From: Syntrophales bacterium
Lineage (GTDB): Bacteria > Desulfobacterota > Syntrophia > Syntrophales > PHBD01
Reading direction: 5' to 3'
DNA length: 64,000 nucleotides
NCBI GenBank assembly: GCA_963668175.1
Contig: OY764159.1
Coordinates: 1,344,001 to 1,408,000 of the forward strand
This document shows positions 1 through 64,000 of this stretch, in pieces (positions within the stretch are counted from its first letter, which is position 1; every line of letters starts with the position of its first letter). The translations under genes and the position numbers were made by a program. Below the pieces are notes generated by a model. That model was not told the DNA's origin. It saw only the letters and a list, made by a program, of their open reading frames with translations, and made no database searches.

Positions 1-1
1 T

Positions 2-406
2 CCCCGTATCTTTCTCATTCTGGCGCAGTGGCTGGCCGCAGTCGCCGGCGATCCCGACCGGAGCGGCAGCCTCATTTGCGCCGAGGCTGCAGGCATCCAC
101 CAAACCCTGTCCGATTTTCTCTCTGCGCGGGCCTTTCCCGACACCTGGGAAAAGATCAGAAGGAACAGCCGGAATGTCGCTTTCCTCAATCGCCAGTTCC
201 ACGCCTGGTTTGACGGCTTTTTGACGCTGAAGCTGATTCATTGGCTGAACGATCACGCCTTTCCGCCAGTAGCCATGGAAGAAGGACTGCGGGATCTCTT
301 CGAGGCGATGGGCGTGACGCCGCCCGCCCCCTTGCGGTTCGGCAGGACCGTCTCCGGCGATAAGGGATGGGCGATGCTGCAAATGCTGCGGCGTCTTGCG
401 CCCTGA
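2..406 (+). CDS. 3' part of a conserved hypothetical protein (possibly glycosyltransferase-family-2-like), truncated by the window edge
   Basis: Frame is open from position 2 to TGA 404-406: PRIFLILAQWLAAV...RQFHAWFDGFLTLKLIHWL...; family assignment is from memory of the FHxWFDxFxTLK motif. Confidence 0.45.
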   Translation, partial: PRIFLILAQWLAAVAGDPDRSGSLICAEAAGIHQTLSDFLSARAFPDTWEKIRRNSRNVAFLNRQFHAWFDGFLTLKLIHWLNDHAFPPVAMEEGLRDLFEAMGVTPPAPLRFGRTVSGDKGWAMLQMLRRLAP

Positions 407-438
407 GCATTTCCGGCCACGACGAACGATTTATGTCC

Positions 439-467
439 TTGACGAAGCAGTATCTTTTGAATATAAG
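439..467 (+). promoter_or_regulatory. sigma70-type promoter for the PPIase gene
   Basis: TTGACG (439-444), 17-nt spacer, TATAAG (462-467). Confidence 0.55.
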
Positions 468-609
468 ATGATGAATTGAATAAGTCATCTGCCAACGAAG
501 CCATGCACCGTTGCCTTTGTCTCGGAGGCAGCGTATTTTTCCGGCCGCGTCTCATGATCGCGGTCTTGCTGCATATGAGGCGGCCGGATCTATCCCCGGG
601 AGGATTAAG

Positions 610-1758
610 ATGAAAAAGCGGAACACGTTCCGTCTTGCAGTTGCGGTGTTGAGTCTGTGTTTAATATTGCTCGGAGGTTGCGGCAAGGAAGATGCGCCCA
701 AGGTCGCCGACGCGCCGAAGACAGAGGTCCCTCAACCGTTGCCCTTGACGACGAATCCGGCGGCCGGACAGGTCGCAGCAACGACGCCGGCAGGAACGAC
801 ACCGGTGGGAACGACACCGGCGGGGACCACTCCGACGGCTGCTGCCAAGCCGGCGAATATGTCCGAAGTCATCCTGGAAATCGACGGCACCAAGCTGACG
901 CGGGGCCGGATTGAGAGCGACCTCAAGAAGAAGCTGGCCGCCGTCAAGGAACGGATTCCGGCCAACCAGATGGAGCAGGCGAAGACGACCTTGAGGAAAC
1001 GCGTGGTTGAGGACTTCATTATTCGGACTCTGCTTTCCGACGAGATCAAGCGGAAAAAGATTACGGCGACGGAGAAAGAAGTTGCGGAAGGCCTGGAGTC
1101 CATCAAGAAAGGCCTGCCGCCCGGTGCGACCCTGGAAGATATGATGCAGAAGAATCAGGTTACGAAGGAGCAGATGAACGAGGAAATCGCCATGGGCATC
1201 AAGGTCAAGAAACTCGTTCTTGCATCCATGGCCGGCAAGAAGAAGCCGACGAACAAAGAGATCACCGATTTCTACAAGAAGAACAAGGACAAATTCATGA
1301 CGCCGGAGACGGCCCGGGCCAGCCATATTCTCATTCAGGTGGAACCCGGCGACGACGCAAAGGTGAAGGCGGAAAAGAAGGCGAGGGCGGAAGACCTGCG
1401 CAAACAGTTGTTAGCCGGTGCGAATTTCGAGGAACTGGCAGCGAAATACTCCAATTGCCCCAGCGCCAAAAACGGGGGTGATCTCGGCGTTTTCGCCCGC
1501 GGTCAGATGGTCAAGCCCTTCGACGATGTTGCCTTCTCACAGAAGATCGGCGAGATCAGCCCCGTCGTCCAAACGGAATTCGGCTATCATATCATCAAAG
1601 TGAAGGAGCGAAGTGCTCCGAAGCTGATGCCGCTGGACAAGGACAACAGGGCAAAAATTGCCGCTTTCCTGGAAGGCCAGAGGCAGCAGGAGGCGTTCGG
1701 GGCATTGATCAAAAGTCTGCGGGAAAAGTCGAACATCGTTGTTTACAAGGAACCCTGA
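610..1758 (+). CDS. Parvulin-type peptidyl-prolyl isomerase lipoprotein (PrsA/SurA-like foldase)
   Basis: ATG 610 after GGGAGG; lipobox LLGGC; SurA-like helical region; rotamase motifs ASHILI, FEELAAKYS, GGDLG, MVKPF, TEFGYHII. Confidence 0.9.
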   Translation: MKKRNTFRLAVAVLSLCLILLGGCGKEDAPKVADAPKTEVPQPLPLTTNPAAGQVAATTPAGTTPVGTTPAGTTPTAAAKPANMSEVILEIDGTKLTRGRIESDLKKKLAAVKERIPANQMEQAKTTLRKRVVEDFIIRTLLSDEIKRKKITATEKEVAEGLESIKKGLPPGATLEDMMQKNQVTKEQMNEEIAMGIKVKKLVLASMAGKKKPTNKEITDFYKKNKDKFMTPETARASHILIQVEPGDDAKVKAEKKARAEDLRKQLLAGANFEELAAKYSNCPSAKNGGDLGVFARGQMVKPFDDVAFSQKIGEISPVVQTEFGYHIIKVKERSAPKLMPLDKDNRAKIAAFLEGQRQQEAFGALIKSLREKSNIVVYKEP

Positions 1759-1778
1759 CGTGCAGGAGGTAACGGCGA

Positions 1779-3054
<1,276 letters not shown>

Positions 3055-3150
3055 TGCGTTCTGTAAAGTCGCAGCTCCCGCGCAACAGAGGCGTTGAAAT
3101 TTGACGATCGGCTCGCACAGGGATATCGAAAAATCATTCAGGAGATGAAG

Positions 3151-3528
3151 ATGACAAACGAAGAAGAGTCAGGAAAGCAGAAGGTCAAGATCAACCTGCA
3201 GAATCTTTTTATGGAAGAGGTCTTTACCGATTTGAGGGTGGCCAATATCCGCAGGCTCACACCGGTCAAACCGAACGGGGAGGCCGACAAAACACGGGAG
3301 GTCATGTACATAGGCCAGACGCAGCTGATGTCGCCCCACGGGCCCGTACCCATTTCCTTCCCGATTGAAGCCAAAAGCCTTCAGCAGGCCATCGAAAAGT
3401 TTCCCGCCGTCATGGAGCAGTTTGTGGATAAGATCATGGCGGAGGCAAGGGAGATGCAGCGCCAGGAACAATCACGGATCATCGTTCCCGAGGCGGGTGT
3501 CGGCGACAGCGGCCTTATCCTGAAATAA
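3151..3528 (+). CDS. Conserved hypothetical cytoplasmic protein
   Basis: AGGAG RBS; NLFMEEVFTDLRVANIRRLTPV...SRIIVP; typical codon usage. Confidence 0.7.
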   Translation: MTNEEESGKQKVKINLQNLFMEEVFTDLRVANIRRLTPVKPNGEADKTREVMYIGQTQLMSPHGPVPISFPIEAKSLQQAIEKFPAVMEQFVDKIMAEAREMQRQEQSRIIVPEAGVGDSGLILK

Positions 3529-3603
3529 CAGGAATCTGCGCTGCGTTTGGCGGCAGGGTCCGGCCAAATGAAGGGTCGCGGCCGTCTTCAGCCCGGGGCT
3601 GCG

Positions 3604-3748
3604 GCCCCCTATGCAGGGGGCGGCACCTGAAGGTGATAAACAGCGGGGAATGAGGCATACATAGAAGTATGTCTTGACTGCGCTTGCCCCCTATGCAGGG
3701 GGCGCAGCGGCGCAACGCGACAGATGGGCGTTTTTCAATAGTCTGCTA
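3604..3748. repeat. REP/MITE-like palindromic element between convergent genes
   Basis: Two exact copies of GCCCCCT-ATGC-AGGGGGC (3604-3621, 3686-3703), hairpin GAGGCATAC-ATAGAA-GTATGTCTT, and end sequence CAGATGGGCGTTTTTCAATAGTCTG. Confidence 0.55.
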
Positions 3749-4120
3749 GGCGTATCCGAGTTCGTGCAGCCTTTCTTCGCTGATCCCGAGGAAGTGGGCG
3801 ATTTCATGCACCACTGTGATTTCGATCTGTTCTTCCAAATCCTCCAGGGTATCGCAGAAGTCTTCCAGGGGTTCCTGAAAGATAAAAATGGTGTTGGGGT
3901 AAAGCGGGGGATAGGTTTCCGTATAATCCAGACGGGAGTTTCCCCAGAAAAGGCCCAGCGGCAGTTCGCCGGCAGGCATCTGCATGCTGCGCAGCATCTC
4001 CCGGGATGGCCGCTTCCTGACGGTAATCATCGTGTTGTCCAGATGCTGGCGGATTTCATCGGGAATGCGGCGGATCGCGCGTCTGACCGCCTTATCGAAC
4101 GCTTTTTCGCTCAGTTTCAT
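3746..4120 (-). CDS. Zincin-like metallopeptidase family protein
   Basis: MKLSEKAFDKAV..., PNTIFIFQEP, ITVVHEIAHFLG (HExxH). Confidence 0.85.
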   Translation of the reverse strand: MKLSEKAFDKAVRRAIRRIPDEIRQHLDNTMITVRKRPSREMLRSMQMPAGELPLGLFWGNSRLDYTETYPPLYPNTIFIFQEPLEDFCDTLEDLEEQIEITVVHEIAHFLGISEERLHELGYA

Positions 4121-4178
4121 CGCTGCCGGAATCCTCGCCGTCATAAACGGCGGCCAAGCCCGGATCGGTGCTTCAATC

Positions 4179-4481
4179 CTACGCCTTCTGCAGGAACATG
4201 GGCGGCACCTGGGCGGGAAAAACCTCGATTTTCTGCCACACATTCCCGATCACGTAAGGCTCCGTTTTGAGCCAGGCATCGACGTCATTGCGGGAAGGAA
4301 AATCGACGACCATGAGCGAGCCGATCATCTTCCCCTGCTCGCTGAGCATGGCGACGCCGTAAATGGCCTTGCCTTCGGCCTTCATCTTGACGACCCCGGC
4401 GAGGTGGTTTTCCCGTACCGCCATCCGTCTTTCCTGGGCCTTGTCGTCCGACCCGTCATAACCGATTACGAGAAATTGCAT
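4179..4481 (-). CDS. YciI family protein
   Basis: MQFLVIGYDG...RRMAVRENHL...GKMIGSLMVVDF...WLKTEPY; AAGGAGG RBS. Confidence 0.85.
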   Translation of the reverse strand: MQFLVIGYDGSDDKAQERRMAVRENHLAGVVKMKAEGKAIYGVAMLSEQGKMIGSLMVVDFPSRNDVDAWLKTEPYVIGNVWQKIEVFPAQVPPMFLQKA

Positions 4482-4869
4482 GAAGCCCCTCCTTGAATGA
4501 ATCTTCTTTATTAATAGCACTTTTCCGTTTAAAAGAACACGTAGAAAAAGGCTTGCTGCCTTCATGAGCCCACCCGCGGACCCGGTTGACGGCGGGGTGT
4601 CCGGACGAATGGTCTCTTGTACGGTGCCGATACAAGCTTTTTTTATGTTCATGATGGAAATCTTGATAAAAATAGTGTAGAGATGCCCCCATACAATGAC
4701 CAGATTGTCTGCAATTGTCTGCAAACGGTTTCGAGGTTGGTAGAACAACATCTTCAAGGCAATAGGGGGGTAGACACGCCGCAAGGTGTGTCCCTGAGGG
4801 TACGGACCGAAGCTTCAGCCTTCTGGACAGGTCGCTGGGATCAAATGAATTTGATGGAGGGAGGTCCGC

Positions 4870-5961
4870 ATGAGGCGCCATATGCCCAAAGACTTAGTGG
4901 CCCATGTAGCGAAAAACGTCCTTGTTGCCCTTGCCGAACGTAAGATTCCGCTGTATCCGGAAAATTACCTGGTCTGGTTCGATTACTATCTCGGCATCAA
5001 CAGGGACCTCGTCGAGGATGTCAATCTGCACCTTGAGAAAGGGATTCCCTTTTCTGAGGAAATCAACAAGGAACTCTATCTCAAGCATTTCGGGTCGGAG
5101 AAGAACGCGGAGCTTCTGGAAAGCGCGCAAAAGGAAATCCAGCAGCTTCTAAAAGATGTCCTCGATGAAATCCTCTATACCCAGAATTTTACTTCTGAAT
5201 ACCGGGAAAAACTCAAACAGGTAACAATTGAGATCGAGGTGGCCAAAGAGATGTCGGAGATCCGCAAGATCGTCTCCGACTTGATGCACGCAACCGTGGA
5301 AGTTATTCAGGCCAGCGAATACCTCAAGGAGCGGCTGGAAGATACCACGCGTAAATCGGAAGTCCTCCAGAGGGAGCTGAACAAGGCTCAACAGGAGAAT
5401 CTCTTCGATCAACTGACCAACCTATACAACCGCAAGGCTTTCGAGAAGAGGATACGGGAATATCTGAAGACCTTCAAAAGCGGTGGCAAGCTATTCTCGG
5501 TTGTCATGTTCGATATCGATCATTTCAAGCAATTCAACGATCAGCACGGGCATCAGTTGGGCGACCAAGTGCTCCGGTTCGTCGGGGCCTTCCTGAACAA
5601 GGAATTGAAAGGAAAGGATTTTGCCGCGCGCTACGGCGGCGAGGAATTCGTCATCCTCCTTGTGGGTACGGCGGCGGACAAGGCCGTCCTCGTCGCCAAC
5701 AACATCCGCAAAAGCCTGTCCGATGTCCAGCTCCGTCACGTCAAAACGGGCACGGTCCTGGGCCGGGTAACCATCAGCGCCGGCGTATCGGCTGTCCGCG
5801 AAGACGACGCGGTGGAATCCCTGGTGAAGAGAGCCGACGACGCCTTGTATCTTGCGAAGCAGAGCGGGCGGAACAACGTTAAAGCAGAGATGGACCTTTC
5901 CCCCGAATATGCCGTTCCGGAGGCCGTCAACCCGTTTATGGTCGAATTCCTGAAGGCCTGA
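4870..5961 (+). CDS. Diguanylate cyclase (GGDEF domain, coiled-coil N-terminus)
   Basis: DQLTNLYNR, FDIDHFKQFNDQHGHQLGD, ARYGGEEF, ADDALYLAKQSGRN. Confidence 0.92.
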   Translation: MRRHMPKDLVAHVAKNVLVALAERKIPLYPENYLVWFDYYLGINRDLVEDVNLHLEKGIPFSEEINKELYLKHFGSEKNAELLESAQKEIQQLLKDVLDEILYTQNFTSEYREKLKQVTIEIEVAKEMSEIRKIVSDLMHATVEVIQASEYLKERLEDTTRKSEVLQRELNKAQQENLFDQLTNLYNRKAFEKRIREYLKTFKSGGKLFSVVMFDIDHFKQFNDQHGHQLGDQVLRFVGAFLNKELKGKDFAARYGGEEFVILLVGTAADKAVLVANNIRKSLSDVQLRHVKTGTVLGRVTISAGVSAVREDDAVESLVKRADDALYLAKQSGRNNVKAEMDLSPEYAVPEAVNPFMVEFLKA

Positions 5962-5989
5962 GCTTTCCGCATCGCGGATGCGGATACCC

Positions 5990-6262
5990 TTACAGTCGCT
6001 TCTTGCTCCGCCGGTCGAGGGCTTCGGCGATAACGGGGAGGAGCAGGATGCCGAAGGGCATGACGGCGACAGCGAGAACAGGGATGTAGAATGACAAGCG
6101 GAACAGATGGGACTTGAGTTTACGGATTTCTTCGGCCGTCCATCTTTCCCCCGTGTTTCTCTGTTTCATCAATAGGTTGTAGAAATCCTGCATGCGGCCG
6201 GCCTCTTCGTGGACCAGAGACCGGTTCTTCGAGACCTGTTTTCTTATCAACTCGGCAAACAC
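5990..6262 (-). CDS. Small hypothetical membrane protein
   Basis: LLMKQRNTGERWT followed by a hydrophobic hairpin ending LDRR. Confidence 0.6.
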   Translation of the reverse strand: MFAELIRKQVSKNRSLVHEEAGRMQDFYNLLMKQRNTGERWTAEEIRKLKSHLFRLSFYIPVLAVAVMPFGILLLPVIAEALDRRSKKRL

Positions 6263-6475
6263 TGACGGTCGTTTCCTTCCTGACCCGATCTATTAGAAGC
6301 CAAGATGCGCGACGGCGCATGCGATTCGTTTCTATCTATTCCACCTTCCCGGGTGTGACGTTCGGCAATCCCAGGATTCGGGAAGTCTTCCGGGGCGGCT
6401 GGTCCTGCAGCGGCACCTTGTCCGGCATTCTGCCGCCTGTCCGAGAACAGCTGCGAATAGATCCGTATCTACCTA

Positions 6476-8503
6476 TTACGGTTGGCAGTAGATGCGGTAA
6501 TCCACAACGGAGACTCCTTTTTCGTAGACCAGGACCGGGTTGAGGTCGATCTGCTCGATCTCCGGATGGTCTTGGATCAGCCGGGATAGCGATTTCATCA
6601 GGGCGATGAGCGCCGCCTCGTCCTTGGGTTTGCTTCCCCTGATGCCTGCCAGCAGCGGGTATCCCTTGACGGCCCGGATCATCTGCCGGAATTCCTTCTC
6701 CGATGCCGGCAACAGGCAGAACTGGACGTCCCGGTATACTTCCGTGAAAATTCCTCCCATCCCGAACATGAGCGTGGGACCGTACTGCGGGTCCTTGTTC
6801 ATGCCGAGGATGATCTCGACGGCGCCCGGTTTGGCCATGGGCGATACCGTGACCCCGTCGAGCGCCGCCTTCGGCAGGTGTTTCTTCACGCTTTTCATGA
6901 TCTGCGAGTATGCGTCGCGTACCGCCTTCTGCCCCGCGAGATTCAGGACGACCCCGCCGACGTCGCTCTTGTGGGAGATGTCGCCGGAGGCGATCTTCAG
7001 GGCGACGGGCTTGCCGTATCTTTTGGCCAGATCCGCCGCTTCCTTGGCCGTGACGGCCATCTTGGCCTCCAAGGCGGGTATGGCATAACGTTTCAGAAGA
7101 GCGACGGCCTTCCCGTACGGCATTAATTGGAGGGTCGTGACTGCGGCATGGGCGGCCGATGCTTTCCTTGTCCGTGCCGGTTCGTTGAAACGGACCATCT
7201 GGTAGAGGGCCCGGATGCCCCGTTCCGGCGTGGGATAGACGGGTATGCCCTTTTCGTGCATCTTTTTGGTTTCCTCCCGCTCCACGTCGGCCCCGCCGCA
7301 GTAGACGATCACCTCTCCCCGGCCCGTAACGATGTCCGAGGCCCCGTGGATTGGATCGCCGAAGATGACGACGCTGACGTCGTAATCGGATTTGGCCGCC
7401 GCGATGACCCTGGAATAGAGGCTGGGGTCGGAGATGGCGTCGCCCGTAAGGTCGATGGGGTTGCTCACGCCGCAGTGGGCCGGCAGAAACGCCCGCAGGC
7501 GTTCCTTGAGCGCCGGGGAGGGGGCCGGGTTCGTGAACCCCAGCTTTTCCGCTTCATCTATGGCGAGTATCGCCGCGCCGCCGGAACTGGAGATGTTCAA
7601 GAGCCGCCTGCCGGGCGGTTTTTCCATGTAAGCCAGGGCTTTCGCGAAGTCGTAAAGCTCTTCAAGGCTGTCGGCCCGGTGGATCTTGTATTTCCTGAAG
7701 ATGGCCTCGTAGACGGCGTCCGCGCCGGCCATCGACTTGGTATGACTCTCGGCCGCGACTCGTCCGCGGGGGGTCCGTCCGGCCTTCATGATCACGATGG
7801 GCTTATCCGCTTTGGCCAGGCAGTCGAGAAAGACGGCGGGCCTTTTAACGCCTTCAATATAGAGGGCGATGACTTTCGTGTTCGGATCATCGTTGAAGTA
7901 GCGGATACAGTCCGATTCGTCCACGTCGGCCCTGTTTCCCAGGCTGACAAAGACGCTGAAACCCAGGCGGTCCTGTCCCGCCCAGTCGATGAGGGCGGCG
8001 CCGACCGTGCCGCTCTGAGAGATGAAGGCGATTTTGCCTCGCTCGGTGATGAGCGGCCATGAGGCGCAGAGACGGGCGTGAGGGTGGTTGACACCCTGGC
8101 AGTTGGGGCCGATCAGCCGCACGCCGTACCGGCCGGCGACGTGGGCCAGTTCCTTCTGGAGCTTCTCCCCTTCGTCCCCGGCTTCGGCGAATCCGCCGGT
8201 GACGATGACGGCGGACTTGATCCCGATCTTGCCGCATTCGGCGATGGCGTCAGGGACCATCCGTGCGGGAATGACGATGACAGCCATGTCGGGCGGAGAG
8301 GGGAGGGAGGCGATATCCTTGAACGCGGGCAGTCCCAGGATTTCATCGGCCTTGGGATTGACCGGGTAGATCGGTCCCGTAAATCCGGCGTTGACCAGGT
8401 TGTACAGGATGTCGTAACCGAGCTTTCCCGGCGTGGCCGAGGCCCCGATCATGGCAACGCTTTTCGGTTGAAAAACAGCATCGAGACTATTCTTCGACTT
8501 CAT
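6476..8503 (-). CDS. Acyl-CoA synthetase (NDP-forming), fused alpha/beta (acetate--CoA ligase family)
   Basis: CoA-binding N-terminus (IGASATPGKLG), IGPNCQG, ISQSG, ESHTKSMAG phospho-His motif, C-terminal ATP-grasp (HKSDVGGV, DLNPV). Confidence 0.9.
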   Translation of the reverse strand: MKSKNSLDAVFQPKSVAMIGASATPGKLGYDILYNLVNAGFTGPIYPVNPKADEILGLPAFKDIASLPSPPDMAVIVIPARMVPDAIAECGKIGIKSAVIVTGGFAEAGDEGEKLQKELAHVAGRYGVRLIGPNCQGVNHPHARLCASWPLITERGKIAFISQSGTVGAALIDWAGQDRLGFSVFVSLGNRADVDESDCIRYFNDDPNTKVIALYIEGVKRPAVFLDCLAKADKPIVIMKAGRTPRGRVAAESHTKSMAGADAVYEAIFRKYKIHRADSLEELYDFAKALAYMEKPPGRRLLNISSSGGAAILAIDEAEKLGFTNPAPSPALKERLRAFLPAHCGVSNPIDLTGDAISDPSLYSRVIAAAKSDYDVSVVIFGDPIHGASDIVTGRGEVIVYCGGADVEREETKKMHEKGIPVYPTPERGIRALYQMVRFNEPARTRKASAAHAAVTTLQLMPYGKAVALLKRYAIPALEAKMAVTAKEAADLAKRYGKPVALKIASGDISHKSDVGGVVLNLAGQKAVRDAYSQIMKSVKKHLPKAALDGVTVSPMAKPGAVEIILGMNKDPQYGPTLMFGMGGIFTEVYRDVQFCLLPASEKEFRQMIRAVKGYPLLAGIRGSKPKDEAALIALMKSLSRLIQDHPEIEQIDLNPVLVYEKGVSVVDYRIYCQP

Positions 8504-8710
8504 ATCTCCTCCTTATTAAGGGTTATGGCGGGAAGCGAATAGAGTTTGATGCTTGTAGACGGAGATGCATCCTATCACAGGGCGACGTCATTTTCTACGG
8601 GAAATAAAGGGGAATCGGCCATTACGGCGGCGGAAGCAGGATTATGGGATAACAGCAGGCGCAGGACCGGCGGCTAGACGCCGGTCCTGCATCCGTGCCG
8701 TTTCATATGT

Positions 8711-9529
8711 TCAGGCGAAGGAATGTTCCTTGTCGGGGAAGATGCCCTTTTTGACTTCGTCGATGTAGCCGGAGACCGCCGCCTGCATTTGAACGTTAAT
8801 CTGCCCGTACTTCTTGACGAACTTCGGAGTGAACCGGTCGAACATCCCCAGCATGTCGTGGAGGACGAGGACCTGCCCGTCGCAGTCGACGCCGCCCCCG
8901 ATGCCGATCGTCGGGATGGAGAGCGATTCGCTGATCTCCCTGCCGAGGCCGGAAGGAATGCATTCGAGGACGACGGAGAAGGCTCCGGCTTCCTCCAGGA
9001 TCTTGGCGTCCTCTTTTATCCGGGTCGCCGCTGCCGCCTCCTTGCCTTGCACCTTGTAACCGCCCAGTTGATGGACGGATTGGGGCGTCAGTCCCAGGTG
9101 GGCCATGACGGGAATCCCCGCCGCGGCAATCCGACGGGTCACTTCCGCAACCTCCCGGCCGCCCTCCAGCTTGACCGCCTGAGCCCCGGCCTCTTTGAGG
9201 AACCGGCCGGCGTTGCTCACCGCTTCGTCGACGGAACACTGGTAAGACATGAAGGGCATGTCCCCGATGACCAGGGCGCGCCGGGCCGCCCGGCAGACGG
9301 CTTTCGTATGATGGATCATGTCCTCCATCGTGACGGGGATCGTGCTGTCGTAGCCGAGGACGACCATCCCCAGGGAATCGCCTACCAGGATCATGTCCAC
9401 GCCCGCCTCGTCGACGATGGCTGCTGTGGGGTAGTCGTAAGCGGTCAACATCGTGATTTTCTCGCCCCGCTTCTTCATGTCGCGGACGGCTGCCGTCGTG
9501 ACCCTTGTGATCTTTACCTGTGTGCTCAT
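8711..9529 (-). CDS. panB: 3-methyl-2-oxobutanoate hydroxymethyltransferase
   Basis: [34 protein letters not shown]. Confidence 0.97.
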
Positions 9530-9533
9530 GCTA

Positions 9534-10424
9534 TTACCTCCCCCGGATTAATTTCAGAATTTGGGCCGCCCCCTCGGCGGACAGGCTTTTCTTTTCCAGA
9601 GCGATGCCGACCGTCAGCTCTCCAAGGACGCAATAGGCCTCAAGAAGATCGGGCAATTCGCTTCGGAGCGTTCGGATATGCTTCCTCACCGTTTCCACAT
9701 CGCCCCGGGCGATGGGGCCCGTCAGGGATTGAACGGTTCCTTTCGTTTCGATATTTTGCAGCGTACCGTGGAGAAGCGGCCGGATGGCCCGGACGGCGCT
9801 CTCCCGGTCCAGTCCGAAATGGCCGTACATGGTTTCCACGGTATGGATGAGGGTCGTGAGATAATTGGAGGCCATGCAGGCTGCGGCATGGTAGAGGGGC
9901 TTGTCCTTCTCGGCGATGAAGATGGGCGTGCCCTTCAGGTTTCTGACGAACGCGACGGCCCAGTCTCTGATCGCATCGTCGGCCGTCACCCCGAAGGTGC
10001 TGCCGGGGATATTTGCAACGGCTCCCTCGACGTCGGCGAAGGTCTGGATGGGATGGATGCTCGCCACGGCGCAGCCGCACTCCCTGGCTGCAGCCAGGAG
10101 ATCGAGCCCGCCGGCTCCGCTCATGTGGATGACCTTGCGGCCTGCCGCGAATCCCCCTTCTTCCGCAATGGTCCGGCAGACGGGCGCGATGGAGTCGTCT
10201 GCCGTCGTGATCAGTACGGTATCGGCGTCCCCGGCGGCTTCGGCGGCGCTTCGCGCCCGGCGGCCTCCCGTATAGCGGATGTGCTCTTCCATGGCCGACG
10301 GCAGCGGGTCGAAGACGGCGGTAATCTGGTATCCGGCTTCTTTCAGGAGATGACCCACGGCGGTGCCGACCTTTCCCAGGCCGACGATGGCAATCCTTTC
10401 TTTGTCGGAGTGTCGCTCCGTCAT
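9534..10424 (-). CDS. panG: Rossmann-like + DUF2520 protein, probable PanG-type ketopantoate reductase
   Basis: GLGKVG Rossmann motif, [32 protein letters not shown]; directly upstream of panB. Confidence 0.75.
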
Positions 10425-10450
10425 GACCTTACCAGCCTCGTATCGAATGT

Positions 10451-10484
10451 AAATAAAAAGCCTTCCGGACGCACGACGGAAGGC
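10451..10484 (-). terminator. Intrinsic terminator inside the panG/panB leader
   Basis: Minus strand GCCTTCCG-9 nt-CGGAAGGC followed by TTTTTATTT, 27 nt before the panG ATG. Confidence 0.75.
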
Positions 10485-10522
10485 CTCGAAGACGAAGTAT
10501 GGTTCAGCAGCAGGTTGGCCGT

Positions 10523-10554
10523 TCCGTCCCGGTCCGGTTAGAGATCCAGGCGGA
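10523..10554 (-). ncRNA. pan RNA motif-like hairpin
   Basis: Minus strand UCCG CCUGG A UC ucuaaccg GA CCGGG A CGGA: a stem with two bulged As on opposite strands, upstream of pantothenate genes. Confidence 0.65.
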
Positions 10555-10615
10555 CTTTCCCGTTAACATATGCCTTCGGCTTCCGTCAACAGAAAACGCG
10601 GTAAATCCGCATCGG

Positions 10616-11428
10616 TCAGTCGTGGCGATGAATCAGATGGTGAGGATGGAGGTGGCTGTGGATCTCGCGGCCGTGATAATGGACATGCTCGTGGATGAGA
10701 TTGACCTTGAGGAGGAGATCGAGATCGTGGAGGATGTCGTCGGCGCTTCCTATGGCTTCCAGGCGGTGCTCTTCGGAAAGGACCGCCACGCGGCATTGAA
10801 GCTCGCTCACCAGCGACAGATCGTGCGTGGCGATCACGACGGTCTTTCCCGCTTCGCTGAGGGCGACGAGAAGTCCCATGAGGAAGCTCCTCGTCCGCGG
10901 GTCGAGACCGCCCGTCGGTTCGTCCAGAAGGAGGATGTCGGGATTCATCGTGAGCACCGAGGCGATGGCCACACGCTTCTTCTCGCCCCCGGAAAGCATG
11001 AAGGAGGGCCGGTCGGCGAGATGTCCTATCTCAAGCAGGGCCATGATATCAGAAACCCTTTGCTGTCTTTCCTGTTCGTCCATTTCGAGCTGCAGCGGCC
11101 CGAAGAGAAGTTCGTCCCTCACCGTGGGGCAGAAGAGCTGGACGTCCGAGTCCTGGAACAGGAATCCCATGCTGCTGCGGCAGTGTTTCAGGAACGCCCC
11201 GTCGCTTAAGTTTCCTTCCGTCAATTCCCGGCCCCGGAAGAAGACCCGGCCGCGGGAAGGTTTCAGCAAGCCGTTCATGATCTTGAGCAGGGAGGATTTA
11301 CCCGTGCCGTTGGAGCCGATGACGGCGAAACGGTCTCCCTCGCCGATGCTCAGGCTGATATCGTCGAGGGCGGGTATCAGGTCGCTGTAGCCGAAACGGA
11401 TCCCTTCCACTTTGATGATGTCCTTCAT
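10616..11428 (-). CDS. nikO: ECF-type Ni/Co transporter ATPase (NikO/CbiO) with His-rich tail
   Basis: Walker A GSNGTGKS, LSGGEKK, LLLDEP; ATGA overlap with the Q gene. Confidence 0.88.
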   Translation of the reverse strand: MKDIIKVEGIRFGYSDLIPALDDISLSIGEGDRFAVIGSNGTGKSSLLKIMNGLLKPSRGRVFFRGRELTEGNLSDGAFLKHCRSSMGFLFQDSDVQLFCPTVRDELLFGPLQLEMDEQERQQRVSDIMALLEIGHLADRPSFMLSGGEKKRVAIASVLTMNPDILLLDEPTGGLDPRTRSFLMGLLVALSEAGKTVVIATHDLSLVSELQCRVAVLSEEHRLEAIGSADDILHDLDLLLKVNLIHEHVHYHGREIHSHLHPHHLIHRHD

Positions 11429-12351
11429 ATCCATAGTAAAACAAACCCCGCCGTAAGAAATATGCAGCCGAAAAGCAGGCTGGGAACATCCGGGCGACCG
11501 AAGGCGCTGAGTTTCACTTCGTCGCGGAAGCCCCTGGACTGCATGGCCCGGAAAATCTCCTCGTAGCGCACCCGGCTCCTGCGGAACAGTGTGCCCAGCC
11601 TCCCGGCGACCCACGCTCTGGCCTCGACGTCGTCCGCGGCACCGGCCAGCCGGCTCTTCCGGGCGAGAAACATGTCGTCGATCGTCCTGGCCAGGATGAA
11701 GATATATTTGTGCGACAGCGTGACGATGAGGAGGAGCGTCTCCGGCACCTTAAAGACCTTCAGGGCTTTCACGAGGTCGCTGAAAGGCGTCGTCTGGACA
11801 ATAAGCGAGGCCGCCGCGATGGAGTTCAGTATCCGCAAATTCAGGAGGCATACGCCCTGCAGGCCCTGGGAGGTAATGCCGATTTCCCGGGGGAAGTGGT
11901 AAAGCCACCACTGGTGCGGTCTTGCGAGCTCGATTACGGGCAGAAGCATGTCGCCGGGGGTGACGACGTTGAACATGGCGGGGAAGGTCACAAGGAGGCC
12001 GAACAGAAGCGTGTATCGGAGAACACGGCCGTAGAAGCGGACAACACCGACGCCGGAGAAAACGGCCAGGACGGCAAGGGCGGCCGTGATGGCCAGTTCC
12101 GATACGATCTGCGTCTTGATGCTGACGAGAACGATGAAAAAGGCAAGGAACGCCACCTTGACCCGGGCATCGATCTTCTGGAGCCAGCCTCTCCCGGACA
12201 GACAGGACGGGTCGAAAAAACACTTCCCGATCATGGCGGAGACGCCGGCGATTCCGCGTTCGAGATAGGCATACCGGATGCGTCCACGGCCGCCTCCGAC
12301 AGCGGCAGGGCTGTTCTTTTCCAGGAGAAACGAGGGAAGGTTAACGTTCAC
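11425..12351 (-). CDS. nikQ: ECF transporter transmembrane T component (NikQ/CbiQ)
   Basis: LQKIDARVK, ARKSR and AMQSRGF motifs; multiple TM segments. Confidence 0.88.
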   Translation of the reverse strand: MNVNLPSFLLEKNSPAAVGGGRGRIRYAYLERGIAGVSAMIGKCFFDPSCLSGRGWLQKIDARVKVAFLAFFIVLVSIKTQIVSELAITAALAVLAVFSGVGVVRFYGRVLRYTLLFGLLVTFPAMFNVVTPGDMLLPVIELARPHQWWLYHFPREIGITSQGLQGVCLLNLRILNSIAAASLIVQTTPFSDLVKALKVFKVPETLLLIVTLSHKYIFILARTIDDMFLARKSRLAGAADDVEARAWVAGRLGTLFRRSRVRYEEIFRAMQSRGFRDEVKLSAFGRPDVPSLLFGCIFLTAGFVLLWI

Positions 12352-12676
12352 GGTTTTTCAGCACCTTTGCGATGATCACGGCAAATCCGCCGACGAGAAG
12401 GATGCCCAGGAGTCCCGACAGGATGTAACTTGCCGTCTGGACCGTTCCGGAGGCCTTCTCCCCCCAGAACTGGTAGTCGGCAACGGGGGCCTTCCAAAGC
12501 TCGGCCGTCCGTTTCAGGCCTTCCGGGACATAGCCGAGCATCTTCTCCAGGGTCTCGGTCCCCCATTCGCCCCAGGCGTCGCCGCTGCCGCACCATTGCG
12601 GAAGGACGAGGCCGATGGGGGATAACAGGGCCATCGCGAAAAGTCCGCCCAAAAGTTTTTTGTGAAATGGCTTCAT
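12341..12676 (-). CDS. PDGLE-type small membrane component (NikN-like)
   Basis: GDAWGEWG...YVPEGL...APVADY plus two TM helices; sits between nikM and nikQ. Confidence 0.75.
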   Translation of the reverse strand: MKPFHKKLLGGLFAMALLSPIGLVLPQWCGSGDAWGEWGTETLEKMLGYVPEGLKRTAELWKAPVADYQFWGEKASGTVQTASYILSGLLGILLVGGFAVIIAKVLKNRER

Positions 12677-12679
12677 GTT

Positions 12680-13360
12680 TCAGGTCCCTTTCAGGGCGTA
12701 AACGGCGCCGGGTTCGTTCTTCAGGAAATACCGGATCAGGAGGGCCGTCACGAGCCCTTCGATGATGCTGAAAAGGAAAAGGTGTTCCGCCGCCATCACC
12801 GGCAGAGCGATAGAAAGCGGATAGGGTGCGTAAAGGGGCCTTCCGTCCGGGCCGCCGGCAATAACGGGCTGAATGCCGAACAGAAAGGCCGCACCGATGG
12901 CGGCTACGAGGAGGCTGACATAGCCGGCAATAAAAGCGGCGGTCACGGTTCTCTTTGCGGTCCGGTTTCCGCCCCCGATCAGGCGGAAAAGCCATGACGC
13001 CGTAAAAGGCATGACGACGGCCATGGTGAGGATGTTGGCCCCGATGGCCGTGATGCCCCCATCCCCGAAGACGAAGGCCTGGATGATGAGGACCACCGAC
13101 ATGGCCACAACGGCCGTCCACGGGCCGAGAAGAAGGGCTACGACGGCCGCGCCGACGGCGTGGCCTGTAGTACCCCCCGGAATCGGAATATTGAACATCT
13201 GGATGAGGAAGGCAAAAGCAGCCGCCATGGCGAAATAGGGTACCTGCCCCGACGAAACCTCGGTGCGTATCTTCTTCAGTCCGATACCGAGGAATGCCGC
13301 TGCGCCGATATAGCAGGGTACGTAGGTTTGCGGGCTCAGGTAGCCGTCGGGAATGTGCAT
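12680..13360 (-). CDS. nikM: ECF S component NikM/CbiM (nickel-type N-terminus)
   Basis: MHIPDGYL N-terminus, PGGTTGH, GDGGITAIGAN. Confidence 0.9.
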   Translation of the reverse strand: MHIPDGYLSPQTYVPCYIGAAAFLGIGLKKIRTEVSSGQVPYFAMAAAFAFLIQMFNIPIPGGTTGHAVGAAVVALLLGPWTAVVAMSVVLIIQAFVFGDGGITAIGANILTMAVVMPFTASWLFRLIGGGNRTAKRTVTAAFIAGYVSLLVAAIGAAFLFGIQPVIAGGPDGRPLYAPYPLSIALPVMAAEHLFLFSIIEGLVTALLIRYFLKNEPGAVYALKGT

Positions 13361-13375
13361 TTTTCTTTTTCCTCT

Positions 13376-13402
13376 GTGTTACATTGGATATATTCGTGTT
13401 AC
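13376..13402. promoter_or_regulatory. Candidate NikR operator before nikM
   Basis: Perfect direct repeat GTGTTAC-N13-GTGTTAC. Confidence 0.7.
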
Positions 13403-13418
13403 TTCACGGGCAAAAAAA

Positions 13419-13835
13419 TTATTCGATCTCCTTGCCCGTGCTGGACATGCTGAGGGAGCCGTGCCGGATGCCTTTGACGGCAGTGAGCATGTCGGAGAGC
13501 CGCTTGACCTCCTTGGCCCTTCCTCTTACGGCGACGATTTCCAGACAATTGTCGTGGTCCAGGTGAATATGCTGGGTCGAAATGATCAGTTTTTGGAAGT
13601 CGTGCTGGATGTCGGTGATTTTATTAAGCAAATCTCTTTGGTGGTGATCGAAGATAAATGTAATGGCCCCGGCCACCTCCCGGTTTTCCTGCCATTCCTT
13701 TCTGACCAGTTCCTGGCGGATCAGGTCGCGGAAGGCCTCGGAGCGGCTTGCGTATCTCTTTTCCCGGATCAGGCGGTCGAAGCGGTCGAGCAGCACCTTG
13801 TCCAGGGAGACGCCGAATCTCACAATTTCGGACAT
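13419..13835 (-). CDS. nikR: Nickel-responsive regulator NikR
   Basis: RFGVSL ribbon, SRSEAFRDLIR, QH..HIHLDHDNCLE nickel site. Confidence 0.95.
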   Translation of the reverse strand: MSEIVRFGVSLDKVLLDRFDRLIREKRYASRSEAFRDLIRQELVRKEWQENREVAGAITFIFDHHQRDLLNKITDIQHDFQKLIISTQHIHLDHDNCLEIVAVRGRAKEVKRLSDMLTAVKGIRHGSLSMSSTGKEIE

Positions 13836-13848
13836 CGGGCACCATCCC

Positions 13849-13876
13849 GTAACACGTATTTGACTACTAATAACAC
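13849..13876. promoter_or_regulatory. Candidate NikR autoregulatory operator
   Basis: GTAACAC-N14-ATAACAC (minus strand GTGTTAT-N14-GTGTTAC) just upstream of nikR. Confidence 0.6.
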
Positions 13877-13991
13877 AGAGGAAATACCCTGTCCAGCAAA
13901 AAAAGACTACCCATCGTTACAATGACTGTGATATGATCCCGCAATTCCTGATGAATTCATGGAATGGAACGAGGTGCTGCAAGAATAAGCC

Positions 13992-14399
13992 ATGAGATGT
14001 CTCATTGTCGAGGATGACGCGGTCTGCAGTAAAATGATGTGGGGCCTGCTCGAACCTTATGCCCGGTGCGATATCGCCGTTACCGGGAAAGAAGCTGTCG
14101 CCGCTTTTCGCTCGGCCATTGAGGAGAAGAGTCCCTATCATCTGATGCTCCTCGACATCATGATGCCGGAGATGGACGGGCACGAGACCATACGGCAGAT
14201 CAGGAAGATCGAAGAGTACGAACTCAGCCGGATTTACCCCAAGGGCATCAAGATCATCATGACGACGGCCCTCGACGACCTGGAAAACGTCCGGCGCGCC
14301 TTCCGGTCCCTTTGCGACTCCTATCTCGTCAAGCCGATCGACGAGGAGACGCTGTTCAGCGAAATCCGTACCATGTACCCCTGCTTCGCCCTGCCCTGA
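13992..14399 (+). CDS. Stand-alone response regulator receiver (CheY-like)
   Basis: LIVEDD, LLDIMMPEMDG, IIMTTA, YLVKP. Confidence 0.9.
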   Translation: MRCLIVEDDAVCSKMMWGLLEPYARCDIAVTGKEAVAAFRSAIEEKSPYHLMLLDIMMPEMDGHETIRQIRKIEEYELSRIYPKGIKIIMTTALDDLENVRRAFRSLCDSYLVKPIDEETLFSEIRTMYPCFALP

Positions 14400-14525
14400 A
14401 GAACGCCCGCCGGAAACGCCATTTTCTTCCGAAGACCCAGAATCTTAGAAGGACTGCCCCGTCTTCTTTTTCCCGTAATTCAGATTGACTTACCTCCCCC
14501 ATTATTATATGACGCGCATGCACCA

Positions 14526-14658
14526 TGTGACAAAAATGACATATGTCTGATCCGGCATAACCGTTTCGCGTGGAAAAGCCTTATTTATCAGGCAAATAAA
14601 GACATGCAACGTTCGGCTTGCGCATAGACCGGGGTTGTTATATGTTAAATTTAATATA
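14526..14658. promoter_or_regulatory. Cluster of ModE-type boxes and modB promoter
   Basis: TGTGACAAAAATGACATA (14526-14543), TATGTCTGATCCGGCATA (14542-14559), TATGTTAAATTTAATATA (14641-14658); the last overlaps the -10 of TTGCGC-N17-TATGTT. Confidence 0.6.
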
Positions 14659-14880
14659 GATCTGGTATGATGGAAAGGGCCGTGGCGATGCAGACTGTTG
14701 ACGGCGCCTCCATTTTTTCATGCCGGAGATGAGCGGTTTCCTGTCGAACCCGTAACGATGCGTCGTGGTGAACAGGCGACAGCCTGTCGCGCGTGGGTTC
14801 CAGCAGTAATCGGGACATGTATCAGCGTTACGATCCTCGCGCCTGAGGTTCCGAGGATTAAGAGGGAGGATAACGGCGAA

Positions 14881-15531
14881 ATGGATTACCTCTCGCTTTT
14901 CGTTTCGTTCAAACTGGCCGTCGTTACGACGGTTCTGCTCATGGTCCTGGCAGCACCCCTGGCCTATTTTCTGGCCTATACCCGTTTTCCCGGGAAAGCG
15001 ATGGTCGAGGCCCTGATGAACCTGCCCCTGGTCTTGCCCCCGACGGTTCTCGGCTTTTATCTGCTCGTGCTGATGGGGCCCCGCGGCTGGGGAGGACGCC
15101 TGTGGGATGCCGCGGGCGGCGGTCCTCTCCTTTTCACGTTCAGCGGTATCGTCGTTGCCTCTCTTCTTTACAGCGTTCCATTCGCCATTCAGCCGATGAA
15201 GGCCGCCTTTGAGAAGATCGACCGCCGCTTACTCGAAAATGCCTATGTCCTGGGGCTTTCACGGACGAAAGCCTTTCTTCGCGTTATTATCCCCAACAGC
15301 ATAAGCGGTATCGCTGCCAGTGCGATTCTCGTCTTTCTGCACAGTCTCGGTGCCTTCGGCGTTCTTCTGATGGTGGGGGGCAGTATCCCGGGAGAGACGA
15401 AGGTCGCGTCGATTGCGATCTACGAGGCCGTGGAGACCATGAAATACAACGAGGCTGCCATGATGTCCCTCTGCTTTATTCCCATAAGTTACGGTTTTCT
15501 TCTCTTGATGAACAGACTGAACCGGGAGTAG
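14881..15531 (+). CDS. modB: Molybdate ABC transporter permease
   Basis: LPLVLPPTVLGFYLL, EAA-like loop, GGSIPGET; GGAGG RBS before ATG 14881. Confidence 0.92.
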   Translation: MDYLSLFVSFKLAVVTTVLLMVLAAPLAYFLAYTRFPGKAMVEALMNLPLVLPPTVLGFYLLVLMGPRGWGGRLWDAAGGGPLLFTFSGIVVASLLYSVPFAIQPMKAAFEKIDRRLLENAYVLGLSRTKAFLRVIIPNSISGIAASAILVFLHSLGAFGVLLMVGGSIPGETKVASIAIYEAVETMKYNEAAMMSLCFIPISYGFLLLMNRLNRE

Positions 15532-15534
15532 TGC

Positions 15535-16248
15535 ATGATACTGCAAGTTGTTTTGAAGAAAAAACGGGAATATATCGATATCGACATGTCCTTCTCCTGC
15601 GGCGAAGAGAGCCTGCTGGTCCTGATCGGACCCTCGGGCGGGGGCAAGTCGTCCATCATCCGCATGATATCGGGATTGGACAAGCCGGATTCGGGGAGCA
15701 TCACCTTCGGCGGCGAGACCTGGTACGATTTCGACCGCCGGGTATTCGTGCCGCCGCAGAAGCGGCGCCTGGGTTATGTTTTCCAGGATTATACGCTTTT
15801 TCCCCATCTCACGCTTTATGAAAACGCCGCCTTTGCCGCCGTCGACAGGAATGAAGTGGAAGGGCTTCTGGAATTCTTCGGCATCGCCCATCTCCGCGGC
15901 CAAAAGCCCCAAAATGTTTCCGGGGGGGAGCGTCAGCGCTGCGCCATCTGTCAGGCCCTGGCCCGGAAACCCCAGGTGCTGCTTCTTGACGAGCCCTTTT
16001 CCGCCCTGGACGTCATTACGCGCCGGTTCCTGCGTGAGGAACTGAAGCGCATGAAAGATAAGCTGTCCATCCCCTTTGTGTATGTGACGCATGATATCGG
16101 CGAGGCGCTTTTTCTCGCCGATGAAATCCTGCCCATCGTCGACGGCAGGATAGACAAAGGCTGGATGCAACGGACCATCACCCGTGAAACCGCTGCGGGC
16201 GTATCGGCAAAGGCAACCCGGGAGCCGCGTCTCTCCCTGGTCTATTGA
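15535..16248 (+). CDS. modC: Molybdate ABC transporter ATPase (no TOBE domain)
   Basis: GPSGGGKS, VPPQKRRLGYVFQDY, SGGERQR, LLLDEPFSALD. Confidence 0.88.
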   Translation: MILQVVLKKKREYIDIDMSFSCGEESLLVLIGPSGGGKSSIIRMISGLDKPDSGSITFGGETWYDFDRRVFVPPQKRRLGYVFQDYTLFPHLTLYENAAFAAVDRNEVEGLLEFFGIAHLRGQKPQNVSGGERQRCAICQALARKPQVLLLDEPFSALDVITRRFLREELKRMKDKLSIPFVYVTHDIGEALFLADEILPIVDGRIDKGWMQRTITRETAAGVSAKATREPRLSLVY

Positions 16249-16270
16249 AGCATAGGAGATGCAACGAACT

Positions 16271-16861
16271 ATGAATATCGGTACCTATTCCTACGAAGAG
16301 TATGTCCATCTCGTAAAATCGTTTCACGGCAGCCTGGCACCGGGGCTTGTCATCGGCGGTTTCATGGTCGATCTCGCCTTGAAGAACCTGCCCGACGGGG
16401 AGTTCTTCGACGCCATCTGCGAGACGTCGGTCTGTCTTCCCGATGCCGTCCAGTTGTTGACGCCTTGCACGACCGGCAACGGCTGGCTGAAGGTCCTCGA
16501 TTTCGGCCGTTTTGCCGTCACCCTGTACGACAAGGCCGGCGGCCGGGGCATCCGGGTTTACCTGGATATGGGCAAACTGGCGGCATGGTCGGAAGTCAAG
16601 GCCTGGTTCATGAAGCAGAAGACGAAGAAGGAGCAGGATTTCGATTTGCTGATGAGCCAGATCAAGGAAGCCGGGCACGGGATGTTCAGCATACAGACGG
16701 TATACGTGGAGCCGCAGAAACTGGCGCGGCCGAGACTGGGACCGGTAGTAATCTGTCCTTCCTGCGGGGAGGCCTATCCCGCGAGGGACGGCGGACGCTG
16801 CCGCGCCTGCGCCGGCGAATCGCCCTTCATCGAACCCGCCAGCCGGCGGCAGGCACTTTAA
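16271..16861 (+). CDS. FmdE/FwdE-family protein with C-terminal zinc finger
   Basis: FHGSLAPG, CLPDAVQLLTPCTTGNG, CPSCGE..CRAC; alternative start at 16259. Confidence 0.85.
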   Translation: MNIGTYSYEEYVHLVKSFHGSLAPGLVIGGFMVDLALKNLPDGEFFDAICETSVCLPDAVQLLTPCTTGNGWLKVLDFGRFAVTLYDKAGGRGIRVYLDMGKLAAWSEVKAWFMKQKTKKEQDFDLLMSQIKEAGHGMFSIQTVYVEPQKLARPRLGPVVICPSCGEAYPARDGGRCRACAGESPFIEPASRRQAL

Positions 16862-17748
16862 GCGAAGACGTTCCAGATCATATCCGTCATCGGCTGAAAG
16901 CCTTTGTCCTGCATGATCATGTCCAGATGGATCAGGGCGAGGGCCGCAACCTCAACGTCGTAATCGTTGAGATTGTCGGAACGGTTCAGCGTGATCAGGT
17001 ACTTCTTGCAGTGATCGCAACTGAAGGCCGATTCCTGGCTCCTGTCGTCGATGTAAAAGAAGTCCATGCCGGCGGGGGACTCTTTTTCGCAGAAGGGGCA
17101 GATGACCCTGCTGAAGCGCCATTCGTAGGCGCACCTTGAGCAATGAAGCCAGCGCTGTCCTTCTTTATCCTTTATCACAGCCACCGCGGGCAGGGAACCG
17201 CAGATCGGGCAGTACCCCTTTTCCCAGGTGAATTCTTTCAATAAAGCGGAGGTCTCCTCCGCCCGCCTCTGCAGGATGACCGCGGCCGTGTATCTGAAAA
17301 GGAGGTGGACGACCGCCGGCGCCGTCCCGCATGCTTCCGCTTCCCGCTCAGCCGTTTCGAGGGGTTGCCGGCAATAGGCACGAAGCGTTTCGATAAGCTT
17401 CATTCCTTCGCTTCCGATCTCCTTTTCCAATACGTCCAACTCATCGGTAAGTTGAGGCATCCCTTCCCGTATTGCCGCAATGAGGGTCAGGGCCGCTGAC
17501 GCCGCCTGATTCCCGACATCAAAGAGATCGCACTGGGAAACGACCGGCACACCGCCGTAAAGCCTTTCCCTCTCGATACCGGTGCAGTCCGCCGCCGGCA
17601 GCGAAAGCTTTGCCAGAAGACGAGCTTTCTCAATCAGAATGGGTTTAAAGGCGGTGATGATCGCCCTTGCCTGGGGGATCTTTTCGGCGGCCTGGTCGAT
17701 GATCCTCTCTAGCCTCGCGGCCGCTTCATCGGTATGATGCGTGTTCAT
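16858..17748 (-). CDS. fdhE: Formate dehydrogenase accessory protein FdhE
   Basis: CPICGSLP, RWLHCSRC, CPFC, CDHCKKY, HLD motifs; downstream of the fdn operon. Confidence 0.9.
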   Translation of the reverse strand: MNTHHTDEAAARLERIIDQAAEKIPQARAIITAFKPILIEKARLLAKLSLPAADCTGIERERLYGGVPVVSQCDLFDVGNQAASAALTLIAAIREGMPQLTDELDVLEKEIGSEGMKLIETLRAYCRQPLETAEREAEACGTAPAVVHLLFRYTAAVILQRRAEETSALLKEFTWEKGYCPICGSLPAVAVIKDKEGQRWLHCSRCAYEWRFSRVICPFCEKESPAGMDFFYIDDRSQESAFSCDHCKKYLITLNRSDNLNDYDVEVAALALIHLDMIMQDKGFQPMTDMIWNVFA

Positions 17749-17794
17749 CCTTTTTCGCCTCTCCGGCGCCTGGAGGGTATTTGACCGCTCCGGC

Positions 17795-17830
17795 AAAAAG
17801 ATACCCCCGGCGACGTTTTGTCGCCGGGGG
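17795..17830 (-). terminator. Hairpin/terminator between fdnI and fdhE
   Basis: CCCCCGGCGAC-GTTTT-GTCGCCGGGGG (17804-17830); followed on the minus strand by TATCTTTTT. Confidence 0.6.
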
Positions 17831-17885
17831 AGAGATCGTTTCTAACATCTATAACGCGGATGCATGCAAATGACAAGGCCTGTCA

Positions 17886-18816
17886 TCCGCCTAGTGGCCG
17901 TGGGCCGATTTCTTCTCTTCGCCGTAGACGACAAGCTTCCCTTCGTGCTCCATCTCCTTCAACCACTTGGGGTGCTGCTTGGCAAGCCACGCCCGCGTCA
18001 CCCAGCCCGTCAGCATCGCCGGCAACGATCCCGGCGATCCCACCGTCCCCAGGTACAGATGGACGAAGAAAAAGGCAAAGACCGCCACGAATCCCAGCGC
18101 ATGGAGCACGAACAGCCACCTTACCAGCCATGACGGAAAGCTCAAGGGAAACCACATGACGAGGCCCGTCAGCACCATGACCACGCCGAAGCCCGCCACC
18201 ACCAGGAAGAACATCTTCTGACCCGGATTGTACTTCCCCACTTCCGGAACCTTGTCCACATGCCAGACGTACCCGCCCCCGCACATGATCCAGTCCAGGT
18301 CCTCGGGCATCGAAAAAATGCCCGCCTCCTTCCACCACATCCCGATCGTGAACGCCAGGGCAAAGGCGAAAAAGACCCCCGTAAAGTTGTGAACGTACTT
18401 CAACGATTTCAACCCGCCCATGATGTCGCCGATGAAGTTCAGCGAATGGAACATCATCCCCAGTCCCGTAATGCACAGGATCAGGCAGGAAGCGGCCAAA
18501 GACCAGTGGACGATCCTTTCAAAGGCGTCCGTTACCTGAATAAGTCCTTTTCTCATGGTTATTCACCTCCTTTGCCGTTGTCTCGGGGCTCTTCGTCGGG
18601 CAGTTTCGGCCCGTGGATGATGTAATGCAGGAACGAGCCCGCTATCACGCCGCCCGCCGCAATCAAGCTGAGCGGCTTCAGGAAGTCCTTCCAGAGAACG
18701 ACCGCCAGCGGCACCGACGGGCTCGTCGGCAGCTTGTCGTACACGGACGGCTTCTCGTCCAGGACGTACATCACGTGCGTCCCCTTGACGAACTTGTCCC
18801 CGTATACGTTCGCGTC
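17886..18816 (-). repeat. 931-bp near-identical inverted repeat, copy 1 (3' fdnH + fdnI)
   Basis: Reverse complement of 38144-39074 with few mismatches. Confidence 0.9.
17891..18556 (-). CDS. fdnI: Formate dehydrogenase gamma subunit (cytochrome b)
   Basis: ERIVHW, GKYNPGQK, HLYLG, WLAKQHPKW; four TM helices. Confidence 0.92.
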   Translation of the reverse strand: MRKGLIQVTDAFERIVHWSLAASCLILCITGLGMMFHSLNFIGDIMGGLKSLKYVHNFTGVFFAFALAFTIGMWWKEAGIFSMPEDLDWIMCGGGYVWHVDKVPEVGKYNPGQKMFFLVVAGFGVVMVLTGLVMWFPLSFPSWLVRWLFVLHALGFVAVFAFFFVHLYLGTVGSPGSLPAMLTGWVTRAWLAKQHPKWLKEMEHEGKLVVYGEEKKSAHGH

Positions 18817-19371
18817 CTCACGCCCCTGGCTTTTCAGCTCTTCCACGCGCTTGTAAGCCTTCTTGATCATGCCATCCTTGCCGCCGATGGTGAGTGCGCC
18901 CGTCGGACAAGATTTGACGCAGGCCGGGGTGAGGCCTTCCATGAGCCGGTTATAACAGAGGTCGCATTTATAGATTCTATCGGTTGTCCGGTCGTACTTC
19001 GGGACTTCGAAGGGGCAGGCGGATGTACATTCCTTGCAGCCGATGCACAGATCCTTTTTGAGGCCTACCGTTCCGAAGTCCGTGTGGTAAAGGGCGCCGC
19101 TCGGACAGACCTTGACGCAGGCGGCGTCGGTGCAGTGCATGCAGCCGTCCTTTCGGAAGAGCCACTTGAAGGCGCCTTTGCTGTCTTCGTACTCCTGAAA
19201 GCGGATCAGCGTCCATGTATTCCACTGCAGGTCGGGCGGATTCTGATAACTGCCCCACTGACGTGTCCGGAGGCCCGGCATTTCGTTCCACTGCTTGCAG
19301 GCGACCTGACAGCCGCGGCAGGCAGTGCACTTTGTCGTATCGATCAGTTTTACAAGTTCGGTTCCTTTCAT
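18559..19371 (-). CDS. fdnH: Formate dehydrogenase beta (Fe-S) subunit
   Basis: CTACRGCQVACKQWN, CMHCTDAAC, CIGCKEC, KCDLC; C-terminal TM. Confidence 0.93.
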   Translation of the reverse strand: MKGTELVKLIDTTKCTACRGCQVACKQWNEMPGLRTRQWGSYQNPPDLQWNTWTLIRFQEYEDSKGAFKWLFRKDGCMHCTDAACVKVCPSGALYHTDFGTVGLKKDLCIGCKECTSACPFEVPKYDRTTDRIYKCDLCYNRLMEGLTPACVKSCPTGALTIGGKDGMIKKAYKRVEELKSQGREDANVYGDKFVKGTHVMYVLDEKPSVYDKLPTSPSVPLAVVLWKDFLKPLSLIAAGGVIAGSFLHYIIHGPKLPDEEPRDNGKGGE

Positions 19372-19382
19372 AGCCTCTTCTC

Positions 19383-22300
19383 CTATATCTTGGTCACGTT
19401 GACCATGAACGCCTTGTATTCAGGGCAGAAGGTGTTCGCGTCGCCGACGGTCGGCGTCAGGAAGTTTGTGCTGTCGCCGCCGTCCTTCGGGAAGAGCCAG
19501 CCGTAGTTGAAGGGCAGGCCGACCTGGTGAACGGTTTTGCCTTCTACGGTGAAAGGCTTGAAGCGTTTGGTCACCATGGCCACGCACTGCACTTCGCCCC
19601 GGGCTGAGGATACCTTAACGCGCTGGCCGTTGGCGATGCCTTTCTCCTGGGCCAGCTTGTCGCCGATTTCGACATACAGCTCCGGCTGCATTTCCAGGAG
19701 CCACATCTGCCACCGGGTCAGTGCCCCGGAGCACCAGTGCTCCGTGCAGGAATAGGTCGTGCAGACATAGGGGAATTTCTCGTTGGCATTGGCTACCTTG
19801 TCCAGATCGCTCTTGAAGATCTTGATGGCCGGATTGATGAGCTGTCCGGACAACGGATTCTTGGCGAGCGGTCCTTCCAGGGGTTCGTAATGTTCCGGGA
19901 ACGGTCCCTCGACCATGCCGGGTCCGAACAAGGCGCCGAGGCCGTCCTGTTTCATGATGAAAGGGTACTTGCCTTTCTCTTTGTTCGCCATGGGCGGCCA
20001 GGGGCCGTCAGGGACGTCCCCGACCCATTTGTCTCCCGTCCATTCCAGGAGCTTGCGCTTGGGGTTGTATGGTTTGCCGTTGACGTCGCACGAGGCGCGG
20101 TTGTAAATGATCCTCCGGTTGACGGGCCAGGCGTAGGACCAGTTGGGATAGAGGCCGAGCCCGGTCGGGTCTTCCTTGCCGCGCTTCATCATCTTGTTGT
20201 CGCCGTCGGCCGTGAAGCTTCCCGCCATGACCCAGTTGCCGCTTGACGTCGCTCCGTCGTCCTGGAGATTGCCGAAGGTCGGGACGAGCTGCCCCTTCTT
20301 GAACTCCGTCTTCGTCTTCTTCTCTTTATCCTCGATGACCGTGTCTTTGATGAAGTAGCCGTTAATCTGCTTGGAGACCTTCAGTGCGTCGAACCGGCCT
20401 TTGGCATCCGTATAGTCCCATTTGAGGTTGAGGATGGGTTCGGGGTGGACGCCGCCCTCCTTGGCGTAGAGGGCCTTGACGGCCGCCATGATCTTGATCG
20501 TGATCTCGCCGACGGGGATACCGTCGCCCGGGGCTTCCGCTGCCTTGTATTTCCACTGCACCCAGCGTCCGCTGTTGCTCTGGCTCCCTTCCTTCTCCAT
20601 GGAGGCGGAGGCGGGCAGGAGGAAGACCTCCGTTTGTATCTTCTTGGGGTCGACGCCGGGACCTCTCCAGAATTGGTAGGTTTCGTTGTCAAAGATGTTT
20701 TCTCCGACGAGCCATTCCAGCTTTTCCAGGGCCTTGCGGACCTTCGTCGTGTTCGGTGAGCTGACGGCCGGGTCCGTGCCGACGGCGACGAGCCCCTTAA
20801 TCTTGCCCTCATACATCTTGTCGAAGAGGTGCATGAGGGAATAGTGGGCGCCTTCGTCGAGCTTCGGCAGCCAGGAATAACCGAAATCGTTTTCCTTTGT
20901 CACCCTGTCGTGGAACATGGCTGTGAGGAAACTGACGAAGAACTTCGGGTAGTTCTGATAGTAGTTCGCCGACTGGGGGTCCTTCGATTCCGGCGTGCAT
21001 TTGTGGAGATATTTCTCAAGCGTATCCAGAGAGCCCGAGGGCATCTTCAGGTATCCGGGCAGAATGTTGTATAGAATGGCATGGTCGGTCGAGCCCTGGA
21101 CGTTGGGTTCGCCGCGCAGCGCGTTGACGCCGCCGCCGCATATTCCCATGTTGCCCAGCAGGAGCTGGATGATGGACATGGTCCGGATAATCTGGCTTCC
21201 CGTCGTGTGGTGCGTCCATCCCAGGGCGTAGCATTCCGTTCCCGACTTGTCGGGAACGCCGGTGGCGCTGTAAGCCTTGTAGACTTTGAGCAGGTTCTCC
21301 TTGCTGACGCCCGTGATGCTGGATACCTTGTCCAGCGTGTAGCGGGAATAATGCTTCTTCATCATCTGGAAGACGCAGCGGGAGTCCTTCAGGGACATGT
21401 CGCGTTTGGGTATGCCCTTGCCGTCTTTCTCGATAACCCAGGTGTCCTTGTTGTACTTCCGGGTTTTTTCGTCGTAGCCCGAAAAGAGACCGTCTTTGAA
21501 ATGGAAGTCCGCGCCGACGATGAATGAAGCGTTGGTGTAGTTGAGGACGTAGTCTTTGAAATACTTGTCGTTCTCAAGAATGTAATTGATCATTCGCCCA
21601 GGAAGGCGATGTCCGTGCCGGAACGTAGGGGGACATGGAAGTCGCACCGTGCGGATGTCCTGGTATAGCGGGGATCGACGTGAATCAGAGTCGCCCCGTT
21701 CTGTTCCTTGGCCCGCAGAATCCACTTGAAGGCGATGGGATGGTGCTCTGCGGCATTGCTGCCCATAATAAGAATGCAATCGCTGTTCTTTAAATCGATA
21801 TAGTGGTTCGTCATCGAACCGCGTCCGAACGACTCTCCCAGAGCCGCTACAGAGGGACTGTGTCAGACCCTGGCCTGGTGGTCGATGTAGACCATGCCCA
21901 GGGCCCTGCACTTGACGCTCATGAGCCAGCATTCTTCATTGTCGACATTGGAACTGCCCAGATGGGCGATGGTTTCCAGGCGGTTGACCACCTCTCCCTT
22001 GTCGTTCTTCTTGACAAAACTCTTGTCCCGCTCGGTTTTTATGAGGCGGGCGATGCGGTCGATGGCCCAGTTCCAGTCCTTTTCCTCCCAGTCGGTGCCT
22101 CCCGGGGCCCGGTAGAGGACCTTTTTCAGGCGGTACTTGTTGGCCTCCGTCAGATCGAAGAACCCGGCGCCCTTGGCGCACAGCGAGCCTTCGTTGATCG
22201 GATGGTCGGCATCGCCCTCGATGTTGAAAATCTTGCCTGTGGTCTTGTCCACGCTGCAGATGAGGCCGCAGCCAACGGAGCAGTAGCAGCAGGTGGTGAT

Positions 22301-22450
22301 GACCTGCTTGGCGAGCTTAATGCGGTGCATCTTGTTGAGCTCATCCGCGTAAGCCCTCATGGGTCTCAGGTCAATGCCCAGGGTCGACAACGCAATTCCC
22401 GAGCCGACAGCCCCGGACAGGCCCAAGAAACCTCTCCTGGTAATTTCCAT
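19383..22450 (-). CDS. fdnG: Formate dehydrogenase-N alpha subunit, Sec-containing, interrupted by a 1-nt frameshift (pseudogene or sequence error)
   Basis: Tat signal TRRGFL, CCYCSVGC; in-frame TGA 21865-21863 in DHQARV-U-HSPSVAALGESFGRGSMTNH; frame breaks near 21594 (DIAFLG|MINYI); rest of the MGD domain is intact to 19383. Confidence 0.88.
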
Positions 22451-22466
22451 AGATGCCTCCTTGCCT

Positions 22467-22582
22467 TATGTCATAAATGATATGAATCGGATGTGGCATG
22501 CATATGCATTTTTTCGGCGGGCGTCAAGAGAAAAAAGGATAATTTGCAATAAATTCCAATATGTTATGGTAAATTTAACATA
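22467..22582 (-). promoter_or_regulatory. fdnG1 promoter flanked by two ModE-type boxes
   Basis: Minus strand TTGACG (22527-22522)-N17-TATGCA; boxes TATGTCATAAATGATATG (22467-22484) and TATGGTAAATTTAACATA (22565-22582). Confidence 0.55.
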
Positions 22583-22784
22583 GGTTATATTAAACATCAC
22601 GGAACGCCGGAAATAACGGGGATTTCAGTTCGGGCAGGTTGTCTTATTGGGCAAGAGATGGTCGCCGGCAGCTTGCAGAGGGAAGGCGGATTCCCTCATG
22701 CCGGAAAGGATGGCGGAGCGGCGTCTCTATCCGGGGCTTCTCCTCTGCCGGCGAGACGCCGTCCTGTTTCCGAAATCACACGAA

Positions 22785-23798
22785 TCAGCAGATGCGCGGC
22801 ACCAGTTCGCCCGTGGGGAGGTCGACGATCCTTGTGCCGCCGATAAGGGTCTTCATCACGAGACGTCCTGCGCCCTTCTCCTTCACGGTACCGATGACGG
22901 CCGCCTGCCTGCCGTAGGGGTGGCGGGACATGACATCGAGGACCGCCCTCACCTCGCTTTGCGGGCAGAAGAGGGCAAACTTCCCCTCGTTGGCGAGAAA
23001 GAGGGGATCGAGGCCAAGAATCTCGCAGATGCCTTTGACCGCTTCGTTGACCGGGATAGCCGCCTCGTCGACGGCGATGTCCAGTTGCGACTGGGCGCTG
23101 ATCTCGGCCAGGATGGCCCCGAGTCCGCCACGCGTGGCATCCCGCAGGCAGTGAATCTCCGGGGATACCTGGAGAATCTCCCGGACGATGCCGTTCAGCG
23201 GCTGCGAATCGGACAGGATTCCCGAATCGAAGCCCAGGTTCTCCCGCGCGCAGAGGACCGCCGCGCCGTGGTCGCCGATGGGGCCGTTCAGGATGACTGC
23301 ATCCCCCGGCCGGATGCTCTGGACCGATATTTCCCGGCCGTAGCGGACGACCCCGAGGCCCGACGTATTAATGAAGACGCCGTCGGCAGCGCCGCGGGCG
23401 ACGACTTTCGTATCGCCGGTGACGATCTGGACGCCTGCTTTCACGGCGGCGTCCGCCATGGAACGTGTGATCTCCCGGAGGGTTTCGAGGGAAAACCCTT
23501 CCTCCAGGATGAATCCGGCCGTGAGATAAAGGGGCGTCGCCCCGCACATGGCGAGATCGTTGACCGTGCCGTGGACGGCAAGCGATCCGATATCGCCCCC
23601 GGGGAAGAACAGGGGGTGGACCACGAAGGAGTCGGTCGTCAGACAGAGGCGCAGCCCTTCAACCGTGAAGACGGCCCCATCCTCCAGGCGTTCGAGGGTC
23701 GCGTTTTTGAAGGCGGGCACGAAGACCGATTCCACCAGTTCGTGGGAGAGGCGGCCCCCGCCGCCGTGTTCCAGGACAATCTGTTTCTGTTCCATCAT
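22785..23798 (-). CDS. hypE: Hydrogenase maturation protein HypE
   Basis: HGGGG, TTDSFVVHPLFFPGGDIG, RDATRGG, C-terminal PRIC. Confidence 0.96.
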   Translation of the reverse strand: MMEQKQIVLEHGGGGRLSHELVESVFVPAFKNATLERLEDGAVFTVEGLRLCLTTDSFVVHPLFFPGGDIGSLAVHGTVNDLAMCGATPLYLTAGFILEEGFSLETLREITRSMADAAVKAGVQIVTGDTKVVARGAADGVFINTSGLGVVRYGREISVQSIRPGDAVILNGPIGDHGAAVLCARENLGFDSGILSDSQPLNGIVREILQVSPEIHCLRDATRGGLGAILAEISAQSQLDIAVDEAAIPVNEAVKGICEILGLDPLFLANEGKFALFCPQSEVRAVLDVMSRHPYGRQAAVIGTVKEKGAGRLVMKTLIGGTRIVDLPTGELVPRIC

Positions 23799-23801
23799 CG
23801 T

Positions 23802-26117
23802 TCAACCCTTTCCTTTTCTGGCAATATTTGCGGCGCAGACGGCCTGCCCCAGTGCGATGCCGCCGTCGTTGGTCGGTATCCGGCTGTGGGAAAAGACCTC
23901 GAAGCCCTGCCGGGAAAGCTCCCGGTGGCACGCCGTGAGGAGCATTCTGTTCTGGAAGCAGCCGCCGCCTAGGACGACGCGGTGGAGCCCCGACTTTTCT
24001 CTGATCCGCACGGCCATGGCCGCAAAGGCCACGGGCAGTGTCGCCTGGAAGGCCGCGGCCATGTCAATCACCGTAACGCCCTGACGCCGCATATCCACGA
24101 CGGCCTTCACAGCGCCGGTAAAATCAAGGATCAGTTTCTCTTCCTCTTCGGCAAGGGCGAAGGGAAGGAGGCCGGCAGAGCCTTTCTCTGCGCAGGCTTC
24201 CAGTTCCATCGCCGCCTGGCCCTCGTAACTGACACGTGTTCGCAGGCCGATCAGGGCGGCAAACCCGTCATACAACCTTCCCAGGCTCGATGTCCAGGGG
24301 CTGTTGAGACCCGTCTCCACCATCCTCTTTAAAATCGCCCCGGTCCCAGCGCCCAAGCCCATGTCCATTTCCTGTGGCAGGAGACCGAGTTCCGCGGCGG
24401 TATCCGGCCATGAATCTCCGCAGGCCGTGAAAAGGAGGCTGACGGCAATCCGCCAGGGCTCCCGGATGGCCGCCTCGCCGCCGGGGAGGCGGTAGTAGCG
24501 CAGATGGCCGGCCCGGGTGAAGGACATCTCGTCCGCCGTCAGGAATTCCCCTCCCCAGACCTGCCCGTCGGTCCCGTAGCCCGTCCCGTCCATGGCCAGG
24601 CCGATGACCTGCCCCGAGAGGCCATGCTCGGCCATACAGCCGACAATGTGGGCGTGGTGGTGCTGGACCGGAATGATGCGCACTCCCTCCATTCCTCCGG
24701 CGTACCGGGTGGTGTAATAACCCGGGTGAAGGTCGCAGGCGACAATCGAAGGCCTTCGCTCCGTGAGCTTGTACATGAGCCGGACGGATTCGTCGAAGAA
24801 ACGGCGCGCCTCCGGCGTGTCGAGGTCGCCGATATGGGGGCTCAGGAAGGCCTCGCTGCCGCGGATGATGCAGGCCGTCGCCTTCATCTGGCCCCCCAGG
24901 GCCAGGGTGTCCGGCAGGGGTGCGGCCAGCTGAAACGGCCGGGGAACGAAGCCGCGGGATCGCCTGAGCAGCCTGATCTGTTGGTCCGCAACCATGGCGA
25001 TGGAGTCGTCGCAACGGACGAGGATATCGCGGTTGTGTGTCAGGAAGACGTCGGCGATGCCCGCCAGGCGCGTTACGGCCTCGCGGTTGCCGATGCAGAT
25101 GGGTTCGTCCGTCTGGTTGGCGCTGGTCATGACCAGCGCCTGGAGAAAGCCGCCGTCGGCCGCCGGTGTGCTGAAGAGAAGATGATGCAGGGGGGCGTAA
25201 GGCAGCATGATGCCCATATTGGGAACGCCCGGGGCCACGGCGGGAGCGATGGACGACGCCTTTTTCGTCAGAAGGACAATGGGCGCCTCTGCAGCCAGGA
25301 GCAGGGCCTCTTCACGCTCGTCGATCTCGGCGATGTCCTTCGCAATCGCAAGGCTGCGCGCCATGATGGCGAGGGGTTTTTCCTCCCTGAATTTTCGGGT
25401 TTTCAGCCGTTCGACGGCCGGTCCGTTCATGGCGTCGACAGCCAGATGGAAGCCCCCGATGCCTTTGATCGCCACGATGTCGCCCGACGCCAGCAATTCG
25501 ACGGCCTGCCGGACGGGATCGCTGCCGGAAACCGGGTTCCCCTCCGCGTCCAAAAGCGTCAGGGCCGGACCGCATACGGGACAGGCGTTGGGCTCGGCAT
25601 GGAATCTCCGGTCGAGGGGGTTTTCGTATTCGGCGGCGCAATCGGGGCATAAGGGGAAGCAGGCCATGGACGTGTTGGCGCGGTCGTAGGGAACGTCCCG
25701 GACGATGGTGAGCCTGGGGCCGCAGTTGGTACAGTTGGTGAACGGATAGCGATGGCGCCGGTCGTCGGGATCGGTCAGTTCCGCCAGGCAATCGCGGCAG
25801 GCGGCGGCGTCGGGGGAGGTTAGCACCTCCTTCTTTCCCTGCAGGGAACTGCCGGCAATCGTGAAAGTGCTTTCTCCGGCCGGGGCGATTTCTTCTTCCT
25901 TAACACCCGTCAGATCGGCGAGGGGGGGCAGACTGTTCCTGACGCCGTCGATGAAGTGGTTTATGGATTCTTTCGGACCCTCCACTTCAACGATAACGCC
26001 GTCAGGGCTGTTGCGGACGAAGCCGGCAAGGCCATGCTGTGTCGCCAGGCGGTAGACGAACGGCCTGAATCCTACACCCTGCACCGTTCCCGTCAGGAGA
26101 TATCGCATGCGCTTCAT
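23802..26117 (-). CDS. hypF: Carbamoyltransferase HypF
   Basis: GTVQGVGFRP acylphosphatase domain, zinc fingers, KGIGGFHL, QHHHAH, NDGGIALGQ. Confidence 0.95.
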   Translation of the reverse strand: MKRMRYLLTGTVQGVGFRPFVYRLATQHGLAGFVRNSPDGVIVEVEGPKESINHFIDGVRNSLPPLADLTGVKEEEIAPAGESTFTIAGSSLQGKKEVLTSPDAAACRDCLAELTDPDDRRHRYPFTNCTNCGPRLTIVRDVPYDRANTSMACFPLCPDCAAEYENPLDRRFHAEPNACPVCGPALTLLDAEGNPVSGSDPVRQAVELLASGDIVAIKGIGGFHLAVDAMNGPAVERLKTRKFREEKPLAIMARSLAIAKDIAEIDEREEALLLAAEAPIVLLTKKASSIAPAVAPGVPNMGIMLPYAPLHHLLFSTPAADGGFLQALVMTSANQTDEPICIGNREAVTRLAGIADVFLTHNRDILVRCDDSIAMVADQQIRLLRRSRGFVPRPFQLAAPLPDTLALGGQMKATACIIRGSEAFLSPHIGDLDTPEARRFFDESVRLMYKLTERRPSIVACDLHPGYYTTRYAGGMEGVRIIPVQHHHAHIVGCMAEHGLSGQVIGLAMDGTGYGTDGQVWGGEFLTADEMSFTRAGHLRYYRLPGGEAAIREPWRIAVSLLFTACGDSWPDTAAELGLLPQEMDMGLGAGTGAILKRMVETGLNSPWTSSLGRLYDGFAALIGLRTRVSYEGQAAMELEACAEKGSAGLLPFALAEEEEKLILDFTGAVKAVVDMRRQGVTVIDMAAAFQATLPVAFAAMAVRIREKSGLHRVVLGGGCFQNRMLLTACHRELSRQGFEVFSHSRIPTNDGGIALGQAVCAANIARKGKG

Positions 26118-26233
26118 GACGAAAGGACTCCCGACGAATTGTGACGGAAGGACCGGCCGCGATATGCCTTCCAGGCGGCGCCCGTGATCATCATGCCGCT
26201 TCACCTGCCTTACCTTGTTTGCTCCGAGGAGGG

Positions 26234-26896
26234 CTATCGTCCCTTCTTGAAAGCCTCGATTCTATCCGTGAGCCACTCGTACCAGGCGTCAAGGCCCTCG
26301 CCGGTCTTGCAGGACACTTCGATGATCCTGAGCTTGTTGTTCAGGGCCAGGGCGTCGCGCCGGGCCTTGGGCAGATCGAAATCGACGTACGGAATGAGGT
26401 CTGTCTTGTTGATGATGAGGACGGACGATTCCTGGAACATGAGCGGGTACTTCGACGGCTTGTCGGCCCCTTCCGGCGTACTCAGGATCATGGCTTTGAC
26501 GTTCTCCCCGATCTTGAATTCGGCGGGGCAGACCAGGTTGCCGACGTTCTCGGTGATGAGGAGATCGAGTTTGTCCAGGTCGAAGGCCGGCAGCGTCTCG
26601 CGGATCATGTTGCCGTCGATGTGGCAGGCGCCGCCGGTGTTGATCTGGACGACCGGGATGCCCAGTTTGGCGATCCGGTCGGCGTCGTACGTGTCCTGGA
26701 TGTCGCCTTCGATCACGCCGATATTGTATTTGCTTTTCAATGCGGCGATCGTCTTTTCCAGGAGCGTCGTCTTGCCGGCGCCCGGCGAGCTCATGAGATT
26801 GATGGCGTATACCCCTTTTTCGTCGAAAAGGGCCCTGTTCTCTACGGCAATCCTGTCGTTGGCGTCCAGGATGTTCTTGACCACTTGAATCTTCAT
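26234..26896 (-). CDS. hypB: Hydrogenase nickel incorporation GTPase HypB
   Basis: SSPGAGKT, GGACH, ENVGNLVCP, NKTD. Confidence 0.96.
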   Translation of the reverse strand: MKIQVVKNILDANDRIAVENRALFDEKGVYAINLMSSPGAGKTTLLEKTIAALKSKYNIGVIEGDIQDTYDADRIAKLGIPVVQINTGGACHIDGNMIRETLPAFDLDKLDLLITENVGNLVCPAEFKIGENVKAMILSTPEGADKPSKYPLMFQESSVLIINKTDLIPYVDFDLPKARRDALALNNKLRIIEVSCKTGEGLDAWYEWLTDRIEAFKKGR

Positions 26897-26912
26897 AATA
26901 TCGCTTCCTCCA

Positions 26913-28001
26913 TCATGAATATTTGTAGTAGGCGGCACATGTCCCTTCCGAGGAAACCATGCAGGGGCCTATGGGGTTCTGCGGCTGGCAAATGACCTTG
27001 TACAGGGGGCAGTCGCCCGGGGCGGCGATGCCCCGCAGGATGTCCCCGCACCGGCATTTACTCACATCGCTCGACTGCATCTCCGGGATGTCGAAACGGC
27101 GGAGGGCATTCAGATCGTCGAATTCTTCTTTCAGAACGAGACCGCTGTCCGGAATGGCGCCAAGTCCCCGCCATTCGGAGGAGACGGCGTCGAATACCTC
27201 CCCCAGGAGCGCTTTGGCCCGCTCGTTGCCCTGTGGACGGACCGCCCGGGTGTACTGGGTCTCTACGCGGGGGGCGTTCTCCCGGACCTGCCGGACGACC
27301 ATCAGAATGCCCTCCAGGATGTCGACGGGTTCGAAGCCGGTCACGACGGCCGCCCGTCCCGCGCGGGCGAGAAAGACATAGGCGTCGGCGCCGATGACGA
27401 TGCTGACGTGTCCCGGGCAGAGAAAACCGTCGACGTTCAGCTCGGGATCGTCGATGAGGACCTTCATGGCCGGGGGTATCGTCTTGTGCGAAGAGATGAC
27501 GGAGAGGTTGCCGATCCCCTTTTTGCGGCAGGTGCGGATCAAAGAAGCGGTGATCGGCGAGGTCGTCTCGAATCCGATACCCATGAAGACGACCTGTTTG
27601 TCCGCGTTGGCTTCGGCAATCTCGATGACGTCCATCCCGGAGGCGATGACCCGCACATCCGCCCCCGCCGCCCTGGCCTTCTGCAGGGTGGCCCCCTTGG
27701 TGCCGGGGACGCGGATCATGTCGCCGAAGGTCGTGAAAATGACGTCCTTGAGGCCCGCGAGATAGAGGGCACGGTCGATATCGCCGATGGCCGTTACGCA
27801 GACGGGACAGCCCGGTCCGGAGATGAGCCTGATGTTGTCGGGCAGAAGGCCCCTGATCCCGTAACGCCCGATGGCCATGGTATGGCTTCCGCACACCTCC
27901 ATGATCGTCATGGGTCTGTCAAGGCCGGCCGCCTCCGCCTTGATCCGGGCAAGCAGGGCGGTCGCCAGCTTGGGATCGCGGTATTCGTCAATATATTTCA
28001 T
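26913..28001 (-). CDS. hypD: Hydrogenase maturation protein HypD
   Basis: MEVCGSHT, GPGCPVC, GFETT, PGHVS, CMVSSEGTC. Confidence 0.96.
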   Translation of the reverse strand: MKYIDEYRDPKLATALLARIKAEAAGLDRPMTIMEVCGSHTMAIGRYGIRGLLPDNIRLISGPGCPVCVTAIGDIDRALYLAGLKDVIFTTFGDMIRVPGTKGATLQKARAAGADVRVIASGMDVIEIAEANADKQVVFMGIGFETTSPITASLIRTCRKKGIGNLSVISSHKTIPPAMKVLIDDPELNVDGFLCPGHVSIVIGADAYVFLARAGRAAVVTGFEPVDILEGILMVVRQVRENAPRVETQYTRAVRPQGNERAKALLGEVFDAVSSEWRGLGAIPDSGLVLKEEFDDLNALRRFDIPEMQSSDVSKCRCGDILRGIAAPGDCPLYKVICQPQNPIGPCMVSSEGTCAAYYKYS

Positions 28002-28218
28002 TTTCAATCAATTCTTTAAGGAGGTCGAGCTTCTCCTTTGCCGATTCCTCGTCCACCTTCTGCATGGCATAGCCCGCGTGGGATATGACATAGTCGCCGA
28101 TGACGACCGCCTCGTCGACGAGGTCCAGACAGACTTCCCGGCGGGTGCCGCCGATGTCGACGATGGCGAAATTGTCCTGGTCGATGGAAAGGATCTTTCC
28201 CGGAAAGGCAATGCACAT
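27988..28218 (-). CDS. hypC: Hydrogenase chaperone HypC
   Basis: MCIAFPGK N-terminus, GDYVISHAGYA. Confidence 0.95.
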   Translation of the reverse strand: MCIAFPGKILSIDQDNFAIVDIGGTRREVCLDLVDEAVVIGDYVISHAGYAMQKVDEESAKEKLDLLKELIENEIY

Positions 28219-28233
28219 GATACACCTCTTCCT

Positions 28234-28578
28234 TTACTCCACGTCCATCTCCATGAGCCGGAGCTCCTCCGTGCCGCCGGTGACCATCACCTCCTCGCCC
28301 CCGCATTGGGGACAGACGGCGGAGTAGGACGTCAGTTTACTCTCTTTCTGGCATTTAAAACAATAGATCACGATGGGGTGGACGTCGAAGGCAAGCTTAG
28401 CCCCTTCGGCCCGCGTGCCCGCGGATTGGATCTCGAAGGAGAAGGTCAGCGCCTTCGGATCGATGCAGGACATGCGACCGTATGAAAGCTTCAATGAGCG
28501 CACCCGGTCGAATCCGTGCGTTTTGGCGTAGTCTTCGACGATGGCGAGGATGGACATGGTCAGGGACAGTTCATGCAT
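28234..28578 (-). CDS. hypA: Hydrogenase nickel metallochaperone HypA
   Basis: MHELS N-terminus, CFKC..CPQC. Confidence 0.95.
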   Translation of the reverse strand: MHELSLTMSILAIVEDYAKTHGFDRVRSLKLSYGRMSCIDPKALTFSFEIQSAGTRAEGAKLAFDVHPIVIYCFKCQKESKLTSYSAVCPQCGGEEVMVTGGTEELRLMEMDVE

Positions 28579-29053
28579 GGCCGGTCTTTTCCACCCGGAG
28601 GCCGTGGCGGGCAATCTCGGCGATCAGGAGTTCCGCCATCTTGGGGAAAGCGGCCGTCATGACCGGGCTCATCTCCAGGTTCATCTCGCTGTATTTTTCG
28701 GGCACGATGCAGAGGAAGACCATCGGCGGCTCTTCGCCCATCATTTCCAGCTTGCAGATGACGTCGGCGAATTTGACCTCGTGCGCCGATGTCGGCGGCG
28801 GCATATGGATCTCCATCTCCTCGCGGGTGAACCGGTAAATCGACCCGGGCCGATCGTTGAGTTTGATCACGTCGATAATGATGGCTTCCTCGCAGCCGCC
28901 GAGGATGTCCAGGAGCATGTAGCCCAAGGTGCCCCCGTCAGTCGCCGTCACGTTCTCGGGCAGACGGTACGCTTCGGAAAACCAGCGGATGAAGTGAACG
29001 CCGAACCCCTCGTCCTGAAGCAGGATATTGCCCAATCCCAGAATTTGAATCAA
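28571..29053 (-). CDS. hydD: Hydrogenase maturation protease (HyaD/HydD family)
   Basis: GLGNILLQDEGFG, DGGTLG, SAHEV. Confidence 0.9.
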   Translation of the reverse strand: MIQILGLGNILLQDEGFGVHFIRWFSEAYRLPENVTATDGGTLGYMLLDILGGCEEAIIIDVIKLNDRPGSIYRFTREEMEIHMPPPTSAHEVKFADVICKLEMMGEEPPMVFLCIVPEKYSEMNLEMSPVMTAAFPKMAELLIAEIARHGLRVEKTGHA

Positions 29054-29266
29054 TTAGACCCCGCCCGGCTGCCGCAAAGCATCCCGATCGTTCCGCAAGT
29101 ATATTCGGACCGATCCCGGCCTGCGCAACCGGTTCTCAAATGTTGTCGCGGGCGGCGGCCGCAATGTGGCCGCCGCTCAGAAAGTCTTTACCATATCGGG
29201 AACGAATTTCCCAAAACTATCATCGTCCGGTAAATCCGGACCCGGCCCGCCATGAGCCATGATGAC

Positions 29267-29295
29267 AAAAAGGGGAGATATTAACCTCCCCTTTT
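29267..29295. terminator. Intrinsic terminator after hydC
   Basis: AAAAAGGGGAG-ATATTAAC-CTCCCCTTTT. Confidence 0.75.
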
Positions 29296-29326
29296 CGCTT
29301 TATAAACTTCTACATGTGCCTGATCT

Positions 29327-29992
29327 CTATTTATGCTCTTTCCTGAACACAAGTCCCGAAATCATCGACGACACGGTACCTTCCTTGAAGATGACATCAT
29401 ACCAGAAGGCCATGTAGACATGGACGACGATGAACAGGACAAAACACCACGTCAGGATATGATGGACCAAACGCACGATGGCGAGTCCGCCCATCATGGT
29501 CTCTACAGGCTTCAGGATCTTGTAGAAAATACCCGTGAGCCCTCCGTGATAGCCCGCCGCCCCGGTCAGGATGAGGCCGGTGACGACGATGAGGAAGACC
29601 ATCGCCAGAAGGCCGCCGTAGGCCAGGGATTGCAGCGGTCCATACAGGTGCGTATGTTCCGGCGGTTCCTTGGAAATCAGCAGGTAAAACTTGATCTGCT
29701 TGATGAAGTTCTTGATGTTGGTGAAGGCGAAAAAATCCTTCCAGTCGGCGTGAAACCTCGAGAAGAACATGAGGTATACCCGCCAGATAAAGACATAAAC
29801 CAGAAACAGGCCGAAGAGGATATGCAGGAAAAGCATAACCGTCATTTCCCGGACGTCCGCTTCGTTGCTCAGGGGAATGCCTTCCGCAATATAGAAGCCC
29901 GTGGCGATCAGGACGAAGATGAGAACCGCCATGATCCAGTGGTTGTATCTGATGGCCACCGACCACTCTTTCTTGGGTGTAATCTGCTCCAT
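29327..29992 (-). CDS. hydC: [NiFe] hydrogenase b-type cytochrome subunit
   Basis: RYNHW..ATGFYI, LHILFG, YGPLQ, RLVHH..HVYM; four TM helices. Confidence 0.92.
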   Translation of the reverse strand: MEQITPKKEWSVAIRYNHWIMAVLIFVLIATGFYIAEGIPLSNEADVREMTVMLFLHILFGLFLVYVFIWRVYLMFFSRFHADWKDFFAFTNIKNFIKQIKFYLLISKEPPEHTHLYGPLQSLAYGGLLAMVFLIVVTGLILTGAAGYHGGLTGIFYKILKPVETMMGGLAIVRLVHHILTWCFVLFIVVHVYMAFWYDVIFKEGTVSSMISGLVFRKEHK

Positions 29993-30009
29993 AACTGCCT
30001 CCTTGTCGG

Positions 30010-31683
30010 CTATGCCACTTTGAATTCACTGATCCGGTTGGTCTTCGGGTCAATGATATGGACGGCGCAGGCCATGCAGGGATCGAAGGAATGGATCGTC
30101 CTTATGATTTCCAGCGGCTGGTCCGCTTTGGCCAGTTTGGTGCCGATGAGCGATTCCTCATAGGGCCCTCTCAGGCCTGCCTTGTCACGCGGCGAGCAGT
30201 TCCAGGTCGAGGGGACGACCGCCTGGTAATTGGCGATCACCTTGTTTTCGATCCGGATCCAGTGTCCGAGGGCGCCGCGCGGCGGCTCGGTGAGCCCGCG
30301 TCCTTCGCCCTTGTCCGGAACGTCGCAGCGGGTCCAGGTCCGGGTATCGCCGGCCTTGATGTTCTTGACCAGTTCGTTGACCCAATCCTCGATGTGGTCG
30401 CCGACATACTTGGTTTCGAGGGCCCTTGCCGCCGTCCTTCCGAGGGTGGAGAAAAGAACGGTCGCGGGGAGTCCCGTAGCCTTCAGGGTCTGGTCCACGA
30501 GGGGTTTGATCTCCTTGTGTCCCTGGGCATAGGCGACGATGAAACGCGCCAGGGGGCCGACTTCGTAGGGCTGGGATTCGTAGCGAGGCGCTTTGCACCA
30601 GGAGTACTTTTCGTTGCCCTTCAGGTTGCCGTTGGCGTCGTAGCCCGTGTATTCCGGATCGGTCGTTCCCTTGTAGGGATGCTGCGGTTCGGAACCCTTG
30701 TACCACGAATGGGTTGCCTCTTCGGTGATCTTGGTGTCGTCCATCTTCAGAGGCTTGGCCAGGTCTCTTCCTTTGACGATGCCCCTGGGGAAGAGGAGGT
30801 TGTTCCACTCGTCGTCGAGGGGGAAGCCGCCGTAGGCGAGATAATTTTTGACGCCGCCGCCGACACCTTCGAGGCCTTCACCCTTGTAGTAGGTGGCCGC
30901 CAGGAGGACGTCGGGGATGTAGGCCGTTTCGACGAAGTTCTTCAGCTCTTTCAGCCGGAAAAGGTATTCGCCGATGCGGGAGACGTCGAAGGCGTCCATG
31001 GCGCAAGTGACGCCGCCGACGACCAGCGTCTGCGGATGGGGGTTCTTGCCGCCGAAGATCGCCATCATCTGGGCGCCGAGCTTGGAGACCTGCAGGGCGT
31101 CGAGGTAATGGGAAACGATGATGAGGTTGGCTTCCGGCGGAAGCTTGTAGGAGGGGTTCCCCCAGTAAGCATTGGCGAACGGCCCCAGGCGCCCCTGCTT
31201 GACGAACTTGGTGAGGCGGTCCTGCACGGCCTTGTAGTGGGTCGCCGAGCAGTTGTACGGATTAGCGCAGTAGCCTTTGGCCATGTCCACGGCCTTCTTG
31301 GGATCGGCCGACAGGGCGCTGACGATGTCCACCCAGTCCAGACCGTGCAGGTGGTAGAAATGCATGATGTGGTCGTAAAGATACTGGGCGCCGTTGATGA
31401 GGTTTCTTACGATACGGGCATTGGGCGGCGGTTTGATCTTGAAGGCGTCTTCGCAGGCCAGGATGGCCGCTTCGTAATGGGCGTAAGTACAGACGCCGCA
31501 GAATCTCTGCACCATGAGGCCTGCATCCCTGGGGTCCCTGCCCTTGAGGATGGTCTCGATGCCGCGCCACAAGGTGATGCTGCTCCATGCATCCTTGATG
31601 ACGTTGTTGTTGTCAAGTTCGACTTCTATCCTTAAATGTCCTTCGATTCTGGTAATCGGATCGACAATGATTCTCTTTGACAT
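30010..31683 (-). CDS. hydB: [NiFe] hydrogenase large subunit (group 1, probably 1b)
   Basis: DPITRIEGH, L1 QRFCGVCTYAH, L2 HSFDPCMACAVH plus cleavable tail. Confidence 0.95.
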   Translation of the reverse strand: MSKRIIVDPITRIEGHLRIEVELDNNNVIKDAWSSITLWRGIETILKGRDPRDAGLMVQRFCGVCTYAHYEAAILACEDAFKIKPPPNARIVRNLINGAQYLYDHIMHFYHLHGLDWVDIVSALSADPKKAVDMAKGYCANPYNCSATHYKAVQDRLTKFVKQGRLGPFANAYWGNPSYKLPPEANLIIVSHYLDALQVSKLGAQMMAIFGGKNPHPQTLVVGGVTCAMDAFDVSRIGEYLFRLKELKNFVETAYIPDVLLAATYYKGEGLEGVGGGVKNYLAYGGFPLDDEWNNLLFPRGIVKGRDLAKPLKMDDTKITEEATHSWYKGSEPQHPYKGTTDPEYTGYDANGNLKGNEKYSWCKAPRYESQPYEVGPLARFIVAYAQGHKEIKPLVDQTLKATGLPATVLFSTLGRTAARALETKYVGDHIEDWVNELVKNIKAGDTRTWTRCDVPDKGEGRGLTEPPRGALGHWIRIENKVIANYQAVVPSTWNCSPRDKAGLRGPYEESLIGTKLAKADQPLEIIRTIHSFDPCMACAVHIIDPKTNRISEFKVA

Positions 31684-31704
31684 GCTCATTCCTCCCCGGA
31701 ACTG

Positions 31705-32916
31705 TTATTCCTTTTGTGTGGTCTCTTCTTTTTCGCCATTGCCGTCTTTATGGCGGATGGCCGTCAGTCCGGCATGAGCGGCGACACCTACGGCCGTGAC
31801 ACCCAGCAGGGCGGCCCCGATCGTGTCTAACGTGCGCCCGCCGCCACCAAACGTATCCTCGTGGATCGGCTTCTCCAGCGGAGCCATCGTATCCCAGAAT
31901 GCGGGCTCCGTGCAGCCGATGCAGCCGTGACCGGCCATGACCGGCCAGGAAATGGCGTCGTTGAAGCGTACCTTGCTGCAATTGGCGAAGGTGTAAGGAC
32001 CTTTGCAACCCATCTTGTACAGGCACCAACCGCGTTTGGCGCCGTCATCACCCCACTGTTCAACAAATTCAGCACCGTCGTAATGAGGACGTCTTTCACA
32101 GAAGTCGTGAATCCTCTTTCCGTAAGCCCAGACCGGCCTTCCCAGGTTGTCCAGGGCGGGCAGACCGCCGAACATGAGGAAATGCAGGACGGTCCCCACA
32201 AAGTTGATCGGGTTGGGCGGGCAGCCGGCGATATTGACCGTCTGGACGCCTCCTAGGGCCTCGCTGATGCCGACGGCATCGGTCGGATTCGGTTTGGCCG
32301 ACGGTACGTTCCCGAATGCGGCGCAACTGCCCATGGAGATCGTGGCCATCGCTTTGGAGACGACTTCCTTGGCGATCTGGATGCCCGTTTTTCCTTTCGA
32401 GCCCAGCCTCAAGTATTGCCCGTTCAGACCGCGCGGCAATGCACCTTCGATGACGCACACAAATTTGCCTGGAAAATCGTGCAGACACTTCTCCAGGCAC
32501 AGCTCCGCCTGGTCGCCGGCAGCGGCCATCAGTGTCTCGTGATATTCGAGGGATATCGTGTCCAGGAGTATCGTGTCCACGTTCGGATAGGACGACCGAA
32601 GCAACGCCTCGCTGCAACCGGTGCATTCGGCGAACTGCAGCCAGACCACCGGGAGGCGGCTGAATTGCTCGGCGGCCTTGGCCACCATCGGTTTGAATAT
32701 CGGCGGCAGCATGAGCGCCCCCGTCATGACCGACGTCCACTTCATGAAACTTCTTCTGCTGATTCCGCGCTCTTTCAGGAGTCCATCAAAATTCTCCACC
32801 GGCGGCGGCAGTTCCCGGTCCATCTTTTCCATGTGGACCTTGCACTTGTCCATCAACTGCCGATACTGCGAGGAAATCATCTTGTTGTACTCAGAGCTCT
32901 TTACAAAACCACCCAT
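31705..32916 (-). CDS. hydA: [NiFe] hydrogenase small subunit, Tat-exported, C-terminal membrane anchor
   Basis: SRRSFMK, ECTGCSE, GCPP, IHDFCERR, WCLYKMGCKGP, GHGCIGC. Confidence 0.95.
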   Translation of the reverse strand: MGGFVKSSEYNKMISSQYRQLMDKCKVHMEKMDRELPPPVENFDGLLKERGISRRSFMKWTSVMTGALMLPPIFKPMVAKAAEQFSRLPVVWLQFAECTGCSEALLRSSYPNVDTILLDTISLEYHETLMAAAGDQAELCLEKCLHDFPGKFVCVIEGALPRGLNGQYLRLGSKGKTGIQIAKEVVSKAMATISMGSCAAFGNVPSAKPNPTDAVGISEALGGVQTVNIAGCPPNPINFVGTVLHFLMFGGLPALDNLGRPVWAYGKRIHDFCERRPHYDGAEFVEQWGDDGAKRGWCLYKMGCKGPYTFANCSKVRFNDAISWPVMAGHGCIGCTEPAFWDTMAPLEKPIHEDTFGGGGRTLDTIGAALLGVTAVGVAAHAGLTAIRHKDGNGEKEETTQKE

Positions 32917-33022
32917 AAGACCCCCTTTCAAAGTACGTAAAATCTTTCAATCAGGACCTTCTCCGCCTGATTGTAGTCTGTTTTGGGAAAAAAAAGGAAG
33001 CTTTCGATCCACCACTAAAACG

Positions 33023-33056
33023 CATGCCATTTATGGCATAACGCGGCATTTGTCAA
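33023..33056 (-). promoter_or_regulatory. hydA promoter with overlapping ModE-type box
   Basis: Minus strand TTGACA (33056-33051)-N17-TAAATG; box TATGCCATAAATGGCATG (33040-33023) covers the -10. Confidence 0.55.
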
Positions 33057-33279
33057 GTTATAAATAACATAACAGACTGTTATTCTTGCGATGATTGGCT
33101 GTACGATACGCCGTCGATCGGCTGACAGCCGCGTCTGGTTTTGTTTTGCACCCTTCATGCCACGATATCCTTATTCCTGCAAGGAATATTATTCATTTTC
33201 ATTACGAATGAATCTCGGCCGCGTCACCCCTTACCCATGAGCGGGTCGTAATGCATTTGTTGCCAGCTCATGTCAGCTG

Positions 33280-33609
33280 TTATGAAAACAACGGCGGGGC
33301 GCGGTTTTCCAGGAAAGCGGAGATGTAGATCTTCTTAAGAAGTGAAGGCGCATGCGTACGGGGAACCAACCCTTTGCCCATAAAGGGGGGCGGTTCAGAG
33401 GGAGTGACTATCCATACGTCGAGCGGTGGATATTTCGAACAATCGTCATCGTAACAGCAATCGGTGAGGCTGGGAGTGATCCCGATGTCGGCCACCTTGA
33501 CAAAGGCATCGCCGATACTGCAGGCAGCGGCGTACAGCAGGAAAAACGAGACAGCGACGGCGAGTACGGCTCGACGGCTTTTTCTTAGTTGCGGTAAAAA
33601 ACGGAACAT
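33280..33609 (-). CDS. Small hypothetical protein: N-terminal TM/signal, Cys cluster, C-terminal RAPP
   Basis: 109 aa: basic N-terminus, AVLAVAVSFFLLYAAAC, DCCYDDDC, ends NRAPPLFS. Confidence 0.5.
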   Translation of the reverse strand: MFRFLPQLRKSRRAVLAVAVSFFLLYAAACSIGDAFVKVADIGITPSLTDCCYDDDCSKYPPLDVWIVTPSEPPPFMGKGLVPRTHAPSLLKKIYISAFLENRAPPLFS

Positions 33610-33692
33610 AGCTGACCGCGCAAATATTTTTAAAAAGCTCTACGCGATTTGTGATGCAGAGTCAATGGAAATCATAGTCCCCGGAGAAAGAC

Positions 33693-34040
33693 TTACGTGG
33701 CGTCTCCTTCATCTTTGGCGACGGCCATAAGCTCCATGCTGGCCTTGTCCAGCATGGCATCGATAGTCTTGTCGAGCTCGTCGAATTTTCTGATGAGAAG
33801 ACGTGCTGCCTCCGTCAGGTGCATGCCCTTTCCGGAAGGTTCGACCTCGACGAGTTTAATTCCCATGCGGTCTTCCGAGGCTTTCAGGCGGCCCCAGGCA
33901 GCCCGGTAGGACATATTCAGCTTCTTGGCGGCGGCATTGAGGCTGTGACACTCGTCGATGGCCTTGAGGAGTTCATCCCTGCCTTTGCCGAAAATGACTT
34001 TGCCGCCCTTTTCCAGCCAGAGCTTGTGCATCATTCTCAT
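33693..34040 (-). CDS. ModE-family winged-helix regulator lacking molybdate-binding domains
   Basis: KLWLEK..FGKGRDELLKAI..SLNAAAKKLNMSYRAAWGRL; about 115 aa only. Confidence 0.85.
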   Translation of the reverse strand: MRMMHKLWLEKGGKVIFGKGRDELLKAIDECHSLNAAAKKLNMSYRAAWGRLKASEDRMGIKLVEVEPSGKGMHLTEAARLLIRKFDELDKTIDAMLDKASMELMAVAKDEGDAT

Positions 34041-34239
34041 CGGTAAGCCTTCATTGCCATGATAAATTTCTGTGTTTATTAACTTTGTAGCATAAATGAC
34101 GGTTTCCGGCAAATGTTAAACGCACAATAATTCGTCCTTGTCCGTGTACGCTCAAGGCAGAGGCCGCCGAACCATCCCGTATCTCCGGAAGGCTGGAACA
34201 AGTGCATGCCGTGACCGTTCTGACCAGAGAATCCAGCCA

Positions 34240-34323
34240 TATGTCAAAAATGACATAAGCCTCAGAAATTATTACATTAATTTTCTTAATTTCCTTGACA
34301 GCACCCGGCATAAAATGTATATC
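34240..34323 (+). promoter_or_regulatory. ModE-type palindrome and fdnG2 promoter
   Basis: TATGTCA-AAAA-TGACATA (34240-34257); TTGACA (34295-34300)-N17-TATATC (34318-34323). Confidence 0.65.
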
Positions 34324-34493
34324 CGCAACGCTGAGGCGGCCTGTCGCTGCCGGTACTTACCTCCAATCCATCGATCCAGACAGTTGTTTTCCCCCCCGGC
34401 GATCCCGGTAAGCTTTTTTATGGCAAAGGCGGTCCGGTACGGGTGGAATAATGATTCATTATCATGAATAAAGATTGAAAGGAGCGCATGAAC

Positions 34494-37400
34494 ATGGATG
34501 TAACCAGAAGAGGTTTCTTGAAGCTCTCCGGGTCGGTTCTTGCGGCAAGCGGCGTCGGCGTCAGCCTGAAGCCCGTTTCCGCATACGCCGCCCCGCTGAA
34601 GGTCCAGTATGCTAAAGAAACCACAACGATTTGCCCCTATTGTTCGGTTGGATGCAGCATCATTGTTTCCGTGCGGAACGGTAAGGTGGTCAATACGGAA
34701 GGCGATCCTGACAGCCCGATCAACCAAGGATCGTTATGCACCAAAGGCGGCTCCATCTACCAGATGTCCGTCAACGAAAACCGGCTGGGCAAGCCCCTCT
34801 ACCGCGCCCCGTATGCCACCGAATGGAAAGAGGTGGACTGGGAGTTCGCCCTGGACAAGATTGCCAGGAATATCAAGACCAGCCGGGACAAGAGTTTCAA
34901 GTTCAAAAACGATAAGGGCGAAACCGTCAACCGCACGGAAGGCATCGCGTCCGTGGGAAGCGCCGCGATGGACCTGGAAGAATGCTTCGTCTACCAGAAA
35001 TTCTTAAGGGGGTTGGGTCTGGTCTATATCGAACACCAGGCCCGTATCTGACACAGCCCGACTGTACCGGCTCTGGCAGAGTCGTTCGGACGCGGCGCGA
35101 TGACGAATCACTGGAACGATTTCGCAAACAGTGATGTGATATTAATCATGGGCAGCAACCCTGCCTCCAACCATCCCGTTTCCTTCAAATGGATCACCAA
35201 GGCCGTGGAGAAGGGCGCCAAGATCATCTGCGTTGACCCCCGGTTTACGCAGTCTGCTGCCAAATCGCACGTTTACGCCCCTCTCCGCTCCGGGACGGAT
35301 ATCGCCTTCCTGGGCGGCATGATCAAGTATATCATCGACAATAAGCTCTACCAGGAAGAATACGTTAAACACTATACCAATGCATCTTTCCTGGTCAATC
35401 CGGCCTTCAAGCTTCCCGGAGACAACGACGGTGTCTTCTCGGGGCTCACGGGCGGGAAGTACGACAAGGCGACATGGTCGTACCAGACGGACGGCAAGGG
35501 CGTCATTAAGAAGGACCCGACGCTTACCGATCCGCACTGCGTTTTTCAGCTCCTGAAGAAACACTATTCCCGCTATACCCCGGAGATGGTCCACAAAATC
35601 ACCGGGACGCCGGCGGACAAACTGGTCGAAATTTACAAGCTCTACGGTTCGACGGGCAAGCCGGACAAGGCCGGCGTCGAGCTCTACGCCATGGGCTGGA
35701 CGCAGCATACCGTCGGGACGCAAATCATCCGGACGATGTGCATGACCCAGCTTCTCTTGGGCAACATGGGCGTTGCCGGCGGCGGCGTCGCGGCCATGCG
35801 GGGCGAGTCCAACGTCCAGGGATCGACCGACCACGGCCTACTGTTCCATATCTGGCCCGGTTACCTTGCGGCGCCGACGGCTTCGATGGGCACCCTGAAA
35901 GAGTACAACGAGAAGAAGACGCCGACGACGAAAGAGCCCAACAGCCTGAACTGGTGGAAGAACTATCCCAAATATTCGGCCAGTTATATGCGCGCCGTCT
36001 ACGGGAAGAATGCCACCCTCGAAGAGGCCTATGCCTATATGCCCAAGCTCGACGACGGGGCCAACTACTCGTGGCTTGTGCTCTTCGACCAGATGTACAA
36101 GGAAAAGTTCACCGGGTTCTTCGCCTGGGGCATGAACCCCGCGTGCAGCGGCGCCCATTCCAACAAGGTCCGGCAGGCCCTGGGCAAGCTGGACTGGATG
36201 GTCAACGTCAACCTCTTCGACAACGAGACCGGCTCCTTCTGGAGAGGTCCGGGCATGGACCCCACGAAGATCAAAACCGAAGTCTTCATGCTGCCCTGTG
36301 CCTCGTCCATCGAGAAGGAAGGCAGCCTCGCCAACAGCAGCCGCCTCATGCAATGGCGCTACAAGGCGGTCGAGCCGCCCGGAATCGCCCTTCCCGATGC
36401 GGATATCATGAGCGATCTCTATTTGCGGCTCAAGGAGCTCTACGAGAAGGAAGGCGGCCCCCTGAAAGAGGCCCTCACAAAGATGACCTGGCCCTACGGC
36501 AAAAAGGTCGGCGCCCACTACCATTTCGATCCCCATGCGGCGGCCAAGGAGATCAACGGGTTCTTCCTGGAGGACAAGAAAGTCGAGAATCCCACCAAGA
36601 AGGGCGATTTCAAGGAATTCAAGAAAGGCGATCCCGTTCCCACGTTCGCCTGGCTGCAGGATGACGGGTCAACCTCTTCCGGCTGCTGGGTCTATTGCGG
36701 TTCTTATGGAGCCACCAACATGGCCGCCCGGCGCGGAACGAAAGACGCCTCCGGCATCGGCCTCTATTCCGACTGGGCCTGGTCCTGGCCGGTGAACCGC
36801 CGCATCATCTATAACGGCGCCTCCGTCGATCCCAAGGGCAATCCTTGGGACCCCAAGCGGGCCGTCATCAAGTGGAACGGCGAGAAGTGGGTCGGCGACG
36901 TACCCGACGGAGCGGGAGATCCCGGTTCCGGCCGGCCGCCTTTCATCATGAAGCCGGACGGTGTGGGCAGCCTCTACGGCCCCGGCCTGGTGGACGGGCC
37001 TTTCCCCGAGCATTACGAGCCCCTGGAATGTCCGGTGGAGAAGAATTTCCTGTCTCCCCAGAAGCATAATCCGGTCATCAAGCGTTTCGACAAGCCGGGC
37101 GTGGGCTCCGACCTCGACGTTTACTCCAACGTGGCAAGCTGCGATCCCCGCTTCCCCATCGTCTGCTCGACCTACCGGATCAGCGAGCACTGGCAGACGG
37201 GTGTCCTGACCCGCTGGTGTCCGTGGCTGGCAGAAATGCAGCCGGAAATGTGGTGCGAGATGAGCCTGGAGCTGGCGACGGAGAAGGGCATCAAGAACGG
37301 CGAGAAGGTGGTCGTCAAATCGGCAAGAGGCGAAGTCGAAGCCGTGGCGATCGTCACGTCCCGCTTCAAGCCTTTCAACATCAGCGGCAACACGATCCAT

Positions 37401-37595
37401 GAAGTCGGCATCCCCTGGCATTTCGGCTGGATTACAACCATGGACAGGAAATACTCCCCGGGCGACAAGAAGGCCAAGGTGTTCACCAAGGGCGACGCGG
37501 CGAATCTCCTCGTCCCGACCATCGGCGACGCCAACACCATGATCCCGGAAAGCAAGGCTTTCATGGTCAATGTGATGAAGAAGGGGGTGAATTAA
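34494..37595 (+). CDS. fdnG: Formate dehydrogenase-N alpha subunit, selenocysteine-containing (intact)
   Basis: Tat TRRGFLK, CPYCSVGC; in-frame TGA 35049-35051 in EHQARI-U-HSPTVPALAESFGRGAMTNH joins ORFs 34488-35051 and 35100-37595; RGESNVQG. Confidence 0.93.
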
Positions 37596-37597
37596 TC

Positions 37598-38401
37598 ATG
37601 GCTGATATCGTGAAACTCATCGATGTATCGAAATGCACCGGATGCCGCGGCTGCCAGTTGGCCTGCAAGCAGTGGAACCAGATGCCGGCGCGGCAGACGA
37701 CGAATTATGGGACATACCAGAATCCGCCGGACCTGCAATGGAACACCTGGACGCTGATACGGTTCCAGGAGATTCCCGACAAGGACCGGGTCAAGTGGGT
37801 CTTCCGGAAGGACGGCTGCATGCACTGCACCGACGCCGCCTGCGTCAAGGTCTGTCCCAGCGGTGCCCTTTTTTATTCGGAACTGGGGACGGTCGGTCTC
37901 AACAAGGAACGCTGCATCGGCTGTAAGGAATGCGTCTCCGCCTGTCCCTTCGAGATCCCCAGGTACGACAATTTGACGGACAAGATCTACAAGTGCGATC
38001 TCTGCCTGTCGCGTCTCCAGAGCGATCTGACCCCGGCCTGCGTCAAGGCGTGCCCGACGGGTACCCTGACCTTCGGCGACAAGGAGAAGCTTCTGAAAAA
38101 GGCCTATGCCCGCGTAGAGGAACTGAAGAAGGAGGGCTTTGCCGACGCGAACGTATACGGGGACAAGTTCGTCAAGGGGACGCACGTGATGTACGTCCTG
38201 GACGAGAAGCCGTCCGTGTACGACAAGCTGCCGACGAGCCCGTCGGTGCCGCTGGCGGTCGTTCTCTGGAAGGACTTCCTGAAGCCGCTCAGCTTAATTG
38301 CGGCGGGCGGCGTGATAGCGGGCTCGTTCCTGCATTACATCATCCACGGGCCGAAACTGCCCGACGAAGAGCCCCGAGACAACGGCAAAGGAGGTGAATA
38401 G
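37598..38401 (+). CDS. fdnH: Formate dehydrogenase beta (Fe-S) subunit
   Basis: CTGCRGCQLACKQWN and three further Fe-S motifs; C-terminal TM. Confidence 0.93.
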   Translation: MADIVKLIDVSKCTGCRGCQLACKQWNQMPARQTTNYGTYQNPPDLQWNTWTLIRFQEIPDKDRVKWVFRKDGCMHCTDAACVKVCPSGALFYSELGTVGLNKERCIGCKECVSACPFEIPRYDNLTDKIYKCDLCLSRLQSDLTPACVKACPTGTLTFGDKEKLLKKAYARVEELKKEGFADANVYGDKFVKGTHVMYVLDEKPSVYDKLPTSPSVPLAVVLWKDFLKPLSLIAAGGVIAGSFLHYIIHGPKLPDEEPRDNGKGGE

Positions 38402-39074
38402 CCATGAGAAAAGGACTTATTCAGGTAACGGACGCCTTTGAAAGGATCGTCCACTGGTCTTTGGCCGCTTCCTGCCTGATCCTGTGCATTACGGGACTGG
38501 GGATGATGTTCCATTCGCTGAACTTCATCGGCGACATCATGGGCGGGTTGAAATCGTTGAAGTACGTTCACAACTTTACGGGGGTCTTTTTCGCCTTTGC
38601 CCTGGCGTTCACGATCGGGATGTGGTGGAAGGAGGCGGGCATTTTTTCGATGCCCGAGGACCTGGACTGGATCATGTGCGGGGGCGGGTACGTCTGGCAT
38701 GTGGACAAGGTTCCGGAAGTGGGGAAGTACAATCCGGGTCAGAAGATGTTCTTCCTGGTGGTGGCGGGCTTCGGCGTGGTCATGGTGCTGACGGGTCTCG
38801 TGATGTGGTTTCCCTTGAGCTTTCCGTCATGGCTGGTGCGCTGGCTGTTTGTCCTGCACGCACTGGGCTTCGTGGCGATCTTTGCCTTTTTCTTCGTCCA
38901 TCTGTACCTGGGGACGGTGGGATCGCCGGGATCGTTGCCGGCGATGCTGACGGGCTGGGTGACGCGTGCGTGGCTTGCCAAGCAGCACCCCAAGTGGTTG
39001 AAGGAGATGGAGCACGAAGGGAAGCTCGTCGTCTACGGCGAAGAGAAGAAATCGGCCCACGGCCACTAGGCGGA
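38144..39074 (+). repeat. 931-bp near-identical inverted repeat, copy 2
   Basis: Matches the reverse complement of 17886-18816. Confidence 0.9.
38404..39069 (+). CDS. fdnI: Formate dehydrogenase gamma subunit (cytochrome b)
   Basis: Protein differs from the 17891-18556 copy at one residue (VAIFAF vs VAVFAF). Confidence 0.92.
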   Translation: MRKGLIQVTDAFERIVHWSLAASCLILCITGLGMMFHSLNFIGDIMGGLKSLKYVHNFTGVFFAFALAFTIGMWWKEAGIFSMPEDLDWIMCGGGYVWHVDKVPEVGKYNPGQKMFFLVVAGFGVVMVLTGLVMWFPLSFPSWLVRWLFVLHALGFVAIFAFFFVHLYLGTVGSPGSLPAMLTGWVTRAWLAKQHPKWLKEMEHEGKLVVYGEEKKSAHGH

Positions 39075-39128
39075 AAGGTCTGCCGCCGGAAAGCGGTCTT
39101 TCTGTGAGACGCATTTGATGTTATAAAG

Positions 39129-39158
39129 AAGGCCTGCCTTGAAAGAGGCGGGCCTTTT
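39129..39158 (+). terminator. Intrinsic terminator after fdnI2
   Basis: AAGGCCTGCCT-TGAAAG-AGGCGGGCCTTTT. Confidence 0.65.
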
Positions 39159-39199
39159 GTTGCCTGTCTGATAGACGGGCGGGTTTCGACAGGAGGTGG

Positions 39200-39784
39200 A
39201 TGATGAAGGCGAAACGGCGGTTGACGGCGGCCGCGGTCTGCTTTTCGGCATTATGTCTCTTTTGGTTCCCGGCGCAGGCGGCAGCACCGCCGGCTGTCGG
39301 CGGCGTCATGCCGGACATTGTGCTGGAGGTGCCCAAGGATTCAGGCGATCGCAGCTATCTGGGGCTCTCCTGGTGGGGCAAGACCTTCACGATACCGGCC
39401 GTCAAGGCCCGGGTCGTCATCATCGAAATATTCAGCATGTATTGCCCCTACTGCCAGGCGGAGGCTCCCAAGGTCAATGCGCTTTATGAGATGATCGAGG
39501 CCGATCCGGCCCTCAAGGGAAAGCTGAAGTTGATCGGGATCGGTGTGGGGAATTCGTCTTACGAGGTCGGCGTCTTCAAAAAAAGATATCAGATTCCGTT
39601 TCCGCTTTTTCCCGATGGGGGATTTGTCATCCATAAACAGGTGGGCGAGGTGCGGACGCCTTACTTCATAGGAATCAGGATAGAGGGCGACGGGTCCCAT
39701 AGGGTTTTCTTTTCCAGACTGGGGGCTTTCGACACGGCGGACGGATTTCTTAAAGACATGGTCAAACTTTCCGGTCTGAAGTAA
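39200..39784 (+). CDS. Exported TlpA/ResA-like thioredoxin-fold protein
   Basis: Signal peptide (AQA), [14 protein letters not shown] cis-Pro loop. Confidence 0.8.
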
Positions 39785-39795
39785 GGAGGGCATGC

Positions 39796-40392
39796 ATGAA
39801 ATCGATTTATACCATCCTGTTTGCGGTCACCGCCGCCGCGGTCTTTGCGGCATCTCCCGCATCCGCCCGTTCCGACGCCTTCAAGGACAACATCTACAAT
39901 CCCGGCCGTCTCAAGCCGACCGACAGCGTGCTTAAGGTGAAAGCTGGGGACCCGGCTCCCGATTTTACACTTCCGGCCGTTGCCGGAGGGACGGTTACGC
40001 TCAGCCGCTTCAGGGGCAGTAAGAATGTGGTCCTGTCCTTCGTTCCCGCCGCCTGGACACCCGTCTGTTCCGACCAGTGGCCCGGGTATAATATCGTCAA
40101 GGACCTCTTCGACGCCCACGACGCGGTGCTTCTGGGAATTACGGTGGACAACATACCGACGCTCTTTTCCTGGACGAACCAGATGGGGCGGCTGTGGTTC
40201 CCCGTCCTTTCCGATTTCTATCCCCACGGCAAAGCGGCGGCTGCTTACGGCATCCTGCGGTCCGACGGCACGTCGGAGAGGGCGCTCTTCGTGATCGACA
40301 AGAAGGGCATCATCCGCTACATCGATGTCCACGACATCAACGAAAGGCCGTCCCTGGAAGCCCTGGCAAAAGAACTGGAAAAGCTGAAATAG
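39796..40392 (+). CDS. Exported peroxiredoxin/redoxin (AhpC-TSA, AhpE-like)
   Basis: Signal peptide, [30 protein letters not shown]. Confidence 0.85.
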
Positions 40393-40543
40393 GCGGCACT
40401 GCCGGATGAAGGCGGAGTCGATGCGATAAAAGCGGTCTTTCCGTCCGGTGTTTTTAATGCTATAAAGTAATCGTTTCTATTCCGGTTGCTGCACGTTCGT
40501 ATTGAAAAGGCGGCATCAAGGATTGCGAACGGAGAAGACTGTG

Positions 40544-41122
40544 ATGACGAAAAGGCCGATTTTGTATATGGCGGCATGTCTGCTCGCGTCGCTTTTCCTG
40601 GCGGCACCCGCCGGGGCGGCGTCGGTGCCGGCCGTCGGCGACAGTCTTCCGGACATTATCCTGGACGTTCCACAGGATACGGCAGATATGGGCTATCTGG
40701 GGCTGCCGCAAGGGGACACAACGTTCAGGCTGAAGGCGATCAAGGCCCGCGCCATGATCGTCGTCATATTCAACATCTATTGCCGCACATGTCAGGAGGA
40801 GGCACCCAATCTCAAGGTGCTCTACGAAAGGATTGCGGCCGATCCCGCTTCGGCGGGAAAGGTCAAGATCGTCGGGATCGGTATGGGCAATTCGGCTTAC
40901 GAGGTCGATAACTTCCGCAAGAGGTACCATATTCCCTTCCCGCTCTTTCCCGACAGGAAATTTACTGTCCATAAGCAGGTGGGCGAGGTGAGGACCCCGT
41001 ATCTCTTCGGCGTCAAGACGGGCGGCGACAGGTCTTTGCGCATCATATACTCCAGGGAGGGAGGCTTCCCGTCAGCGGACGAATTTCTCCGCCGGATCGT
41101 TCGCCTCTCCGGTCTGGAATAG
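40544..41122 (+). CDS. Second exported TlpA/ResA-like protein, paralog of 39200-39784
   Basis: FNIYCRTC; shares IPFPLFPD and [11 protein letters not shown] with the first copy. Confidence 0.8.
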   Translation: MTKRPILYMAACLLASLFLAAPAGAASVPAVGDSLPDIILDVPQDTADMGYLGLPQGDTTFRLKAIKARAMIVVIFNIYCRTCQEEAPNLKVLYERIAADPASAGKVKIVGIGMGNSAYEVDNFRKRYHIPFPLFPDRKFTVHKQVGEVRTPYLFGVKTGGDRSLRIIYSREGGFPSADEFLRRIVRLSGLE

Positions 41123-41327
41123 ACGTTCGTGGACCCTGGTCTTCCCGGCATCCCGGTCCGGCTATTTTCGTCATCGACAAGCGGGCATTTATCCGCTATA
41201 GCGGCTCCCGGAATCAACGCAAGACCCTTCATAGAGGATCTCGCCGGATAAACGGAAAAATCGAAATAACGGGCACTGCCGGACGAGCCGGCGGAGGCTG
41301 TGATAGGAAAGGAAGCGGTCAAAAAGA

Positions 41328-42110
41328 TTGCACAAGTATAAAATCACCCTCGAATACGACGGGACTGGATACAGCGGCTGGCAGACCCAGAAGAATGCCC
41401 GGAGTATCCAGGCGACGGTGCTGGCCGCGGCGCGGGAGGTTTTCGGGACGGTGGCCGATCTCCAGGGGGCCGGGCGGACCGACGCCGGGGTCCATGCTCT
41501 GGGCCAGGTCGCCCATATCGAAACGGAAAAAAGAATTCCTCCGCAGCAGGTCCTCTTCGGCCTCAACGACCGTCTGCCCGCCTCCGTCAACGTCCTGCAC
41601 GTGGAGACGGCGTCGCCGCGTTTTCATGCCCGCCACCATGCCCGGCAGCGGATTTATCTCTACCAGATTTCCCGGCGCCGGACGGCCTTCGGGAAGCGGT
41701 ACGTCTGGTGGATCAAGGACGATCTCGATACGGCCGCGATGAAGGCGGTCTCTTCCCTCTTCGTCGGCATGCACGACTTCGTTTCCTTTGCGGACAAGAG
41801 GTTCGACAAGGACGCATCGACCAAGGTCAAGGTCGACGCCGTCGAACTCATCGACGCGGACGACCTCCTTCTCATCCGGGTGGCCGGATCGCATTTCCTC
41901 TGGAAGATGGTGCGGCGGATGGTGGGCGTTCTGGCCGAAGTGGGCCGGGGCAACCTGGACGGCCGGGCCATTGTGAAGATGCTTCAGCATTATTCGACCG
42001 AACCGGCCAGGCTCACGGCGCCGGCCTCGGGCCTCTTCCTCGAACAGGTCCTTTACGAAGGGGACCGACAGCGGACCGTGAACCTTCCCCGTTCCTACCC
42101 AAGTCTTTAA
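41328..42110 (+). CDS. truA: tRNA pseudouridine(38-40) synthase
   Basis: EYDGTGYSGWQ, AGRTDAGVHA, FHAR, FLWKMVR. Confidence 0.92.
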   Translation: MHKYKITLEYDGTGYSGWQTQKNARSIQATVLAAAREVFGTVADLQGAGRTDAGVHALGQVAHIETEKRIPPQQVLFGLNDRLPASVNVLHVETASPRFHARHHARQRIYLYQISRRRTAFGKRYVWWIKDDLDTAAMKAVSSLFVGMHDFVSFADKRFDKDASTKVKVDAVELIDADDLLLIRVAGSHFLWKMVRRMVGVLAEVGRGNLDGRAIVKMLQHYSTEPARLTAPASGLFLEQVLYEGDRQRTVNLPRSYPSL

Positions 42111-42132
42111 CCCGTTTCCGGTTCGGCGGGAA

Positions 42133-42972
42133 CTAAGCCTGCAGATAGCTGTGAAGGCCCGGGAGGTAGTTTACCCCCAGGTACGTAAAGAGGACGGACG
42201 CGAAGCCGATGACGGCCATGAGCGCCAGGCGTTTGCCGCGCCAGTCGCGGACGTACCGGGCGTGAAGCATGGCGGCGTATATGATCCAGGTAATGAGGGA
42301 CCAGGTCTCTTTCGGGTCCCAGCTCCAGTACGATCCCCAGGCGTAATGAGCCCAGATGGAACCCGTCATGATCCCGATCGTAAGAAATACAAAGCCAAGG
42401 GCGACGCTGCGATAGATCGTCTCGTCCAGGCTCTCCGAAGAGGGGAGGCGTTCGCCGATTCCCTCGTGACGGGCCGTGATCCAATCCCTGAGAAAATAGA
42501 TCAGGCCGCATCCGAAAGCGACGGTGAAGGAGGCATAGCCCAGAAAACAGGTAACGACGTGGCTCGTCAGCCAGTTGCTTTGCAAGGCCGGGATCAGGGG
42601 TTGAATCTGGCTGCTGACGCCGGGAGCGATCGAGGCGTAGGCCATGGCGAGAAAAGCCGCGGGCATCACGAAGGCGCCGATGGCGCGGGAGCCGGTTCGC
42701 CATTCGATGAAGAGGTTGATGGCGACAATCGCCCAGGCGAAGAAGACCATCGATTCGTACAGGTTCGACAGGGGGATATGCCCGATGCCGAGATCGTAGG
42801 AAGCCTTCCAGCGGAGGAGCAGGGCGCATGTTTCGGCGGCGATGCCTATCCATGCGGCGATGGAGCCGACGCGGCCCCATAATTCCTTTCCGAAAATCAT
42901 GCGGACAAGATAGGCGACAAAGGAAAAGAAGTAGATAAATGTCACCCAGCTTAAAATCGTCGTATGCGTCAT
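42133..42972 (-). CDS. resC: System II cytochrome c synthase WWD subunit (ResC/CcsA)
   Basis: HIPLSNLYES, PALQSNWLTSH, WAHYAWGSYWSWDPKETW, GLHSY. Confidence 0.95.
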   Translation of the reverse strand: MTHTTILSWVTFIYFFSFVAYLVRMIFGKELWGRVGSIAAWIGIAAETCALLLRWKASYDLGIGHIPLSNLYESMVFFAWAIVAINLFIEWRTGSRAIGAFVMPAAFLAMAYASIAPGVSSQIQPLIPALQSNWLTSHVVTCFLGYASFTVAFGCGLIYFLRDWITARHEGIGERLPSSESLDETIYRSVALGFVFLTIGIMTGSIWAHYAWGSYWSWDPKETWSLITWIIYAAMLHARYVRDWRGKRLALMAVIGFASVLFTYLGVNYLPGLHSYLQA

Positions 42973-44354
42973 GAAGCCAGTTCCTTTACAATTTGGGTAC
43001 GGATGCCGTCCATCAGCCGCTTCATGGATGCGGCGTTCCGGTTGCTGCGGCCGGCCACGGATATCCGCGTCTTTCCCTTAACGGTGTCGACGCGGACCCA
43101 GAAGCGATGGTGGAAGACGAAGTAGATGACGACAAGCCCCGCAATCATCAGGAACCCGCCGCCGGCGACGAGCGGCACGCCGGGGTCACGGGCTACCTGG
43201 AGGCCTGTATAGTATTGTTGTTCGACGCGGAGGAGGGCGAAGACATACGGCCTGAACAGGCCGGGGTTGAAGAGGGGGACTTCGTCCATGAGTCCCGGGT
43301 TCGATTCCTTGATCTCGTCGATATGCTGGAATATCCAGAACTGAACATCCGTTGCCGCCGACCGGACGCGGATTTTCGCCGCCGGTCCCATATTCATCAA
43401 GTTGTCTTCGACGCGGAGCACCTCGACCTTGGCGTCGCTTCCCGGGATGTCGAATACATCCCCGACGCTGATCATGAATCCTTTTTCCTTCAACGCTTTG
43501 CCGGTGACCGTGATGAAGGCGCGGCCGTCCGAAACGGAGCCGTAGCTTGCCTGGTAGAAACGGACGCCGCCAAACTCGAGGGGATGATTGACAAGCACCG
43601 GCCCCTGAAAGACCACCTTGCCGTCCTTAATGAAGCTGAGATCGGAGCGGTAGGTCTTCGGGGCGCCGTTTTCGTAGAAATCCACCATGAAGCGGTCGCA
43701 CCGGACGGAAAAGCCGAGGTCCCGTGTCCCCTTGCCGCCCCTGATCGAGGCAGCGTCGGCGGTTCCGCCCTCGACGATGTTCATGTAGGCGTTCAAGCCC
43801 CATAGGGAGCCGACGAGGGTCCCGGCGATCATAATGAGGATGCTCAAATGGACGGCGTAGACGCCAAAGAGGGAGAACCGCCCTTTGTCTCCGAAGAAGA
43901 CCGTCGTGCCTTCCTGGGAATCGTTCCTTTCGAGTCGGCGGAATTTGCCCCGCAGGAGCGCCTCGACGCGCTTCGCGACGTCTTCGCGCCCGGCGTCGGA
44001 GATCATGACCTGTTCGGGAGGCAGATTCTCGTAAAGCCCGGCCGGACCGGGAAAGGGGCTGGACGTGAATTGACGCAATGATGCGGGAAAACGCCTCCAT
44101 GAGCAGACGATAAGATTGACGGACAAGAGTCCCAGAAGGACGTAGAATACCAGGGAGTGGTAGATGTCGAAAAGCTGGAGATTGTGCAGGATGCCCACCG
44201 TGGTCGGCGACAGCTGCCGGGCGAATTCCGGCGCGTTTTCCTGCTGCGGGATGAAGGTCCCGACAATGGCCAGCAGGGCGATCAGGATCAGGAGGGTCAG
44301 GGTCAGTTTGAGGGAAGACAGGACCTTGAGAAGAGGGTTGTCGTTTTTCGGCAA
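42969..44354 (-). CDS. resB: System II cytochrome c biogenesis protein ResB
   Basis: GTFIPQ, DIYHS, YAVHLS, VNHPL..YQAS, GLQVARDPG. Confidence 0.92.
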   Translation of the reverse strand: MPKNDNPLLKVLSSLKLTLTLLILIALLAIVGTFIPQQENAPEFARQLSPTTVGILHNLQLFDIYHSLVFYVLLGLLSVNLIVCSWRRFPASLRQFTSSPFPGPAGLYENLPPEQVMISDAGREDVAKRVEALLRGKFRRLERNDSQEGTTVFFGDKGRFSLFGVYAVHLSILIMIAGTLVGSLWGLNAYMNIVEGGTADAASIRGGKGTRDLGFSVRCDRFMVDFYENGAPKTYRSDLSFIKDGKVVFQGPVLVNHPLEFGGVRFYQASYGSVSDGRAFITVTGKALKEKGFMISVGDVFDIPGSDAKVEVLRVEDNLMNMGPAAKIRVRSAATDVQFWIFQHIDEIKESNPGLMDEVPLFNPGLFRPYVFALLRVEQQYYTGLQVARDPGVPLVAGGGFLMIAGLVVIYFVFHHRFWVRVDTVKGKTRISVAGRSNRNAASMKRLMDGIRTQIVKELAS

Positions 44355-44535
44355 TGAAGGATTCTCCTTTTATCGTCACGCCCGTCGGGCGTCCGTACCG
44401 CGGCAAGCGATACTATCTATAAATTTTACCATCAATGCCGACCCATAGCAAGCAGAAGGTGGCGGCAACGCCGGACGGATTTCCCGGCCCGCACAGGCCT
44501 CTGTGCGACAAATCTGTCGATCCCTCAGCATAACG

Positions 44536-44566
44536 CTTGACAAGAACGGTCAAGTGGCGCTATTTT
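44536..44566 (+). promoter_or_regulatory. Candidate promoter/operator for the nrfD-like operon
   Basis: TTGACA (44537-44542)-N18-TATTTT, overlapped by palindrome CTTGAC-N7-GTCAAG (44536-44554). Confidence 0.45.
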
Positions 44567-44612
44567 ATTTGCGGGGGCAACGTATTTGTATGATGTGTGG
44601 AGATGTTTATTT

Positions 44613-45869
44613 ATGGCCTCTTTGGGTAAAGCTTGGCAAGCCGTCGATGTGGCGGCCGCATTAAGGCGCGTCCTATCCGGCGGACCCGTCTATCTCTTTT
44701 TTCTTTTCCTGTTTGTCGCCCTTCTGCTGACCGGTGCCGGGGCCGGAGTTCATGCCCTGTTCGTCGCCGGCAGTCGCCACGCCTACGGGACATACCGGCA
44801 GGTTCCCGTGGCGATGCTGATATCCAGTTACGCCTTCTTTGCCATCGCCTCGACAGGGATCTGCATCATATCGTCCATCGGGCACGTCTTCGGGGTCAGG
44901 GACCTCATGCCGCTGGCCAAGCGATGCGTGCTCCTTTCGATCTTCACCATCCTGTCGGGGTTTTTCGTGATCGGCCTGGAGTTGGAGAATCCGATCCGGA
45001 TGGCCATCTACAACGTCATCTCACCGAATTTATCATCGAACATCTGGTGGATGGGCACCCTGTACGGCTTTGAAGTTGTCTTCCTCACGGTGGAGTTTAT
45101 CTTCCTCATGAGCGGCGATCACCGGACGGCGTCGAAAGTCGGCCTGGTGGGAGTTATCTGCGGAGTCGCCGCCATCAGCAACCTGGGCGGCGTTTTTGCC
45201 ATGATGCACGGCCGCGAGTTTTGGTACGGCCCGTTTCTGCCCGTCTTTTTCATCGCCTCCGCCATGATGACCGGCTGCGCCTTCATCATGTTCTTCACGA
45301 TCATCGCCTCTTTCGTCGGACGAAAGAAGATTGAAGGGGCGACGGCCCGGTCCCTGGAAGTCGTTTCGAACCTCGCGATGCTGATGATTGCCGTGGCCCT
45401 GTTTTTCACGATCTGGCGGATGGTGTCGCTCAGCGTCGCGGGCGAACGGCAGCTCCTGGAGCTCGAAGCCATGGTCTCCGGGGCCTTTGCCTTCAATTTC
45501 TGGGGCCTGGAAATCGTCTGCGGCATCGTCATCCCTTTCATCCTTCTTTGGCTCGGAAAGGGCAGAAGCATGTGGCTCATGTTCACGGCGTCGGCCCTCG
45601 TCATATTTTCGGTCTTCTTCGTTCGTCTGGATCTCGTCGTCATCGGGCAGATCGTGCCGTACTATATGGATCTCGGTGTCGTCGAGTATTCCCGCCTCAA
45701 CGCCTATATGCCGACCTTGCACGAAGGCCTGGTGGTGCTGGGCGGGATAGGCTTCTGCATGTCGGCCTTCCTCTTTGCCGAGAGGCTCTTCGACGGCTAC
45801 CCCGACGACGGCCATGACGACGCCGTATCGCACGAGGCTGCCGGGGACCGGGCGGAGGTGGCATCATGA
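44613..45869 (+). CDS. NrfD/PsrC-family integral membrane quinol-interacting subunit
   Basis: About ten TM segments, ELENPIR, SPNLSSNIWWMGTLY, REFWYGP, YMPT. Confidence 0.85.
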   Translation: MASLGKAWQAVDVAAALRRVLSGGPVYLFFLFLFVALLLTGAGAGVHALFVAGSRHAYGTYRQVPVAMLISSYAFFAIASTGICIISSIGHVFGVRDLMPLAKRCVLLSIFTILSGFFVIGLELENPIRMAIYNVISPNLSSNIWWMGTLYGFEVVFLTVEFIFLMSGDHRTASKVGLVGVICGVAAISNLGGVFAMMHGREFWYGPFLPVFFIASAMMTGCAFIMFFTIIASFVGRKKIEGATARSLEVVSNLAMLMIAVALFFTIWRMVSLSVAGERQLLELEAMVSGAFAFNFWGLEIVCGIVIPFILLWLGKGRSMWLMFTASALVIFSVFFVRLDLVVIGQIVPYYMDLGVVEYSRLNAYMPTLHEGLVVLGGIGFCMSAFLFAERLFDGYPDDGHDDAVSHEAAGDRAEVAS

Positions 45870-46618
45870 CAACGAACGAAACCGAAAGCAAGAAGACTGC
45901 GCGGGAAGGGAAAGGCGATATCCAGGACAGGGAACGACGCGAGTTCCTGAAGATCGGCCTGGTGATCACGGGCGTTTTTGCCGGCGGCACGGTCCTCTCC
46001 CTCGCTTCCATAGCCGGAAAGGGATCGTCAGCTGCTTTAAGCAAGGAGCCGTATCCGTATAAGCCTCACTACGGCATGGTGATAAGGCAGGACCGCTGCA
46101 TCGACTGCGAGCGCTGCATGGAGGCCTGCGTTGCCACCAATCACGTGCCGTCCTACGGCTGGCGGACCAATATCCTGGCCCGGGAAGTGCCCGCTGCCGT
46201 CGGGCAGAACCGGGAGTTCATCCCCATCCTCTGCAACCAGTGCAACAACCCGCCCTGCGTCCGGACCTGCCCGACCACGGCGACTTATAAAGATAAGAAA
46301 ACCGGGATTGTCGTCATGGACATCAAGAAATGCATCGGCTGCAAGTCCTGCATGATGGCCTGTCCTTACGATATGCGCTACTACAACGAAGAGAGGCAGG
46401 CCATCGACAAGTGCGATTTCTGTTTCGAATCGAGACTCAAGAAGGGTGAGAAGACCACGGCCTGCGCCGAGGCCTGTCCGGCCGACGTGCGGGTGTTCGG
46501 CGATATCTCCGATCCGGGGAACCGCGCCTATCAACTGATTCATCAGGTTCAGAAAGCCGTCTGGGTTTTGCGGCCGGAGGTCGGCGCCCTGCCGAACATC
46601 TTCTACACGAAGGGTTAA
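45866..46618 (+). CDS. NrfC/PsrB-like 4x[4Fe-4S] protein with Tat motif
   Basis: RREFLK, CIDCERC, CNQCNNPPC, CIGCKSC, KCDFC..CAEACP. Confidence 0.9.
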   Translation: MTTNETESKKTAREGKGDIQDRERREFLKIGLVITGVFAGGTVLSLASIAGKGSSAALSKEPYPYKPHYGMVIRQDRCIDCERCMEACVATNHVPSYGWRTNILAREVPAAVGQNREFIPILCNQCNNPPCVRTCPTTATYKDKKTGIVVMDIKKCIGCKSCMMACPYDMRYYNEERQAIDKCDFCFESRLKKGEKTTACAEACPADVRVFGDISDPGNRAYQLIHQVQKAVWVLRPEVGALPNIFYTKG

Positions 46619-46628
46619 CGGAATTACG

Positions 46629-48950
46629 ATGAAAAAGCGTTTCGCCTTGATCACGATGATACTGGCCGTTCCGATGCTTGTGGCCGCCGGCGCCGCCACG
46701 GGAAGCTTTTCCGACGGGGGCGGCATCCTCTACACGGAGCCGGTGAAGGCGGTCCTCTTCAGCCATAAAGCCCACGTGGACGCGAAGGGGATTTCCTGCG
46801 ATCGCTGCCATTCTGGTCTCTTCGACATGGAAGCCCTGAAGGTCCAGCAGAAGAAGGATTTCGTCATGGAATCCCTCTACAAGGGCAAGTACTGCGGGGC
46901 CTGTCACAACGGCAAGGCGGCATTCGCCTCCGACACCCAGTGCGCTCGGTGCCATGTCCGTGCCGAGGGGATCAAGGCCGGATTCGTCAAGGGCAAAGAG
47001 AAAGCGGCTACGGTCTATAATACTTCGGTAACGATGGGCAAAGGGGAGAGCGCCGTCCGTTTCCGTCATGAAACGCACACCGCCAAGGCCGCATGCGCCG
47101 ACTGCCACCCCCGCCTCTTCAAAGCGAAAAAAGGCGCCGACCGCATTGCCATGGCCGATCACGGCAAAAACAAGTACTGCTTCTCGTGCCATGACGGCCG
47201 CAAGGCCTCTACGTGGAACGAATGCAGCACCTGCCATGCCAAGGTGCCGGTCCCTTCCCAGGCCGTTCTCTTCGGGAAGGGCGAGAAGGCGGTGCCCTTC
47301 AACCACAAGAGCCACACGGCGTCCCTGAAGTGCGCAAGCTGTCATACGAAACTATTCCCCTACAAGAAAACCGGGAAGAAGATCGCCTTCGCCGACCATG
47401 CCGCGAACAAGGACTGCTTCGCATGCCACGCCAGCTCGGGAAAAGGTTCGGCCTCTTACGACTGCAACCGCTGCCATGCGAAGACAAAGACATCCGCGGC
47501 TGCCGCGCCTGCTGCGGGGCCTGCCGGGCCCGCCCAGCCCCTTCTTTTCGGCCAGGGGGCGAAGGCTGTAGCCTTCAACCACAAGAGCCATTCGGGGGGC
47601 TCGATGCAGTGCGCAAGCTGCCATACGAAGCTCTTCCCCTACAAGCGGAGCGGCGAAAAGATCGCCTTCGCGGATCATGCCACGAACAAGAACTGCTTCG
47701 CGTGCCATGCCAGCTCGGGAAAAGGCTCGGCAACCTATACCTGCAATCTCTGCCATAAGAGTCAGGCCTCCGCCGCCCCGGCCGGGAACAAGGCCGGGAG
47801 CAAGAACGGCTGCCTCAACTGCCATGCCAATGACGCTGCCATGAAGGCGATGGTCAAACCGCCGGCGATCCCCACCGAAGGAGAGGGCTGAGCGGGGGCG
47901 CCTCCGCCAGTTAAGGCGGAGGAGTATTATAAAGGCTACCTTGTCGATCAGGGGCTGGTCGGAACGGACGTGCACCTCAGGATGGGGTGCAAGGCCTGCC
48001 ACGGCGGCGACGAAAACGGCGGATCGAAGGCCGCCGCCCACAAAGGCCTGATCGTCCGGCCCTCCGACGACCTCAAAGCCTGCGGGAACTGCCACAAGGC
48101 CATTGCCGACACATACGCCAAATCCCTCCATTACACGACCATCGGCCAGCGCGAGGGCGTCAAGGCCCGTTTCTCCAAGGCGGAACTGGCCATGTTCGAC
48201 CGGAAAGTATTCAACCAGTCCTGCCGCAGCTGCCACGCCTCCTGCGGCGACTGCCACGTTAAATCGCCTCCCGTCTCGGGTATTTCCCTGGGACTCATCG
48301 CCGGGCACAAGTTCGTCAAAAAGAACGAGGGGAAGACCTGCGCCTTCTGCCACGGAGGACGCGTCTATCCCGAATTCACCGGCGAATACGGCGGGTCCCC
48401 CGACGTCCACTACCAGAAGGGCATGATGTGCATGGACTGCCATAAGAAGTCGGAGGTCCACGGCGACGGCGCGATGGCGATGAACAAGCAGTCCGTCAAG
48501 GACCGGCCCCGGTGTGTAGCCTGCCATAAGCTCGACGGCAAGCAAATGGCCCATAACGTCCACCAGGACAAGGTGACCTGCCAGGGGTGCCACGTCGGCG
48601 GCGAGTACCGCCAATGCGAGAACTGTCACGTGGGTCCCGGCTCCATGTCGAAGCCGGGTTTCATCCTGGGACGGAATCCCCGGGACAACAAGACGTTGAC
48701 CACGCTCCGGTTGATCCCCACGGTCAGGGACACGTTCAAGCCGGCAGGCATCGCCATGAGCAGCTTCGATGCTGTGCCCAACTACTGGGATTCCCCCGTC
48801 CACAGCATCAAGAAGCGTACGGCACGGACCAGGTCTTGCGACAGCTGCCATGCGCAGCGGGAAGGGTTCCTGAAGGAGGAAACACTCATCAAGGACGGCT
48901 CCAAGGCCAACCGGAACCTGATCTATAACCTGAAACCCCTGGGTAAATAA
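46629..48950 (+). CDS. Predicted 773-aa multiheme c-type cytochrome selenoprotein (23 CXXCH, UGA at codon 421)
   Basis: Signal peptide; 13 CXXCH before and 10 after the in-frame TGA 47889-47891; 26 sense codons link to ORF 47970-48950; SECIS-like hairpin. If read-through is wrong, these are two cytochrome genes. Confidence 0.8.
47889..47922 (+). promoter_or_regulatory. UGA plus candidate SECIS hairpin
   Basis: TGA-GCGGGGGCG-CCTCCGCC-AGTTAA-GGCGGAGG: perfect 8-bp stem; loop begins 17 nt after the UGA with GU at loop positions 2-3. Confidence 0.75.
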
Positions 48951-49014
48951 TTGCCGGCCGGGAATTCAAACGGCGCGGCAGAACCTGCAAGAAACCAATC
49001 CAATGCCAGACCCG

Positions 49015-49045
49015 GCCCGGCAGGGCTATCCTGCCGGGCTTTATT
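49015..49045 (+). terminator. Intrinsic terminator after the cytochrome operon
   Basis: GCCCGGCAGG-GCTAT-CCTGCCGGGC-TTTATT. Confidence 0.7.
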
Positions 49046-49267
49046 GCTTGCCGTAGAGAGGGGCTATTGAGCCCTTCCTTGAAAATAGCCGGGAGATGGG
49101 TTACACTGCGCCGTCATCTTCGAAAGGCCTGTCTCTTTCATTCGGGCCTTTCCGGGGAAGGCGGCGGAGTTGTCCCGAGGGCCTGAAGAAGGCCGGCGTT
49201 CCGTCCGGAAGGCTGGCTCAACGCGGGCCCGCCGTGCGGAACACATTACAACGGCGGAGGATCGAAG

Positions 49268-50212
49268 ATGAAGAAGATATTGTGGTTTGGCCTGGGTCTG
49301 GTCGTTATTCTCGTTGGCGCCCTGTACTTCCTGTATTCCTCTTCTTTTGTGTACGAGCAGGCGATCAACGCCGAGAGGGCCGCTGCCGGCCTCGTCAGGA
49401 AGAACATCCAGGTGGACGACCACCGTATTGCCTACCTGGAAGGCGGGGCGGGGGAGGTCGTCGTCCTGATCCACGGTTTCGGCGCCGAAAAAGACAATTG
49501 GGACCGCTTTGCCAAGTACCTCCAGCCCGGCTGCCAGGTCTTCATCCCCGATCTGCCGGGATTCGGCGAGAGCAGCAAACTGCCGGAAGCCCGCTATGAC
49601 ATAGCGAGCCAGGTCAAGCGTCTCAACCGGATAGCCGAGGCGCTCAATCTCCGGAAGTTTCACCTGGCGGGCAATTCCATGGGGGGGATGATCGCCTGCG
49701 AATACGCGGCCCAGTATCCCGAGAAGGTCCTGTCCCTCGGTCTCTTCGCCCCCGGGGGAATCTTTCCGCCCCACAAGAACGAGCTGATGAAGCTCCTCGA
49801 AAAGGGAGAGAACCCCCTCGTAGTGAAGACCCCGGAAGACTTCGACCGGATCATGTCGCTGCTTTTTGTTTCGCCTCCGCCTTTTCCGGCGCCCGTCAAA
49901 AAGTTCCTCGCGGATCGCGCCATGGCCAACGCGGCTTTCAACGAAAAAGTCTTCAAGGACATGAGCGCCGATTTCCGCACGCCGGACTCGCCGCTCGCGC
50001 CGTTTCTCCCCAAAGTCGCCGCCCCGACCCTGATCGTCTGGGGCGACAAGGACAAGATCCTCGATGTTTCGAGCGTCTCCGTCCTGGAGAAGGGGCTTAA
50101 GAACCGCCAGACGATTATCATGAAGGACACGGGCCACGTCCCTATGGTGGAAAAACCGCAGGAATCGGCAGCCGCATACCGGTCCTTTATCGAAAAGGCG
50201 GTAAAACGCTAA
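49268..50212 (+). CDS. Alpha/beta hydrolase (lipase/esterase) with N-terminal anchor
   Basis: LIHGFG, DLPGFGES, GNSMGG nucleophile elbow, WGDKD, GHVP. Confidence 0.9.
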   Translation: MKKILWFGLGLVVILVGALYFLYSSSFVYEQAINAERAAAGLVRKNIQVDDHRIAYLEGGAGEVVVLIHGFGAEKDNWDRFAKYLQPGCQVFIPDLPGFGESSKLPEARYDIASQVKRLNRIAEALNLRKFHLAGNSMGGMIACEYAAQYPEKVLSLGLFAPGGIFPPHKNELMKLLEKGENPLVVKTPEDFDRIMSLLFVSPPPFPAPVKKFLADRAMANAAFNEKVFKDMSADFRTPDSPLAPFLPKVAAPTLIVWGDKDKILDVSSVSVLEKGLKNRQTIIMKDTGHVPMVEKPQESAAAYRSFIEKAVKR

Positions 50213-50216
50213 GATC

Positions 50217-51347
50217 ATGGTTTCAAGCCGCTTCCATCCCGCACGTCTTTTCCGGCGGCGGTGGTTAAAGATTGCCCTTCCCGTCGCCGCCGTCCTCGCG
50301 GCCGTCACCGTCTGCGCCGTATTCAGGGCCGAGGGCTATATCAAGGAAAAGCTGGAGGCCAGCCTGGGCAAGGGCGTATCCATCGGTTCCGCCTCCCTGG
50401 GATTCCGGTCCATCGCATTCCGGGACGTCCGCATGAAGGACGCCGCCGGGCGGGATGCCCTCCATATCCGCGAGGTTTCCTGCGGTTTTCGGGTTTTCGA
50501 CCTCCTGACGGGGCGACGGGCGATACGCCTGATCGCGTTCCGGGAGCCGGATATCCACCTCGCGATCGACGCACATGGGAAGCTGACCGGCCCGGCCCTG
50601 GGCGTGCCGCCTGCCCGCGGGGGCAAGGAAGAAGATCAGAAGCCCTGGGTCGTGGGGCGGGTCGCGGTCAGCGGCGGGAGCCTCGATTTTTCCGATCACA
50701 GGGACCCGCACCGGCCGGTGCGCATCGAGGTCCGGGATATCCGGTTGAGCCTCGACAATCTCGCCCTGCCCGCGGACGGCCGGTTTTCGGCATACGAACT
50801 TTCGGCAACGATTCCCGGCCGTACGGGAAAAGGCACGCTTCAGAGCCGCGGCCGGATTCAATTCGGCCCCTACAACGCCGACGGTTCCCTGAAGCTCGTC
50901 AACCTCGACATCACGCCCTTTGAACCTTATTTTCAGAAGGATTACAGTATCTCTCTCCACAGGGGCTTTCTGGACCTGGACCTCTCGGCACGCATCGCCG
51001 GCGGGCACATCAAGGGCGATGGCAGGGCCGTCCTGAAAGACCTGAGCGTAAGCGACAAGGCCGGCAGCGGAGGGCAATTCGCAGGAATCCCCGTTTCGCT
51101 GATGGTGGCCTTTCTGGAACGGAATAACCATCAAATCCCCCTGCGCTTCGCCGTGGAAGGCGATCTTAAGAATCCCGCCTTCAGCCTCCGGGAGAACCTT
51201 GTCCAGGGGATCGTCTCCGGGACGGCCGAAGCCGTCGGGCATGTCCTGCATCTGCCGGGCCGGGCCGTCTCCGGCGGGAGCGTTTCGACCCTCAAATCGA
51301 CGCTCGGCCGCCTGGGGGAACGCCTCAAAAAGGGCATAAGCCCATGA
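50217..51347 (+). CDS. DUF748/AsmA-like membrane-anchored beta-rich protein
   Basis: N-terminal TM, GSLDFSD, LDITPFEPY, VEGDLKNPAFS. Confidence 0.65.
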   Translation: MVSSRFHPARLFRRRWLKIALPVAAVLAAVTVCAVFRAEGYIKEKLEASLGKGVSIGSASLGFRSIAFRDVRMKDAAGRDALHIREVSCGFRVFDLLTGRRAIRLIAFREPDIHLAIDAHGKLTGPALGVPPARGGKEEDQKPWVVGRVAVSGGSLDFSDHRDPHRPVRIEVRDIRLSLDNLALPADGRFSAYELSATIPGRTGKGTLQSRGRIQFGPYNADGSLKLVNLDITPFEPYFQKDYSISLHRGFLDLDLSARIAGGHIKGDGRAVLKDLSVSDKAGSGGQFAGIPVSLMVAFLERNNHQIPLRFAVEGDLKNPAFSLRENLVQGIVSGTAEAVGHVLHLPGRAVSGGSVSTLKSTLGRLGERLKKGISP

Positions 51348-51501
51348 TCCGGCACCGCACGGCCGGTAAATACCTGCGGCGAATGAGGATATCGGCGATC
51401 CGCCGTTCGGTCCGTCCCGACGAAAGAGGTTGACAAATTCGCGGGATAGATGGATAAGAGGCCCTTAATTTTTGCCTTATTCCTGATTTTGCGAGGTTAT
51501 T

Positions 51502-53190
51502 TTGCCTGTGGACCGTGCCGGCTGCAAGAAATGGATCCTCTGGATCGTCCCTTTTCTCCTTTATGTGGGGCTGATTTATCATATGCCGCTCATGGAGCCG
51601 GACGAGGGGCGGTACAGCCTTATCCCGAGCACCATGAACCGGACGGGCGACTACGTCACCCCGCACCTGAAAGAGGTCGTCTATATCGAAAAGCCTCCGC
51701 TCGCCTATTGGGCGACTGCCGTAGCCTTCAAGCTGTTCGGGGAAAACGCCTTCTCTTCGCGTCTCTTTTCAGCCCTTTGCGCCTGGGGGTGCATCCTCCT
51801 GTGCTGGCGCATCGGCCGCTATTTCCATGACGAAAAGACGGGCCTATACGCCGCCGCCGTCCTCACGATGTGCCTCTTTCACCTGGCGATCGGCCGGATC
51901 AATATCCTCGATATGCCCCTGGCCCTGTTCGTCTGCCTCGCCGTCTGGTCAGGATTCCGCTATTTTTCCGATGAGGAACGGGACAGGAAGCACATATGGC
52001 TCTTTTATCTCTTCTGCGGTCTCGCGTTTCTCACGAAAGGCCTGATCGGGATCGTCTTCCCCGGGGCCATTCTCGTCATCTGGCTCCTCGTCTCGCGGCG
52101 CTGGCGGGACCCTTTTCGCCTCGTGTCCCCCGCAGGCATTGCGATTTTCCTTGCTGTGACCCTGCCGTGGCTCGTTCTCATCCAGAAGGCGAATCCGGAT
52201 TTCTTCTGGTTCTTCTTCATCCAGGAACACTTCCTCCGGTACACGACGACGATGCATCACCGGAACGAGACGGTCTTCTATTTCATCCCCGTGCTCTTGG
52301 CCGGTGTGATCCCCTGGCTCGGCTATTTTGCCCAGGCGGGGAGGGGCATCCGCGGACAGTGGAGGGTGTTGTTTGACAGTAAGGAAAAGAAGTTCCTTTT
52401 CACCTGGATCGCCTTCATTTTCCTCTTCTTTTCGGTATCCTCCTCGAAACTGATTCCGTATATCGCACCCCTCTTTGTCCCGCTGTCCGTCCTGATCGGT
52501 CACGTCTTCCGGATCTACGAGGAGCGTGTCGCCGCCGCAAAGGGGCCGACCGGCTGGAGGCCTGCGGATTATCTCCCCATCTTCGTTCAGACGGGGCTTT
52601 TCTATGTCGCTCTCGTTGCCCCCGTCTATATCGCCAAGCAGCGGGTCAGTCTGGAGGCCTGGTGGCCGTGGATCGTTGGCCCCGCGTTGGTGCTCGTTTT
52701 CTTCCTGTTCCTGCCGGAGATGATGAGGAGAAAATACCGCCGCGGCTGGTTCCTTGCGATCTATGCCGTGGCCGGGGTTTTCTTCGCGACGCTGACCTTT
52801 CCCGTCGCCCATTACGCGGCACCTTTCAAATCGGCCGCTCCCGTCGTCGCCGCCATGAAAATCCACATCCCGCCGGGAGAGGTCCCGTATCAGTTCAATA
52901 CGGATATTTACGGGATCGATTTTTACACGGGGATACGCACGCCCATCGTCGACGATATCGGCGAACTGGAGTTCGGCGTGGCGCGTATTCCGGCCGAGGA
53001 GAAGAAACGCTACTTCCTCATGTCGCCGGAATTTTTCCGTCTTTACCGGGAAGGACGGCCGATGTATGTCATCACCGAAGGGAAGGGGAATCTCCTGCGC
53101 CTGAAGCAGGAAGCCCCGGACATGAAAATCCTGTGGAACAACGGGAATTATCAGATCCTTCTTCTGCAGAAAGGCCAAAACGGAGGTTAG
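51502..53190 (+). CDS. arnT: ArnT-like glycosyltransferase family 39 (L-Ara4N transferase)
   Basis: EPDEGRY, EKPPLAYW, LTKG, SKLIPYI; many TM segments; first gene of the arn cluster. Confidence 0.85.
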   Translation: MPVDRAGCKKWILWIVPFLLYVGLIYHMPLMEPDEGRYSLIPSTMNRTGDYVTPHLKEVVYIEKPPLAYWATAVAFKLFGENAFSSRLFSALCAWGCILLCWRIGRYFHDEKTGLYAAAVLTMCLFHLAIGRINILDMPLALFVCLAVWSGFRYFSDEERDRKHIWLFYLFCGLAFLTKGLIGIVFPGAILVIWLLVSRRWRDPFRLVSPAGIAIFLAVTLPWLVLIQKANPDFFWFFFIQEHFLRYTTTMHHRNETVFYFIPVLLAGVIPWLGYFAQAGRGIRGQWRVLFDSKEKKFLFTWIAFIFLFFSVSSSKLIPYIAPLFVPLSVLIGHVFRIYEERVAAAKGPTGWRPADYLPIFVQTGLFYVALVAPVYIAKQRVSLEAWWPWIVGPALVLVFFLFLPEMMRRKYRRGWFLAIYAVAGVFFATLTFPVAHYAAPFKSAAPVVAAMKIHIPPGEVPYQFNTDIYGIDFYTGIRTPIVDDIGELEFGVARIPAEEKKRYFLMSPEFFRLYREGRPMYVITEGKGNLLRLKQEAPDMKILWNNGNYQILLLQKGQNGG

Positions 53191-53197
53191 GTGAACC

Positions 53198-54343
53198 ATG
53201 AAGATCAGAGAAGATTTCCTGCCGTTAAATAAACCCTCCATCGGGTCCGCCGAGATCGAGCGGGTCGTCGACTGCCTGAAATCGGGCTGGATTACCACGG
53301 GGCCCCACTGCCTCACCTTTGAGGAACGGTTCCGAAAGCTCACCGGGGCCGCTCACGCCATAACGCTCTCGTCGGCTACGGCGGGAATGCACCTTGCGCT
53401 CGCCGCCCTCGGGATCGGTCCGGGCGACGAAGTGATCACCCCGTCCATGACGTTCGCCTCGACGGTGAACATGATCGTCCTTCTCGGGGCCACGCCCGTC
53501 TTCGTCGACTGCGATTACGATACCTTGCTGATCGACGCCGGCCGGATCGAGGAGAAGATCACCGACAGGACGAAGGCCGTCATTCCGGTCCACTTCGCCG
53601 GGGCGCCCGCCGACATGGACCCGATCGTCGCCCTGGCGGGACGGCGCGGACTCGCTCTGATCGAAGACGCAGCCCATGCCGTCGGTACGTACTACAAGGG
53701 TGTCCATGCCGGCGGATTCGGCGGGATGGCGATATTCTCCTTCCACCCCATCAAAAATATCACGACGGGTGAGGGCGGCCTCGTGACATTGAACGGCGAC
53801 GATCTGAACCAGAAGATCAGGCTGCTTAGGTTCCACGGCATCGAGCGGGACGCCTGGAAGCGCTACGGAAAGGGAGGAAATCCCGAGTACGACATCCAGG
53901 AGGCGGGATACAAATACAATCTGACGGACATCCAGGCGACGCTGGGCATCGGGCAGCTCGATCGTCTGGACGAGTTCAACCGGCGCCGTGCCGAACTGAT
54001 CGGTCTTTACATGGAAGGATTGCAAGGTATCGACGGCATCGACCTGCCCGGCGTTCCTTCATATCCCCATGTCCACCCCTACAATCTGATGATCGTCAAG
54101 ACCCTGGCCATGCCGAGGGAAATCCTGATGGAGAAACTCTCCGAGTACAATATCGGCTACGGCTTCCACTTCCCGGCCTGTCACCTTCTGAGCCATATCA
54201 GGCGGCTTTTCGGCACGAAAGACGGCATGCTCCCCGAGACGGAGCGGGCGGCCGGGCGGATCCTGTCGCTTCCCCTCTTTCCCGATATGAAAGATAGCGA
54301 CGTATATTATGTTTGCGATGCTCTTCGGGATATATTAAGATGA
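53198..54343 (+). CDS. arnB: UDP-4-amino-4-deoxy-L-arabinose aminotransferase
   Basis: SGWITTGP, SATAGMH, EDAAHA, FSFHPIKNITTGEGG. Confidence 0.9.
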   Translation: MKIREDFLPLNKPSIGSAEIERVVDCLKSGWITTGPHCLTFEERFRKLTGAAHAITLSSATAGMHLALAALGIGPGDEVITPSMTFASTVNMIVLLGATPVFVDCDYDTLLIDAGRIEEKITDRTKAVIPVHFAGAPADMDPIVALAGRRGLALIEDAAHAVGTYYKGVHAGGFGGMAIFSFHPIKNITTGEGGLVTLNGDDLNQKIRLLRFHGIERDAWKRYGKGGNPEYDIQEAGYKYNLTDIQATLGIGQLDRLDEFNRRRAELIGLYMEGLQGIDGIDLPGVPSYPHVHPYNLMIVKTLAMPREILMEKLSEYNIGYGFHFPACHLLSHIRRLFGTKDGMLPETERAAGRILSLPLFPDMKDSDVYYVCDALRDILR

Positions 54344-54365
54344 CGCGAAATTTTGGGAGCAAGCC

Positions 54366-55334
54366 ATGGAATCGATGATTTCCGTCGTCATACCGGTTTA
54401 TAACGAGGAGAAAAACCTCGACGCCCTCATAGGGCGCCTGCGGCCCGTCATGGCGGGAATGAAGCGGCCCTATGAAATCATCCTGATCGACGACGGCAGC
54501 CGCGACCGTTCCCTGGAAATGCTCAAGGCGTTTGCCGGGAAACCCGACGTCCGCGTCGTCGAGCTGACCCGGAATTACGGGCAGCACGCGGCGATCCTGG
54601 CCGGTTTTTCCGTCGTCCGGGGGCAGATCGTCGTCACCATGGATGCGGACCTCCAGAACCCGCCGGAGGAGATTCCGCGCCTCGTTTCCGTCATGGAAGA
54701 GGGTGCCTACGACGTCGTCGGGACGATCCGCAAGGGACGTCAGGATTCTCTGTTCCGCATCCTGCCCTCTAAAATCGTCAATATGGTGGCGAGAAAGATC
54801 ACGGGAGTCGGGATGCGCGACTGGGGCTGCATGCTCCGGGCCTACCGCCTGCCGGTGGTCGAGCGGATGATCAACTGCCACGAGCATTCGACTTTCATTC
54901 CCGCCCTGGCGACGTTTTTCGGCAAGAGGGTGACGGAGATAGAGGTTGCCCACGAGGAGCGCTTCGGAGGGAAATCGAACTACCCGCTGCGAAAGCTGAT
55001 CAACCTCCAGTTCGACCTGGTGGCCTCCTTTTCGGAGTTGCCCATGAAGCTCCTCATGTACGGCGGCATCGCCATGGCCCTGGCCGGCGTCTGCTTCGGC
55101 ACCTTCCTGGCCGTGGCCCGTCTGGTCTACGGCGCCCTCTGGGCGGCGCAGGGTGTCTTCACGCTCTTTGCCATCCTCTTTCTCTTCGTGGGGATGCAGT
55201 TTTTCGCCCTGGGCGTCATCGGGGAGTACATCGGCCGGATCTACCGCGAAGTTCGGAAACGGCCCGAATACGTCATCGAGCGCGTTTATGAGTGTATCCA
55301 GGGGGATGCCGCCCCTCCCGGTGACAGTAAATGA
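54366..55334 (+). CDS. arnC: Undecaprenyl-phosphate Ara4FN transferase
   Basis: VIPVYNE, RNYGQHAAILAGF, DADLQNPPEEIP, GEYIGRIY. Confidence 0.9.
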   Translation: MESMISVVIPVYNEEKNLDALIGRLRPVMAGMKRPYEIILIDDGSRDRSLEMLKAFAGKPDVRVVELTRNYGQHAAILAGFSVVRGQIVVTMDADLQNPPEEIPRLVSVMEEGAYDVVGTIRKGRQDSLFRILPSKIVNMVARKITGVGMRDWGCMLRAYRLPVVERMINCHEHSTFIPALATFFGKRVTEIEVAHEERFGGKSNYPLRKLINLQFDLVASFSELPMKLLMYGGIAMALAGVCFGTFLAVARLVYGALWAAQGVFTLFAILFLFVGMQFFALGVIGEYIGRIYREVRKRPEYVIERVYECIQGDAAPPGDSK

Positions 55335-56254
55335 AAGCCGTCGTCTTCGCCTATCACGATATGGGCATTACGGGCCTCGAAGCGTTGCTTCGGGCCCGCT
55401 TCGATATCGCCGCCGTCTTTTCCCACGAGGATGCCCCCGGGGAAAATTGCTGGTTCGGCTCCGTTGCGGCCTGGGCCGAAGAGATGGATATCCCGGTCTT
55501 CTGCCCGGAGGACGTGAATACGGTCGAGTGGAAAGACAAGATCGCGGCCCTGAAGCCCGACGTCATCTTCTCGTTCTATTACCGCCGGATGATCGGACAG
55601 GACATCCTCGACATCGCGCCGGCGGGGGCGTACAACCTCCACGGTTCGCTCCTTCCCGCCTACCGGGGACGGGCGCCCGTCAACTGGGTCCTGGTCCGCG
55701 GAGAGAAAACAACCGGCGTGACGCTCCATCATATGGTCAAAAAGGCGGATGCGGGGGATATCGTGGGCCAACGGGTTGTGGACATCGCCTTCGAGGACAC
55801 GGCTGTTACACTATACGAAAAGATGTGTGAGGCCTCGCGGCGGCTGCTCGCGGAGCTTCTGCCCCTGATCGAATCGGGCCGGGCACCGCGGATGCCCCAG
55901 GACCATGCCGCCGCCACCTATTTCGGCCGGCGCCGGCCGGAAGACGGACGGATCGACTGGCACTGGCCAGCACTTCAAGTCTATAACCTCGTCCGGGCGG
56001 TGACCGATCCTTACCCCGGGGCCTTCACCGAGTTTCCCGGAGGCGAGCGGCTCTTCGTCTGGCGGGCGCTGCCGGAGGATGATGCCGGGCCGGGCAAACC
56101 GCCGGGGACCGTAACCGTGGAAGGGGACCGGGTTCTCATCGCCGCAGGCAAGGGATGTCTCCATCTTATGGAGGCGGGGCTTGAGTCCGGCCGGATGGAG
56201 GGCGACGGGCTTCTCGCGTATTTCAGGAATAAAGAAGGGATCATATTGATATGA
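55331..56254 (+). CDS. arnA: Stand-alone ArnA formyltransferase domain
   Basis: MKAVVFAYHDMG, NLHGSLLPAYRGRAPVNW, ADAGDI. Confidence 0.88.
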   Translation: MKAVVFAYHDMGITGLEALLRARFDIAAVFSHEDAPGENCWFGSVAAWAEEMDIPVFCPEDVNTVEWKDKIAALKPDVIFSFYYRRMIGQDILDIAPAGAYNLHGSLLPAYRGRAPVNWVLVRGEKTTGVTLHHMVKKADAGDIVGQRVVDIAFEDTAVTLYEKMCEASRRLLAELLPLIESGRAPRMPQDHAAATYFGRRRPEDGRIDWHWPALQVYNLVRAVTDPYPGAFTEFPGGERLFVWRALPEDDAGPGKPPGTVTVEGDRVLIAAGKGCLHLMEAGLESGRMEGDGLLAYFRNKEGIILI

Positions 56255-57288
56255 AGAAAATTCTCATTCTCGGTGTCAATGGTTTTATCGGCCATCACCT
56301 GACCAACAGCATTCTGGAAAAAACGGACTGGACGATTTACGGGATGGACCTGGCCGACGACCGTCTCGGGAAGGCGCTCAACAATCCCCGTTTCCACTTC
56401 CTGGAGGGGGATATCGCCATCAACAGGGAATGGATCGAATACCATGTCAAGAAATGCGACGTCGTCATGCCGCTCGTGGCTATCGCGACTCCGAAATTAT
56501 ACGTAGAAGATCCCATCGGCGTCTTCGAACTCGATTTCGAGATGAATCTCAACATCGTCAAACAGTGCGTCAAATACAAGAAAAGGGTTGTCTTTCCGTC
56601 CACCTCGGAGGTCTACGGGGCCTGTACCGATCCGGAGTTTACGGAGGACGAGAGCTACCTCACGGTGGGCCCGATCCAGAAGGAACGCTGGATCTATTCA
56701 TGCTGCAAACAGCTCCTCGACCGCGTGATCTACGGTTACGGGACGAGGGGACAGCTCGAATTCACTCTGTTTCGGCCCTTCAACTGGATCGGACCGCGGC
56801 TCGATTCCCTCTATGCGGCCAAGGAAGGAAGCTCCCGGGTCGTTACGCAGTTCATCGCGGAGCTGATGATGAAGAAGCCGATCACCCTCGTCGACGGCGG
56901 CCATCAGAAGCGCTGCTTCACTTACGTGGACGACGGCATCGCGGCTCTCGTCTCCATCCTGGAAAACAGGGACGACGTCTGCAGGAGCCAGATCATCAAT
57001 ATCGGCAATCCCCAAAACGAATGTTCCGTGAAGGAGCTTGCCCATCTCCTGAAGCAATTGTTCCAGGAGCATCCGGGCCATGTGAAAGACGGGGAGTATT
57101 CGGAGATCATCGAGATCCCGGCCGAGACCTTTTACGGCAAGGGATATCAGGATATCTACACGCGGAAGCCTAGCATCGAGAAGGCGCGGAAGCTCCTCGG
57201 CTGGGAGCCCAGAATCGGCCTTGTCGATTCCATGCGTATGACGCTCCATTCCTTTCTGGCGGAAAACGAGGATTCGTCCGGCCGCTGA
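56251..57288 (+). CDS. arnA: Stand-alone ArnA UDP-GlcA oxidase/decarboxylase domain
   Basis: ILGVNGFIG, EWIEYHVKKCD, STSEVYG, RPFNWIGPRLD. Confidence 0.9.
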   Translation: MKKILILGVNGFIGHHLTNSILEKTDWTIYGMDLADDRLGKALNNPRFHFLEGDIAINREWIEYHVKKCDVVMPLVAIATPKLYVEDPIGVFELDFEMNLNIVKQCVKYKKRVVFPSTSEVYGACTDPEFTEDESYLTVGPIQKERWIYSCCKQLLDRVIYGYGTRGQLEFTLFRPFNWIGPRLDSLYAAKEGSSRVVTQFIAELMMKKPITLVDGGHQKRCFTYVDDGIAALVSILENRDDVCRSQIINIGNPQNECSVKELAHLLKQLFQEHPGHVKDGEYSEIIEIPAETFYGKGYQDIYTRKPSIEKARKLLGWEPRIGLVDSMRMTLHSFLAENEDSSGR

Positions 57289-58148
57289 TGGAAAAGACAC
57301 TGGGTTTGAAAATCGACGTGGATACCTATGTCGGGATGAAGCAGGGAGTTCCCCGTCTGCTGGACATCCTGGGGGAGGCGGGCGTCAAAGGCACGTTCTT
57401 CCTCAGCATGGGGCCCGACGCTTCCGGCCGGGCCGTCTTCCAGATGCTGAAAAACCCGCGTTTTCTGAAGAAAATGATCCGCTCCAACGCACCGGGCCTT
57501 TACGGTTTCAAAACGGCCCTGTACGGGACGCTGCTTCCTTCGCCCATGATCGCCCTCTCTTTCCCGTCGCTCGTCTCCCGGATTATATCAACAGGGCACG
57601 AGGTCCAGTTCCATGCCTGGGACCACCGGCGCTGGCAGGACGATCTGCCCCGGCATTCGGAGGCCTGGGTCCGCGAGTGGTTCAAGAAAGGGTTTGCTGC
57701 CTTTGAAAAACTGACGGGCCGGCGGCCGGAAGCCTTCGGTGCCCCGGCCTGGCTCATCGACGACCGGGTCCTCGACGTCGTCCGTACTTATCCCCTTCGG
57801 TATTTGAGCTGCACACGGGCGAAAGAACCGTTTATCCATGAACGGGCGAATCTGCCCGAAATACCTTCCGATCTGCCGTGTTTCGAGGAGATCGGCGTGG
57901 AAGCGGGGTTCACGGCCATTCTTTCCCGCCTTACCGATGGCGGCCTCCACGTTCTTCCCGTCCATGCGGAGGTCGAGGGCGGCATCTGGGCGGATAAGTT
58001 CATCGAGCTCCTTGCCGCCGTCAAAAAAATGGGATATACGATGAAGACGTTGAGCGAGATCAAGGAAGAACTGCCTGTAGGTGAACTGACAATCCGGCCG
58101 TTCCGCCTGGAGCTGCTTCCCGGGCGGGCCGTTCCCTGCGCCGTCTGA
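57288..58148 (+). CDS. arnD: Ara4FN-undecaprenyl deformylase (polysaccharide deacetylase fold)
   Basis: LKIDVDT, SMGPD, HAWDH, HAEVEG. Confidence 0.85.
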   Translation: MEKTLGLKIDVDTYVGMKQGVPRLLDILGEAGVKGTFFLSMGPDASGRAVFQMLKNPRFLKKMIRSNAPGLYGFKTALYGTLLPSPMIALSFPSLVSRIISTGHEVQFHAWDHRRWQDDLPRHSEAWVREWFKKGFAAFEKLTGRRPEAFGAPAWLIDDRVLDVVRTYPLRYLSCTRAKEPFIHERANLPEIPSDLPCFEEIGVEAGFTAILSRLTDGGLHVLPVHAEVEGGIWADKFIELLAAVKKMGYTMKTLSEIKEELPVGELTIRPFRLELLPGRAVPCAV

Positions 58149-58253
58149 CGGCCGCTTCGACCCCGGACACCAGGGCGGCTTTTTCAATCCGGGTGCTAAG
58201 CAACGGCGATGCGGCGCCGGTACGTCTTCGCTTGAAGTCTGCGGATTAAGACC

Positions 58254-60050
58254 ATGTCCCAAGCGACGAAAGATCCTCATAAAAAGAAACACGTCAAGGT
58301 ACGGGAAAAAAAACCGGACCTGCGCTATGCCCTTCAGGGCATCGTCGATTCCCTCATCGGCAAGGGGCTGATCGACAGGGAGGCCTTCGATGAGGCGTGG
58401 ACGGAAGCCGAGAGGGCCAGGGAGCCCCTGGAGGAGTTCCTCATCGGCCGCTTCAATATCACGAAGAATGATATCGGCGCCTTCCTGTCGGCCTTCTATA
58501 AGTGCCGCTTCGTCGACTTCGACGAAACGGTGCCCATCCCCAAGGATTTGCTTAAGAATTTGAAGTACGAATATCTCTGCCGGGAATTATGGGTCCCCAT
58601 GGGCAGGGAAAACGGAGTCATCATGGTCGTGGTGGACAATCCCGGCAATATCATCAAGCGGGACACGATAGAAAGCCTCTTAAAGACCAAATCCGTCGAA
58701 TATTGTGTGGCCCTGGCGAGCGACGTGAAGAAGATCATCAACCACTTCTTCCAGATCGACGAGTCCCTGCTACCCCAGGCGCCGCCGGAACCCGAAGCCG
58801 ACAGCGAACAGGAAGCCCCCCCCGCCGTCGATCCTTCCGTGTCGGAGTCGGACAGCGTCATCGTCGGTCTCGTGAACCGCATGATCAACGAGGCCTTCGA
58901 CCGCCGGGCCTCCGATATCCACATCGAACCGGATACGATCGACCAGCATGTGGCCGTGCGTTTCCGCATCGACGGGGAATGCATCCCCTACAAGATTTAT
59001 CCCTACGACTTCAAGGCGGCGATCGTTTCGCGCATCAAAATCATGTCCAACCTGGACATCACGGAGCGCAGGCTGCCCCAGGACGGCAAGATCAGGTTCA
59101 GGAGGCCCAACACGGAGGAGATCGAGCTCAGGGTGGCCACTGTGCCCACCCATGGGTACGTCGAGGATGTCGTCCTTCGTATCCTCACCCGGGGGAAGAT
59201 CATGACCCTGGAGGAACTGAACATGTACCCCGGGACCTACGAGGCCGTCCTCAAAGTCCTGAAAAACCCGTACGGGCTCTTCCTGATCGTCGGTCCGACG
59301 GGTTCGGGAAAGACGACGACGGCCCATGCGGCCCTCCATGTACTGAACAAGCCGAATACCAAGATATGGACGGCGGAGGACCCCGTCGAAATTACCCAGC
59401 AGGGTATCCGCCAGGTGCAGGTCCATCACAAGATCGGCTTCGATTTCAGCCACGCCATGCGGGCCTTCCTCCGGTCCGATCCCGATATCATCCTGGTAGG
59501 GGAGATGCGCGACTACGAGACGGCCAAGATGGGGGTCGAGGCGTCCACGACGGGCCATCTCGTTCTCTCCACCCTCCATACGAACAATGCGCCGGAGACG
59601 ATCGTGAGACTGCTCGATATGGGCATCGACCCCTTCGCCTTCGCCGACTCGCTCCTGTGCGTCCTGGCCCAGCGCCTCACCCGGAAGCTCTGTCCCAACT
59701 GCAAGGAGCCGTACCATCCTTCCCGCGCGGAATTCGACGAGATCGTCCGGAGCTACGGCGAGAAGCTTTTCGCCGAAACGAAGATCGTCTACGGCAACGA
59801 TCTCACCCTTTACCGGGCCCGGGGATGCCACGACTGCACTCAGACAGGGTTCCGGGGCATGATGGGCATTTTCGAGCTCCTCGTCGTCACGGAAAACATC
59901 AAGCAGATGATCATCAACAAGAAATCGATCCCCGCCATCAGGAGAACGGCAACCGTCGAAGGGATGAGGACGCTGCTGCAGGACGGCATTTCCAAGGTCC
60001 TGGCGGGCGAGACGGAACTGGTCGAGGTATTGAGCGTCTGCATGCGGTGA
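58254..60050 (+). CDS. GspE/PilB-family secretion/pilus assembly ATPase
   Basis: ASDIHIEP, RRLPQDG, GPTGSGKTT, EDPVE, DPDIILVGEMRD, STLHTN, CxxC zinc motifs. Confidence 0.92.
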   Translation: MSQATKDPHKKKHVKVREKKPDLRYALQGIVDSLIGKGLIDREAFDEAWTEAERAREPLEEFLIGRFNITKNDIGAFLSAFYKCRFVDFDETVPIPKDLLKNLKYEYLCRELWVPMGRENGVIMVVVDNPGNIIKRDTIESLLKTKSVEYCVALASDVKKIINHFFQIDESLLPQAPPEPEADSEQEAPPAVDPSVSESDSVIVGLVNRMINEAFDRRASDIHIEPDTIDQHVAVRFRIDGECIPYKIYPYDFKAAIVSRIKIMSNLDITERRLPQDGKIRFRRPNTEEIELRVATVPTHGYVEDVVLRILTRGKIMTLEELNMYPGTYEAVLKVLKNPYGLFLIVGPTGSGKTTTAHAALHVLNKPNTKIWTAEDPVEITQQGIRQVQVHHKIGFDFSHAMRAFLRSDPDIILVGEMRDYETAKMGVEASTTGHLVLSTLHTNNAPETIVRLLDMGIDPFAFADSLLCVLAQRLTRKLCPNCKEPYHPSRAEFDEIVRSYGEKLFAETKIVYGNDLTLYRARGCHDCTQTGFRGMMGIFELLVVTENIKQMIINKKSIPAIRRTATVEGMRTLLQDGISKVLAGETELVEVLSVCMR

Positions 60051-60090
60051 CGGCGAACGGCCGCCTTGACCGCCGTCGGGGCTTCTGCCC

Positions 60091-60612
60091 TCACCGCGCG
60101 GCCCGGCCGCTCCTGTAGGCGCGGACACGCGCAAGAAACGCTTTCCGTATATCCCGGTTGTGAAGCCGCTTGTCCTCTTCCGTGGGCAGGTCCGGGAAGG
60201 CCCGCATCAGTGTTGCGGCGAAGAAGCCTGCGCTTGCCCCGACGACAATTCCCTCCAGGTCGTAAACCTTGACGCCCGCCATGCCTGAACTGGGAGACCT
60301 GCTCTTGAAGATGAAGCCGCAGAGGTTTTCTTCCTTCATGGCGGCGAGGCGTCCCGCCGCCCATGCAAGCATCCCTTCCGTATGGTCGGCGCCGGTGGCG
60401 ATGACGACGAGACGGGGGGCCGCCGCGTCGCCGGTGAGGTGCATGGCTTCCCGCGGCACAGGAAGCCCGCATTCCACTTCCGGGCAGACAGGGACCCATT
60501 CGCAGCAAGGGTTCAGGGCCTCAATCAACTCCCGGTCGTATCTGTGGCCGCCGTCGTACCGGACGTTTCGTCCCAGAAGACAGGCGCTGATGCCTATTTT
60601 GTAACGCTCCAC
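60091..60612 (-). CDS. DUF523 family protein (TudS/2-thiouracil desulfidase-like domain)
   Basis: GISACLLG..VRYDG, VCPEVECGL, KSRSPSSG; GTG start after AGGAGG. Confidence 0.85.
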   Translation of the reverse strand: MERYKIGISACLLGRNVRYDGGHRYDRELIEALNPCCEWVPVCPEVECGLPVPREAMHLTGDAAAPRLVVIATGADHTEGMLAWAAGRLAAMKEENLCGFIFKSRSPSSGMAGVKVYDLEGIVVGASAGFFAATLMRAFPDLPTEEDKRLHNRDIRKAFLARVRAYRSGRAAR

Positions 60613-60938
60613 AAACGGCCTCCTGCGGTTGAAATAACGGTAAATCGATGATCCGATCATCGGCGAGCCGTGAGCGCGTGTCAATAAATATTTGCCGCAC
60701 CCGCCGCCTTCACGCCGGGCTGTTCCAATTCCTGAACCGAACAACAGGTAACGCCGTCCGGAAGATGGCGTCCGTGAGGGGCTTGAGAAAAAGTGTCCGA
60801 ACGGCGGGAATGTCCCTCCGGAAAAGGCGCCTGGGTCAGAAGAGGCCGCCCATATCTGATTGACCATCCCGGAGGAAGTGTGATAAAAGCATAAGCGTTT
60901 GATTGATTTGAAATAAATCGAATTGATGGGGAGGAGCG

Positions 60939-61595
60939 ATGATCGATTTTCACATCCACAGCCTCTTTTCCGACGGCGAACTGATCCCGGCGGAACTGGT
61001 CCGGCGGGCCGCCGTCCGGGGTTATGAAGCCATGGCGATTACCGATCACGGCGATATGTCCAATATCGACTTTATCATACCGCGGGTGGTCCAGGCCTGC
61101 CGCGCCCTCTCCGAGGCAAACGGCATACGTGTCATTCCCGGCATCGAACTGACGCATGTCCCCCCGAAGCAGATTGCCGAATTGGCCCGGGAAGCCCGGC
61201 GGCTCGGGGCCCGGATTGTCGTCGTCCACGGCGAAACCCTGGTGGAGCCGGTCGTACCGGGGACCAATACGGCAGCCCTTAAAGCCGAAGTCGATATCCT
61301 TGCCCATCCGGGGTTGATTTCCGAGGACGATGCGAAGCTTGCGAAAAAAAACGGTATCTTTCTCGAGATAACAGCGAGAAAAGGACACAGCCTGACCAAC
61401 GGCCATGTGGTTAAAATGGCGCGCAAATTCAAGGTCCCTATGGTCCTGAATACGGACAGCCACGCCCCCGGCGATCTTATCGACGACGCCATGGCGGAGG
61501 CGATCATCAGGGGCGCCGGTTTGGATGAAAAGGAAACGGAAACGGTTTTGGAGAACGCCAGGAAGCTGGCGGACAGGATCTGGGCCGGTAAGTGA
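60939..61595 (+). CDS. PHP-domain phosphoesterase
   Basis: DFHIHSLFSDG, AITDH, ELTH, HGET, LAHPG, NTDSH. Confidence 0.88.
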   Translation: MIDFHIHSLFSDGELIPAELVRRAAVRGYEAMAITDHGDMSNIDFIIPRVVQACRALSEANGIRVIPGIELTHVPPKQIAELAREARRLGARIVVVHGETLVEPVVPGTNTAALKAEVDILAHPGLISEDDAKLAKKNGIFLEITARKGHSLTNGHVVKMARKFKVPMVLNTDSHAPGDLIDDAMAEAIIRGAGLDEKETETVLENARKLADRIWAGK

Positions 61596-62875
61596 TGAAA
61601 CGTCAGCTGTACCCTGCCGCACGCACGGGGAATGAACGCAGGGATTCCCTGAAAATCTGCCTCCTGACCTACCGAGGAAACCCGACCTGCGGCGGCCAGG
61701 GCGTCTATATCAACTATCTGAGCCGGGCCCTCAGGGATTTGGGCCATGAGGTGGATGTCGTTTCGGGGCCGCCTTATCCGGAGCTCGCCGCCGATATCGC
61801 GCTCCATAAGCTTCCCGGCCTCGATCTGTACAATCCGGAACATCTGTTCAAACCGGAGCGATTCCGGGATCTGGCCTATCCCATCAACCAGTACGAGTTC
61901 CTCAGCATGTCCCTGGGCGGGTTTCCCGAACCCCTGACTTTCGGGCTCCGGACCTTCCGTCTCTTCCGTACGAACAGGCCGGCATACGACATCGTCCACG
62001 ACAACCAGTGCCTTTCCTACGGCCTTTTGGGGCTGCCCCGCATCGGCTTCCCCACGGTCGCGACGATCCACCACCCGATCTCCGTCGACCGGGCCACGGA
62101 AATGGCCGAGGCGGATACGTGGCGGAAGAAGCTCAAGATCATGCGCTGGTATTCGTTCCTCGGCATGCAGCGGCGCGTGTCCCGCCGCCTCTCCCGGATC
62201 ATCACCGTCTCGGAATGCTCCAAGCGGGACATCGGCGAGGCCTACCGCGTCTCCCCGGACAAGTTCCGGGTCGTGCCGAACGGTATCAATACAGACTATT
62301 TCTATCCCCTGCCGGAGGTGCGCCGGGACGAGGACCATCTCCTCGTGACGAACAGTGCCGATACGCCCCTCAAGGGTCTCAGATACCTGCTGGAGGCGGT
62401 GGCGGCGATCAGGAAGAAGAGGGCGGTCCGGCTCACGGTGATCGGCGAGCCCAAGCCGGACGGCCCGGTTGCCCGTCTGGTCGAACGGCTGGGGCTGAGC
62501 GGGGTCGTACGGTTTGCCGGCCGCATCGCCTACGAAGACTTTGCCCGCTATTATGCCGAAGCGACGCTGGCCGTGATTCCGTCCCTGTACGAAGGCTTCG
62601 GGATGCCCGCCGGCGAAGCAATGGCCTGTGGCATTCCCGTGATCAGCACCACCGGCGGCGCCCTGCCCGAAGTCGTCGGCGACGCGGGCGTTCTTGTGCC
62701 GCCCGGAGATGCGGGGGCCCTGGAGTCGGCGATAGTCGCCCTCCTCGATGATCCGGACCGGAGGCGGCGCCTCGGCGAGGCCGGGCTGGCCCGGGTCCAC
62801 GATTCCCTAACGTGGCGCCATGCGGCGCAAAAAACCGTGGATGTTTACCGGGAGGCGATCAATGCTCACCGTTGA
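61592..62875 (+). CDS. Glycosyltransferase family 4 protein
   Basis: GGQGVY, HDNQCL, TIHHP, PSLYEGFGMPAGEAMACG. Confidence 0.9.
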   Translation: MMKRQLYPAARTGNERRDSLKICLLTYRGNPTCGGQGVYINYLSRALRDLGHEVDVVSGPPYPELAADIALHKLPGLDLYNPEHLFKPERFRDLAYPINQYEFLSMSLGGFPEPLTFGLRTFRLFRTNRPAYDIVHDNQCLSYGLLGLPRIGFPTVATIHHPISVDRATEMAEADTWRKKLKIMRWYSFLGMQRRVSRRLSRIITVSECSKRDIGEAYRVSPDKFRVVPNGINTDYFYPLPEVRRDEDHLLVTNSADTPLKGLRYLLEAVAAIRKKRAVRLTVIGEPKPDGPVARLVERLGLSGVVRFAGRIAYEDFARYYAEATLAVIPSLYEGFGMPAGEAMACGIPVISTTGGALPEVVGDAGVLVPPGDAGALESAIVALLDDPDRRRRLGEAGLARVHDSLTWRHAAQKTVDVYREAINAHR

Positions 62876-63563
62876 TTTCGACAGGCTCGCCATCCGTCCG
62901 GGCATGAAGGTTCTCGATGCGGGCTGCGGCTCGGGCCGCCATGTCGGAACGGTTTACCGTCAGGACGGCATCGACGTTGCGGGCGTCGATCTCAACGAAG
63001 AGGATCTGGTGAAGGCGCGCTTCACGCTGAAGCTGACCGAAGGGCCGCGAAGCGGCTCGTGGACGGTCGCCAAAGCGGACGTAACAGGACTTCCCTTCCG
63101 GGACGAGGCCTTCGACCTCGTCATCTGTTCCGAGGTCCTGGAGCATATACACGATAACCGAGCTGCGGTCAGGGAGCTCTTCCGGGTCCTTAGGCCCGGC
63201 GGGAATCTCGTCGTCAGCGTCCCCCGCTTCTTCCCGGAGCGTATCTGCTGGGCCCTCTCCGACGGCTACAGCCGCGAACCCGGCGGCCACATCCGGATAT
63301 ACCGCAAGAAGGAACTTCTGGGCCTCCTGACGGACGGAGGCGGCCGCTGCACGGCCATCGCTTACAAGCACGGGCTCCATGCCCCTTACTGGTGGCTCAA
63401 GTGCCTCGTCGGTTATAAAAGGGAAGACTCCCTGCCGGTCAACCTCTATAAGAAATTTCTCGAGTGGGATATCATCAAACGTCCATACTTCACGCGGATT
63501 CTCGAAAGCCTCCTGAACCCGTTCATCGCCAAGAGCGTCGTCTTCTATCTGAGAAAGGGATAA
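62862..63563 (+). CDS. Class I SAM-dependent methyltransferase
   Basis: MLTVDF, LDAGCGSGRH, SEVLEH, GGHIRIY, HAPYWWLKC. Confidence 0.88.
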   Translation: MLTVDFDRLAIRPGMKVLDAGCGSGRHVGTVYRQDGIDVAGVDLNEEDLVKARFTLKLTEGPRSGSWTVAKADVTGLPFRDEAFDLVICSEVLEHIHDNRAAVRELFRVLRPGGNLVVSVPRFFPERICWALSDGYSREPGGHIRIYRKKELLGLLTDGGGRCTAIAYKHGLHAPYWWLKCLVGYKREDSLPVNLYKKFLEWDIIKRPYFTRILESLLNPFIAKSVVFYLRKG

Positions 63564-63569
63564 TACCGC

Positions 63570-64000
63570 ATGGAACTGAATATTTCGCGAAGCTCAAGCG
63601 CCCCGGTCATCGACGTGGAGGCCGTCGCCTCCTTCATCGCCGGCATCCAGAGGGAAGACGGGCAGATTCCGTGGTCCGAAGAGGGCAAGACCGACCCATG
63701 GGACCACGTGGAGTCGGCCATGGGCCTGAGTGTGGCGGGATACCGGGCTGAAGCCGAGCGGGCCTACGGCTGGATGGCGGCAACCCAGTTGGAAGACGGA
63801 AGCTGGTGGGCGGCTCTCAAGGACAATGTCACCGTCGACAAGACCAAGGACGCGAATTTCTCGTCCTATATCGCCGTCGGCGTTTTCCATCACTACCTGA
63901 TCACCGGCGACGGCCCCTTCCTGAAAGCGATGTGGCCGACCGTCCGGAAAGGGATCGACTATGCGCTCCGCCTCCAGGCGCCGGGCGGAGAAGTCTACTG
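63570..64000 (+). CDS. 5' part of a prenyltransferase/squalene-oxidase-repeat-like (alpha/alpha toroid) protein
   Basis: ATG 63570, open to the window end: IQREDGQIPW..DPWDHVESAMGL..QLEDGSW..YIAVGVFHHYL; missing from the ORF track because it has no stop here. Confidence 0.7.
   Translation, partial: MELNISRSSSAPVIDVEAVASFIAGIQREDGQIPWSEEGKTDPWDHVESAMGLSVAGYRAEAERAYGWMAATQLEDGSWWAALKDNVTVDKTKDANFSSYIAVGVFHHYLITGDGPFLKAMWPTVRKGIDYALRLQAPGGEVY

Follow-up and report, generated by a model that had tools for sequence, protein, structure and literature searches.

The three-gene unit nrfD-nrfC-cytochrome, located in a window of 64,000 nucleotides (the whole stretch of DNA analysed), may encode a respiratory complex in which electrons pass from menaquinol through NrfD, NrfC and a 12-heme wire to a selenocysteine (Sec)/heme site reducing polysulfide, persulfide or selenite. 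We give this reading a probability of about 50%. The gene products would form one membrane-anchored complex facing the periplasm. NrfD, which has 10 helices and is of the ActC/HmcC/DsrP type, would exchange electrons with menaquinol, and the Tat-exported NrfC would relay them through four [4Fe-4S] clusters to four c7-type triheme domains, which would carry them to a fused 11-heme module. In this module, Sec 421 would act together with a heme lacking bis-His ligation and reduce a chalcogen substrate, most likely polysulfide or a protein or organic persulfide and possibly selenite. An exported tandem rhodanese, encoded elsewhere in this genome, probably delivers the substrate. The genes and the fusion, the conserved UGA, the Sec machinery, the link to a rhodanese and the exchange of quinone modules are observed; which way the electrons flow, whether Sec is catalytic and what the substrate is are what we infer here.

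The unit is flanked by a divergently oriented resB-ccsB pair on one side and by a strong terminator on the other. Both genes of the pair belong to system II cytochrome c maturation: ccsB/resC (42133..42972, minus strand; heme handling) matched Pfam Cytochrom_C_asm (7e-52) and scored 276.5 bits with the NCBIfam model TIGR03144 CcsB, above the cut-off of 187.6, and resB, the ccsA-partner (42969..44354, minus strand), matched Pfam ResB (2.7e-97). The resB gene was present in 28 of 80 related loci, ccsB/resC adjoined the Sec-cytochrome cluster in 27 of the 80, and the window resB was the sole ResB detected in the genome with that query. A sigma-70-like promoter candidate (44537..44566, plus strand; TTGACA-18-TATTTT, 10/12 matches, a consensus match only) precedes the gene of the NrfD-like quinone-interacting integral membrane subunit (44613..45869, plus strand; Pfam NrfD, 4.4e-20), which starts with ATG at 44613, with GGAG 11 nt upstream, or alternatively with TTG at 44586. 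It is followed by the gene of an NrfC-like periplasmic four-cluster ferredoxin with the Tat signal RREFLK (45866..46618, plus strand; Pfam Fer4_11, 8.6e-24) and by that of a 23-heme cytochrome of 773 residues, a single frame with one in-frame TGA (46629..48950, plus strand). Re-reading of the ORFs bore out the ATGA overlap of nrfD and nrfC and the 10-nt gap to the cytochrome described in the sequence-only reading. An intrinsic-terminator-like hairpin (49014..49040, plus strand; 12 pairs, 9 of them G-C, then T-rich TTATTGCTTG) lies at the end of the unit, and ORFs, Pfam matches and this hairpin agree with the earlier description of one unit divergent from resB-resC. The downstream neighbour (49268-50212, plus strand) encodes an unrelated alpha/beta hydrolase. 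No NrfA, molybdoenzyme or hydrogenase gene was found within the unit, again as first described. The formate dehydrogenases and the hydrogenase named as neighbours were present, namely an Fdh-N type enzyme (34488-39069) whose FdnG has its own Sec (U188) in a canonical motif, another Fdh, and a [NiFe] hydrogenase accompanied by hyp genes; the redox loop proposed to connect them with the unit is pure conjecture. Three AhpC/TSA-Redoxin genes (39200-41122) are located 3-5 kb upstream of the unit.

All 46 Cys of the cytochrome lie inside its 23 CxxCH motifs, and none of the heme motifs is CxxCK, in agreement with the sequence-only reading. The protein is a fusion of two parts. The first (46629..47783, plus strand; residues 1-385) consists of a Sec-type signal peptide and four c7-type triheme domains with 12 hemes, which matched TIGR04257 nanowire_3heme in four stretches (2.5e-63) and showed 44-51% identity to separate dodecaheme genes 3' of NrfD-NrfC in relatives. 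The second, conserved in relatives (47781..48950, plus strand; residues ~390-773), is an 11-heme Sec module of heme 13, U421 and hemes 14-23, presumed to be the catalytic part, with 57-69% identity to stand-alone genes of ~420 aa in Syntrophales. The Sec module was present in 34 of 301 genomes of the phylum. It belongs to no NCBIfam family, a PDB search gave local heme-motif matches only, and database entries hold it truncated and labelled "hypothetical" or "cytochrome c3 family". The family is widespread and mis-annotated, and it probably reduces sulfur or selenium compounds. Nine non-motif His are invariant for the 11 hemes, which indicates at least one reactive heme, and there is no conserved Cys besides Sec. 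The Sec is located 22 residues beyond the first heme of the module and is the only non-heme chalcogen residue of the cytochrome. The AF2 model of the module was poor (pLDDT 56.5), gave no fold match and did not reveal the Sec-heme geometry. Weak matches to MtrC/MtrF domain II/IV (PF22113, 9e-17) and, locally, to UndA were also obtained, and the local profile matches included heme motifs of NrfA, ONR and NrfB.

The TGA coding for U421 (47889..47891, plus strand) occupies a conserved column in the motif EGEG-U-AGAPPPV. It was kept, with the frame intact on both sides and the motif conserved, in 78 of the 80 related loci, the remaining two encoding Ala with GCA and Arg with CGA; this conservation exceeds chance. 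All 31 near-full-length matches from the phylum have TGA in the column as well. A distant clade with 34% identity has EGEG-U-GG at the matching column. Eight database proteins spanning the column had W (two), S (one), A (three), R (one) or, in P0059, the divergent motif GEGEKYTGTPPP; Cys occurred in none of these eight. Because some homologs have sense codons at this position, Sec is dispensable in some lineages. The genome encodes tRNA-Sec, selA and selB, and U188 of FdnG, for which TGA is also read as Sec, served as a positive control in the window. A SECIS-like hairpin with a predicted 8-bp stem CCUCCGCC/GGCGGAGG and the loop AGUUAA (47901..47922, plus strand) begins 9 nt past the UGA. Among 65 distinct orthologous sequences, 82% of the cells at the hairpin positions were paired compared to 32-53% in slid controls, and 0 compensatory changes were detected. 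Gene callers split the ORF at the TGA in almost all database entries, as if it were a true stop that separates a 420-residue 13-heme cytochrome from an unexported 10-heme ORF or pseudogene, and the missing covariation of the hairpin would fit this. However, frame and protein sequence are conserved past the TGA in the 78 loci and in the 34%-identity clade, the 10-heme part would have no signal peptide without read-through, the few homologs with a sense codon read through as one protein, and the Sec machinery is there, so that a true stop is extremely improbable. We regard the Sec as real.

The AF2 model of the NrfD-like protein (pLDDT 70, pTM 0.77) had 10 long helices, and its best PDB folds were ActC of alternative complex III (6btm_C and 8k9e_C, TM 0.63-0.68), while PsrC (2vpw_C) covered it in part only. 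NrfD orthologs weakly matched the models of HmcC (11/12) and DsrP (8/12), and the window NrfD reached no NCBIfam model. The NrfC-like protein has 16 Cys in four cluster motifs, and its best PDB match was PsrB (2vpw_B, 1.6e-37). With the NCBIfam models of DsrO, TtrB and NrfC it scored about 160-167 bits, each time under the cut-off; DsrO was nearest (167 vs 200), and the shortfalls were larger for HmcB (80 vs 420) and QrcC (94 vs 400). The genome carries dsrAB; its genuine DsrP, which scored 441 bits against a cut-off of 350, is encoded 2.2 Mb from the operon, and so is dsrA. Identification of the operon NrfD as DsrP or as part of another characterised complex, which would have undermined the original proposal, was rejected.

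In relatives, the Sec module is usually unfused and lies beside a tandem rhodanese that is exported and has an active-site Cys. This rhodanese was the commonest partner, encoded 3' of the module at 65 of the 80 loci, and is weakly similar to ExtH of the Geobacter selenite/tellurite cluster. No rhodanese gene was found in or beside the window operon; the exported ortholog of this genome (59% identical) is encoded about 2.3 Mb away. The membrane partner varied. Among 28 order-level relatives with the Sec module, 25 had a c/b fusion, 2 an NrfD ortholog and 1 neither. The fusion is presumably CbcL-like, a name we took from its architecture of multiheme c and HydC/FdnI-type cytochrome b, and its Pfam cytochrome b match (27.5 bits) is under the cut-off of 30.1. 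None of 60 relatives had both CbcL-like and NrfD genes. All eight same-family relatives had the CbcL-like gene and none NrfD, while the window genome has NrfD only, a homolog search giving no CbcL-like gene. The distant clade has a membrane anchor and a separate cytochrome b as module. NrfCD is the minority choice among three or more quinone modules that can replace each other, which implies that the Sec module is the terminal enzyme. In the window lineage the NrfCD module was swapped in, and wire and enzyme became one protein.

Besides the 23-heme form of the window, the order NrfD-NrfC-(c7)n-Sec with one fused ORF occurs in 17-heme versions with frames read through (L043, L049, L055 and L060). 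L053 has the matching gene order, overlapping cytN and cytC matches and the TGA in the motif, its ORF not being read through, and two pairs, each on one contig (P0126 with P0004, P0127 with P0006), resemble split versions of the fusion. In seven loci NrfCD, the c7 cytochrome and the Sec module are neighbouring but unfused (L059, L066, L079, L095, L104, L120 and L121). The quinone module is not exclusive to the Sec module, since NrfD-NrfC-dodecaheme also occurred in genomes in which the Sec module was not detected, namely G023 (100% complete), G037 (96%) and G020 (86%); CbcL-like genes without it occurred in eight relatives. The Sec cytochrome as partner of NrfCD, as first proposed, is upheld by the fusion, seen here and in five or more further genomes, although the fusion itself and the rhodanese had been missed. 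As NrfCD is the minority module, co-conservation of the trio is limited to 12-13 of the 80 loci.

The rhodanese linkage and the Geobacter enzyme MccSep make a sulfur or selenium acceptor, as considered in the sequence-only reading, the best-supported guess for the cytochrome. One point against it is thermodynamic: at standard potentials, the reduction of polysulfide by menaquinol is uphill. NrfD-type modules can work either way (Qrc vs ACIII), and with dsrAB in the genome, oxidation of sulfide, rhodanese-carried persulfide or thiosulfate with electrons passing via NrfCD to menaquinone may be considered. Against this, the alternative partners, CbcL-like proteins and cytochrome b, are known as quinol oxidisers in Geobacter, and the hosts belong to a syntrophic order and, being strictly anaerobic, need electron sinks and not more donors. 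His/Cys-heme TsdA and SoxAX do oxidise thiosulfate, and the MccSep authors point to a mechanistic relation with the reverse reaction (PMC13510729), but the one enzyme of the Sec multiheme type that has been characterised works as a reductase; this direction is unlikely. A non-catalytic conduit, in which the 23-heme wire leads menaquinol electrons toward the outer membrane and so serves extracellular electron transfer or direct interspecies electron transfer (DIET), would suit the c7 'nanowire' array of the N-terminal half, the MtrC/MtrF and UndA matches of the C-terminal half and the usual reading of Syntrophales multiheme cytochromes, which a 2026 survey of Smithellaceae counts as DIET markers (PMC13685792). 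In a plain wire, however, the strictly conserved Sec and the dedicated rhodanese would have no role, at least one heme seems reactive, and the window unit contains no porin or outer-membrane cytochrome gene; such a function is also unlikely. Quinol-powered detoxification of peroxide, oxygen, nitrite, hydroxylamine or NO, with Sec acting as in selenoperoxidases, could draw on the three redoxin genes upstream and on the NrfA, ONR and NrfB motif matches. As those genes are outside the conserved cluster in relatives, CxxCK and any global similarity to NrfA, OTR or HAO are absent, and the rhodanese linkage would be left unexplained, we regard it as highly unlikely.

The preferred reading, reduction of a chalcogen substrate, was compared with known systems. 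HmcABC, DsrJOP, Qrc, Nhc/Ohc and ActABCDEF share with the window unit a 10-helix NrfD-like protein, a Tat-exported four-cluster NrfC-like protein, a periplasmic multiheme cytochrome with c3/c7 domains and the absence of a molybdopterin subunit, but only the window cytochrome carries a Sec enzyme module. Residues 1-385 resemble GSU1996, which we take to be the type example of the TIGR04257 dodecaheme 'nanowire' cytochromes, in their four tandem c7-type triheme domains; in the window this array is encoded downstream of NrfCD and continues into a module that looks catalytic. In most relatives a fusion of 9-heme c and cytochrome b, resembling CbcL of Geobacter, fills the place of NrfCD. Psr/Sud of Wolinella succinogenes and PsrABC of Thermus are similar in the NrfC subunit, the NrfD-family anchor and a periplasmic rhodanese as possible carrier of polysulfide sulfur, Sud being a rhodanese-type sulfur carrier for polysulfide reductase. 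The window unit differs in having no molybdopterin subunit, and PsrC has 8 helices and only partly covers the NrfD model.

The working model is MccSep (ExtKL, GSU2937-2936) of the Geobacter sulfurreducens ext cluster, which also encodes the rhodanese ExtH, the cytochromes ExtM/N/S and the Rieske/cytochrome b proteins ExtO/P (PMC13510729; Jahan et al. 2018, PMC5877670). MccSep shows that polysulfide or selenite can be reduced by a multiheme cytochrome containing Sec, which acts with a non-bis-His heme (Mihara et al. 2026, PMC13510729). Both proteins are exported multiheme cytochromes c with one UGA-encoded Sec, both have gene clusters that include a rhodanese, additional multiheme cytochromes and a membrane module for quinol oxidation, and each was long annotated as two ORFs. 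MccSep is described there with 5 hemes, an Ig-like domain, a near-C-terminal Sec in D-G-U-P and a His/Cys heme, whereas the window module has 11 hemes, no conserved Cys and the motif EGEG-U-AGAPPPV; NrfCD or a CbcL-like protein serves as membrane module here, Rieske/cytochrome b in Geobacter, and NF040886 matched neither the window protein nor the genome. The window cytochrome is not homologous to MccSep but, on the preferred reading, analogous to it, and MccSep, described in 2026, provides a precedent for a Sec multiheme sulfur reductase.

The ORF analysis of the locus reproduced the layout and coordinates of the sequence-only reading. The NrfD-like gene (44613-45869, plus strand) starts with an ATG that has a GGAG 11 nt upstream, and an alternative TTG start lies at 44586. 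It overlaps by ATGA with the NrfC-like gene (45866-46618, plus strand), whose product carries the Tat motif RREFLK and 16 Cys residues in four cluster motifs. The cytochrome gene (46629-48950, plus strand) follows after a gap of 10 nt as one long frame. A promoter-like site is located at 44537-44566, and the unit ends in a terminator-like hairpin of 12 pairs with a T-rich tail (49014-49040). The products of this terminator-closed unit are a membrane subunit of the quinone type, a Tat ferredoxin and an exported cytochrome. The divergent pair on the minus strand, resB (42969-44354; ResB, 327 bits with Pfam) and ccsB (42133-42972; CcsB TIGR03144, 276.5 bits vs. a cut-off of 187.6), matched both models of system II cytochrome c maturation. 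The next gene downstream on the plus strand encodes an alpha/beta hydrolase (49268-50212) unrelated to the unit. The longest ORF there, on the minus strand (49064-50308, 414 residues), was rejected as spurious; its product is arginine-rich and without a family, and it runs antisense to the hydrolase gene.

The formate dehydrogenase and hydrogenase genes that had been claimed for the neighbourhood are present, as two Fdh-N-type formate dehydrogenases and an [NiFe] hydrogenase with hyp genes. The first formate dehydrogenase (34488-39069, plus strand) comprises FdnG, a single frame with a Tat signal, followed by FdnH (37598-38401) and the cytochrome b FdnI (38404-39069). FdnG has a TGA read as selenocysteine at residue 188 (U188) in the canonical motif HQARIUHSPTV, and in a plain ORF list the gene is broken at 35051/35100. 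The second formate-dehydrogenase-like set (16858-22480) is on the opposite, minus strand and consists of a molybdopterin subunit (19383-21932), an NrfC-like match (18832-19347), a cytochrome b (17891-18556) and an FdhE-like gene (16858-17796). The hydrogenase region (23802-32931, minus strand) contains the small subunit (31705-32931), the large subunit (30010-31689) and the maturation genes for HypF (23802-26204) and HypD (26913-28007). Three successive genes of the AhpC/TSA-Redoxin family (39200-41122, plus strand) separate the Fdh operon from truA (41328-42110). Their products could be peroxiredoxins or thiol reductants of the ResA/CcmG type that serve cytochrome maturation, and the genes lie outside the cluster conserved in relatives.

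The cytochrome carries a Sec-type signal peptide. All of its Cys residues belong to its 23 CxxCH heme motifs, and it contains no CxxCK, as the sequence-only reading had stated. Residues 1-385 consist of four c7-type triheme domains, which were matched by TIGR04257 in four stretches within residues 36-385 (210 bits vs. a cut-off of 40, 2.5e-63). Residues ~390-773 form a conserved module with heme 13, U421 in EGEG-U-AGAPPPV and ten further hemes. The protein is a fusion of a c7 array, the putative wire, to a selenocysteine (Sec) module, the two being covalently joined.

The Sec codon is the single in-frame TGA of the gene (47889-47891, residue 421). Among the best 80 related loci from species-representative genomes, 78 had TGA at this column, one had GCA and one CGA, and coding was conserved on both sides. 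The sense codons of the two exceptions specify Ala (GCA, locus L092) and Arg (CGA, one base off TGA, locus L113), with the remaining motif intact; the two are variants that are inactive or work in a different way, or else they stem from sequencing or assembly. Across 301 genomes sampled evenly from the phylum, the module occurred in 34 at E<=1e-20, and each of the 31 near-full-length matches had one TGA. Among 60 order-level relatives, the part beyond residue ~385 recurred as an open frame of about 420 residues, nearly always with exactly one in-frame TGA. EGEG-U-GG occupies the same alignment column even in a clade only 34% identical. In stand-alone forms the signal peptide and heme 1 come first and Sec follows about 22 residues further, so that after a stop at the UGA the portion with the other ten hemes would have no export signal. 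The genome, a single contig of 4.57 Mb, encodes a tRNA-SeC (tca; found with aragorn) as well as selB (386.7 bits) and selA (605.8 bits), both above the curated cut-offs. A hairpin of 8 bp begins 9 nt past the UGA, over the invariant Pro and Ala-Glu codons, and 82% of its cells were paired, compared to 32-53% in slid controls; as it showed no compensatory or double changes, covariation neither supports nor tests it. Cys was absent from the Sec column in eight full-length database proteins and in the 80 related loci. A hunt for Cys forms with module residues 1-90 as query returned 14 candidates and four protein matches, and a few homologs had Ala, Arg, Ser or Trp at the column. Overall, the in-frame UGA is assigned as selenocysteine.

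In an alignment of 33 sequences, including the distant clade, all 11 heme motifs of the module were invariant, while only nine His residues outside the motifs were, and no Cys was conserved besides the Sec column. At least two hemes consequently have no invariant distal His. This shortfall is the basis for proposing a reactive heme that may adjoin Sec or be ligated by it. The AF2 model of the module, calculated from the 33-row alignment, was poor (pLDDT 56.5), and no fold relatives of this model were obtained in the PDB with Foldseek at E<=0.001 or in the wide VIA-align search at Z>=2. Sequence searches of the PDB with the single module sequence and a profile gave just local heme-motif matches, namely to c552 (5ze8), UndA, the IhOCC-like 4qo5, NrfB and NrfA.

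The NrfD-like protein, which was placed by model scores and fold ranking, is a member of the NrfD family (PF03916, 73 bits vs. a gathering cut-off of 25.8), and the Atlas clusters nearest to it were 97-100% PF03916. It had no NCBIfam match and no PDB sequence match, even at E<=10, with either the single sequence or a 12-row profile; its orthologs matched HmcC (11 of 12) and DsrP (8 of 12) weakly. In the AF2 model (pLDDT 70) ten long helices were present. Foldseek returned ActC, ActF and PsrC at a probability of 1.00, and the alternative complex III subunit ActC gave the best superposition (TM 0.63-0.68), followed by ActF, with the eight-helix PsrC covered only partially. For the NrfC-like protein the nearest models were DsrO, TtrB and NrfC, all under cut-off, and the nearest solved structure was PsrB. 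The characterised NrfD-containing complexes were all missed at the equivalog level: DsrMKJOP (DsrO 167 vs. 200, and no DsrP match for the window's NrfD), Hmc (HmcB 79.8 vs. 420; HmcA 19.8 vs. 400), Qrc (QrcC 94 vs. 400; QrcA 35 vs. 180) and Nrf (NrfC 162 vs. 378, and a cytochrome lacking CxxCK). The true DsrP of the genome (441 bits vs. 350) is encoded at 3579414-3580556 of the contig, beside a DsrO-like gene and near dsrA, 2.2 Mb from the unit. Since no equivalog was reached and DsrP is encoded elsewhere, the NrfD does not appear, by model scores and fold ranking, to be the subunit of such a complex separated from its partner, which was the outcome that the sequence-only reading had named as speaking against its proposal. 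The dsr region of the same genome (G000:C1:3579414-3591283) holds dsrA above cut-off, a dsrB-like neighbour, DsrP and the DsrO-like gene; this member of a syntrophic order thus possesses a dissimilatory sulfite reductase system.

The gene neighbourhood was surveyed by tblastn over the 80 related loci with a query coverage of at least 40% per row. An exported tandem rhodanese adjoined the module in 65 loci and a second rhodanese was found in 31, while a further multiheme cytochrome occurred in 37. A fusion of a 9-heme c domain with a cytochrome b domain, which from its architecture we take to be CbcL-like, was present in 31 loci, a c7 array in 11, ResB in 28 and CcsB in 27. Orthologs of the window's NrfD (53-63% identity) were found in 12 of the 80, in some of which the cytochrome of the unit is likewise fused to the Sec module. 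Pfam and NCBIfam scans backed the rhodanese and cytochrome b assignments. Four loci (L043, L049, L055 and L060) have the gene order NrfD-NrfC-cytochrome-rhodanese, and their cytochrome is one read-through ORF of about 610 residues with 7+10 heme motifs, corresponding to two c7 domains and the Sec module. L053 shows this order too; its c7 and Sec-module matches overlap, and its motif contains TGA. On two metagenome contigs there are closer relatives, 93% and 83% identical over their C-terminal part, in which gene callers have divided what seems to be the same long fusion into pieces of 419+326 and 409+322 residues. The same parts are unfused in a group made up mainly of Smithellaceae, where the Sec module and the rhodanese are followed by NrfD-NrfC-dodecaheme-ResB-CcsB. 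The exported rhodanese is dedicated to the module in most genomes; no rhodanese was found at the window locus, and an exported ortholog, 59% identical, is encoded 2.3 Mb away in the same genome, at 3708539-3709405 of the contig.

The Sec module stays constant and the quinone modules beside it are interchangeable. Of 60 order-level relatives, 28 had the module in its close form, together with the CbcL-like gene in 25, an NrfD ortholog in two, neither in one and both in none. In the window's own family the CbcL-like gene occurred in all eight relatives and NrfD in none, and the window genome has NrfD and lacks the CbcL-like gene, the second rhodanese and the extra cytochrome. The distant clade shows a third arrangement, in which the protein has two additional hemes and carries a membrane anchor at its C-terminus, and a cytochrome b gene lies next to it. 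A further locus (L127, G050:C21, 7692-15427) encodes a 582-residue, 12-heme distant homolog of the module, with masked sequence around the Sec column; downstream of it come a cytochrome b gene, then a split Fdh-like molybdoenzyme, FdnH, FdnI and FdhE. In a tree of the module computed by a quick maximum-likelihood method, the window clustered, on a long branch, with the five other loci labelled as fused at an SH-aLRT of 85, below the starred level, and the fused label required two changes compared to a shuffled mean of 5.9. The association of NrfCD with the Sec module is not exclusive. NrfD-NrfC-dodecaheme occurs without the Sec module and with a six-heme cytochrome in front in two genomes (G023 and G037), and eight relatives have CbcL-like genes and lack the module. 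At loci L130 (G023:C3, 2725-8697) and L131 (G060:C66) a six-heme cytochrome precedes the trio, which again lacks the Sec module, and at L130 a Tat-signal FAD-binding (FAD_binding_2) protein is also ahead of it; the six-heme cytochrome or the FAD protein is possibly a different terminal partner for the same quinone module.

The wire of an NrfCD module is fused to the Sec module, and NrfCD replaces a CbcL-like quinol oxidase within one family; both point to the Sec module as a quinone-linked terminal enzyme. Electrons from menaquinol would pass through NrfD, NrfC and the 12 wire hemes to the 11-heme module, where Sec421 and the reactive heme would reduce a chalcogen substrate handed over by the rhodanese. 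Speaking against this reading are the missing rhodanese at the window locus and, at the Sec column of a few homologs, sense codons of which none specifies Cys. We tentatively propose, with a probability of roughly 30%, that the 11-heme module is a second, independently evolved Sec multiheme enzyme, in which the selenolate either ligates a c-type heme (a natural His/Sec heme) or is the sole nucleophile next to an open heme. With NrfCD, a CbcL-like protein or cytochrome b as its link to menaquinol, it would be a hitherto unrecognised molybdenum-free sulfur/selenium respiratory reductase of syntrophic Desulfobacterota, and what are called 'DIET cytochromes' in relatives of Syntrophus and Smithella would be chalcogen reductases that offer syntrophs an alternative electron sink. 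If the main reading of the electron path holds, the fusion provides Rosetta-stone evidence on function that stand-alone copies could not give, and a widespread selenoprotein family, with 336 matches to the module in species-representative genomes, stands split or truncated in almost every database entry seen. Counts of anaerobe selenoproteomes and cytochrome inventories would then be biased, as the family is mis-called and mis-named. It would also become testable whether obligate syntrophs dump menaquinol electrons on sulfur or selenium compounds, with a bearing on the energetics of syntrophy and on the use of multiheme cytochromes as DIET markers.

NrfCD-type quinone:cytochrome modules are already known. 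What the window adds is the NrfCD wiring of a Sec module, a 23-heme fusion that is the longest seen in this analysis, the exchange of the CbcL-like module inside a single family and an example with an unlinked rhodanese. In databases the 11-heme family goes by "hypothetical" or "cytochrome c3 family", names that mostly belong to forms starting past the UGA, and it matched no NCBIfam family. The main text of a 2026 selenoproteome review, in the part available, lists ExtKL, the GSU2204 family and the OTR family as cytochrome selenoproteins (PMC13188914), and the 11-heme family is missing from that list. The window's cytochrome had no NCBIfam match at E<=0.01 to the GSU2204 family (NF041027) or the OTR family (TIGR04315), and the GSU2203 decaheme model scored 18.6 bits vs. 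a cut-off of 325. A search of the full-text literature, with subscription journals and supplements outside its scope, found no published account of an 11-heme Sec cytochrome or of its NrfCD link.

The precedent for the proposed mechanism is a Sec multiheme sulfur reductase known since August 2026, MccSep of Geobacter, described in the accessible part of the report as a five-heme Sec polysulfide/selenite reductase (PMC13510729). Its gene is clustered, as far as the available parts of the sources show, with a rhodanese, other cytochromes and a membrane module of the bc type (PMC13510729, PMC5877670). The MccSep model NF040886 was matched neither by the cytochrome (E<=0.01) nor by the whole genome. 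MccSep/ExtKL proteins have five CxxCH motifs, a C-terminal Ig-like domain, Sec in D-G-U-P and a conserved heme-ligating Cys, whereas the module of the window has 11 hemes, Sec near the module N-terminus and no conserved free Cys. The likeness to MccSep is one of shared logic and not of descent.

What the first reader, a model, noticed from the sequence alone, without database searches (positions are those of the whole stretch)
46629..48950. Hidden 23-heme selenocysteine cytochrome: two ORFs joined by UGA plus a perfect SECIS-like hairpin
Seen: ORF 46629-47891 ends ...KPPAIPTEGEG-TGA. The same frame continues without a stop (AGAPPPVKAEEYYKGYLVDQGLVGTD) into ORF 47970-48950. Nine nt after the TGA is CCTCCGCC-AGTTAA-GGCGGAGG, whose loop begins 17 nt from the UGA and has GU at positions 2-3, matching the general bacterial SECIS model. 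The downstream half has 10 CXXCH motifs but no signal peptide and only a GTG start without a well-spaced RBS, so on its own it could not be exported for heme attachment. Two UGA-containing fdnG genes in this window indicate the host decodes Sec. Inference: one 773-aa protein made of signal peptide, four c7 triheme domains, one heme, a flexible GEG-U-AG linker and a decaheme domain. The Sec could be a heme ligand or a catalytic selenol. Sec-containing multiheme cytochromes are rare. The one I recall (Geobacter ExtKL/MccSep) seems a smaller, different architecture, but I cannot verify novelty without a search.
Basis: partly seen in the sequence, partly recalled or inferred. Interest (0 to 1): 0.93.

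Follow-up and report, generated by a model that had tools for sequence, protein, structure and literature searches.

The report
Unannotated selenocysteine 23-heme cytochrome gene
Two neighbouring "cytochrome" genes are really one gene whose internal UGA very probably encodes selenocysteine, which reveals a widespread family of selenium-containing multiheme cytochromes that public databases cut in two.

Summary
ORF 46629-47891 ends in TGA, the same frame stays open to 48950, and a perfect 8-bp hairpin (47901-47922) starts 9 nt after the TGA.

The selenocysteine reading is strongly supported by comparison with relatives:
- In 78 of 80 related genome loci (Syntrophales-type) the aligned codon is TGA. 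None has TAA or TAG; the two exceptions are GCA and CGA.
- The hairpin is conserved, with an invariant GU in the loop, a few compensatory pair changes and extreme synonymous-codon bias at the pairing positions.
- 11 of 32 distant homologues carry Cys at this place.
- The window also holds two UGA-containing fdnG genes.

The product is a 773-aa periplasmic protein. It consists of a signal peptide, a 12-heme c7-type wire, one more heme, a Gly/Glu-rich loop carrying Sec, and a decaheme domain. It is encoded in an operon with NrfD-like and NrfC-like genes.

Most relatives are 11-heme proteins, and a periplasmic tandem rhodanese gene follows directly in 56 of 80 loci. This suggests sulfur (sulfane or polysulfide) chemistry like that of the unrelated MccSep, but that function is inferred.

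Public annotations truncate the family, and no NCBIfam model or paper I could search lists it as a selenoprotein. I rate it a new family of a known kind.

The parts
44537..44566 (+). Promoter-like site (TTGACA-18-TATTTT) upstream of the operon
   Evidence: Consensus scan, 10 of 12 matches. This is a pattern match only.
44586..45869 (+). NrfD-like integral membrane subunit (putative quinone-interacting)
   Evidence: Pfam PF03916 NrfD, E 4.4e-20. The same gene lies directly upstream in the 6 of the 7 fused-type loci with enough upstream sequence.
45866..46618 (+). NrfC/DsrO/TtrB-like 4Fe-4S subunit with a twin-arginine-type motif (RERREFLK)
   Evidence: Pfam Fer4_11 and related families. NCBIfam DsrO, TtrB and NrfC hits are all below their cut-offs. 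The N-terminus was read.
46629..48950 (+). Whole selenoprotein gene: 773 codons plus TAA, 23 CXXCH motifs
   Evidence: Translation with TGA=U; comparative support.
46629..47765 (+). Signal peptide plus four c7-type triheme domains (12 hemes)
   Evidence: TIGR04257 nanowire_3heme, 4 stretches, E 2.5e-63. PF14522, 4 stretches. PDB 3ov0, E 3.5e-50. Stand-alone 361-363-aa 12-heme homologues occur in L045 and L060.
47811..47825 (+). Heme motif 13 (CLNCH). It corresponds to the first heme of the 11-heme module in relatives.
   Evidence: In 71 of the 78 loci where both gene ends are held, this is the only heme motif before the Sec codon, and it follows a signal-peptide-like hydrophobic N-terminus.
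47889..47891 (+). In-frame UGA, read as selenocysteine (residue 421)
   Evidence: TGA in 78 of 80 related loci at the aligned codon; 0 TAA or TAG.
47901..47922 (+). SECIS-type hairpin: 8-bp stem (6 bp conserved, 47903-47908 with 47915-47920) and 6-nt loop AGUUAA
   Evidence: Folds. Alignment A4 has G31 and T32 invariant. Pair counts, codon bias. It meets the four criteria of the bacterial SECIS model quoted in PMC13188914.
47892..48947 (+). Linker plus decaheme domain (10 CXXCH) with no solved close relative
   Evidence: 507 relatives at E <= 0.001. AlphaFold2 model has mean pLDDT 86.0 and pTM 0.83. No PDB sequence hit above chance and no fold hit at E <= 0.001.
49014..49040 (+). Terminator-like hairpin (12 pairs, then a T-rich tail) ending the operon
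   Evidence: Consensus scan.

Best explanation
46629-48950 is a single gene.

Decoding (supported by comparison, not by experiment). The UGA at 47889-47891 is decoded as selenocysteine. A hairpin begins 9 nt downstream; its conserved 6-bp core begins 11 nt downstream, and the loop with its invariant GU starts 17 nt downstream. This hairpin acts as a bacterial SECIS that brings SelB with Sec-tRNA(Sec) to the ribosome.

Product (shown by sequence and family matches). The product is a 773-residue periplasmic c-type cytochrome exported through its N-terminal signal peptide. It has:
- 12 hemes in four c7-type domains, forming an electron wire;
- a 13th heme;
- a Gly/Glu-rich loop (GEG-U-AG) carrying Sec;
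- a decaheme domain.

It is co-transcribed with an NrfD-like membrane subunit and a Tat-exported NrfC-like iron-sulfur subunit. The complex would therefore link the quinone pool to a periplasmic redox site.

Origin. The window's gene is a fusion. Relatives mostly encode the 11-heme Sec module alone, and some carry a separate NrfD-NrfC-dodecaheme operon nearby.

Function (inferred). The Sec module is catalytic and acts on sulfur in the sulfane or polysulfide state, or on a similar chalcogen compound. The selenolate attacks the substrate or a rhodanese persulfide, and the hemes supply the electrons. This resembles the unrelated MccSep.
For: Conserved UGA:
- 78 of 80 loci have TGA at the aligned codon. 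These were the best 80 of 220 relatives found, at 58-69% protein identity. None has TAA or TAG.
- The amino-acid sequence is conserved across the stop: GEG-*-AGAPPPV[KR]AEE[YM]YKGY.

SECIS:
- The 60-nt alignment has no gaps, and the loop G and U are invariant.
- 82.4% of cells pair, against 32-53% when the partners are slid. There are 5 double-sided compensatory cells at 2 pairs, and 0 of 500 shuffles reach the covariation score.
- At pairing positions codon choice is extreme: Pro(+4) is CCT in 71 of 77 against 12% background in the same genes; Ala(+9) is GCG in 53 of 54 against 30%; Lys(+8) is AAG in 33 of 33 against 54%; Pro(+5) is CCG in 69 of 79 against 40%.
- The element meets the bacterial SECIS model: loop 3-9 nt, G in the first two loop positions followed by U, 16-37 nt spacing, MFE <= -7.5 kcal/mol.

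Sec/Cys pairing: 11 of 32 distant homologues that keep the N-terminal heme have a Cys 27-32 residues before heme 2. The window's Sec is 32 residues before it.

The host uses Sec: two fdnG genes in the window break at TGA where the match to the formate dehydrogenase-N alpha model stops at model position 194 and resumes downstream in the next ORF, at 212 in the + strand gene and at 285 in the - strand gene. That this gap holds the Sec of FdnG is recalled, not tested.

Export logic:
- The C-terminal half has no signal peptide.
- In relatives the part before the UGA is only about 55 residues: signal peptide plus one heme.

Operon.

Fusion:
- 7 loci have NrfD-NrfC-(7-heme + Sec + 10-heme).
- L045 and L060 have separate 12-heme genes.

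Sulfur link:
- A signal-peptide-bearing tandem rhodanese gene starts within -44 to +141 nt of the stop codon in 56 of 80 loci.
- One natural fusion of the decaheme domain with rhodanese exists (P0003).

Heme ligands: only 9 invariant non-motif His are available for 11 hemes.
Against: - No experiment shows selenium in the protein.
- No selA, selB, selC or selD gene and no tRNA gene lies in the 64 kb.
- Rfam gives no SECIS match. It also finds none anywhere in the window, which holds the two fdnG UGA sites, so this says little.
- Close relatives with a sense codon carry W, W, R, R, S, A, A, A or Y, never Cys (9 of the 120 best clusters). 21 of 32 distant homologues have no Cys there. The residue is therefore not indispensable for the fold.
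- The Sec loop is modelled with low confidence: pLDDT 62 and 55 for residues 31-50 of the model. I could not read coordinates, so its distance to any heme site is unknown.
- The window has no rhodanese gene (tblastn), so the sulfur inference is carried over from relatives.
Confidence: 0.85

Rival explanations
1. The TGA is a true stop. Either these are two separate cytochrome genes, or the gene was broken by a nonsense mutation and the hairpin is an intercistronic or terminator element.
For: Public gene callers annotate it this way: 111 of the 120 best clusters lack the part before the TGA. An A/U-rich stretch follows the hairpin.
Against: - The TGA is kept in 78 of 80 species-level genomes at about 60% identity, and the protein sequence is conserved on both sides of it.
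- The downstream half has no signal peptide, so it could not reach the periplasm for heme attachment (the rule that c-type cytochromes are matured outside the cytoplasm is established knowledge).
- The hairpin was not called as a terminator, and the real terminator-like site is at 49014.
- In most relatives the upstream piece would be a roughly 30-residue mature peptide.
Confidence: 0.03
2. The UGA is read through, but not as Sec. It could be decoded by a near-cognate tRNA (Trp, Arg or Cys) with help from the hairpin, or under a changed genetic code.
For: Rare relatives have TGG (Trp) or CGA (Arg) at this codon. No Sec machinery genes are in the window.
Against: - The same window has two fdnG genes that break at TGA inside the match to the formate dehydrogenase alpha-subunit model, which fits a Sec site and therefore Sec decoding.
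- The hairpin meets all four criteria of the bacterial SECIS model, including the invariant loop GU.
- Distant homologues have Cys, the usual counterpart of Sec.
- Some related genes end in TGA as an ordinary stop, for example L006 and L023.
Confidence: 0.05
3. In this fused version the UGA works mainly as a selenium-dependent switch. Termination gives a 13-heme wire equivalent to the stand-alone dodecaheme of relatives. Sec insertion gives the 23-heme enzyme. Both products would be functional.
For: Stand-alone 12-heme homologues of 361-363 aa with their own signal peptide exist in L045 and L060 and end just after heme 12. The truncated product here would be that protein plus one heme. That bacterial Sec insertion is incomplete is established knowledge.
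Against: - There is no direct evidence.
- In the common 11-heme form, termination gives only a useless peptide, so the UGA did not evolve as a switch.
- This reading is compatible with the best explanation rather than opposed to it.
Confidence: 0.15
4. The Sec module is not a sulfur enzyme. It could be an electron-transfer conduit (for example for extracellular or interspecies electron transfer) or act on another substrate, with Sec serving as a heme axial ligand that tunes the potential.
For: - Pfam sees only electron-transfer cytochrome families, including the MtrC/MtrF domain.
- The window's operon has no rhodanese.
- His (P0021) or Tyr (P0047, P0204) sits at the Sec column in some homologues. 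Both can ligate heme iron.
- Only 9 invariant distal His are available for 11 hemes.
Against: - A rhodanese gene is adjacent in 56 of 80 loci, and one natural fusion exists.
- The best fold matches, though not significant, are catalytic multiheme enzymes: hydroxylamine oxidoreductase and an octaheme cytochrome from Shewanella.
- W, R, S and A variants cannot ligate iron.
Confidence: 0.3

Closest known systems
MccSep (ExtKL, GSU2937+GSU2936) of Geobacter sulfurreducens, a Sec-containing pentaheme polysulfide reductase (PMC13510729, Results and Discussion read; first predicted in PMC1914089, passages read)
   Same: - A periplasmic multiheme c-type cytochrome with one in-frame UGA and a SECIS-like hairpin.
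- Annotated as two ORFs.
- Found in Desulfobacterota.
- Linked with a rhodanese-type protein. That ExtH in the ext cluster is a rhodanese is my recollection, not checked here.
- Sec lies in a Gly-containing loop outside the heme motifs.
   Different: - No detectable homology: the NF040886 model does not match even at E <= 10.
- 11 or 23 hemes here instead of 5.
- Sec lies near the N-terminus of the module (GEG-U-AG) instead of in a C-terminal Ig-like domain (D-G-U-P).
- No conserved non-motif Cys that could give a His/Cys heme.
- Encoded here with NrfCD-like genes.
c7-type dodecaheme 'nanowire' cytochrome (PDB 3ov0; TIGR04257 domain). That 3ov0 is GSU1996 is my recollection.
   Same: The N-terminal 379 residues have four triheme c7 domains: TIGR04257 E 2.5e-63 with 4 stretches and 3ov0 E 3.5e-50.
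   Different: Here the wire is fused to a further 11-heme Sec module. Stand-alone versions occur in relatives.
Catalytic multiheme cytochromes of the hydroxylamine oxidoreductase and octaheme tetrathionate reductase type (PDB 1fgj, 1sp3). Sec variants of the TIGR04315 family are listed in PMC13188914.
   Same: They are the top fold-search hits for the decaheme domain. The family includes members acting on sulfur compounds.
   Different: The matches are not significant: E 0.081 and 0.086, TM 0.22 and 0.36. There is no TIGR04315 HMM match and no sequence hit in the PDB.
NrfCD-type quinone-linked periplasmic modules (Nrf, Ttr, DsrOP, Qrc and similar)
   Same: An NrfD-family membrane protein plus a Tat-exported four-cluster ferredoxin sit next to a periplasmic multiheme cytochrome.
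   Different: All NCBIfam equivalog hits are below their cut-offs. The partner cytochrome is of a different family and contains Sec.

Membership tests
Bacterial selenoprotein genes (general) | An in-frame UGA conserved among orthologues, never replaced by TAA or TAG | tested here: met
   78 of 80 loci have TGA, 0 have TAA or TAG, 2 have sense codons.
Bacterial selenoprotein genes (general) | A SECIS stem-loop just downstream: loop of 3-9 nt with G in its first two positions, 16-37 nt from the UGA, MFE <= -7.5 kcal/mol (model quoted in PMC13188914) | tested here: met
   6-nt loop AGUUAA, 17-nt spacing, 8-bp stem, -20.3 kcal/mol. It is conserved, with codon bias and compensatory changes. No dedicated SECIS predictor was available.
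Bacterial selenoprotein genes (general) | Cys-containing homologues at the Sec position | tested here: met
   11 of 32 distant homologues have a Cys there, 8 of them in the exact alignment column. None of the 9 close sense-codon variants has Cys.
Bacterial selenoprotein genes (general) | selA, selB, selC and selD in the genome | not testable with these tools
   None lies in the 64-kb window. Two UGA-containing fdnG genes in the window are indirect evidence.
Bacterial selenoprotein genes (general) | Selenium found in the protein | not testable with these tools
   This needs 75Se labelling or mass spectrometry.
MccSep / ExtKL (NF040886) | A match to the family HMM, five CXXCH motifs, and a C-terminal domain with the D-G-U-P loop | tested here: not met
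   NF040886 is not among the hits at E <= 0.01 or E <= 10. There are 11 motifs in the module. The Sec context is GEG-U-AG.
Octaheme tetrathionate reductase family (TIGR04315) | A match to the family HMM and the octaheme fold | tested here: not met
   No HMM hit. The fold match to 1sp3 has E 0.086 and TM 0.36.
GSU2204-family CXXCH selenoprotein (NF041027) | A match to the family HMM | tested here: not met
   Not among the hits. Only the neighbouring GSU2203 decaheme model appears, at E 8.8e-4 and 18.6 bits against a cut-off of 325.
c7-type triheme 'nanowire' domain (TIGR04257) | Repeated triheme c7 domains scoring above the model cut-off | tested here: met
   210.2 bits against a cut-off of 40, with 4 stretches. 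PDB 3ov0 matches at E 3.5e-50.
NrfD / NrfC-type membrane module | An NrfD-family membrane subunit next to a four-cluster ferredoxin with a Tat signal | tested here: met
   PF03916 at 73 bits against a cut-off of 25.8, plus Fer4_11. The RERREFLK motif was read. No equivalog reaches its cut-off.

The most novel reading that the evidence does not exclude
This is a previously unrecognised selenoprotein family whose Sec sits on a flexible loop of an 11-heme module. The Sec acts either as a selenolate ligand of a heme iron or as a swinging selenol that takes sulfane sulfur from a periplasmic rhodanese and delivers it to a heme for reduction. This would be a second, independent invention of Sec-plus-heme chalcogen chemistry beside MccSep. 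In the window it is hard-wired through a 12-heme nanowire and NrfCD to the quinone pool, and the UGA doubles as a selenium-dependent switch between a 13-heme wire and a 23-heme enzyme.
Probability: 0.25. Interest if true: 0.9.

Novelty: new variant of a known kind. Interest (0 to 1): 0.74.

Why it matters
Annotation. Sec-containing multiheme cytochromes have only just been shown to be real enzymes (MccSep, 2026). This finding points to a second, unrelated and apparently larger family. It has 604 clusters at E <= 1e-40 and 220 genome loci. Annotation pipelines cut it in two and name it 'hypothetical' or 'cytochrome c3 family protein'. Surveys that count multiheme cytochromes from predicted proteomes, such as PMC13685792 (passages read), would therefore miscount hemes and miss the signal peptide.

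Biology. The family lies in syntrophic Syntrophales (Syntrophus, Smithella), where periplasmic electron sinks and sulfur or selenium metabolism are poorly understood. The rhodanese pairing gives a directly testable hypothesis.

Testability. Among the named hits, L049 is the complete genome of a named strain, Syntrophus buswellii DM-2, and the truncated cluster P0162 is from Syntrophus gentianae. If these strains are in culture (I recall so, not checked), experiments are feasible.

Tried and rejected
- Rfam, whole window at gathering threshold and 47860-47980 at E <= 10: no SECIS family matched. The whole-window search, which also covers the two fdnG UGA sites, found no family at all, so this is uninformative.
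- PDB sequence search with residues 380-773: only chance-level hits, best E 7.5e-4 over 22 residues.
- Fold search of the AlphaFold2 model against the PDB: 0 matches at E <= 0.001 among 45 at E <= 10.
- ESM Atlas: only generic cytochrome clusters, no functional lead, and no structure search was possible.
- Distance from Sec to the heme sites: model coordinates are not readable in the script machine, so it could not be measured.
Nothing was folded and I dropped the step. Binding between the two proteins remains untested.
- An alignment with all 78 loci failed because the output was too large. I repeated it with 19 read-through loci references, 2 sense-codon loci and 51 database proteins.
- Pseudogene, two-gene and terminator readings: rejected on conservation.
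- Membership in ExtKL, OTR or the GSU2204 family: rejected.
- DNA of the distant Cys-type and possibly truncated homologues could not be fetched.
Full report
**The observation.**
- An ATG ORF runs from 46629 to a TGA at 47889-47891.
- Nine bases later comes CCTCCGCC-AGTTAA-GGCGGAGG (47901-47922).
- The same frame stays open to the TAA at 48948-48950.
- Read with TGA=U it gives 773 residues with U421. There are 13 CXXCH motifs before the TGA and 10 after it, counted on that translation. A script count gives 11 motifs in residues 380-773.
- The hairpin is the minimum-free-energy structure of the local RNA: -20.3 kcal/mol, z = -2.16, and 9 of 200 shuffles fold as well. On its own this would not be convincing.

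**Context in the window.**
- A promoter-like site at 44537 precedes an NrfD-family membrane protein gene (44586-45869).
- Next comes an NrfC/DsrO/TtrB-like four-cluster ferredoxin gene (45866-46618) with an RERREFLK twin-arginine motif, then the cytochrome gene.
- A terminator-like hairpin at 49014-49040 ends the unit.
- Divergently upstream lie ResB and CcsA cytochrome c biogenesis genes.
- The window also holds two formate dehydrogenase-N operons whose alpha-subunit genes are each split at TGA-CAC-AG. Across that break the match to the family model jumps from position 194 to 212 in one gene and to 285 in the other. So the organism very probably decodes Sec.
- No sel gene and no tRNA gene is in the window.

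**Comparative test of the UGA.** I built a profile of the region around the junction and scanned one genome per bacterial and archaeal species.
- 220 stretches encode a relative, and the best 80 were kept. Most record titles name Syntrophales-type organisms (Syntrophus, Smithella, Syntrophaceae, Syntrophorhabdaceae) or only 'Deltaproteobacteria'. Three name other groups (Bacteriovoracaceae L022, Spirochaetaceae L036, Pseudomonadota L046). The complete genome of Syntrophus buswellii DM-2 is L049. Protein identity to the window is 58-69%.
- In 78 of 80 the codon aligned with the window's TGA is TGA. None is TAA or TAG. L057 has GCA and L079 has CGA.
- The protein sequence is conserved straight across the stop: ...GEG-*-AGAPPPV[KR]AEE[YM]YKGY...
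- A nonsense mutation or a gene boundary would not be kept at this depth of divergence.

**The hairpin as a SECIS.** The 60-nt stretch around the UGA aligns without gaps in all 81 sequences, and the G and U at loop positions 2-3 are invariant.
- For the 8-pair helix, 82.4% of cells form standard pairs, against 32-53% when the 3' partners are slid by 1-3 columns.
- Two pairs show double-sided changes in 5 cells, for example CCTCCTCC/GGAGGA in L025 and TCCGGC/GCCGGA in L047, L055, L056 and L059. None of 500 shuffles reaches the covariation score.
- Because the stem lies in coding sequence, the stronger signal is codon choice in the 79 TGA-bearing genes:

| Codon position | Observed | Background in the same genes |
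|---|---|---|
| Pro at +4 | CCT in 71 of 77 | 12% |
| Pro at +5 | CCG in 69 of 79 | 40% |
| Ala at +9 | GCG in 53 of 54 | 30% |
| Lys at +8 | AAG in 33 of 33 | 54% |

- All of these third bases pair in the stem.
- The element meets the four criteria of the consensus bacterial SECIS model quoted in the 2026 review PMC13188914 (passages read): loop 3-9 nt, G in the first two loop positions followed by G or U, 16-37 nt between UGA and loop (17 here), and MFE <= -7.5 kcal/mol.
- Most relatives keep only the inner 6 bp, which start 11 nt after the UGA. I recall that 11 nt is the spacing reported for the minimal E. coli fdhF element, but I did not check this.
- Rfam finds nothing here. It also finds no family anywhere in the window, fdnG sites included.

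**Sec/Cys pairing and exceptions.** An exhaustive profile search found 507 relatives of the C-terminal region at E <= 0.001.
- Among 51 distant ones that I aligned, 32 keep the N-terminal heme.
- 11 of those 32 have a Cys 27-32 residues before the second heme motif, in the context acidic-Gly-Cys-Gly-Gly. The window's Sec is 32 residues before it. 8 of the 11 fall in the exact alignment column.
- The other 21 have no Cys there. Some have His or Tyr.
- Among the 120 best clusters related to the S. buswellii protein, 9 are full-length with a sense codon (W, W, R, R, S, A, A, A, Y) and none has Cys.
- So Sec is strongly kept within the Syntrophales family, but the position is not essential to the fold across the superfamily.

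**Architecture and origin of the window's gene.**
- In the 78 loci where both gene ends are held, 71 have about 51-215 residues before the Sec (median about 60: signal peptide plus one heme motif) and 353-360 residues with 10 heme motifs after it; L022 has 9. This is an 11-heme protein of about 415 aa.
- Seven loci (L007-L010, L014, L015, L017) have 250-252 residues with 7 hemes before the Sec. In six of them NrfD- and NrfC-like genes lie directly upstream. In L008, which holds less upstream sequence, only the NrfC-like gene was seen.
- The window has 420 residues with 13 hemes before the Sec. Its first 379 residues are four c7-type triheme domains: TIGR04257 at 210 bits with 4 stretches, and PDB 3ov0 at E 3.5e-50.
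- In L045 and L060 a stand-alone 361-363-aa, 12-heme homologue with its own signal peptide follows NrfD-NrfC genes a few kb from the Sec gene.
- The window's 23-heme gene is therefore a fusion of that dodecaheme with the 11-heme Sec module. The linker KSQASAAPAGNKAGSKNG takes the place of the module's signal peptide.

**Functional clues.**
- In 56 of 80 loci a gene for a tandem rhodanese starts within -44 to +141 nt of the cytochrome's stop codon on the same strand. 6 loci had under 500 nt of downstream sequence.
- In the 49 clean ORFs of 295-325 aa printed by the script, the rhodanese begins with a signal-peptide-like hydrophobic stretch. The Cys-Asp and Gly of its active-site loop are invariant in 43 aligned sequences.
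- One database protein (P0003) fuses the decaheme domain to a rhodanese.
- The window itself has no rhodanese.
- Within the family only nine non-motif histidines are invariant for eleven hemes. At least two hemes must therefore have another distal ligand or an open site.
- There is no conserved Cys outside the heme motifs.
- The AlphaFold2 model of residues 380-773 is confident overall (mean pLDDT 86.0, pTM 0.83) but not at the Sec loop (pLDDT 62 and 55 for residues 31-50).
- Its best fold matches are hydroxylamine oxidoreductase and a Shewanella octaheme cytochrome. They are not significant: E 0.081 and 0.086.
- I could not read coordinates, so the position of Sec relative to the hemes is unknown.

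**Most likely mechanism.**
- Supported by the comparative data: SelB-dependent Sec insertion at UGA 47889, giving one exported 23-heme protein.
- Inferred from domain families and gene order: electrons pass between the quinone pool and the periplasm through NrfD, NrfC and the 12-heme wire to the 11-heme module.
- Inferred from the rhodanese pairing in relatives and by analogy with MccSep: the module reduces sulfane or polysulfide sulfur, or a related chalcogen compound, with the selenolate as nucleophile. In MccSep a Sec next to a His/Cys heme attacks polysulfide (PMC13510729, Results and Discussion read).
- A role of Sec as a heme ligand, or a pure electron-transfer role, is not excluded.
- In the fused form, termination at the UGA would still give a plausible 13-heme wire, so selenium supply could set the ratio of two products. 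This is speculation.

**Comparison with what is known.** The 2026 review lists three heme-related selenoprotein families: ExtKL (NF040886), the GSU2204 family (NF041027) and octaheme tetrathionate reductase (TIGR04315) (passages).
- None of these models matches the window's protein or the S. buswellii protein, even at E <= 10. All NCBIfam hits are far below their cut-offs.
- MccSep has five hemes and a D-G-U-P loop in a C-terminal Ig-like domain.
- The 2006 selenoproteome of Syntrophus aciditrophicus lists no cytochrome (PMC1794560, passages).
- The 2007 stop-codon survey found only the Geobacter pentaheme family (PMC1914089, passages).
- A 2026 Smithellaceae genomics paper counts multiheme cytochromes from predicted proteomes without mentioning selenium (PMC13685792, passages).
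- Five full-text searches found no description of this family as a selenoprotein.
- Public protein sets hold it mostly as 305-357-aa fragments that start after the UGA, often at the ATG twelve codons downstream. They are named 'hypothetical protein' or 'cytochrome c3 family protein'.
- I did not read the supplementary tables of these papers, and subscription-only literature is not covered.

**Verdict.** I rate it a new family within the recently established class of Sec-containing multiheme cytochromes. The window carries its largest known fused form.

Noticed in passing
window 34488-39069 (+) and 16858-22450 (-): There are two complete formate dehydrogenase-N operons (alpha, beta, gamma; the second also has an FdhE-like gene). 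Each alpha-subunit gene is split at an in-frame TGA followed by CAC AGY CC. They are likely Sec enzymes and supply native SECIS examples from the same organism.
   Followed up: partly
window 22785-32931 (-): A NiFe hydrogenase cluster: small subunit, large subunit and cytochrome b, together with HypD, HypE-like and HypF maturation genes. The large subunit scores just below the NiFeSe model cut-off (582 against 600 bits).
   Followed up: no
window 42133-44354 (-): ResB and CcsA (system II cytochrome c biogenesis) lie divergently, directly upstream of the NrfD-NrfC-cytochrome operon. ResB-like genes are also near the Sec cytochrome gene in 28 of 80 related loci.
   Followed up: partly
window 39200-40392 (+): Two adjacent AhpC/TSA-family ORFs; the first matches only weakly. 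Peroxiredoxin-like proteins are known selenoproteins in this group, so a hidden UGA is possible. I did not examine this.
   Followed up: no
loci L001-L080, codons -1 and +1 around the UGA: The codon before the UGA is GGG in 67 of 79 genes (background 21%). The codon after it is GCG or GCA in 73 of 79, although GCC is the commonest Ala codon. This suggests selection on the immediate UGA context beyond the hairpin.
   Followed up: partly
proteins P0048, P0057, P0064 and similar: Many distant homologues start with Leu or Val exactly after the Sec column, at the motif [LVM]-[AP]-P-L-E-x-[WY]-E-K-V. This looks like gene calls that begin just behind an in-frame stop. The Sec form may therefore reach beyond Syntrophales, for example into Chloroflexota clusters. 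No DNA was available to check.
   Followed up: no
loci L003, L005, L027, L030, L048: The tblastn match to the rhodanese begins 20-44 nt before the cytochrome's stop codon and in the same frame. The two genes abut or the alignment runs over the stop. I did not examine whether any of these is a stop-codon read-through fusion like P0003.
   Followed up: no
window 49064-50308 (-): A 414-aa ORF directly downstream of the operon, on the opposite strand, has no Pfam or NCBIfam match. It has one weak relative among the 80 loci (L058, 27% identity).
   Followed up: no

Follow-up and report, generated by a model that had tools for sequence, protein, structure and literature searches.

Several described systems share features with the locus analysed here. 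MccSep/ExtKL of Geobacter sulfurreducens (GSU2937-2936; NF040886; PDB 9wt8-9wtc; PMC13510729) is also a periplasmic multiheme c-type cytochrome with one selenocysteine (Sec), specified by a UGA codon and a SECIS element, and was historically annotated as two split ORFs. MccSep has five hemes, with its Sec placed in an Ig-like domain at the C-terminus; its mechanism requires Cys239, a conserved free Cys that ligates heme 2, and the Sec adjoins the Cys-ligated heme (PMC13510729). In contrast, the protein examined here has 11 core hemes plus 12 others, its Sec lies near the N-terminus of the core after the first heme, and it has no free Cys. The MccSep operon likewise contains a rhodanese-like gene, ExtH (by its NCBIfam name), and the two proteins are likely to perform similar chemistry. 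The original prediction that the protein is not MccSep/ExtKL held: NF040886 had no match at the locus (E 0.01) or genome-wide (E 0.1), and the MccSep PDB entries matched only at the level of motifs (E 0.002-0.009). MccSep was not among the matches listed in fold searches, which stays compatible with the same overall fold. The model of another selenoprotein, NF049953 (hypothetical protein DG, GUxG), gave no match at the locus.

The best structural match is octaheme tetrathionate reductase, OTR (Shewanella SO4144, PDB 1sp3, TIGR04315), whose heme motifs pair in order with those of the core in local alignments, including the catalytic second heme (site location from 10.1101/2023.04.20.537704). 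Identity is 18%, and the core has three more hemes and an N-terminal extension carrying heme 1 and Sec; the Lys ligand and the Cys at the second heme of OTR have no conserved counterpart in the core segment, which has a conserved Arg514 instead. TIGR04315 (cut-off 375 bits) gave no match for the 773-aa protein, and 2/40 homologues matched it weakly (best E 2.6e-7). The GSU1996-type dodecaheme c7 nanowire (PDB 3ov0; TIGR04257) has four c7 repeats in common with the N-terminal 12 hemes, the wire being fused here in frame to a Sec core. PsrABC with the rhodanese Sud in Wolinella, and Ttr/Nrf-type complexes, combine as here an NrfD/PsrC membrane subunit and a PsrB/NrfC-like Fe-S subunit with a rhodanese in the periplasm; unlike in these systems, the molybdopterin catalytic subunit is missing from the operon, and a multiheme selenoprotein occupies its place.

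Relatives also appear in a 2024 survey of Desulfuromonadia cytochromes (PMC11492766), in its third largest cluster, an 11-heme periplasmic group listed as 'No ID' in a paper whose main text is silent on selenocysteine. Its representative, WP_092345198.1 of Desulfuromusa kysingii, and WP_129125251.1 are by eye close to our homologue P0215 (E 5.7e-29), and WP_072909939.1 looks N-truncated, with its start just past the Sec site. The representative has Tyr-His in the Sec loop and is a non-Sec relative. Overall the grouping is a loose one: of the members viewed, most are either unrelated or from a subfamily further removed.

Highly probable recoding of the UGA codon

In the window (the whole 64,000-nt stretch of a Syntrophales bacterium genome analysed here), the ORF at 46629-47891 terminates in PPAIPTEGEG-TGA, and the same frame stays open until a TAA at 48950. 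There is little doubt that this apparent stop codon (47889..47891, + strand) specifies selenocysteine (U421, within GEG-U-AG), as judged from TGA conservation and Cys homologues. The full gene (46629..48950, +) would encode 773 aa with 23 CxxCH heme-binding motifs, 13 upstream and 10 downstream of the TGA, which account for 46/46 of the Cys residues. We consider it very probable that SelB reads a hairpin behind the codon, so that Sec is inserted and a single exported 23-heme cytochrome is made, with a 12-heme c7 wire, an 11-heme OTR-like core and the Sec in an N-terminal core loop. The initial claim that the UGA unites two ORFs in one 773-aa, 23-heme Sec protein is backed by homologues, SECIS covariation, Cys homologues, full-length homologues with a sense codon, and selABCD. 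Contigs from two runs of a single sample, which may be the source sample, cover the codon and show no difference.

We then examined the codon in relatives. Of the 71 non-redundant homologous loci, 70 keep TGA, the remaining one having CGA and none TAA or TAG; by set, TGA was found in 31/31 GTDB loci, 28/28 readable phylum-sample loci and 18/19 relatives' loci. The motif scan missed 15 distant loci and misread L049, and these 16 were taken from the phylum-sample reading. The CGA allele (genome G335) still folds the hairpin, and its genome matched selA, selB and selD; no tRNA-Sec scored above cut-off there among 150 scored of 271 candidates. Cys homologues were also found, with Cys at the Sec column in 9/44 full-length protein homologues (e.g., P0167, GEGCGG) and one column off in four more. 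In the other 31/44, the site is occupied by residues other than Cys or Sec (A, S, W, R, Y, H and others), hence the fold is retained without either residue; the W of P0006, P0091 and P0164 may stand for TGG or for a recoded gene call. Such natural variants, with Cys or a non-thiol residue, offer a direct way to test what Sec does.

The putative bacterial SECIS hairpin, CCTCCGCC-AGTTAA-GGCGGAGG (47901..47922, +), has a 6-nt loop, AGUUAA, 17 nt after the UGA, with G and U at loop positions 2-3, and a folding energy of -18.4 kcal/mol. It agrees with the bSECIS model of a 3-9 nt loop, a 4-16 bp stem, a G within the first two loop positions, a spacing of 16-37 nt and an energy of at most -7.5 kcal/mol (PMC13188914). 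A hairpin at spacing 16-19 was present in 55/55 scanned TGA contexts and reached -7.5 or lower in 46/55; as genome background, a G-loop hairpin of at most -7.5 kcal/mol at spacing 16-19 followed 16/902 TGA codons ending long frames, and 4/902 reached -15. A perfect 8-bp hairpin had been proposed, of which the position and the loop were confirmed; the full stem was not, as the outer two pairs are unconserved, the conserved stem is 6 bp and half of the near relatives have a central mismatch. In the distant clade (18 sequences), 91.7% of cells were paired, with 13 compensatory cells, a level reached in 0/500 shuffles; the hairpin pairs of the near clade are invariant and show no covariation. Of 67 four-fold third positions, the sole invariant one sits in the hairpin. 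As evidence in itself, the local RNA folding was not significant (62-nt fold, z -1.7, 11/200 shuffles equally good), and an open in-frame continuation is common (seen for 246 of the 3557 frames in the genome that stay open for 300 codons or more, 99 of the 246 at TGA). The case for Sec rests on conservation and hairpin position.

The check for selABCD located all four components in the host genome: selA, selB and selD above cut-off and a tRNA-Sec. The UGA-containing formate dehydrogenase genes noted earlier in the window were verified as well, with an in-frame TGA in both fdhA genes (35049-35051, +; and the end, ARV-TGA, of the ORF at 21863-22450, -). Co-occurrence with selA was uninformative as a test, selA being present in 279/301 sampled genomes. 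Two of the 29 TGA-carrying genomes (G115 and G276, both drafts) gave no selA match, and both have selB, selD and a tRNA-Sec.

The 11-heme core

The predicted protein begins with a signal peptide of about 23 residues (46629..46697, +), read by eye from its basic N-terminus, hydrophobic stretch and Ala-rich end. Four c7-type triheme domains follow (12 hemes; 46734..47759, +), a GSU1996-like wire supported by TIGR04257 matches to four stretches and by a match of the N-terminal c7 region to PDB 3ov0 (E 4.4e-50). Heme 13 (C395-H399; 47811..47825, +), found in 59/59 Sec-type sequences, is heme 1 of the core, and ten further core hemes with an OTR-like modelled fold lie downstream of the UGA (47892..48947, +), where, as first claimed, there is no separate signal peptide. 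The conserved unit is an 11-heme core of heme 1, the Sec loop and ten hemes. The count of 23 hemes in the original prediction is correct, and its 13 + 10 split is replaced by a 12 + 11 layout, because a single conserved fold takes in heme 13, the Sec loop and all ten hemes after it, and 16/31 loci encode just a signal peptide and the core. U421 had been placed in a flexible linker between modules; it lies instead in an N-terminal loop of the core.

The AF2 model of the core was confident overall (pLDDT 90.6, pTM 0.87), with a pLDDT of 62 in the U421 loop. Compared by VIA, it matched 1sp3 with Z 10.1 and an rmsd of 4.1 A over 259 residues (next match Z 4.4), the aligned range being core model residues 59-386, outside which the heme-1/Sec extension falls. 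Foldseek returned nothing at E 0.001, its best match again being 1sp3 (5e-3), and a PDB sequence search with the single core gave no meaningful match. In a profile alignment to 1sp3, the C532-H536 motif (48222..48236, +) corresponds to the catalytic second heme of OTR and is a candidate active-site heme.

Nine non-motif His residues are conserved for 11 core hemes, which implies that two hemes are without a His distal ligand. Since the protein also lacks a free Cys, Sec becomes a candidate for direct heme ligation. We tentatively suggest, as a possibility well short of even, that U421 itself ligates a c-type heme axially (His/Sec), with the OTR-equivalent catalytic heme as the likeliest one, and that the whole is a molybdenum-free sulfur reductase of syntrophic bacteria, driven by quinol and fused to its wire. 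If so, the protein would hold a selenolate-ligated heme of natural origin; in the literature examined, such ligation is described for engineered P450s only (PMC11273360). The protein itself adds a probable heme-selenium enzyme architecture on the OTR fold, distinct from that of MccSep.

Gene neighbourhood and proposed sulfur chemistry

Three genes make up the operon, and a molybdopterin domain is absent from all of them. Upstream of the cytochrome gene lie an NrfD/PsrC-family membrane subunit (44586..45869, +; PF03916, E 4e-20), a putative quinol module, and an NrfC/PsrB/DsrO-like 4Fe-4S subunit (45866..46618, +; Pfam Fer4_11) with a twin-arginine-like motif seen by eye, for which the NCBIfam DsrO, TtrB and NrfC models all scored below cut-off. 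Pattern matches place a sigma-70-like promoter consensus before the NrfD-type gene (44537..44566, +) and an intrinsic-terminator-like hairpin 3' of the cytochrome gene (49014..49050, +), at the position of the relatives' rhodanese gene. Divergent resB/ccsB genes (42133..44354, -; PF05140, PF01578; TIGR03144 above cut-off) for system II cytochrome c maturation recur in related loci. The window also encodes a hydrogenase and two formate dehydrogenases with cytochrome b subunits.

The 23-heme protein belongs to a widespread family, absent from the selenoprotein catalogues searched and hidden because gene callers cut its genes in two at the UGA. Roughly 30 of the 301 genomes sampled from the phylum carry it, and its named relatives are mostly Syntrophales/Smithella MAGs. 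We next looked at the forms of the family. The core carries zero, two or four N-terminal c7 domains, four being present here. In c7-fused loci, NrfC is immediately upstream in 15/15 and NrfD in 13/15, the other two being cut by contig ends. In core-only loci, separate NrfD-NrfC-c7 wire genes are nearby in 2/16, a multiheme/cytochrome-b membrane protein takes their place in 6/16, and a membrane module is absent within the flank in 8/16; at locus L020, a free-standing 12-heme homologue adjoins NrfD/NrfC genes. The upstream NrfC/NrfD genes of fused loci and the separate NrfD-NrfC-wire genes of core-only loci point to a quinol link, and the 11-, 17- and 23-heme forms, together with the unfused layout, trace the proposed electron path through gene fusion. 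A word-based search, which can miss relatives, found no record joining c7 domains and core among nine matches (proteins of 425-1353 aa). A tandem rhodanese with a signal peptide and a catalytic-type Cys adjoins the gene in 30/31 loci, and core-rhodanese fusions occur (P0401, P0407 and P0158); in the host genome, an orthologue with 60-65% identity lies elsewhere, unlinked to the cytochrome. This rhodanese association suggests sulfur chemistry, and the family probably turns over sulfur compounds.

In the proposed mechanism, the NrfD-type subunit would oxidise quinol, and the NrfC-type Fe-S subunit and then the c7 wire would relay the electrons to the core. The selenol of the core may attack sulfane sulfur, either polysulfide or a persulfide supplied by the tandem rhodanese of the periplasm; reduction of the resulting adduct at C532-H536 would release sulfide. 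The system would work like MccSep, or like Psr with a sulfur carrier, the Sec-multiheme protein replacing the molybdoenzyme. A reductase is suggested by the core fold, which is that of sulfur/nitrogen-oxyanion reductases, and by the MccSep precedent (PMC13510729). Against it count the non-thiol site in most homologues, the absence of a free Cys, the unlinked rhodanese here and the core-only loci without a membrane module. NrfD/NrfC modules also serve many reactions, in either direction, and Syntrophales and Smithella, which make up most of the named relatives, are syntrophs not known for sulfur respiration. Taken whole, we give a quinol-linked, molybdenum-free periplasmic polysulfide/persulfide reductase an even chance. 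If sulfane sulfur is reduced, syntrophic Syntrophales/Smithella would gain an unrecognised quinol-linked sulfur electron sink, with implications for cryptic sulfur cycling and for the selenium requirements of digesters and sediments.

Other readings of the locus

The selenoprotein could instead serve electron transfer only, as a periplasmic wire or hub (e.g., between species) whose Sec ligates a heme or tunes its redox properties instead of acting as a catalytic nucleophile. The 12-heme wire akin to GSU1996-type nanowire cytochromes, the many homologues that keep all hemes despite a non-thiol site residue and the two hemes without a His partner fit this role, and Smithellaceae multiheme cytochromes are discussed as DIET markers (PMC13685792). 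We regard it as unlikely, as it leaves the rhodanese neighbours and fusions unexplained, the OTR-like core is an enzyme fold, and catalogued selenoproteins are mostly redox enzymes or carriers of redox motifs (PMC13188914).

Next in likelihood, and rather doubtful, is the reverse chemistry, in which sulfide or persulfide is oxidised with electrons entering the quinone pool, or sulfur is shuttled reversibly between syntrophic partners. Sulfur oxidation is known at His/Cys hemes, namely those of TsdA and SoxAX (PMC13510729). Direction is not derivable from the gene context, and the hydrogenase and formate dehydrogenases of the window could run either way. However, the nearest functional precedents (MccSep, OTR and Psr-type subunits) are reductases, and c7-type hemes have low potentials, which counts against oxidation.

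It is improbable that the physiological role is to reduce selenite, tellurite or some other oxyanion of a chalcogen, for detoxification or selenium handling, with the rhodanese as carrier. MccSep reduces selenite besides polysulfide, and there were weak matches below cut-off to the ExtM/N/O cytochromes of a selenite/tellurite operon; however, these were limited to heme motifs, with scores no higher than 38 bits where the cut-offs are 200-800, and the quinol module, wire and maturation genes would suit energy metabolism better than trace detoxification.

Less probable still is an OTR-like tetrathionate/nitrite reductase binding its oxyanion at an open heme, with Sec standing in for the active-site Cys. 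The match to 1sp3 with its aligned catalytic heme motif, the nearly invariant Arg (R514) ahead of that motif and a GenBank-annotated OTR-family selenoprotein on record agree with it, whereas TIGR04315 did not match, the Lys and Cys that OTR has between its two hemes are not conserved, and the rhodanese link indicates sulfane sulfur.

That the UGA is a true stop, giving two separate proteins or a broken gene, is very improbable: database annotation agrees with it and an ATG often follows soon after the hairpin in homologues, but none of the 71 non-redundant homologous loci has TAA or TAG, full-length sense-codon homologues read straight on, the SECIS covaries, the downstream part lacks a signal peptide and the upstream part would in 16/31 loci be a mere signal peptide with one heme. 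In that annotation, 112 of the best 120 protein matches start after the Sec site.

The in-frame UGA and its hairpin

The ORF starting at 46629 (+ strand) closes with PPAIPTEGEG-TGA (TGA at 47889-47891), and the same frame stays open until a TAA at 48950, giving a read-through product of 773 aa with 23 CxxCH motifs (13 + 10) and no Cys outside them, which bears out the original prediction of two ORFs joined by UGA. The hairpin at 47901-47922, whose loop AGUUAA lies 17 nt past the UGA, conforms to the bacterial SECIS model quoted in PMC13188914 on each of its four constraints. Its position and energy are jointly unusual, but continuation or folding energy singly is not: an open in-frame continuation is common by itself (246/3557 long frames of this genome) and the local folding energy is unremarkable alone (z -1.7), but a G-loop hairpin of <=-7.5 kcal/mol at spacing 16-19 was found at only 16 of the 902 TGA codons ending long frames, four of the 902 reaching -15 kcal/mol (-18.4 at the window's site). 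Two runs of a single sample, which may be the source sample, yielded contigs that cross the UGA codon without a difference. In runs X1, X2 and X5, contigs belonging to other organisms match the gene at the DNA level chiefly near the UGA and hairpin (47876-47920), plus a few heme motifs.

Searching GTDB with the C-terminal 386 residues recovered 31 homologous loci, largely from Syntrophales/Smithella MAGs (56-70% identity), and every one has TGA in the context GEG/AEG-TGA-AG (near clade). Of 301 genomes sampled from the phylum, 45 matched a profile at E 1e-25, about 30 of them strongly, and TGA was present in 28/28 readable non-self loci fetched, 18 of them of the more distant GEG-TGA-GG type (distant clade); 19 loci of nearer relatives added 18 TGA and one CGA. 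Without seven duplicates, the 71 loci comprise 70 with TGA and one with CGA, and neither TAA nor TAG occurs. The loci are related by descent, so that the TGA counts are not independent events; 16 loci were counted from the phylum-sample codon reading, the motif scan having missed or mis-parsed them. The CGA allele (L082, genome G335) is the sole sense codon met at the DNA level; one stem pair is broken and the hairpin still folds, and it is probably a recent loss of UGA.

In the near clade, six core stem pairs are nearly invariant and covariation is absent. The third base is invariant at only one of 67 four-fold-degenerate core columns, which lies in the stem (CCT, 31/31), and 0/60 such columns outside the hairpin region reach 95% third-base conservation. 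In the distant clade, 91.7% of the cells of an 8-bp stem are paired, and 13 cells, spread over four pairs, are compensatory; pairing, compensatory-cell count and covariation score were each reached by 0/500 shuffles, and slid controls fell far below. G-loop hairpins at spacing 16-19 occur in 55/55 scanned TGA contexts (<=-7.5 in 46/55). Judged from these alignments, the hairpin is under selection, and its predicted SECIS character held up.

Among the 120 best database proteins, 112 start downstream of the Sec site, an annotation artefact expected for Sec genes. In 44 aligned full-length homologues, drawn from two protein searches, nine have Cys at the Sec column (e.g., P0167 GEGCGG, P0154 GGGCGG, P0148 ESCGG), four have it one column off, and the remaining 31 have W, R, A, S, Y, H or another residue. 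The existence of full-length homologues with Cys at this column indicates that the gene encodes one polypeptide with a Sec/Cys-type site. A near paralogous subfamily (P0400, P0402-P0404, P0268) has Pro there, in a G-Pro-AG type loop, and keeps all hemes. As anticipated, the host decodes Sec: the genome, complete in one contig, has tRNA-Sec, selA, selB and selD, the sel genes all above cut-offs, and both fdhA genes of the window carry an in-frame TGA. Comparative sequence evidence strongly supports Sec insertion and the domain order.

Architecture and relation to known families

The four predicted c7 domains were recovered (TIGR04257 x4; PDB 3ov0, E 4.4e-50), but Sec sits in an N-terminal loop of the core and not in a linker between modules. 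In 16/31 loci the gene encodes just a signal peptide and this core, made of a single heme, then the Sec loop, then ten hemes. The other 15 carry two c7 domains in addition (17 hemes), including L031, which is broken downstream: its core frame (L031:5998-6891) stops after seven downstream hemes and resumes in another frame, by frameshift or assembly error. Three database proteins (P0280-P0282; 409-419 aa, 13 hemes) end in EGEG, so this genome is not alone in having the 23-heme form. At locus L020, an unfused core has beside it NrfD and NrfC genes and, after them, a free-standing 12-heme c7 protein; the gene order at L017 is the same but is truncated where the contig ends. This layout suggests that the fusion brought together two components of a single pathway.

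MccSep (ExtKL), a polysulfide reductase described in PMC13510729, has five hemes, and its Sec lies in a C-terminal Ig-like domain next to a heme ligated by Cys. Our protein fails the MccSep model, has a different number of hemes, places Sec elsewhere and lacks a free Cys; it is not an MccSep member, as originally suspected, but may work like one. In the part of PMC13188914 available, a table of 119 prokaryotic selenoprotein families has as heme-related entries ExtKL, GSU2204 and a GenBank-annotated OTR-family protein (OTR, octaheme tetrathionate reductase), and none of their models matches. A term search found neither "cytochrome" nor "heme" in the main texts of BSepDB, SelCysML and deep-Sep (PMC13326102, PMC13745706, PMC12013277), whose supplements could list members. 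NCBIfam gave only weak motif-level matches for 40 family members, the ESM Atlas only clusters with generic automatic names, and the literature searched, with most subscription papers outside it, no description of the multiheme selenoprotein. The accessible parts of a Desulfuromonadia cytochrome survey (PMC11492766) describe an unidentified 11-heme periplasmic cluster without mentioning selenocysteine; this loose grouping includes an N-truncated member, and its representative resembles P0215 by eye. The protein represents a real multiheme selenoprotein family, uncatalogued in the sources searched, of which the window's form is the longest met and whose function we infer. By eye, WP_010943759.1 and WP_006002125.1 in that survey's supplement belong to a more distant Desulfuromonadia subfamily in which an additional Cys (GPxNCG) is conserved immediately ahead of the heme pair matching OTR's catalytic heme; the Sec family has no Cys there.

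Gene neighbourhood and proposed function

Upstream of the cytochrome gene lie NrfD/PsrC-family and NrfC/PsrB-like genes and a divergent resB/ccsB, with promoter-like and terminator-like patterns flanking the three-gene unit. In c7-fused loci, NrfC is immediately upstream in 15/15 and NrfD in 13/15; of the 16 core-only loci, two have NrfD-NrfC-wire (c7 protein) nearby, six a multiheme/cytochrome-b membrane protein (Pfam support) and eight neither within the flank. A tandem rhodanese with a signal peptide adjoins the gene in 30/31 loci, the exception, L024, having just a rhodanese of a second type, two genes further along; a rhodanese matched in 14/28 phylum-sample loci, one marginally, with flanks of just 1.5 kb. 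P0401, P0407 and P0158 are core-rhodanese fusions. This genome has lost the linkage and kept an unlinked orthologue (60-65% identity; C1:3708539-3709426, L065:6522-7496, minus) with a signal peptide and CDSG motif. An alternative layout (L004, L010, L013, L015, L024, L030) comprises the Sec core, a rhodanese (absent in L024), an 8-heme cytochrome, a second rhodanese and a multiheme/cytochrome-b membrane protein.

The core model (Cys for Sec; pLDDT 90.6, pTM 0.87, Sec loop pLDDT 62) best matched OTR among 48,161 chains (1sp3, Z 10.1, rmsd 4.1 A, 259 residues; next Z 4.4), Foldseek alone placing 1sp3 at just E 5e-3. Profile alignment pairs OTR's second heme, its catalytic site with a Lys ligand and Cys in the accessible texts of 10.1101/2023.04.20.537704 and PMC9250108, with C532-H536. 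The core has nine conserved non-motif His for its 11 hemes, and natural Sec-heme ligation is possible.

After export and heme attachment, the NrfD/NrfC pair would oxidise quinol, electrons would run along the c7 wire, and Sec would attack sulfane sulfur, free or rhodanese-bound, for reduction at the heme equivalent to OTR's catalytic one; we give this whole mechanism an even chance. Non-thiol members are common, which counts against a Sec-site role essential to the whole family, and it is conceivable, if unlikely, that the cytochrome serves electron transfer only. Sulfur chemistry in the oxidative direction is likewise unlikely, and Se/Te oxyanions as substrate are slightly more so. OTR-type oxyanion reduction has the fold match in its favour, but OTR's catalytic Lys ligand and Cys are not conserved here, whereas R514 is (57/59), and we regard it as quite improbable. 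That the UGA is a true stop is hardly credible beside the conserved TGA and hairpin.

The quinone pool may link the operon to two FdnGHI-type formate dehydrogenases, each carrying an in-frame TGA, and to a NiFe hydrogenase accompanied by hyp genes (18559-38401, 8-28 kb away), as possible partners. FAD_binding_2 (flavocytochrome-type) flavoproteins gave >20 matches in the window's whole genome (G000), and one adjoins the Sec gene in several loci. The gene row at 51502-58148 has Pfam domains fitting a putative arn-type (aminoarabinose lipid A modification) cluster.
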